This document shows positions 1 through 17,459 of a stretch of DNA of 17,459 nt, in pieces (within the stretch, counting starts at the first letter, position 1; the number at the start of each line of letters is the position of its first letter). The notes beneath the pieces were generated by a model, which saw only the letters and a program-made list of their open reading frames with translations, was not told where the DNA came from and did no database searches. Both the position numbers and the translations under genes were made by a program. Source of the stretch: an uncultured archaeon. Lineage in GTDB: Archaea > Iainarchaeota > Iainarchaeia > Iainarchaeales > CSSED10-239. The stretch is from positions 17,115-34,573 of the forward strand of contig CAYXWT010000005.1 in assembly GCA_964468895.1 (NCBI GenBank). The letters run 5' to 3'.

Positions 1-26
1 TATAATTATAAAAATAGAATTGATAC

Positions 27-126
27 TATTTTGAAAGAATATGAATAAAAAAAAATAGATTATAATAATTTGCCAACTAAATCTAGTAGTTATATCTTTA
101 AAAATAAAATTAAAAAAGTAATAAAT
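27..126 (+). pseudogene. Decayed duplicate of the uvrC 5' end (upstream leader plus first ~25 codons of the GIY-YIG domain), frameshifted
   Basis: 27-60 (tattttgaaagaatATGaataaaa...tagat) aligns with 901-930 (tattttgaaggaatATGaataaaatagat) upstream of and into intact uvrC. Five extra A in the A-run shift the frame. Read from 55, the shifted frame gives IDYNNLPTKSSSYIFKNKIKKVI versus UvrC IDYQALPTKPGCYIYQNKDNKVI (14 of 23 identical). Confidence 0.6.
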
Positions 127-145
127 AAATATATTAGTGAAAATT

Positions 146-799
146 ATGGTTAGAAAGAAAATGTCTGTTAAAAAATTTGATTTAAGATTATTAATATCAA
201 CTATTCTAAAATTAATAATTTTATTAACTTGTATATATTCTGCAGTAAATTTAAAATGGACTGTCTTTTTTTATTCAATATTTGTTTTAATTTTAACATT
301 CGTACCTGCAATTATTAAAAAAAATTTTAAAGTAAATATACCTTCAGAATTAGAGTTTTTGTTTATATCATTTATTTATATGTCTTTATTTTTAGGTGAA
401 ATCAAATTTTATTTTTTAAAATTTTGGTGGTGGGATTTATTACTTCATACTTTTTCAGGTATAGCTTTAGGTTTTATAGGCTTAATACTTATTTATATAG
501 TATATTCTCAGAATAAGATTAAATCTAATTATATTTTTTTAGCAGTGTTTGCATTCTGTTTTGCTCTTAGTATAGGTGCAATCTGGGAAATATTTGAATT
601 TGGAATGGATCAAATGTTTGGCTTTAATATGCAAAAGTCAGGTTTAGTTGATACTATGAGTGACTTAATAGTAGATAGTATTGGAGCACTTTTAACATCT
701 ATTTATGCTTATTTTTATTTTAAATTTAATCATAAAAATAAAATTGGAGAACTTACAGAAAGTTTTGTAAATGAAAATAAAAAGTTGTATCGTCAGTAG
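146..799 (+). CDS. Polytopic membrane protein of unknown function
   Basis: ORF 137-799. The ATG at 146 follows AGTGAA plus 4 nt. There are several long hydrophobic segments and a conserved-looking WEIFEFGMDQ...DTMSDLIVDSIGA block. The family name (possibly YjdF/DUF2238-like) is a recollection, not verified. Stop is TAG, followed one codon later by TAA. Confidence 0.75.
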   Translation: MVRKKMSVKKFDLRLLISTILKLIILLTCIYSAVNLKWTVFFYSIFVLILTFVPAIIKKNFKVNIPSELEFLFISFIYMSLFLGEIKFYFLKFWWWDLLLHTFSGIALGFIGLILIYIVYSQNKIKSNYIFLAVFAFCFALSIGAIWEIFEFGMDQMFGFNMQKSGLVDTMSDLIVDSIGALLTSIYAYFYFKFNHKNKIGELTESFVNENKKLYRQ

Positions 800-914
800 T
801 CATAAGTAACATCCAATAGCATCTGAAATTATTTGTTCTATACTTACACAATTAAAGATTTAATATCAAATAATTTTATCTACAAAACTAAGATTAAAAA
901 TATTTTGAAGGAAT

Positions 915-2540
915 ATGAATAAAATAGATTATCAGGCATTACCTACTAAACCTGGATGTTATATATATCAAAATAAAGATAATAAAGTTATATATGTAGG
1001 TAAAGCTAAAAATTTAAAGAAAAGAGTAAGTTCATACTTTACTAAAAACAAATTAGATATTAAAACTAATTTACTAGTTAATAATATCTGTTATGTAGAC
1101 TATATCATAACAAATAATGAAATAGAAGCACTACTTTTAGAAAATAATTTAATTAAGAAATATAATCCAAAATACAATATAGATCTTAAAGATTCAACAA
1201 CTTATTCATATCTAAAATTAACTAGCGAAAAATATCCTAGACTAATTATATTTAGAAACAGTTCTAATGAAAGAAAAGAACAAAACACAAGTAAAAAAGA
1301 TATATTCGGGCCTTTTGTTAATAGTGATTACAGAAAAAAAATCCAAAATTATATTAACAAATATTTAAAACTTAGAACTTGTAAAAGAATACCTAAAAAA
1401 GAATGTGTTAGATATCATTTAGGACATTGCCTAGCTCCTTGTATAAATAAAGATACAGAAAAACAATATTTAGAAAATATTTCTGAAGTTAGAAAAATAT
1501 TAAATGGTAAAACTAAACAAGTCTTAAAAAAACTAGAACAAAATCTAAAAATATATCAACTAAATCAAAACTTTGAAAATGCATTAATACTTAGAGATAA
1601 AATAAGTGCTATAAAATATTTAGAAGAAAAACAAGTTACCCAAAGAAATAAAACTTATAATGAAGATATAATCAATTATGTAGAACAAAACAATAAGATA
1701 TATCTTATATTATTTAATATAGATAAAGGTCTTCTTCTAAATAAAAAAGAATTTATAATAAACAAGGAAAATCTAATAAATACACAAACAGAATTAGAAA
1801 ACACAAGCATATTAGATAATTTTATTATAAAATACTATTCAAACAATTCTATTCCAAAAGAAATAATAGTTCCTGAAGAATTAAATCAACTAACTAAAAA
1901 CTATTTAGAAAAAATAAAAGAAGAAAATGTAAAAATAGTAATTCCAAAAATTGCAGAAAAAAAGAAATTATTAGATCTTGTAAAAATAAATATAGAAGAA
2001 ACTTTTTTTAAAAAATTAAATACTCTTAAAAATTTAAAAGAAAAACTTAAACTTAGAAATACACCTTACATTATGGAATGTTTTGATATATCTCATCTAA
2101 GTGGAACCAATATAGTAGCAAGTATGGTTCAGTTTAAAGATGGATTAGAAAATAAAAAAGAATACAGAAAATACAAAATGAAAACAGTACATGATAACAA
2201 TGATTTTGCTAGCATGAAAGAAGTAATAACACGAAGATATACTAGATTAATAAAAGAAAATAAAAAACTACCAAATCTAATTATAGTAGATGGTGGAAAA
2301 GGACAATTAAATATAGCTAAAGAAGTTTTAGAAAAATTAAATATTATTAACAAAATAGATTTAATATCTTTAGCAAAAAGAAAAGAAGAAATATATAAAA
2401 TAGATAATATATTTTCAATAAAACTAAGTAAAAAAAGTAATGAACTTAAACTAATTCAACAAATAAGAGATGAAGCACATAGATTTGCAATAACCTTTCA
2501 AAAATCACTTAGAAGTAGAAATTTTAAATTAGAAAAATAA
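915..2540 (+). CDS. uvrC: Excinuclease ABC subunit C (UvrC), apparently lacking the C-terminal (HhH)2 domain
   Basis: N-terminal GIY-YIG signature (GCYIYQNKDNKVIYVGKAKNLKKRVSSY). UVR-like helix (FENALILRDKISAIKYLEE). C-terminal endonuclease block (IMECFDISHLSG..., IIVDGGKGQLN, IRDEAHRFAITFQ). AAGGA lies 5 nt before the ATG. The protein ends about 17 aa after the DEAHRFAI motif. Confidence 0.93.
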   Translation: MNKIDYQALPTKPGCYIYQNKDNKVIYVGKAKNLKKRVSSYFTKNKLDIKTNLLVNNICYVDYIITNNEIEALLLENNLIKKYNPKYNIDLKDSTTYSYLKLTSEKYPRLIIFRNSSNERKEQNTSKKDIFGPFVNSDYRKKIQNYINKYLKLRTCKRIPKKECVRYHLGHCLAPCINKDTEKQYLENISEVRKILNGKTKQVLKKLEQNLKIYQLNQNFENALILRDKISAIKYLEEKQVTQRNKTYNEDIINYVEQNNKIYLILFNIDKGLLLNKKEFIINKENLINTQTELENTSILDNFIIKYYSNNSIPKEIIVPEELNQLTKNYLEKIKEENVKIVIPKIAEKKKLLDLVKINIEETFFKKLNTLKNLKEKLKLRNTPYIMECFDISHLSGTNIVASMVQFKDGLENKKEYRKYKMKTVHDNNDFASMKEVITRRYTRLIKENKKLPNLIIVDGGKGQLNIAKEVLEKLNIINKIDLISLAKRKEEIYKIDNIFSIKLSKKSNELKLIQQIRDEAHRFAITFQKSLRSRNFKLEK

Positions 2541-3341
2541 AATTTGATGAATTAACTTTAAAGGGAATTGCAATAAATTTATAAATATTAAATAATATTT
2601 TTCAACTCCTTTTTTATGTTTGCAAATTGTGTAAATCTTACCTCTGATTTGAGAAAATAAACATTTTAATCTGAATATTTTTGGTTTAGAACCTTTATAA
2701 TAATTATAAACTGAATCTCTAATAAAGGCAATTTTATATTTTTTTAAAACTCTATAAGTAAAATCTGCATCTTGAGATCTAATTATTTTCTTATTAGTAT
2801 CCAAATAGCCAATTTTATCAAAAATACTTTTATTATACATTAATGTTGCTGTAATAAATGGTGTTGAAGAAACATTAAGAAATTGATTAGCAACAAAGTG
2901 TTTATTTTTATTTAATAATATATTATTATTTACAAGTCTAACAAATTTTAAAGTATCATTGTTATTTAAATAAACTGTAGAACCACAAACAATTTTATAA
3001 CCTTTATTATTTAATAAAAATTTAATTCTTTTTTGAATACTAGTTTTTGGAAAACTATCATCAGCATCCAAAAAACAAATAAAATCACCTTTTGCTTTCC
3101 TAACACCAAAATTTGTTGCATAAGCACGGCCATGATTTTTATTTAAATAGAAATAATTTATTTTTTTAGATTTAATTAAATTTTCTAAAACCATTTTTGT
3201 ATTATCAATAGAACAATCATCAACAACAATAATTTCTATATTTTTATATGTTTGAACTAAACAACTTTTTATTGCTCTTAAAATAGTTGTATCCATATTA
3301 AAGGTAGAAATTATTATACTAACTAATTCAGTCATATTCAT
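2529..3341 (-). CDS. Family 2 glycosyltransferase
   Basis: VSIIISTFNMDTTILRAIKSCLVQTYKNIEIIVVDDCSIDNT and the FLDADD (DxD) motif are typical of GT2. The ORF track starts at GTG 3377; I prefer ATG 3341 (MNMTELVSIII). Its 3' end overlaps the uvrC stop by 12 nt in convergent orientation. Confidence 0.85.
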   Translation of the reverse strand: MNMTELVSIIISTFNMDTTILRAIKSCLVQTYKNIEIIVVDDCSIDNTKMVLENLIKSKKINYFYLNKNHGRAYATNFGVRKAKGDFICFLDADDSFPKTSIQKRIKFLLNNKGYKIVCGSTVYLNNNDTLKFVRLVNNNILLNKNKHFVANQFLNVSSTPFITATLMYNKSIFDKIGYLDTNKKIIRSQDADFTYRVLKKYKIAFIRDSVYNYYKGSKPKIFRLKCLFSQIRGKIYTICKHKKGVEKYYLIFINLLQFPLKLIHQILFF

Positions 3342-3396
3342 TCCAAAACTAAAATATATATATTTAAGATTAAACACCTTTCTATTAATAAGTTAA

Positions 3397-3597
3397 TTAT
3401 AATTCAAAGTCTAAATTATTTCTAAGATCACTTAATGTTATTGCTGATGTAAAATTTCTTTTTTTAGCTTCATCCATTGCTTTCCAAATAGAAATTTTAT
3501 TTTCTTTAGCAACTTCACCTATAGACTTTTTACCTTCAGACCATTCTTTTAATGATAAATCTAAATTTTTATTAACTAAAGACTTTAATTTAAGCAT
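3397..3597 (-). CDS. Small UPF0175-like HTH protein (antitoxin-like), with no adjacent toxin
   Basis: ...EGKKSIGEVAKENKISIWKAMDEAKKRNFTSAITLSDLRNNLD resembles the UPF0175 pattern (G-x-hS-hG-x-AA...G-hS...F...L...gi). The ORF track starts at 3660, but that N-terminal extension is low-complexity. TGTGAT at 3608-3613 sits upstream of ATA 3603 and ATG 3597. Confidence 0.5.
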   Translation of the reverse strand: MLKLKSLVNKNLDLSLKEWSEGKKSIGEVAKENKISIWKAMDEAKKRNFTSAITLSDLRNNLDFEL

Positions 3598-3695
3598 AAA
3601 TATTTTAATCACATTATATTTATAAACAATGTTATTAGGAAATATATTTACTATGGCCAATTACCCTTAAGAAAACAATATAATTATTACCAATA

Positions 3696-3711
3696 CTAGA
3701 TATATATCTAG
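3696..3711. promoter_or_regulatory. Perfect 16-bp palindrome CTAGATATATATCTAG in the divergent uvrB / UPF0175 intergenic region, next to a TATA-like ATATAAATA
   Basis: Read directly: CTAGATAT/ATATCTAG. It lies 42 nt upstream of the uvrB ATG. The TATA-like element follows immediately at 3712-3720. Confidence 0.3.
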
Positions 3712-3752
3712 ATATAAATATACTATAATAGATTTTAATTAAAAGAAGAAAT

Positions 3753-5684
3753 ATGAATAAATTTAAATTAGTTTCAAAATATACTCCTAAAGGAGATCAA
3801 CCAAAAGCTATTGAACAATTATCACTTGGTTTGAAAAAAAAACAAAGATTTCAAACTCTTTTAGGTGCTACTGGTACTGGTAAAACATTTACTATAGCTG
3901 GAGTTATAGAAAAATACAACAGACCAACTATAGTTTTAGCTCATAATAAAACTTTAGCTGCTCAACTATATCAAGAATTTAAAGAATTATTCCCTGATAA
4001 TAGAGTAGAATATTTTATATCATATTATGATTTTTATAGACCTGAATCATATCTTCCTATTAAAGATATATATATAGAAAAAGAAGCAACTATTAATAAA
4101 AAAATAGAACAATTAAGATTAAGTACTACTGCTTCACTTATGAGTAGAAATGATACTATAGTAGTAGCTTCAGTATCATGTATATTTGGTTTAGGTAATC
4201 CTGATAATTTTAAAAATTTAGGTTTTAATATAGAAATTAATCAAGAAACTAATAGAAATCAAGTTATTAGACAATTAGTAGATATACAATATAAAAGAAA
4301 TGATATTGAACTTGAACCTGGTAGATTTAGAGTTAAAGGAGATACTATTGATATTATACCTGGTTATTATGAAAATATAATTAGAATTGAATTTTTTGGA
4401 GATAAAATAGAACAAATACTAGAATTAGAAAAAACAAGTAATAAAAAAATAAACAAATTAGAAAATTTTAAGGTATTTCCAGCTAAACACTTTGTTGTAA
4501 CTCCTGAACAAATAATAGATGCTAAAGAAAATATTTTAAAAGAATTAGAACAAAGACTTCCAGAATTAGATGCTATTGAAGCACATAGACTAGAAAAAAA
4601 AACAAGATATGATATGGAAATGATAAGTGAAGCTGGATATTGTTCAGGTATAGAAAACTATTCAAGACATTTTGATAAAAGAAAACCAGGACAAAGACCA
4701 TTTTGTTTATTAGATTATTTTCCTGAAGATTATTTATTAGTAATAGATGAATCACATCAAACAATTCCACAAGTTAAAGCAATGTACAAAGGAGATTATT
4801 CTAGAAAAAAAAATCTAATAGATTATGGTTTTAGATTACCTAGTGCATTTGATAATAGACCACTTACATTTGAAGAATTTCAAAAATTTATGAAACAAAC
4901 AATATTTGTTTCAGCTACTCCAAGTGAATTTGAAATTAATAGATCAAAAACTATTGCTGAACAAATAATAAGACCAACAGGTTTAGTAGATCCACAAGTA
5001 TATATTAAACCAATTAAAGGACAAATAAAAAATTTAATAGAAAATATTAATAAAAATATAAAAAAAGGATATCGTTCATTAGTAACAACTTTAACAAAAA
5101 AGTTAGCTGAAGAAGTAAGTGAATATCTAAGTGAAAAAGGTATAAAAACAAGATATCTTCATTCAGAAATAAATACACTAGAACGACAAGAAATAATTAG
5201 AGAACTAAGAGCAGGTAAATTTGATTGTTTAGTTGGAATTAACTTATTAAGAGAAGGACTTGATATTCCTGAAGTAGCTTTTATTGGAATACTTGATGCA
5301 GATAAAGAAGGTTTCTTAAGAGATAAGCGTTCATTAGTTCAGATAATAGGAAGAGCAGCTAGAAACAGCCACTCTTATGTTCATTTATATGCAGACAAAA
5401 TTACAGATTCAATTAAAAATGCAATGAAAGATACTAAAAGAAGAAGAGAAATACAAACAAAATATAACAAAGTACACAATATTACTCCAAAAACAATAGT
5501 AAAAGCAATAAAAGAAAAAATAATAGAAGTTAAAGACATAAAGCATATTCCAAAAGGAAATATTCCAAATATAATTACACAATTAGAAAAAGAAATGAAA
5601 CAAGCAAGTGATAATTTAGAATTTGAAAATGCAATAATAATTCGAGATAAAATAAATCAACTAAAAAACAAAATTAAAAAATAA
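3753..5684 (+). CDS. uvrB: Excinuclease ABC subunit B (UvrB)
   Basis: Walker A GATGTGKTF, DESH box (VIDESHQT), helicase motifs (LVGINLLREGLDIPEV, QIIGRAARN) and a C-terminal UVR domain (FENAIIIRDKINQLK). Confidence 0.97.
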   Translation: MNKFKLVSKYTPKGDQPKAIEQLSLGLKKKQRFQTLLGATGTGKTFTIAGVIEKYNRPTIVLAHNKTLAAQLYQEFKELFPDNRVEYFISYYDFYRPESYLPIKDIYIEKEATINKKIEQLRLSTTASLMSRNDTIVVASVSCIFGLGNPDNFKNLGFNIEINQETNRNQVIRQLVDIQYKRNDIELEPGRFRVKGDTIDIIPGYYENIIRIEFFGDKIEQILELEKTSNKKINKLENFKVFPAKHFVVTPEQIIDAKENILKELEQRLPELDAIEAHRLEKKTRYDMEMISEAGYCSGIENYSRHFDKRKPGQRPFCLLDYFPEDYLLVIDESHQTIPQVKAMYKGDYSRKKNLIDYGFRLPSAFDNRPLTFEEFQKFMKQTIFVSATPSEFEINRSKTIAEQIIRPTGLVDPQVYIKPIKGQIKNLIENINKNIKKGYRSLVTTLTKKLAEEVSEYLSEKGIKTRYLHSEINTLERQEIIRELRAGKFDCLVGINLLREGLDIPEVAFIGILDADKEGFLRDKRSLVQIIGRAARNSHSYVHLYADKITDSIKNAMKDTKRRREIQTKYNKVHNITPKTIVKAIKEKIIEVKDIKHIPKGNIPNIITQLEKEMKQASDNLEFENAIIIRDKINQLKNKIKK

Positions 5685-5719
5685 TTGCTTTTTTTGAGAA
5701 TTAGTAAATATAACCAAAT

Positions 5720-6032
5720 CTATTTTTTCTTAAAACCAAATAATTTATTATATTTCTTATGATCTCCATATTCCAATATAAAGCACATAATTTGAATTTC
5801 ATCTATTTGGATATTATATATTAATCTCCAATAATTTGAAAGATTAAGTATCCATAAATTAGTAATACCTTCTTTTTTATATTTTAATGGAATTAGAGAT
5901 TTTTTAACAGCTCTACCTTCTTGAAGATTTTCTTTTAATAATTCCATCTTCTTTTTCTTTAGAAATATTATTTCTTAATTTATTAAAGTCTTCTTTAGCT
6001 TCACCCTCAAATATAACTCTAATATTTTTCAT
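5720..6032 (-). pseudogene. RelE/ParE-family toxin disrupted by a single frameshift
   Basis: ATG 6032 overlaps the TGA of the upstream gene (ATGA). It reads MKNIRVIFEGEAKEDFNKLRNNISKEKE and then runs to TAG at 5913-5915. A second frame, open from 5974, continues ...MELLKENLQEGRAVKKSLIPLKYKKEGITNLWILNLSNYWRLIYNI...ILEYGDHKKY (RelE-like YRLIY...H-x-x-x-Y). The two frames join within the A-rich run at 5948-5960. Confidence 0.6.
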
Positions 6033-6292
6033 AACTCTAATCCTTTATTAATTCTTTTATATAACTTACCTTTTTCTTGATAAGTCCAAATTATTCCTTT
6101 TGTTCCATCATAAATAATTCCCTTACTATCTAAATAATCAATAATAACATTAAGAGTTTGTTTCATAATTTTATTATTTAGTTTTTTTAAAATTTTATAT
6201 CTAGATAAAGGTAATTCTGAATTTTTAATTACATTTTCTACTTCTAAAACTGTTTTTAAATTAGGATAATGTAAAACACATTCTATTTTCAT
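6029..6292 (-). CDS. Small winged-helix-like protein, putative antitoxin/regulator of the RelE-like gene
   Basis: GGTGAT (6297-6302), 4 nt, then ATG 6292 (MKIECVLHY...). The stop TGA overlaps the downstream ATG by 4 nt. Antitoxin-first order and size (87 aa) fit a type II TA pair; the fold assignment is inference. Confidence 0.55.
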   Translation of the reverse strand: MKIECVLHYPNLKTVLEVENVIKNSELPLSRYKILKKLNNKIMKQTLNVIIDYLDSKGIIYDGTKGIIWTYQEKGKLYKRINKGLEL

Positions 6293-6410
6293 AAATATCA
6301 CCACTCTTTAGTGTGTAGGGTATATATTTATTACCTGTTAAATTTATATTTATTTCTATTTAACAAAGGTTATGTATAACCCCCAAAAATAGAAATATTT
6401 ATAAAAAATG

Positions 6411-6626
6411 ATTATTTATTTTAACTATAAATTTAATTTAACCTAATAATATAATTAGACACAAATAACATATCTAAATTTCTGAACAGTAGTTAGCCGT
6501 TGCGAACTAAAAAAGAAAATAGATAGTATAAAAAAATAATTATTAAAACATAAATTAATTACAATTTATTATTTGATTTTATATCAAAATACATAAGAAC
6601 AGATCCTTTTTTTCTTTCCTTCAATA
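6411..6626. repeat. Direct repeat copy A (~215 bp): last ~70 nt of the GNAT CDS plus ~150 nt downstream
   Basis: Aligns almost base for base with 7368-7586, for example ttaactataaatttaatttaacctaataatataattagacacaaataa and taaattaattacaatttattatttgattt. By eye there is roughly one difference per 8-10 nt. Confidence 0.85.
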
Positions 6627-7110
6627 TTTTAAAATTAAGTTTCTTATAAAAATGAATCACATTTTTTTTAGGATCTTTATTTTTTTTTGCATCTAATATT
6701 AAAAATCTACACCCACAATAATTTTTAGAAATTGAATTTGCAAAATTATATGCTAACATAATCATTATACTACCTAATCCTCTTCTTAAAAAATTATCAT
6801 CTACAGCTAACCTACCAATTTTAACTGCAGGTAAAGTTTTATATAAAACATTTTTATCAAAAAAAGAATTCTTCAGATCCCCTTCTAATCTAAGAGAATC
6901 ATTTAATAATGTAATATATCCTGCCAATTGTTCTTTATAAAAAAATAGGTAAGACATAGATATCTTTTCCAGTTGATTATTTAATGCATCTTCTACAAGA
7001 AAGTTTTTTAATTCAGATTCATAAGTACAAAAATTAGATATTAAACCATTATGCTTTTTGGACATTGGTTCATATGTTATATGTTTTAAAGATATTTTTT
7101 CTTTATTCAT
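6559..7110 (-). CDS. GNAT N-acetyltransferase, TacT/AtaT/KacT-like toxin candidate
   Basis: Acetyl-CoA motif A (VKIGRLAVDDNFLRRGLGSIMI). N-terminal FCTYESELKNFLVEDALNNQLEKISMSYLF resembles the F-x-C-G...L-x-x-FL...A...S-x-TYV signature of GNAT toxins. The ATG overlaps the TGA of a small upstream ORF (ATGA). Confidence 0.8.
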   Translation of the reverse strand: MNKEKISLKHITYEPMSKKHNGLISNFCTYESELKNFLVEDALNNQLEKISMSYLFFYKEQLAGYITLLNDSLRLEGDLKNSFFDKNVLYKTLPAVKIGRLAVDDNFLRRGLGSIMIMLAYNFANSISKNYCGCRFLILDAKKNKDPKKNVIHFYKKLNFKILKERKKGSVLMYFDIKSNNKL

Positions 7111-7265
7111 AAATGACTTTTAAAAAAGTCTTTATTTTTCTCTGCTTCTTTAATAAAAGCAATTCTTCCCTTAGAAGGATTTTTAATCTCTTTAATCCAT
7201 TCTTTCAAAAATCTTCTAGCATCTTCGCCTCTTAATGTAGGTGTAGCTCTAATTGGTTTAGCCAT
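7107..7265 (-). CDS. Unannotated 52-aa protein, putative cognate antitoxin of the GNAT
   Basis: Translated by hand: MAKPIRATPTLRGEDARRFLKEWIKEIKNPSKGRIAFIKEAEKNKDFFKSHL. GTGTGAT lies 4 nt before the ATG. There is a 4-nt ATGA overlap with the GNAT start. It is absent from the ORF track (the shortest listed ORF is 60 aa). Confidence 0.6.
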   Translation of the reverse strand: MAKPIRATPTLRGEDARRFLKEWIKEIKNPSKGRIAFIKEAEKNKDFFKSHL

Positions 7266-7367
7266 ATTTATCACACTTTTAATATTAACTTATATTATAT
7301 ATATAGACTGATTAAATTTATATAATCTTGTAATTTACGAATTTAAATTATCTTCTAATTCTAACCA

Positions 7368-7586
7368 ATTATTTATTTACTTTAACTATAAATTTAATTT
7401 AACCTAATAATATAATTAGACACAAATAATATATATCTATTTCTAAACAGTACTTGGCCGTAGCAAACTAAAAAATAAAATAGACAGTATAAAAAATAAC
7501 TGCTAAAATATAAATTAATTACAATTTATTATTTGATTTAATATCAAAACACATAAGAACAAATATTTTTTTTCTTTTCTACAATT
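7368..7586. repeat. Direct repeat copy B; contains a relic of a GNAT 3' end
   Basis: See copy A. On the minus strand, 7519-7575 still reads KRKKIFVLMCFDIKSNNKL-stop (intact gene: ERKKGSVLMYFDIKSNNKL-stop), preceded by an in-frame TAG. Confidence 0.85.
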
Positions 7587-7668
7587 TCAATTTTGAGTAA
7601 TCAAATAACAAACATCTCTAATCAATAATACATCTTCAGTAAATCTTTGAACTTTAAAACCAGACATT

Positions 7669-7696
7669 ACCTTTTTGTCGGACTCGACAAAATGGT
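7669..7696. repeat. Hairpin element X1: 12-bp stem with one mismatch and a 4-nt loop
   Basis: ACCTTTTTGTCG-GACT-CGACAAAATGGT. It lies 87 nt downstream of the HIT stop. The outer arms are shared with X2. Confidence 0.5.
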
Positions 7697-7782
7697 CTTC
7701 AATATTAAAACCTAAGTTAGTACAAAAAAACTTATACAAACATATAATTTTAGAACTGATGAAAAAGCAACATAAAAAGTAA

Positions 7783-8178
7783 TTAATCTACAAAATTCTT
7801 AACATCTAATTTCAAATTTTCTTTATACTTCTTAGCTAAAGAAACATCTTTTAGCTTTTTTGGCTTTTCCTCTAAAACATTCATTCCTTGGACATCATAT
7901 CTTGGTATAAGATGCCAATGAACATGTTGTGTTTCAGCCATATAAAGTAAATATACTTTTTTAATTTTCAAAGTTTTAAGCATAGCATTTCTAACTGCAT
8001 CTAGAACATCCCTAAAATAATTATAATCTTTTCTTTTAAGAAGATGTAAATCTGCAATTTTATCCTTCTACACAATTACTACATGTCCTTTTGTTATTGG
8101 TAAATTTGCAAGAGTAGCATAAAGTTTAGAATCTTCATAAAAAATTGCCCCTTTCAATGGTTTCGGAAAATCAGACAT
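7783..8178 (-). pseudogene. HIT-family hydrolase interrupted by one in-frame TAG (8068-8070)
   Basis: The two track ORFs 8068-8250 and 7783-7983 are in the same frame. Hand translation across the gap gives ...PITKGHVVIV-TAG-KDKIADLHLLKRKDYNYFRDVLDAVRNAMLKTL...AETQHVHWHLIPRY (HxHxHxx histidine triad). TGTGAT, 4 nt, then ATG 8178 (MSDFPKPLKG). Confidence 0.8.
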
Positions 8179-8365
8179 ATATATCACATTTAATAATATC
8201 ATCGAATAGTTTTGTAAATATTTTAAGCTATTTTTTAAATAAAACAACAACCAAAAATGAATAATAAATGAATATACTTTCTAAATAAAAACCTTTCTGT
8301 TTCTTATTATAGAAATATACTTTACAATATAAGGTATTTCCTTTTTAGAACCTGAAACCAATCTA

Positions 8366-8393
8366 ACCATTTTCTTGACATCAAGAAAATGGT
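8366..8393. repeat. Hairpin element X2: perfect 13-bp stem with a 2-nt loop
   Basis: ACCATTTTCTTGA-CA-TCAAGAAAATGGT. It lies between the DUF3160-like gene's 3' end and the HIT gene start. Confidence 0.55.
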
Positions 8394-8549
8394 CCAAAAC
8401 AGAAAATTTGAATTTTTAAAAGAGAATTTTACTTTAGAATTCCTTATTTAATAAAATTAATCCTAAATATTATAGATTAGTAAATAATTAACTACCACAG
8501 AAGTACAAAATAATCTAAATTAAACTTATTGAAAAAAAATTAATTTATA

Positions 8550-11162
8550 TTAATCATATAAGTAATTTGGTCTACCTACAAGTTCAGATAAATTTTCACT
8601 ACTACTTCTCCACTTTTCATCAGTTAATCTATCATCCATATCCCAAGGAAATTCATAATAACTAAACATTGGACCAACAGCTAATCCAATTGAACCATCT
8701 TTAGATTTATGAGCTACAATTATCCAATCAATTCTACCTGTACCAACTTCTAAAACCTTTGAAGTGTTTCCTTCTGTATGAACATCAGCTATAATTTGAG
8801 TATTAAATGGATCATCTTCTGTAGACAATCTTGTTGAACTTATAGATCCTATTCCACTTTTTCCAACTTTAACTGTTAGAGCAGAAGCTAATTTTTCAAG
8901 TATATCTGTTAAACTTACAGAAATACTTTCTATATAATCATAATCTTCTTCACTTAGTTCTGTATTTTTTAATTCTTTTTTAGAAATTTCTTCTAATCTA
9001 CTAACTAAGTTTATACTATCATCAATAGGTTCTTTAAGTTTATTACTTAAAAGTTCTTTTTCTTCTAATCCATTTTTAAGTAATTCTAATGTTTTTTTTA
9101 ATCTAAAATAAGCTTCTGGATTTGGTTCTACATATCCATAATATTTAGAACTTAATGGACCCATAGCACCACAGGAAGTTCTAGAAGTATATGATTGTTT
9201 TACATAAAGAATTGTATCATGTCTTAGTTGAGCCCAAGAGCCAAGTGCAGTAATTAAATCTTTTTTCTCCCAAACTTTTGATCTCATCCAATTAGGATAG
9301 CCTATAGGTTTATCTTTTACAATTGGTTGAAGTACCCATAACCAAGAATTATATAAATTATCTGTCCAATCACTTACTGTATAACTATCAACTAAATTCT
9401 TAGAAGAATTTAATTGATTAGAATAATTACAAAAAGAATTATAATTTAAATCTGAAATTATTTCATCTGCACTATTAGAACCAAGTGAAGACATAATATC
9501 TAAACCAGTAGGCATAAATCTACAACTATTATATACTTTTTGTAATTTAGGATCATTATATTCTAAATTACAATTATAACCACAATAATAAACCATTGCT
9601 GATTCACAAACCTCATTCCAATACTTTTGTTTATTAGCATCCATACTTTCACAAGACTTATAAAAATCAACAGGTTGACTTAAAATAGAATTAATTTCAC
9701 CAAAATTTAATATATCATTATAATCACTATTATCTATATTAGGTCCTACATTTCTATATACCATATCTCCTAATATTTGTGAATCTATTGCATATCTTTG
9801 ACCAATTAGTCTCATACCTTTAGTTGTTTCTTCTAAAGAACCACTTAAATCAAATTCAAAATTATTAAGTATTTTAGGTCCTTTCATTTCACTAAGTTCT
9901 TCTTGAATATTATTAAACAATTCTTCATCACTTATAATATCTTCTTTACTTATATTAGAATCAGAAGAATCTTCAATAATATTATTTAAAGCCATATCAT
10001 AATCATAAAAACTTAAATCATCACTAACACCACTAAAAAAAGAAGTAACACTATATACTTTATTCCATTCATCATCAATATCAGCTGATTTTACAGCTTC
10101 AGAAAGTAAAAGTGCTTGTTTAGTCCAGTTTTCTCCATTAGTTTTAAAAGTAATTCTTCCAAGCCACATCATACTTTTAAAATAATTTTTTAATTCTTCA
10201 GTACTTGTATAATGACCTCTAGGAATATATTGTGAATAATCTTCACAATAACATTTTTTAGAACACACATCATTATACAAATCTACAAATTCTACTTCTT
10301 CTTCATTATAAATAACTTTTACTTTTATTTCAGAAGAACAAGAATTATCGTTTTTTAAATATAATACATTACTACAAACATTAGGACAATCTTTACTAAA
10401 CAATTCATTTTTATAAAAACCTTTATGAGCTTTTATTCTTCCAATTTCTTTATCTACATCCTCTTTAACCATACTTTTCACATTATAAGAAGGATCTAAT
10501 AATTTTAAAGCAACACTTAAATAAGCTAAATTTCTTTTAGATAATTCTTTATTTAAAGGATCTTCTAAAGATTCATATTGTTTATAACTTTCATTTATAC
10601 TTTTAGAAAGAAATTTGTCTAATAAATCAGACAATTCATTTATTTCTAGATTTTTAAGAATTTCATTAAATTCAATATGAAATAAATTCAAAACAGAATC
10701 TGTAGTTATAATAATAGGAACACCAGATCTATCTTCATTATACCTAGTAATCCAAGATTGGTTAGGACCTCTACTATTACTCATATGCTCATAAGCATCT
10801 TCGAATTTATTATATTTTTGTCCAAGAGTATCTCCTGGTATAATAACAACACCATTATCAAGAAGAGTTTGTGTTTCGTTTTCATTTAAATTTAAATTAA
10901 ACTTACCTTTAATATCTCTAATATAGTTTATTGGCATTTCTTCTAAAGGAAGTTCATATTCTGGATTATTATAATTTTCAGAAATATAATTTATATTTTC
11001 ATCATCACTAACATTAATCAGTCTTACATTTTCAAAAGTTTTATTTGAAAATTCATAATTTCCAGAACTTAAAGACAAATTAGTTCCAAAAATATTAAAT
11101 ACAAAAATAGCAGCTATAATAATAACAATAATAAATATAATTCCAAAAAAATTCTTATTTAT
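8550..11162 (-). CDS. Large Cys-rich secreted or membrane-anchored protein, DUF3160-like
   Basis: Uninterrupted 842-codon ORF in AT-rich DNA. NGVVIIPGD..., VPIIITTDSVLNLFHIEF and IPRGHYTSTEELKNYFKSMMWLGR match my recollection of DUF3160. The same frame stays open upstream of the track's TTG 11078 and encodes NKNFFGIIFIIVIIIAAIFVFNIFGTN (a signal anchor). There is no in-frame ATG. ATA 11160-11162 is preceded by TGAGAT plus 4 nt. Confidence 0.8.
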   Translation of the reverse strand: MNKNFFGIIFIIVIIIAAIFVFNIFGTNLSLSSGNYEFSNKTFENVRLINVSDDENINYISENYNNPEYELPLEEMPINYIRDIKGKFNLNLNENETQTLLDNGVVIIPGDTLGQKYNKFEDAYEHMSNSRGPNQSWITRYNEDRSGVPIIITTDSVLNLFHIEFNEILKNLEINELSDLLDKFLSKSINESYKQYESLEDPLNKELSKRNLAYLSVALKLLDPSYNVKSMVKEDVDKEIGRIKAHKGFYKNELFSKDCPNVCSNVLYLKNDNSCSSEIKVKVIYNEEEVEFVDLYNDVCSKKCYCEDYSQYIPRGHYTSTEELKNYFKSMMWLGRITFKTNGENWTKQALLLSEAVKSADIDDEWNKVYSVTSFFSGVSDDLSFYDYDMALNNIIEDSSDSNISKEDIISDEELFNNIQEELSEMKGPKILNNFEFDLSGSLEETTKGMRLIGQRYAIDSQILGDMVYRNVGPNIDNSDYNDILNFGEINSILSQPVDFYKSCESMDANKQKYWNEVCESAMVYYCGYNCNLEYNDPKLQKVYNSCRFMPTGLDIMSSLGSNSADEIISDLNYNSFCNYSNQLNSSKNLVDSYTVSDWTDNLYNSWLWVLQPIVKDKPIGYPNWMRSKVWEKKDLITALGSWAQLRHDTILYVKQSYTSRTSCGAMGPLSSKYYGYVEPNPEAYFRLKKTLELLKNGLEEKELLSNKLKEPIDDSINLVSRLEEISKKELKNTELSEEDYDYIESISVSLTDILEKLASALTVKVGKSGIGSISSTRLSTEDDPFNTQIIADVHTEGNTSKVLEVGTGRIDWIIVAHKSKDGSIGLAVGPMFSYYEFPWDMDDRLTDEKWRSSSENLSELVGRPNYLYD

Positions 11163-11281
11163 AAATATCTCATCTTTCCTATTATTACTTATTAATTACA
11201 CAAGTAATTAATTGTAATCTATTAGATATTTAATAGGTAAATATTTAAAAACACTTTTTTTTGATAAGGTTATAAAAACAA

Positions 11282-11972
11282 TCAGATATTTACAATTTTA
11301 TCAATGTTTTTATTTAAATATTTAATAAAATCACCTTTAGTCTTAGATTTTAATTTATACCAATCCAAATAAAGATTTCTAATATTATCTTCTAGTTTAT
11401 TCAAAATTTCAAATTTTTTAGAACCATATTTAGTATAATAATAATTATCCCACAATTTAGAAGTAAAACCAAATTTAAACTTAAATATATTAGTTATAGT
11501 ACTTACAAAACATTCTTCAAAATAAATCTAATTTAAACAATCTTTATTATCTTTAATTGATTTAATTAACTCTTGATAAATTTCATCTTTTTGATTAATA
11601 CAATGTGCTAATTCATGAAACATAGTAGAAAAAATCCTTTTTTTTCTAAGTATTATTTTCCTAATCATAAATTTCACTTCTTTTAGCATAAGGAGAAATA
11701 ACTAAAATAAAACCATCTATAAAAGCATGACCTGTATAACCACTCATACCAGTTGGTCCAATAGCACTAAAACATTTAAAATTAAGATTATCTTCTAAAT
11801 TATAAATCTGACTTAAAAAGTTTATTTTTTTCAAAATCTCATTTTTAAAGTCTTTAAATAAACTATTTACTTATACTATTAAATCTAAATTTATATGATT
11901 TATATTAATAGCATTCAAAAATTAATTAATAAAAACTAATTCTTTTCTTAAGTAATTATTAGATAATCTTAA
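11282..11972 (-). pseudogene. Decayed HExxH zinc-peptidase-like gene (possibly DUF2268-like); the 5' limit is approximate
   Basis: Minus-strand fragments read as follows:
- ...LRLSNNYLRKELVFIN-TAA-FLNAININHINLDLIV-TAA-VNSLFKDFKNEILKKINFLSQIYNLEDNLNFKCFSAIGPTGMSGYTGHAFIDGFILVISPYAKRSEIYD-TAG
- frameshift
- MIRKIILRKKRIFSTMFHELAHCINQKDEIYQELIKSIKDNKDCLN-TAG-IYFEECFVSTITNIFKFKFGFTSKLWDNYYYTKYGSKKFEILNKLEDNIRNLYLDWYKLKSKTKGDFIKYLNKNIDKIVNI-TGA
Such long open stretches are unexpected for non-coding AT-rich DNA. Confidence 0.5.
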
Positions 11973-12150
11973 ATTAAATAATTATTATAAAACCTAATAT
12001 CTTACAATTAAAACAACAAAAAGACTTTGATTATAGTACTATAATTTACTTTTTCTAAAATTAAATAAAATATATTTAACAATATTATAAAAATTAGGTT
12101 AATCTTTTGTTTTCTACAATATATTTAGACATATAAAAAATATATCTTAC

Positions 12151-13656
12151 TTAAAGATCCCAAATACATTTGCCATTAACTTTTCCAAAGTTATCCATAT
12201 TTTGAGTATAATTTTTAATAATAAGATAAGTTTTTTCAAAAGATGTATTAGCATTCTTCTTTTTATCTACATTAGTAATAATATTTAATATCTCTTTTCT
12301 ATCAATGTTTTTAAAATAATTAATAAAATCATTTTGAAGAATATTACAAAGACCATAAAAATAAGATTTTGCAAGTATTATATCTTTTTTATTTTTAGAA
12401 TCTAGATAATCTTTAATATAACTCCTCATACTCTTAACAGAATCTTTAAGTATATATTCAAGATTTTTAAAATCTTTATTTTTAATATATTTAACAATCT
12501 TATTTTTAATATTAATAAATTCTTTAGATTCATAAGAAGTAATATTACTAGTACCTTTTTTTTTAGTAAAATTAGTTTTTTTATTTAATAAAGAATTAAA
12601 ATATACTATAGAATTATTAGCATCTACAACAACTTCATCATTATCATTAGTATATTTTAATAATTCACTAATATTAATACCACCTATACAAGGAAGACCT
12701 AATTCTCTAGAAATTATAGCAGGATGAGATGTTACTGAATCAATTTCACATATAACAGCTTTTGCTTTTTTATAAACCTCTATATATTCTGGAAATAAAA
12801 CATAAGTTACGAGAATATTATTTTTTTTAAATAATTTACTAGCTTCTTTAAAATTAACAGCATCTGAAATAAATTGGATATTTCCTTTTACAAAACCATT
12901 TGATAAAGTAACACCTTTTATTTTAGAATTATATATCTTCTTATTTATAGAGTTTTGTAATTTATTTTCTTTAACTTTATTTAATTTACTTAAAGTAGTA
13001 ATATTTCTACTTTGAAGTATCCAAATATTATTTTCTTTATCAATAGCAAATTCAATATCTTGAGGGTACTTAAAACTCAATTCTATATCTTGCCCAAATA
13101 AATATAACTTTTTAAAGATTTTATTTAGATTTTTGGTTTTATTAATTTTTAGAGAATTTTCTTTACCAGAAACTAAGTTATGTAGATGTCCAAAAACATA
13201 TTCTATTAAAAAATTAGATTTACCTATAGGATCTTTGGTAAAATAAACTCCAGAAATACTTGTAATTATTTGTTTTTGTACAATTACTCCTAAATCATCA
13301 TTTTTTGAACTTTTAATAACATCTAATATTGCTAAAAACAATTCTTCTTCTGAATTTACATTAATTATACTTTTATATTTTCCAGCTAGAGAACAATCAT
13401 TAGAGTCTTCTAATAAACCACTACTTCTAACAACTATAGGAAAAGTAGGTTTTGAAAAAATACAATCATAAAGATAATTTAAAATTTCAGTTTTATATTT
13501 TTTTAAAAGACCTTTTTTTTTAATATTATTAACTAAATATGTATCTAAAACAAATCCATTAGGCACATTATAAGAAAATCTTTTTAATTTCATTAAATTA
13601 TATGCTTTATTACCAATTGTTTTAGAATCAACAAGAGAGTATAAATTATAAATCAT
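12151..13656 (-). CDS. PEP-utilising-type phosphotransferase: PPDK_N-like ATP-grasp domain, phosphohistidine swivel domain, and an uncharacterised ~140-aa C-terminal region
   Basis: N-terminus SKTIGNKAYNLMKL...VVRSSGLLEDS...SLAGKYKS matches the PEP/pyruvate-binding (nucleotide-binding) domain. SVTSHPAIISRELGLPCIGG is the PEP-utilisers mobile-domain His motif. No TIM-barrel PEP-binding domain is evident. The start overlaps the rSAM gene's end by 11 nt. Confidence 0.85.
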   Translation of the reverse strand: MIYNLYSLVDSKTIGNKAYNLMKLKRFSYNVPNGFVLDTYLVNNIKKKGLLKKYKTEILNYLYDCIFSKPTFPIVVRSSGLLEDSNDCSLAGKYKSIINVNSEEELFLAILDVIKSSKNDDLGVIVQKQIITSISGVYFTKDPIGKSNFLIEYVFGHLHNLVSGKENSLKINKTKNLNKIFKKLYLFGQDIELSFKYPQDIEFAIDKENNIWILQSRNITTLSKLNKVKENKLQNSINKKIYNSKIKGVTLSNGFVKGNIQFISDAVNFKEASKLFKKNNILVTYVLFPEYIEVYKKAKAVICEIDSVTSHPAIISRELGLPCIGGINISELLKYTNDNDEVVVDANNSIVYFNSLLNKKTNFTKKKGTSNITSYESKEFINIKNKIVKYIKNKDFKNLEYILKDSVKSMRSYIKDYLDSKNKKDIILAKSYFYGLCNILQNDFINYFKNIDRKEILNIITNVDKKKNANTSFEKTYLIIKNYTQNMDNFGKVNGKCIWDL

Positions 13657-14821
13657 TATATTTCACATCATAAAATTTTAAAATTTGCGGATAATTTTTA
13701 AGAACATATTTCTTATATTTACAATTTATTTTTGAATTATATAATCCTTTATATATACAACCAACACAGTAATTATAAAATTCACAATCTCCACAAATCT
13801 CTTTATTAGGTTCAGGAATTTTGAATAAAAATGAATTTTCTAAAAAATTATCAGTATCATAAATATTTCCAATTTTAAAATTAAGTGGAAATAAAGCACA
13901 AGGTCTTATATCACCATTAGGTTCTATAGAACTATGTTTTAATAATAAACCACAATTTACTAAATTTATACGCATATCTTTTTTATTAAAATCTTCTAAA
14001 TTATTATTAACAAATTTCTCAATATATGTTAGTTCAGTTATTTTATTTTTACCTCTACCTATTGGTGAAACATATGAAAAATCAACTAGTTTAACTCCTA
14101 ATTCGAATAATTTTTTTGTAACAATATCCTTTTGATCTAAATTATAATCAATATCTGTACATATAATTCTTAGAGGTAGATATTTTTTTAATTCTAATAT
14201 AGTTTTACGTAAATAAAAATCATTATCATCAATTTTGTTTATATCTCTAAACCAACGATTAAAACTCATACTAATATTTAATTTATTTAAATTAATAATA
14301 TTTATAGATTTTAATAGTTTACTTAAAATAGATGTGTTTGTTCCATTAGTTATCAATTCCACAGATTCAAAATTGTTTAACAAAAAACACATAAAATCAA
14401 CAAAATTTCTATGTAATGTAGGTTCTCCTCCAGTAACACAAATTTCTCTTAAACCTTTATCTTTAAAAAACAACAATCTTTTTTTAATTTTTTCAACATC
14501 ACAAAAATTACTATCTAAATTAAATTTAGCATCACGATAACAATAATCACAATTTAAATTACAACTATCTGTTAATTCAATTTGAAAATATAAAGGATAC
14601 ATTTCATTAACAGAACCTATAATTTCAAAATCATGGTTATAAATATTATTATTATTAAAAAAAGAAATTACAAAATCTGAGATTTTATTTTTTTTATAAT
14701 TTATAAATTCTACATTAGCAGATTTATTAAAAACATAAATATGAGAATCTCTAAAACCTAAATTATTATTAAAATAAATTAAAAAATAAGAAAAAAAAGG
14801 TGTTCTATAATAATATTGCAT
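13646..14821 (-). CDS. Radical SAM enzyme with a C-terminal SPASM-like domain (peptide maturase candidate)
   Basis: CNLNCDYC (CxxxCxxC), GGEPTLH, and a C-terminal Cys cluster (CALFPLNFKIGNI ... CGDCEFYNYCVGC). An ~85-aa extension lies N-terminal to the SAM cluster. ATG 14821 is preceded by GTTGAT plus 4 nt; the track starts at TTG 14833. Confidence 0.9.
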   Translation of the reverse strand: MQYYYRTPFFSYFLIYFNNNLGFRDSHIYVFNKSANVEFINYKKNKISDFVISFFNNNNIYNHDFEIIGSVNEMYPLYFQIELTDSCNLNCDYCYRDAKFNLDSNFCDVEKIKKRLLFFKDKGLREICVTGGEPTLHRNFVDFMCFLLNNFESVELITNGTNTSILSKLLKSINIINLNKLNISMSFNRWFRDINKIDDNDFYLRKTILELKKYLPLRIICTDIDYNLDQKDIVTKKLFELGVKLVDFSYVSPIGRGKNKITELTYIEKFVNNNLEDFNKKDMRINLVNCGLLLKHSSIEPNGDIRPCALFPLNFKIGNIYDTDNFLENSFLFKIPEPNKEICGDCEFYNYCVGCIYKGLYNSKINCKYKKYVLKNYPQILKFYDVKYNDL

Positions 14822-14826
14822 GATAA

Positions 14827-14919
14827 TCAACAAGGTTTATTTCCACAGGTACCTCTATTAAATGCAACACTATGTACAACACCAATAAATTTTGGTATAT
14901 TTGAATCATCTGAATCCAA
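14827..14919 (-). CDS. Unannotated 30-aa peptide, candidate RiPP precursor
   Basis: Hand translation: (M/L)DSDDSNIPKFIGVVHSVAFNRGTCGNKPC-TGA. GAGGTGAT, 4 nt, then TTG 14919, the same spacing as other genes here. The stop lies 5 nt before the rSAM ATG. The frame is open back to GTG 14955, so the peptide could be up to 42 aa. Confidence 0.55.
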   Translation of the reverse strand: MDSDDSNIPKFIGVVHSVAFNRGTCGNKPC

Positions 14920-15038
14920 AATAATCACCTCATAAATTATAGAACCAAACAACACTTAAATACTAGCATTAATCTAAAAATTATTTAAATAACAAATTAC
15001 AAGTAATATCTTTAAACACTACTTAGACAATATTAAAA

Positions 15039-15056
15039 TTTTAGAGACCTCTAAAA
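15039..15056. promoter_or_regulatory. 8-bp perfect inverted repeat TTTTAGAG-AC-CTCTAAAA between the Nudix gene and the peptide operon (terminator or operator candidate)
   Basis: Read directly. On the minus strand it is followed by ATTTTAAT. It lies 39 nt downstream of the Nudix stop and 120 nt upstream of the peptide start. Confidence 0.3.
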
Positions 15057-15094
15057 CTTTTATTAACCTATATTTCTTTATGAATATCCTCAAT

Positions 15095-15544
15095 TTAAAA
15101 AAAATCTTTAAATTCAGATATAATTTTATCCATAATTTCTTTTTGACGAGGAAATTTCAAATACTTTACAAAATTGTCCTTATTTACAAAAACAAATCCA
15201 CTAACTTCTTCTTCTTGCAATTTGATATCATCAATATTACTTTTAATTTTAGCTATAAAAATACTTCTTATTTGACCTTCATATCTTATACCTACTTGTT
15301 TATATTTATGTTCAATAGCATATTTTGGCCAATCAAATTTTTCTATAATAGTACTTTTTTCTAATATTTCAATATCTACATCAAGTTCTTCTTTCATTTC
15401 TCTTTTAAGTGCTAATTCATCAGATTCATTATCTTCAACACCTCCAGCAGGTATTTTATAATAATCTGGTTCACCAGTAGATTGTACTAAAACAAATTCT
15501 TTTTTATCATTAAATAAAAAAGCACTAACACCTTTTCTATACAT
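15095..15544 (-). CDS. NUDIX hydrolase
   Basis: Nudix box GGGVEDNESDELALKREMKEELDV (Gx5Ex7REUxEExGU). GAGGTGAT, 4 nt, then ATG 15544. Confidence 0.9.
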   Translation of the reverse strand: MYRKGVSAFLFNDKKEFVLVQSTGEPDYYKIPAGGVEDNESDELALKREMKEELDVDIEILEKSTIIEKFDWPKYAIEHKYKQVGIRYEGQIRSIFIAKIKSNIDDIKLQEEEVSGFVFVNKDNFVKYLKFPRQKEIMDKIISEFKDFF

Positions 15545-15575
15545 TCAAATCACCTCTATAAATATTAACACTAGT

Positions 15576-15634
15576 AAAAACTATAAAAAGAACTAAAAAT
15601 AAATAAACAAACAATTTATTTCAAAAATAGTTCT
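15576..15634 (-). terminator. Weak AT-rich hairpin (AGAACT...AGTTCT with inner AAATAAAT/ATTTATTT) followed by T-tracts, downstream of the AlbA_2 gene
   Basis: Minus strand: AGAACTATTTTTGAAATAAATTGTTTGTTTATTTATTTTTAGTTCT followed by TTTTTATAGTTTTT. The stem is low-stringency given the base composition. Confidence 0.25.
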
Positions 15635-15715
15635 AATATTTTTCATAATTCTAAACAATTCGTAATTCTATTATTTAACATCTTTTTTTCTTGATTTTTA
15701 TATTTAATATCCATA

Positions 15716-17239
15716 CTAATTACCTTCAATATAATTTTTACCTTTTAAAGTAATTTTATACCTTTGATTAGGATCTCTTGGGCTATTTGGATTATTCATT
15801 TCAATAAAACCAAAATCTAATAACTTTTTTAAAGATGTTCTAAAATTTCTAGTTCTAGATTTATATCCTAAATAATTTAAAATATATTTTATAGCAACCA
15901 AATTTTTATTATTAATAAATTTAATTATTTTCAAATCAATATCTATAAAACTTACTTGGACCCCTACTTGGACCCCTGCTTGGACCCCTAAAGATATATC
16001 TTTAATTTTCTTTTTAAACTCAGGATGAATCTCAAATTTAGTAATAAATTGACATCTCTCATCATCAGTAATAAAAACAGGTTTTGGAGAACCATTTATT
16101 CTTAAAGAATCTCTTATTTTTTTAAAACCAGTATTTCTTCCTTCAGTAAAATGTAATTCTTTTAGAAAATCTCCTATTCTTCTATTTCTATATCTTCTAG
16201 AAATAACAACATCATCATTAATATTATTTTTATTTAATGGAGGCATAGGTCCAGGATAACTAGTAATATATGTTTTGTCTAGTTCAACTCTTACTTCAAT
16301 AGGAGCATCAATTTCATAATCTTTATGGTAAACAGCATTAACTAATGCTTCTTCAATAGCAACAAATGGATAGGAATAAAATCTTAAACTTTCAGCTTTA
16401 TTTGGAACTTTTCTTACTTTTTCTATAATCACATTATTTTTTATAAACTGAAGTGCACCTCTTATTTGAGAAATAACATCTCCAGAAAATATTTTTTCTT
16501 CAAAATTATCTCCAATTTTATCATGAAAAACAGTAACTTCAATCCAAGGAGTTTTAATATATTTTTTAGGTTCTCTAGAAAATAAAAGTAAACCAATATT
16601 TTTTGGTTTTATATATTCATTAGGTCCATCTATAATATTTAAACTTTTATAAATTTCTATAGGTTTTAGTTTATTTATATCTAAATTTGAATTTGTTTCT
16701 TTTAAAAAAGAACTTATTAGATTTAGATCTAAATCAGAAAGTTCAGCTTTAAGATTAATTCTATCATCAAAAGGAATATTTTGAGACATAGAAATTAATT
16801 CTCTTTCTTCATCAGGTTTTGCTATAACTGTAGAAGCTCCTCTTCTAATATAATATATATATCTAGGTTTTTTACCTAAAGATTCAGGACATTTATAAGG
16901 TCTACTTGGACCACCATAACAATATAAAACTATTAAAAATTTACTTTTATATTCTACAACATCCATTATTGGAAAATAAGGATAAATAATTTTATTAGAT
17001 AATTCAATTAATTTTTTTAAAATAAAATCTATTTTTGACTTTTCAACACCCACTACTTCTTTAGTATCATTATCTATACCTATTATTAGATATCCTCCAC
17101 CCCAATTATTAAAATCATTAGCAAAAGCACACATAGTGTGCATAACTTCTATTGGATTAAAACCTTTTTTTAATTCTAATCTTTCATGTTCTATTATATT
17201 TTCTTTTAATAAAACATCAATCTTAATCGGAATAGGCAT
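15716..17239 (-). CDS. AlbA_2 (Schlafen-like) + HATPase_c_4 + C-terminal wHTH protein (often mis-annotated as 'RecG-like' or putative transcriptional regulator)
   Basis: N-terminus EHERLELKKGFNP...AFANDFNNWGGGYLIIGI (AlbA_2). EEALVNAVYHKDYEIDAPIEVRVELDKTYITSYPGPMPP (HATPase_c_4). C-terminus ...SPRDPNQRYKITLKGKNY (wHTH). Confidence 0.85.
   Translation of the reverse strand: MPIPIKIDVLLKENIIEHERLELKKGFNPIEVMHTMCAFANDFNNWGGGYLIIGIDNDTKEVVGVEKSKIDFILKKLIELSNKIIYPYFPIMDVVEYKSKFLIVLYCYGGPSRPYKCPESLGKKPRYIYYIRRGASTVIAKPDEERELISMSQNIPFDDRINLKAELSDLDLNLISSFLKETNSNLDINKLKPIEIYKSLNIIDGPNEYIKPKNIGLLLFSREPKKYIKTPWIEVTVFHDKIGDNFEEKIFSGDVISQIRGALQFIKNNVIIEKVRKVPNKAESLRFYSYPFVAIEEALVNAVYHKDYEIDAPIEVRVELDKTYITSYPGPMPPLNKNNINDDVVISRRYRNRRIGDFLKELHFTEGRNTGFKKIRDSLRINGSPKPVFITDDERCQFITKFEIHPEFKKKIKDISLGVQAGVQVGVQVSFIDIDLKIIKFINNKNLVAIKYILNYLGYKSRTRNFRTSLKKLLDFGFIEMNNPNSPRDPNQRYKITLKGKNYIEGN
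15954..15989. repeat. Three tandem 12-nt GC-rich repeats inside the AlbA_2 gene, encoding (GVQx)3
   Basis: acttggacccct / acttggacccct / gcttggacccct. On the minus strand this encodes GVQAGVQVGVQV, between the HATPase_c_4 and wHTH regions. Confidence 0.9.
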
Positions 17240-17299
17240 ATTATCAACTTTATATTTATTTAATTTAGGTAATATATATACTAAATTATATTTTCAACA

Positions 17300-17316
17300 A
17301 TTAGGAATTTCCTAAT
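17300..17316. promoter_or_regulatory. 17-bp palindrome ATTAGGAA-T-TTCCTAAT upstream of the AlbA_2/wHTH gene (operator candidate)
   Basis: Read directly. It lies 61-77 nt upstream of ATG 17239 and contains G/C positions, which makes it less likely to be a chance AT palindrome. Confidence 0.3.
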
Positions 17317-17459
17317 AGTTGAATCTTTTTCTAATTCTTTTAATCTAAATATATCTTAAATATTCAATCACACAATTTACAAAATAATATTAAATAGTAC
17401 ATTTATTAGATTTTTAATATTCATATTAATTATCATCATCAACTTGGGCCTTAGCTTGG

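Follow-up and report, generated by a model that had tools for sequence, protein, structure and literature searches.

Three tightly packed genes of an ultrasmall, DPANN-like uncultured archaeon encode a short cysteine-containing peptide, a radical SAM (rSAM) enzyme of the SPASM type and a dikinase of the PEP-utiliser type. We lean, with slightly better than even confidence, towards reading this trio as a cassette for a ribosomally made and post-translationally modified peptide (RiPP), on which the rSAM enzyme would form a crosslink and the dikinase would then place a phosphate. A bolder version, which we hold more tentatively and put a little short of even, is that the trio represents a new class of ribosomal product in DPANN archaea that has relatives in candidate-phyla-type bacteria. 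In this class an SkfB/AlbA-like rSAM enzyme would crosslink a C-G-x-x-P-C core and a miniature PEP-synthase-type dikinase would, by way of its phosphohistidine swivel, phosphorylate Ser/Thr/Tyr or a backbone or carboxyl oxygen.

Peptides modified by rSAM enzymes are a known kind, while a swivel-histidine dikinase as their tailoring partner is not. The first-pass annotation had put this pairing forward as new, and the NCBIfam, Pfam and PADLOC models and the literature searched contain no description of a PPDK_N/swivel dikinase serving a RiPP. Should the peptide prove to be its substrate, the kinase would bring a new enzyme fold to RiPP chemistry, be the first use of the dikinase fold in peptide tailoring, and provide a compact 501-residue peptide phosphotransferase of possible engineering use. 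With three genes and a substrate of 30 amino acids, the system is small enough to be tested directly by heterologous expression.

Organization of the gene trio

The window, the whole 17,459-nucleotide stretch of DNA that was analysed, carries the trio on its minus strand (Table 1). The close packing of the genes, their positions and the 11-nt overlap between the end of the rSAM gene and the kinase gene were all as first annotated. The rSAM ATG at 14821 lies 5 nt past the precursor stop, and the rSAM enzyme and the kinase would probably be translationally coupled. A Pfam search found no transporter or protease anywhere in the window, in line with the earlier reading that none lies near the trio. 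The genome has a GC content of approximately 21% and the region is rich in spurious short ORFs.

Table 1. Features of the three-gene locus, numbered by position in the window
Feature	Position	Strand	Remarks and basis
Shine–Dalgarno-like GAGGTGA	14925..14931	−	5 nt upstream of TTG 14919; read from sequence, putative function
Precursor peptide gene	14827..14919	−	30 aa, TTG start, TGA stop included
Conserved core RGTCGNKPC	14830..14856	−	family alignment
rSAM/SPASM peptide maturase	13646..14821	−	391 aa; profile matches, alignment, fold matches
rSAM N-terminal domain, RRE-like	14612..14821	−	residues 1 to ~70; AF2 prediction
CNLNCDYC, CxxxCxxC cluster motif	14540..14563	−	C87, C91, C94; invariant in 21 sequences
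SPASM region	13721..13954	−	seven conserved Cys (290, 308, 343, 346, 352, 355, 367); alignment and TIGR04085
PEP-utiliser-type dikinase without PEP/pyruvate domain	12151..13656	−	501 aa; profile and fold matches
ATP-grasp domain (PPDK_N)	12997..13656	−	residues 1 to ~220; PF01326, invariant RSS..ED..AG and QDIE
Phosphohistidine swivel domain	12598..12927	−	residues 244–353; PF00391, alignment, AF2 model
C-terminal five-helix bundle, family-specific	12187..12525	−	residues 378–490; AF2 model

The precursor peptide

The precursor has the sequence (M)DSDDSNIPKFIGVVHSVAFNRGTCGNKPC and ends at a TGA codon at 14827–14829. The mechanical ORF listing gives an alternative form of 42 amino acids with a GTG start (14827–14955). 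A 30-residue peptide gene with a C-terminal RGTCGNKPC upstream of the rSAM gene had been proposed from the window, and its sequence bears this out. The closest homologue (L006) is a 30-residue ORF with an ATG start that ends at the same last residue with TAA, so the TGA of the window precursor is a real stop. Residues 10–30 of these two precursors show synonymous changes only.

Across the family a short leader with the consensus E-P-x-h-h-D-D-F-E-G-h-h-h (h, hydrophobic) precedes a core with the consensus R-x-[S/T/Y]-(N)-C-[G/D]-x-x-P-C, or in narrower form R-G-[S/T]-C-G-x-x-P-C. The R, C, P and C of the core are invariant and the G nearly so; between the two cysteines the positions vary except for G and P. 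The residue preceding the first cysteine carries a hydroxyl in all 22 precursor sequences (Ser/Thr in 21, Tyr in one) and is encoded by ACC, ACT, TCA, TCT, AGT or TAT, with both serine codon families in use. The second cysteine is six residues downstream of this hydroxyl residue and forms the very C-terminus in several members, while many have a tail beyond it (KGHYQ and others).

Searched in all six frames of the window and of 18 related loci, the pattern R..N?C[GD]..PC gave exactly one match per locus, always directly upstream of the rSAM gene. When 5.8 billion proteins were searched with a profile of the precursor only 20 clusters were matched, every one belonging to this family, with E values down to 1e-19. 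A conserved small cysteine-containing ORF upstream of the rSAM gene, as would be expected of a precursor, is present at each of the 13 loci for which upstream sequence is available.

The radical SAM/SPASM enzyme

The rSAM cluster motif, the GGEPT motif and the C-terminal SPASM-like cysteines that were noted initially are all present. The cluster motif takes the form C87-x3-C91-x2-C94, and GGEPT is invariant across 21 sequences. A SPASM domain is defined by C-x9-15-G-x4-C...C-x2-C-x5-C-x2/3-C...C, which holds two auxiliary 4Fe-4S clusters; the corresponding residues here, C290-x12-G303-x4-C308, C343-x2-C346-x5-C352-x2-C355 and C367, are invariant or nearly so. Profile searches agree with both assignments, with 54.9 bits for Radical_SAM (PF04055, cut-off 29.5) and 33.4 bits for TIGR04085 (cut-off 27), while the Pfam SPASM model (PF13186) falls marginally below its cut-off at 20.2 against 21.5 bits. 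Together with matches to rSAM folds, these features place the enzyme among the SPASM members of the radical SAM superfamily. The short precursor gene beside it, conserved along with it, is a trait of RiPP rSAM maturases.

In RiPP rSAM maturases with a recognition element (RRE), the leader peptide is bound by a PqqD-like winged-helix domain at the N-terminus. The N-terminal domain of the window enzyme is modelled by AF2 as three beta strands and two helices with pLDDT above 90, and it aligns with the N-terminal domain of SkfB in the PDB profile match. Residues 1–75 gave no HMM match to PqqD/RRE or any other model.

The nearest relatives of the enzyme are peptide maturases, and not anSME or cofactor enzymes, which counts in favour of the first reading on a point where it could have failed. 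AlbA is the top NCBIfam match (residues 62–372), SkfB ranks first among PDB profiles, N-terminal domain included, and by fold SkfB and SuiB come out best, both over the full length with a TM score of approximately 0.6. PqqE and MftC match less well than SkfB, AlbA and SuiB. Assignment as a sactipeptide synthase or PapB proper was rejected on the scores against AlbA (NF012164, 85.5 vs 850 bits), SkfB (TIGR04403, 40.9 vs 300) and PapB (NF047865, 53.5 vs 340). As these lie far under the cut-offs, the type of crosslink cannot be transferred with confidence. Among the PADLOC defence models only generic viperin-core matches were obtained, covering residues 85–181.

The sactipeptide/ranthipeptide class is defined by a thioether between a cysteine sulfur and an alpha- (or beta-/gamma-) carbon. 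The window locus resembles those of SkfB (sporulation killing factor) and AlbA (subtilosin A) in having a small cysteine-containing precursor directly upstream of an rSAM enzyme that has auxiliary clusters at its C-terminus and, in the window enzyme by prediction, a peptide-binding domain at its N-terminus. However, identity to the window enzyme does not exceed 30%, SkfB and AlbA are longer (410–450 against approximately 390 residues), the precursors are unrelated, and in place of an AlbB–G-type export, immunity and protease set the partner here is a dikinase. Homologues of AlbA–sboA have recently been noted in Thermococcales archaea (bioRxiv 10.64898/2026.07.27.741052). SuiB (streptide) and the ranthipeptide maturases CteB and PapB, which are peptide crosslinkers with an RRE and a SPASM domain, share the predicted fold class of RRE-like N-terminal domain, rSAM barrel and SPASM domain, with weak sequence matches for PapB and CteB, but the window core has neither a Lys–Trp pair nor the C-x3-D/E motif of ranthipeptides.

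The PEP-utiliser-type dikinase

The domain assignments first made for the kinase hold, with 97.3 bits for PPDK_N (PF01326, cut-off 27) and 56.8 bits for PEP-utilizers (PF00391, cut-off 23.1). The catalytic-type histidine, His311 (codon 12724–12726), lies within DSVTSHPAIISRE, and S307-x2-S310-H311 (TSH) is invariant in 19 kinase sequences. An ATP-grasp domain combined with a swivel domain that bears the T-S-H phosphocarrier histidine places the protein in the PEPS/PPDK/RPH superfamily. The AF2 model (pLDDT 86.7) has three domains, with a short disordered linker of approximately 20 residues between ATP-grasp and swivel, and its fold matches PPDK, RPH and HpeI. The C-terminal five-helix bundle, in which D464, Y477 and D488 are invariant, has no sequence match in Pfam or the PDB and is presumed to bind the acceptor substrate.

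By sequence the kinase is closest overall to PEPS (8a8e, 7e-56 with the family profile), but assignment to PEPS/PPDK proper was rejected. The PEP/pyruvate TIM barrel (PF02896), which all kinase homologues beyond the family carry, is absent, and every equivalog cut-off is missed approximately 5-fold or more, for example 123.8 against 598 bits. Rifampin phosphotransferase (RPH) proper was also rejected (72.1 vs 999 bits): that enzyme, of approximately 860 residues, has a large rifampin-binding domain between ATP-grasp and swivel, whereas the window kinase has only its linker there and a new bundle after the swivel. No PADLOC defence-system model matched the kinase. RPH and HpeHI, a two-component aromatic dikinase, match by profile and by fold and share the ATP-grasp and His-swivel machinery, and such relatives phosphorylate hydroxyls of non-pyruvate substrates including phenols (PMC4844700, PMC12167813).

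The idea of ATP-dependent O-phosphorylation on a ribosomal peptide has precedents in phosphorylated RiPPs. These are made by lasso-peptide serine kinases and by the kinase domains of class III–V lanthipeptide and thioamitide systems, which are HPr-kinase-like, protein-kinase-like or APH-like. Pfam detects none of these three folds at the window trio.

Conservation across loci

The comparison set comprises 15 distinct, independent loci, all from metagenomic sequences. The adjacency of rSAM and PEP-utiliser genes, first seen in the window, recurs at 12 of them with the small ORF, the rSAM/SPASM gene and the gene for the ~500-residue PPDK_N and His-swivel protein in the same order and orientation. 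None of the computational checks by which the first-pass annotation could have failed went against it. Enzyme identity to the window across the trio loci is 33–76%, and between the rSAM and kinase genes there is an overlap of 4–20 nt or a gap of 1 nt. Among 5.8 billion proteins the family amounts to approximately 25 clusters at 90% identity and approximately six full-length clusters at 50%.

The hosts are ultrasmall uncultured archaea (DPANN-like) and, for the form without the kinase, also at least one bacterial contig. At three of the 15 loci (L095/L108, L097/L106 and L098) precursor and rSAM gene are present and there is no kinase within 0.7–6 kb downstream. These three belong to one rSAM subclade and all carry a convergent GNAT gene; one contig bears a sigma-70 gene. 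Phosphotransfer is therefore dispensable, or encoded elsewhere, in this subclade. The hydroxyl residue preceding the first cysteine is conserved at these loci too, so conservation by itself does not link this residue with the kinase. Histidine-phosphatase genes occur close to some loci of the family.

Proposed pathway

The analysis shows which genes are present, how far they are conserved, and what motifs and fold class they have; from this we infer the chemical steps below, thioether formation and O-phosphorylation included, and the biological role. The RRE-like domain of the rSAM enzyme would bind the leader, as its fold suggests. By analogy with SkfB and AlbA the enzyme, with SAM and a pair of auxiliary Fe-S clusters, may then join the two invariant cysteines into one or two crosslinks within the peptide, most likely as a thioether from a Cys sulfur to a carbon.

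The kinase would act in the order known from PEP synthase and rifampin phosphotransferase, from ATP-grasp to the His311~P swivel, converting ATP to AMP and Pi, and the phosphoryl group on His311 would pass to an oxygen of the peptide, which the kinase's own C-terminal helical domain may hold. That the peptide is the substrate is suggested by gene linkage. The first-pass annotation had offered Ser/Thr in HSVAFNRGT as candidate sites; the family alignment would narrow these to the single conserved hydroxyl before the first cysteine, which is Thr, Ser or Tyr in all members and probably the acceptor. The phosphate could serve as a last decoration, or it could mask the peptide and so protect the producer; this second role would fit the histidine-phosphatase genes mentioned above.

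To our knowledge almost no specialised metabolites have been described from hosts with such minimal genomes. A cassette that is under purifying selection and common to archaea and bacteria hints at a role in the dealings of these episymbionts with their neighbours, and the product, if the pathway is correct, could mediate the interaction of ultrasmall episymbionts with hosts or competitors.

Alternative explanations

The kinase could instead act on a small molecule or on some protein. Precursor and rSAM enzyme would then be genuine partners and the dikinase, though co-transcribed with them, would act elsewhere, on such a substrate, on the rSAM enzyme itself, or as an autophosphorylating regulator of other enzymes like VadK. 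We regard this as unlikely. VadK (Rv1127c) is a truncated, PPDK-derived protein that has lost the PEP/pyruvate domain and become a kinase with a new role, showing that PPDK-type proteins of this kind can be regulatory kinases (PMC13400623). The three loci without kinase also fit, as does the C-terminal helical domain, which has no recognisable peptide-binding signature. Against this, the ~500-residue kinase family never occurs without an rSAM gene directly upstream (12 of 12 loci) and the start/stop overlap is conserved. At L012/L104 the rSAM enzyme is only 25% identical to that of the window, and the kinase still accompanies the same kind of peptide. Flanking genes differ between all lineages, which leaves no metabolic partner in common.

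Equally unlikely in our estimate, and compatible with the chemistry proposed, is that the product is an intracellular peptide-derived cofactor or a redox or metal-binding module. In the mycofactocin and PQQ pathways an rSAM/SPASM enzyme acts on C-terminal residues of a small peptide, and the motif here is likewise at or near the C-terminus. Its CG..PC segment may resemble a dithiol loop, as in the CGPC of thioredoxin. The neighbourhood comparison found no leader peptidase, exporter or protease conserved near the family loci, and the maintenance of the cassette in very small genomes would suggest a housekeeping benefit. However, the family is very rare, patchy and spread across domains of life, a pattern usual for accessory cassettes that move horizontally. 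As matches, PqqE and MftC are weaker than SkfB, AlbA and SuiB, and the same comparison found no linked dependent oxidoreductase.

Less probable again is a dehydration route in which the kinase phosphorylates the Ser/Thr before the first cysteine, elimination gives Dha or Dhb, and the second cysteine adds to form a lanthionine-type or (decarboxylated) aminovinyl-cysteine-type ring, the rSAM enzyme catalysing a separate step. Phosphorylation followed by elimination is the logic of class III–V lanthipeptides and thioamitides, and the Ser/Thr of 21 precursors and the cysteine six residues on, C-terminal in several, are suitably placed. Against this route stand the one member with tyrosine, from which elimination is impossible, the many members with a tail past the second cysteine, and a cassette that encodes no lyase or cyclase domain.

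That the small ORF arose by chance in AT-rich DNA, where short ORFs abound, with the enzymes as accidental neighbours, is effectively refuted by core residues kept with synonymous variation at 13 loci, by the single motif match per locus and the profile matches, and by a gene order that persists down to approximately 33–37% enzyme identity.

Gene layout and precursor peptide family

The first-pass annotation had described three packed minus-strand genes, for a short peptide, a radical SAM/SPASM enzyme (rSAM) and a PEP-utiliser-type protein (kinase), and all three were found as described (see table).

Features of the window and of homologous metagenomic loci (L-numbers)
Feature	Locus	Position	Strand	Remarks
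Longest peptide ORF	window	14827-14955	-	42 aa from GTG; mechanical ORF listing
30-aa peptide (M)DSDDSNIPKFIGVVHSVAFNRGTCGNKPC	window	start 14919	-	TTG start, five nt after Shine-Dalgarno-like GAGGTGA
rSAM gene	window	14821 to 13646	-	ATG start, five nt past peptide TGA stop
PEP-utiliser-type gene	window	13656 to 12151	-	overlaps rSAM end by 11 nt
NUDIX hydrolase	window	15095-15544	-	directly upstream of precursor
507-aa protein	window	15716-17239	-	SLFN_AlbA_2, HATPase_c_4, Fic-like_C; PADLOC pAgo-associated/Aga-type models matched
DUF3160 protein, 842 aa	window	8550-11078	-	Pfam E = 9e-168; downstream of cassette, same strand
ORF-poor stretch, ~1.1 kb	window	11079-12150		no ORF >66 aa, tRNA or Rfam match
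ORF-poor stretch, ~1.4 kb	window	7111-8549		no ORF >66 aa, tRNA or Rfam match
GNAT	window	6559-7110		
Convergent GNAT	L095	1721-2275	-	kinase-less locus; conserved, overlaps rSAM 3' end
Convergent GNAT	L097	2104-2592	-	as above
Convergent GNAT	L098	1789-2274	-	as above
Sigma-70, four-region (RpoD-like)	L106	5656-6891	-	~850 nt from precursor

A conserved Cys-containing small ORF upstream of homologous rSAM genes had been proposed as a check, and one of 30-80 aa that ends in a shared core, R-x-[S/T/Y]-(N)-C-[G/D]-x-x-P-C, is present in 13 of the 13 loci with upstream sequence. Searching the window and 18 loci in six frames with the expression R..N?C[GD]..PC gave exactly one match per locus, always at the small-ORF site. 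A profile of the precursor searched against 5.8 billion proteins retrieved 20 clusters, all from this precursor family, 19 of them at E values from 1e-19 to 8e-8.

In the precursor alignment the R, C, P and C of the core are invariant and the G nearly so. Variants carry C-D-K-R-P-C or an additional Asn ahead of the first cysteine (Cys1), while the tail past the second is absent or reads KGHYQ, KGKYQ, KGNYQ, GS or GHNIFSFGDNEEV. Ser, Thr or Tyr immediately precedes Cys1 (Asn-Cys in the variants) in 22 of 22 sequences, and this residue is written with six codons, both Ser codon families among them. The proximal leader follows the consensus E-P-x-h-h-D-D-F-E-G-h-h-h-x-R, where h is hydrophobic. 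Compared with the related locus L006, the window precursor has synonymous changes only in residues 10-30 and five replacements within the nine N-terminal residues, and the peptide is under purifying selection. Judged from sequence, the small ORF is a real gene. A longer peptide with TGA read as a sense codon was rejected because UvrB, UvrC and both cassette enzymes are intact under the bacterial/archaeal code (table 11); the L006 peptide, which stops at the same residue with TAA, also argues against read-through.

The radical SAM/SPASM enzyme

The CxxxCxxC motif, GGEPT and SPASM-like Cys cluster noticed at first reading are conserved throughout the family: in the alignment, C87/C91/C94, GGEPT and seven C-terminal Cys spaced as in SPASM domains show little or no variation. 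The enzyme scores 54.9 bits with Pfam Radical_SAM and 33.4 bits with the SPASM model TIGR04085 (cut-off 27), while Pfam SPASM, at 20.2 bits, falls under its cut-off of 21.5. Its top NCBIfam match is the peptide maturase AlbA (residues 62-372), with a score far under the AlbA cut-off, and its top PDB profile match is SkfB, which begins at profile position 19 and therefore covers the N-terminal domain. In the AF2 model (pLDDT 87.6) this domain comprises three strands and two helices; searched alone, it had no Pfam or PDB sequence match. Foldseek ranked SkfB (TM 0.62) and SuiB (TM 0.60) above anSME, so that placement in a non-peptide clade, raised as a possible objection, did not emerge from the fold comparison. 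Because of the sequence and fold matches to AlbA, SkfB and SuiB, and the N-domain of the model, the rSAM probably belongs with SPASM peptide crosslinkers bearing an RRE (leader-peptide recognition element), and on sequence it is outside every curated maturase family. Chemistry of the anSME kind, converting Cys to formylglycine, was set aside given the absence of a C-x-P-x-R motif and the lower rank of anSME.

The rSAM family is small, with about 24 clusters at ≥37% identity, beyond which scores fall steeply to AlbA-like enzymes of ≤30% identity, one of which carries the annotation subtilosin maturase AlbA. When the profile was searched exhaustively against 1.84 billion 50%-representatives, only some six full-length clusters of the family (≥247 bits) stood above a plateau of AlbA-like proteins of 440-480 aa at 130-190 bits. 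A contig scan with the full rSAM alignment was discarded, since it picked up generic patterns (TGGEPT, CNLxCxYCY) and its matched loci, at least 80 (L013-L092), were unrelated rSAMs. Antisense ORFs in the rSAM gene look conserved too, which was attributed to conservation of the strand that encodes the enzyme.

The dikinase

The call of an ATP-grasp domain joined to a phosphohistidine swivel also held, with PPDK_N at 97.3 bits and PEP-utilizers at 56.8 bits. The ATP-grasp motifs and the swivel motif DS(I/V)TSH311PAII(A/S)RE are invariant in the alignment, and the model (pLDDT 86.7) places the ATP-grasp domain at residues 1-220 and the swivel at 244-353, joined by a disordered linker; at 378-490 follows a five-helix bundle, which had no Pfam or PDB sequence match. 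Profile and fold matches were to PEP synthase, PPDK, rifampin phosphotransferase and HpeI. The kinase lacks both the PEP/pyruvate barrel of PEP synthase and PPDK and the rifampin-binding insert of rifampin phosphotransferase; its sequence and model show a minimal domain arrangement that is new to the dikinase superfamily. The family has about 20 clusters (477-515 aa, 37-100% identity), past which scores fall to usual PEP synthases of 750-800 aa bearing the PF02896 barrel. A truncated PPDK is able to turn into a different type of kinase (PMC13400623).

Conservation of the cassette

Gene contexts were worked out for 15 distinct loci with tblastn and ORF listings (slashes join copies of one locus). 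Adjacency of the rSAM and PEP-utiliser genes, which the first-pass annotation had wanted to see elsewhere, is kept in 12 of the 15 (window, L006, L007/8, L009/99, L010, L011, L012/104/105, L093/102/103, L094, L096, L100 and L101); in each the kinase adjoins the rSAM 3' side, with an overlap of 4-20 nt or a 1 nt gap. The kinase family was never seen without the rSAM (12/12 kinase loci), and the kinase is absent from three loci (L095/108, L097/106 and L098), which fall in one rSAM subclade together with the kinase-bearing archaeal L009. That the kinase acts on a substrate other than the peptide seems unlikely to us. In the loci lacking the kinase, the convergent GNAT could serve as an alternative enzyme for tailoring or for immunity; the window GNAT was rejected as its counterpart, as the two are not homologous.

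Beyond the trio no neighbour recurs across lineages among the loci compared, and no relatives were found on viral contigs. L011 carries, besides the full dikinase, two stand-alone swivel-only PEP-utilizers ORFs (8712-9566 and 9805-10113) ~1.7 kb downstream of the cassette. L012/L104 is a divergent cassette type, and L104 is the sole locus with a possible exporter nearby: at 838-5035, ahead of its precursor, are genes for an ABC2 membrane protein, a MarR/TrmB regulator, another rSAM (479 aa) and a 507-aa DUF4932 protein.

Proposed pathway and novelty

The comparisons establish gene linkage, intact catalytic motifs and fold classes. In the pathway that we propose, the leader would be bound by the RRE-like domain of the rSAM, which would make a Cys-derived thioether or related crosslink, and the dikinase would hand a phosphate from His311 to the peptide, most likely to the conserved hydroxyl ahead of Cys1. 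Characterised members of the dikinase superfamily phosphorylate alcohol or phenol hydroxyls through His~P, releasing AMP and Pi (PMC4844700, PMC12167813). A route in which phosphorylation is followed by elimination to give a lanthionine-type ring is improbable. As the first reading stated, no transporter or protease occurs among the window genes by Pfam, and a cofactor-like product acting inside the cell has a small chance of being correct, similar to that of another kinase substrate.

Such a phosphate may complete the product as a decoration or act as a mask. Genes for histidine phosphatases occur close to the cassette in L007 (two His_Phos_1 genes after it, 8156-9347), L096 (one) and L106 (NUDIX and His_Phos_1 downstream of a kinase-less cassette, 10554-11685); such NUDIX and His_Phos_1 neighbours could be linked to phosphate removal or reflect chance synteny.

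NCBIfam 20.0, Pfam and PADLOC hold no model for the peptide, and neither enzyme reaches a family-specific model in them. The full-text literature searched, with most subscription journals outside it, contained nothing joining a RiPP and a radical SAM enzyme with a PEP-utilising enzyme, in agreement with the earlier remark that no described RiPP class has such a partner; broader searches brought up unrelated work only, including a paper on subtilosin homologues in Thermococcales (bioRxiv 10.64898/2026.07.27.741052). While rSAM-dependent RiPPs are already known, the dikinase-type partner and this precursor family set the system apart, and it is classified as a putative rSAM-dependent RiPP in which partner-enzyme class and precursor family are both new.

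Hosts

Family members come from sources named 'archaeon', 'Candidatus ainarchaeum sp.' or 'Candidatus Marsarchaeota archaeon', and one short contig is labelled Patescibacteria; the window's nearest relatives carry archaeal labels (archaeon or Ca. Ainarchaeum). L009 and L010 are clearly archaeal, with aS21, EF-1beta, RadA, diphthamide synthase and DUF357 as markers, while the L106 contig is taken as bacterial because of the four-region sigma-70 gene near its precursor. Occurrence of the precursor-rSAM pair on both implies transfer across domains of life.

Genomic surroundings in the window

The window has a GC content of ~21%. Its other genes, by Pfam, encode UvrC, a GT2 glycosyltransferase, UvrB, GNAT, DUF3160, a NUDIX hydrolase and the SLFN_AlbA_2/HATPase_c_4 protein. 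No tRNA genes, Rfam matches or terminators were found in the window, and a promoter scan gave 51 sites against 51.2 expected at 21% GC, that is, no excess. The identical locus is present on five metagenome contigs, and in other assemblies of it only ORFs of 31-57 aa are called in the ORF-poor stretches. The DUF3160 protein is probably unrelated to the cassette because it is missing from all other family loci.

Past the window's right end, after the 507-aa gene, L001 (1-4500) encodes two PIN-domain ORFs, endonuclease-like and Bro-N-like ORFs and a TrmB-type HTH protein, which together with the 507-aa gene are reminiscent of an island of defence or mobile genes beside the cassette. Window 915-5684 is syntenic with L006 4425-7938 (UvrC 84%, GT2 58% and UvrB 88% identity), whereas the cassette enzymes of the two share just 70-76% identity, and the ~6.5 kb between UvrB and the cassette (DUF3160, GNAT and small ORFs) is found in the window only.

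Follow-up and report, generated by a model that had tools for sequence, protein, structure and literature searches.

The window, by which we mean the whole stretch of 17,459 nucleotides that was analysed, has a GC content of 20-27% throughout and carries three consecutive co-oriented genes on its minus strand. The first, at 14827..14919, is a small open reading frame (ORF) of 30 codons plus TGA with a TTG start. It is followed by a gene at 13646..14821 for a radical-SAM/SPASM protein of 391 aa and by a gene at 12151..13656 for a PEP-synthase-like dikinase of 501 aa, the start of which overlaps the radical-SAM stop by 11 nt. No tRNA genes or Rfam families were found in the window, and a scan for promoters and terminators was uninformative at 21% GC (51 promoter-like sites vs 51 expected, and 0 terminators).

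Translation of the minus strand confirmed the TTG-initiated ORF, with its stop, which had been proposed in a preliminary description of this DNA. The frame from 14919 to 14827 reads TTG GAT TCA ... CCT TGT TGA and gives (M/L)DSDDSNIPKFIGVVHSVAFNRGTCGNKPC-stop, with the TGA at 14829-14827. Its product is MDSDDSNIPKFIGVVHSVAFNRGTCGNKPC, also written (f)MDSDDSNIPKFIGVVHSVAFNRGTCGNKPC. The acidic N-terminal stretch and the C-terminal C-x4-C that had been ascribed to the peptide are both present in the translated sequence. The accompanying argument that its Gly, Cys and Pro codons are GC-richer islands retained in an AT-rich background carries no weight alone, as these codons simply look so at 21% GC. 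A longer version of 42 aa, starting at GTG 14955, is likewise unsupported: in locus L005, the closest relative compared (its enzyme is 76% identical), the TTG is replaced by an ATG and the frame is closed by a TAA six codons further upstream.

Exactly 4 nt ahead of the TTG at 14919, as previously described, we found the Shine-Dalgarno site GAGGTGAT (14924..14931, minus strand), which we take to be a perfect 8-nt complement to the 16S rRNA 3' end. This octamer has only two copies in the window when both strands are counted, a number reached in 4 of 200 shuffled windows, in which the mean was 0.18. Both copies are situated 4 nt upstream of a start codon, the second one preceding the ATG of a NUDIX gene at 15544. 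The site had been called the strongest Shine-Dalgarno in the window; it is indeed a strong 8-nt site, but it holds this rank jointly with the copy ahead of the NUDIX gene. The five other genes reported to share the GGTGAT-N4-start geometry are reduced to two, namely the NUDIX gene and a gene with its ATG at 6292, while the other three GGTGAT sites lie within coding sequence and not ahead of start codons. In most genes of the window a recognisable Shine-Dalgarno site is absent.

Genomic contexts of eight relatives of the radical-SAM protein and of two homologues of the peptide were taken in, and the counts that follow are given over 11 distinct loci. In all of them a small co-oriented ORF ends 2-28 nt before the radical-SAM start, across radical-SAM identities from 76% down to 37%. 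Rather than being missing upstream of orthologous radical-SAM genes, or interrupted there by stops or frameshifts, the ORF is thus intact at 11 of 11 loci.

The peptides encoded by these ORFs have a common organization. The core region in the window, R22-G-T-C25-G26-N-K-P-C30 (14830..14856, minus strand), corresponds to a conserved motif that reads R-x-x-C-G-x-x-[P/A]-C in the inspected loci and is followed either by the stop or by a K-G-x-Y-[Q/S/E] tail. In a 12-sequence alignment R22, C25, G26 and C30 are invariant. The L005 peptide reads MDSKDSDKSKFIGVVHSVAFNRGTCGNKPC, and the C-terminal parts of further peptides are ...PKVLDDFEGILFERGSCGNKPC (L009), ...PQILDDYEGIIYIRGACGNKPC (L175), ...IINLRGTCGEKPCKGKYQ (L007), ...IIWMRSSCGNKPCKGHYQ (L008), ...ILWARMNCGKLPCKGKYS (L171) and ...SKFEARKWCGNKAC (L172). 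The region that precedes the core, residues 1-21 (14857..14919, minus strand), is a putative leader, its boundary with the core being an inferred one. Residues 1-9 are acidic and variable, and residues 8-21 align with a family segment P-x-hydrophobic-hydrophobic ... aromatic-x. Across the family the leaders comprise 21-76 residues with little identity, the core is nearly invariant, and both Cys fall within the last 6-11 residues. A conserved Ser, Thr or Tyr was not found in the core, either among the aligned peptides or in the wider family.

Conservation of the motif is accompanied by synonymous variation. At conserved residues in nine loci, Arg is encoded by AGA, AGG or CGG, Cys by TGT or TGC, Gly by GGA, GGG, GGT or GGC, Lys by AAA or AAG, and Pro by CCT or CCC. 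The comparison of synonymous and nonsynonymous changes, recommended in the preliminary description, is clearest between L005 and the window, where the only differences in residues 10-30 are three synonymous ones, together with another stop codon, all four amino-acid replacements being located within residues 1-9. The octamer GAGGTGAT is kept before the L005 ATG, while the remaining intergenic region cannot be aligned. This pattern, with the octamer kept and replacements confined to residues 1-9, points to a gene that is translated, with its N-terminus free to vary and its C-terminus under constraint.

An ORF of just 30 codons with a TTG start could be a chance, untranslated one in AT-rich intergenic DNA, and gene callers left it uncalled on four metagenome contigs that encode an identical radical-SAM protein and have an identical peptide region. 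Homologous peptides on other contigs were however called as genes, synonymous codons vary beneath a motif that is kept, and the Shine-Dalgarno site is retained too; within the limits of sequence evidence, these comparisons refute a chance origin. Judged from these comparisons, the small ORF is a real, conserved gene encoding a small peptide.

The radical-SAM gene, for which no separate Shine-Dalgarno site is present, starts at ATG 14821, 5 nt past the peptide stop; alignment of orthologues places the start at this ATG and not at TTG 14833. Its product matches Pfam Radical_SAM and SPASM. The CxxxCxxC motif of the radical-SAM cluster contains C87, C91 and C94, invariant in the orthologue alignment, and seven C-terminal Cys with SPASM-like spacing, the complement expected for two auxiliary clusters, include the invariant C290 and C308, together with C343, C346, C352, C355 and C367 that are at least 90% conserved. 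The protein scores 33.5 bits with the SPASM model TIGR04085 (cut-off 27). Among models of specific maturases in NCBIfam the best match is AlbA NF012164, with 85.5 bits vs a cut-off of 850, and further scores are 40.9 vs 300 for SkfB TIGR04403 and 53.4 vs 340 for PapB. A protein search delimited a family of about 23 members with identities of 37-76%; next came AlbA-like proteins of the generic kind, none above 28%, with a sharp drop in between. Among PDB entries SkfB (6efn, 1.3e-15) is the closest in sequence, at 16% identity.

The AF2 model of this protein (pLDDT 87.6) has a beta-beta-beta-alpha-alpha arrangement in residues 1-57, with pLDDT >90, preceding the barrel. The best full-length Foldseek matches are SkfB (E 6.9e-15, TM 0.62) and then SuiB in complex with its precursor. 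Each of these two enzymes matures a RiPP (a ribosomally made and post-translationally modified peptide) and has at its N-terminus an RRE (RiPP recognition element, a PqqD-like winged helix). They are followed by anSME (4k39), the third distinct neighbour, and then by the epimerase EpeE. No Pfam PqqD match was obtained for the protein. Judging from the topology of the model and from the whole-chain Foldseek matches, we consider the N-terminal domain RRE-like and putatively leader-binding. The predicted architecture, comprised of an RRE-like domain, a radical-SAM core and a SPASM domain with seven Cys, would thereby be that of a RiPP maturase.

These features bear on a different reading, in which no enzyme acts on the small peptide and the ORF is a regulatory uORF or leader peptide, or else encodes a small metal- or Fe-S-binding C-x4-C accessory protein for the radical-SAM operon. 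Because the ORF adjoins a radical-SAM gene that lacks a Shine-Dalgarno site, its translation must affect that of the radical-SAM gene, and binding of a metal by C-x4-C is conceivable. A nine-residue C-terminal motif under purifying selection across enzymes 37-50% identical is nevertheless unexpected for a uORF, the neighbouring enzyme resembles peptide maturases and has an RRE-like, probably peptide-binding domain, and two Cys are insufficient for an Fe-S cluster. We therefore regard both roles as very improbable. The variable leader, the conserved core and the RiPP-maturase-like architecture of the enzyme support the earlier suggestion of a leader/core precursor for the downstream radical-SAM enzyme, and the peptide is very probably the precursor on which this maturase acts.

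The third gene encodes a protein with Pfam domains PPDK_N (ATP-grasp) and PEP-utilizers (phospho-His swivel). The PEP/pyruvate-binding domain PF02896 is absent from it and from about 20 close homologues. These homologues, of ~500 aa, are separated by a gap from ordinary PEP synthases of ~755 aa which contain PF02896. Invariant residues are His311 in the motif TSH(P/A)AI, Arg317 and Glu318. In the AF2 model (pLDDT 86.7) the ATP-grasp domain (1-222) is followed directly by the His domain (244-355), whereas rifampin phosphotransferase has a rifampin-binding domain between the two, and then by a helical bundle of ~115 residues (378-490), which is family-specific and has its own invariant residues D464, Y477 and D488. 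Structural neighbours are PPDK, PpsA, rifampin phosphotransferase and HpeI. NCBIfam scores remain far below cut-offs, with 120-124 bits vs 598-740 for PpsA models and 72 vs 999 for rifampin phosphotransferase. Given the missing PEP/pyruvate barrel and a cassette that looks RiPP-like, the source annotation "phosphoenolpyruvate synthase" is probably wrong.

The dikinase gene adjoins the radical-SAM gene in nine of the 11 distinct loci, often overlapping the radical-SAM stop. The exceptions are L173/L174 and L178, where a convergent gene for a GNAT acetyltransferase is found instead; absence of the dikinase from the immediate neighbourhood in two of 11 loci indicates that it is not strictly required in cis. 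In L172, a set of upstream genes (radical-SAM, a 295-aa protein and PEP-utilizers) was considered as a duplicate cassette and rejected, since hhalign revealed no similarity to the dikinase family.

Combining these results, we propose that the ORF encodes the precursor of an undescribed radical-SAM-modified RiPP and is the first gene in a three-gene operon of peptide, RRE/radical-SAM/SPASM maturase and dikinase, a reading to which we assign a probability of about 0.8. In the proposed course of events, the strong Shine-Dalgarno site would provide high translation of the peptide, and the maturase would be made at a lower level by translational coupling to it, as suggested by the lack of its own site and by the start only 5 nt past the peptide stop. 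The hydrophobic segment of the leader (P-x-hydrophobic-hydrophobic ... aromatic-x-R) may then dock as a strand on the RRE-like domain. The maturase would split SAM to yield a 5'-deoxyadenosyl radical, with the auxiliary cluster of SPASM holding a Cys thiolate, and, after its relatives AlbA and SkfB, could form one or two intramolecular C-S (thioether) cross-links via Cys25 and Cys30.

This thioether chemistry is proposed tentatively, by distant homology to AlbA and SkfB. If it takes place, a link to an alpha-carbon (sactionine-type) or to an upstream aromatic residue accords better with the variability of residues between the two Cys than one that requires a particular side chain. A conserved aromatic residue is located two positions before the core Arg. 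With the residues between the Cys unconserved, a side-chain-specific ranthipeptide link (NxxC, Cx3D) is unlikely as a family rule. The NxxC motif was rejected as a family feature, the position three before the last Cys being occupied by N, E, S, K, G, T or R.

For the dikinase, ATP-grasp and phospho-His TSH domains predict a mechanism that converts ATP to AMP and Pi. The enzyme would phosphorylate itself on His311 at the expense of ATP, and from there the phosphate would pass to an oxygen (or sulfur) of the peptide or modified peptide, held by the C-terminal helical domain; the expected products are a phosphopeptide, AMP and Pi. We see the chances that the dikinase acts on the peptide as evenly balanced. 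No obvious phospho-acceptor is offered by a core that lacks a conserved Ser, Thr or Tyr, and with no conserved hydroxyl available the phosphate would have to go to a thiol, to a guanidinium, to the Tyr in those members that have the tail, or to a group that arises in the radical step. The substrate might also be something other than the peptide. A lanthipeptide-like route, in which a Ser/Thr before Cys25 is phosphorylated and eliminated, was rejected, as other members have A, N, W, V, Y or K at this position.

An acceptor created by the maturase is the basis of a different proposal, in which chemistry of the anSME type converts one Cys into a formylglycine-type aldehyde/enol, with no thioether formed, and the dikinase O-phosphorylates the new oxygen, in the manner of PpsA, PigC and phenylphosphate synthase on enol or phenol oxygens. 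As far as is known, oxygen is the atom phosphorylated by all members of the PpsA-like dikinase superfamily that have been characterised (pyruvate enolate, rifampin OH, phenol, glucan OH), and related structures are among those matched here. The unmodified core has no conserved hydroxyl, so an acceptor may need to be created by the radical-SAM step, and among the distinct structural neighbours of the maturase anSME (4k39) comes third, behind SkfB and SuiB. The core, however, lacks the sulfatase motif C/S-x-P/A-x-R, the maturase is nearer in sequence to AlbA and SkfB than to anSME, and anSME has no RRE domain while the maturase has an RRE-like one. Being purely speculative and without precedent among RiPPs, this proposal is considered improbable.

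The size of the peptide family was assessed by searching for homologues, as the preliminary description had recommended. A profile search in a word-indexed collection of 5.8 billion sequences matched 11 called proteins, and an exhaustive HMMER profile search of 1.84 billion cluster representatives disclosed 21 small proteins, all with the C-terminal motif, at E <= 0.001. Each of the 21 is 30-85 aa long and has R-x-x(-x)-C-[G/D]-x-x-[P/A]-C at or near its C-terminus, with G26 replaced by D in one member; a K-G-[K/H/Y/E/N]-Y-[Q/S/E] tail is present in about two thirds of them. Represented by about 20-26 clusters in billions of proteins, the family is very rare and patchy. The 12 aligned peptides gave no NCBIfam match at E up to 1, and against Pfam they gave four isolated and unrelated matches, in one peptide each, with E 0.026 or worse. 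Generic radical-SAM patterns (TGGEPT, CNLxCxYCY) used against genome and metagenome contigs retrieved only distant radical-SAM proteins, with partial identity of 21-40%, and no family member. In viral contigs, a degenerate G-[ST]-C-G-N-K-P-C pattern had two matches, neither of them in a comparable short ORF with the family leader; a viral origin was rejected, as neither match has a radical-SAM or dikinase gene nearby.

Named carriers of the family are "archaeon" MAGs and Candidatus Marsarchaeota. The contigs of L008 and L175 contain archaeal ribosomal, aEF-1beta or RadA genes, and the L173 contig has a genuine sigma-70 factor, by which at least one carrier contig looks bacterial. As markers for the window's own lineage, UvrB and UvrC do not separate the domains. 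No dedicated protease, exporter/transporter or immunity gene is conserved across the 11 contexts.

The absence of a conserved exporter, immunity gene and leader protease from all 11 contexts would suit a peptide that is not released as a natural product and serves as the scaffold of an intracellular peptide-derived cofactor or redox metabolite, similar to mycofactocin or PQQ. The carriers appear to be uncultivated archaea with small genomes, phosphatase (His_Phos_1) and NUDIX genes recur nearby, and the modified region at the extreme C-terminus is shared with MftA and PqqA, in which it has the same position. The rare and patchy occurrence of the family in archaeal contigs and one bacterial contig is, on the other hand, better suited to an accessory, horizontally moved trait, and no candidate enzyme dependent on such a cofactor co-occurs. 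A cofactor scaffold is thus an unlikely explanation, if the least improbable one apart from the modified RiPP proposed above.

Among known systems, sactipeptides (AlbA/SboA of subtilosin and SkfB/SkfA of the sporulation killing factor) also have a small precursor gene beside a radical-SAM maturase with auxiliary clusters; their RRE has a putative counterpart in the RRE-like domain described here. Cys are the conserved core residues here too, and AlbA is the best NCBIfam match and SkfB the best PDB match, both in sequence and in fold. Nonetheless, the maturase stays far under the AlbA cut-off (85.5 vs 850 bits). In canonical sactipeptides several Cys occupy the N-terminal half of the core and the acceptors are located C-terminal to them; the peptides described here have only two Cys, in a C-x4-C at the very C-terminus, and lack a hairpin-type core followed by acceptors. 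An ABC transporter and a protease are lacking, and the additional dikinase is unknown in sactipeptide clusters.

Ranthipeptide systems (PapB/freyrasin with Cx3D, NxxcB with an N-x-x-C beta-thioether, SCIFF/CteB) share the SPASM maturase and short Cys motifs. The peptide in the window happens to carry N-K-P-C, which conforms to N-x-x-C, and PapB is among the weaker matches of the maturase. In contrast to ranthipeptides, an acceptor residue is not conserved at a fixed spacing from Cys, Asp/Glu repeat motifs are absent, and the PapB cut-off is missed. Streptide (SuiB/SuiA) and mycofactocin (MftC/MftA) resemble the cassette in a SPASM enzyme with an RRE (a putative one in the cassette), in a short motif near the C-terminus and in a peptide encoded directly upstream, while their partner enzymes are different. 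The Lys/Trp pair of streptide is missing from the core, as are the C-terminal Gly-Val-Tyr and the separate MftB-like chaperone of mycofactocin. With PEP synthase, PPDK and rifampin phosphotransferase, the dikinase shares the ATP-grasp domain and the swivelling phospho-His domain with its TSH motif; the TIM barrel (PF02896) and the rifampin-binding insert are absent, and a unique C-terminal helical bundle is present instead.

According to a recent survey of archaeal RiPPs (2025; PMC12144867), radical-SAM RiPP clusters have been predicted across archaeal superphyla, and work on the function of predicted archaeal clusters is still limited. Full-text search of the published literature retrieved no description of the present peptide family, no radical-SAM RiPP paired with a PEP-synthase, PPDK or rifampin-phosphotransferase-like enzyme, and no such archaeal cassette. 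The peptide is best described as a new, rare family within the known radical-SAM-modified ribosomal peptides, distinguished by an unprecedented partner enzyme and by hosts from microbial dark matter. As a somewhat doubtful extension, it may represent the first RiPP class with a PEP-synthase-type "peptide, water dikinase" as a core tailoring enzyme. Once the C-x4-C core had been cross-linked or oxidised by the maturase, the dikinase would add phosphate to it, possibly at an oxygen or sulfur that the radical step had created or laid bare. The product would in that case be a small phosphorylated, thioether-constrained peptide of ultra-small uncultivated archaea, exchanged with bacteria.

The three genes make up an undescribed peptide-modification cassette that occurs mostly in uncultivated archaea, and they reveal a family of precursor peptides overlooked by current gene callers and curated HMM libraries. 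Besides correcting a likely misannotation of a "PEP synthase", the pairing of a radical-SAM maturase with a PpsA-like dikinase devoid of the PEP domain, unreported in ribosomal peptide biosynthesis, points to new enzymology. With three genes and a 30-residue substrate, direct testing by heterologous expression is feasible. The family is found mainly in uncultivated, very AT-rich archaea, organisms whose natural products are almost unknown.

A recognisable Shine-Dalgarno site precedes only 3 of the approximately 16 genes when all gene starts of the window are considered, and at most starts the sequence just before the codon is A/T-rich and devoid of a purine tract. Because such sites are few, the strong one on the precursor peptide gene (14827-14919, minus strand; site at 14924-14931), as well as that of the NUDIX gene starting at ATG 15544, stands out as conspicuous and deliberate-looking.

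The 501-aa protein (12151-13656, minus strand) whose gene adjoins that of the radical-SAM/SPASM maturase is labelled "phosphoenolpyruvate synthase/pyruvate phosphate dikinase" by one source. Since the PEP/pyruvate-binding domain is absent from this protein, the label is probably a misannotation, propagated through the dikinase family of about 20 members. Genes for phosphohydrolases were repeatedly found at distances of up to about 2 kb from the cassette formed by the peptide, maturase and dikinase genes. These are the NUDIX gene in the window (15095-15544, minus strand), two His_Phos_1 genes in the compared locus L009 (7288-8479), and a His_Phos_1 gene together with a NUDIX gene in locus L173 (6612-7743). 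Their proximity may be coincidental, or may be tied to the dikinase's phosphoryl chemistry.

Between the dikinase and DUF3160 genes, three short ORFs of 57, 53 and 57 aa (11282-11834, minus strand) resemble a single HExxH metalloprotease-like gene (FHELAHCINQ) interrupted by a frameshift and a stop. An identical layout occurs in contigs L002 and L003, where the three short ORFs are called as genes. In the equivalent position after the dikinase, L009 encodes an unbroken protein of 221 aa that contains an HExxH motif (AAHEIMHLQFH); sequence similarity between this protein and the window ORFs is negligible. The ORF trio could represent a leader peptidase, either decayed or recoded.

The window cassette is flanked by genes for a 507-aa SLFN_AlbA_2 + HATPase_c_4 + Fic-like-C protein (15716-17239, minus strand) and an 842-aa DUF3160 protein (8550-11078, minus strand). 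Neither is kept beside the cassette at the other loci compared, and both are therefore probably unrelated to it. The stretch 59-2577 of locus L172, directly upstream of the cassette, holds an unrelated second radical-SAM gene and, after it, a gene of 295 aa, a free-standing PEP-utilizers (swivel His) domain of 102 aa and a gene of 156 aa. Comparison by hhalign disclosed no similarity to the cassette dikinase, although the recurrence of a radical-SAM gene beside a swivel domain is curious despite this null result.

The radical-SAM orthologue is broken into two ORFs, of 170 and 230 aa, in loci L179 (832-2015) and L180 (388-1571); the break falls at about residue 157. Two assemblies that are independent of each other (ENA and Logan) show the same split, which is either a genuine frameshift or pseudogene, or an assembly error common to both.

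Two loci related to the cassette, L173/L174 and L178, carry the peptide and radical-SAM genes without an adjoining dikinase; a convergent GNAT acetyltransferase gene takes its place. L173 carries a bona fide sigma-70 factor gene, and a neighbouring protein matches the archaeal proteasome beta subunit only weakly. Because of this combination, the cassette seems to be present not only in archaeal contigs but also in a bacterial or mixed-signal contig.
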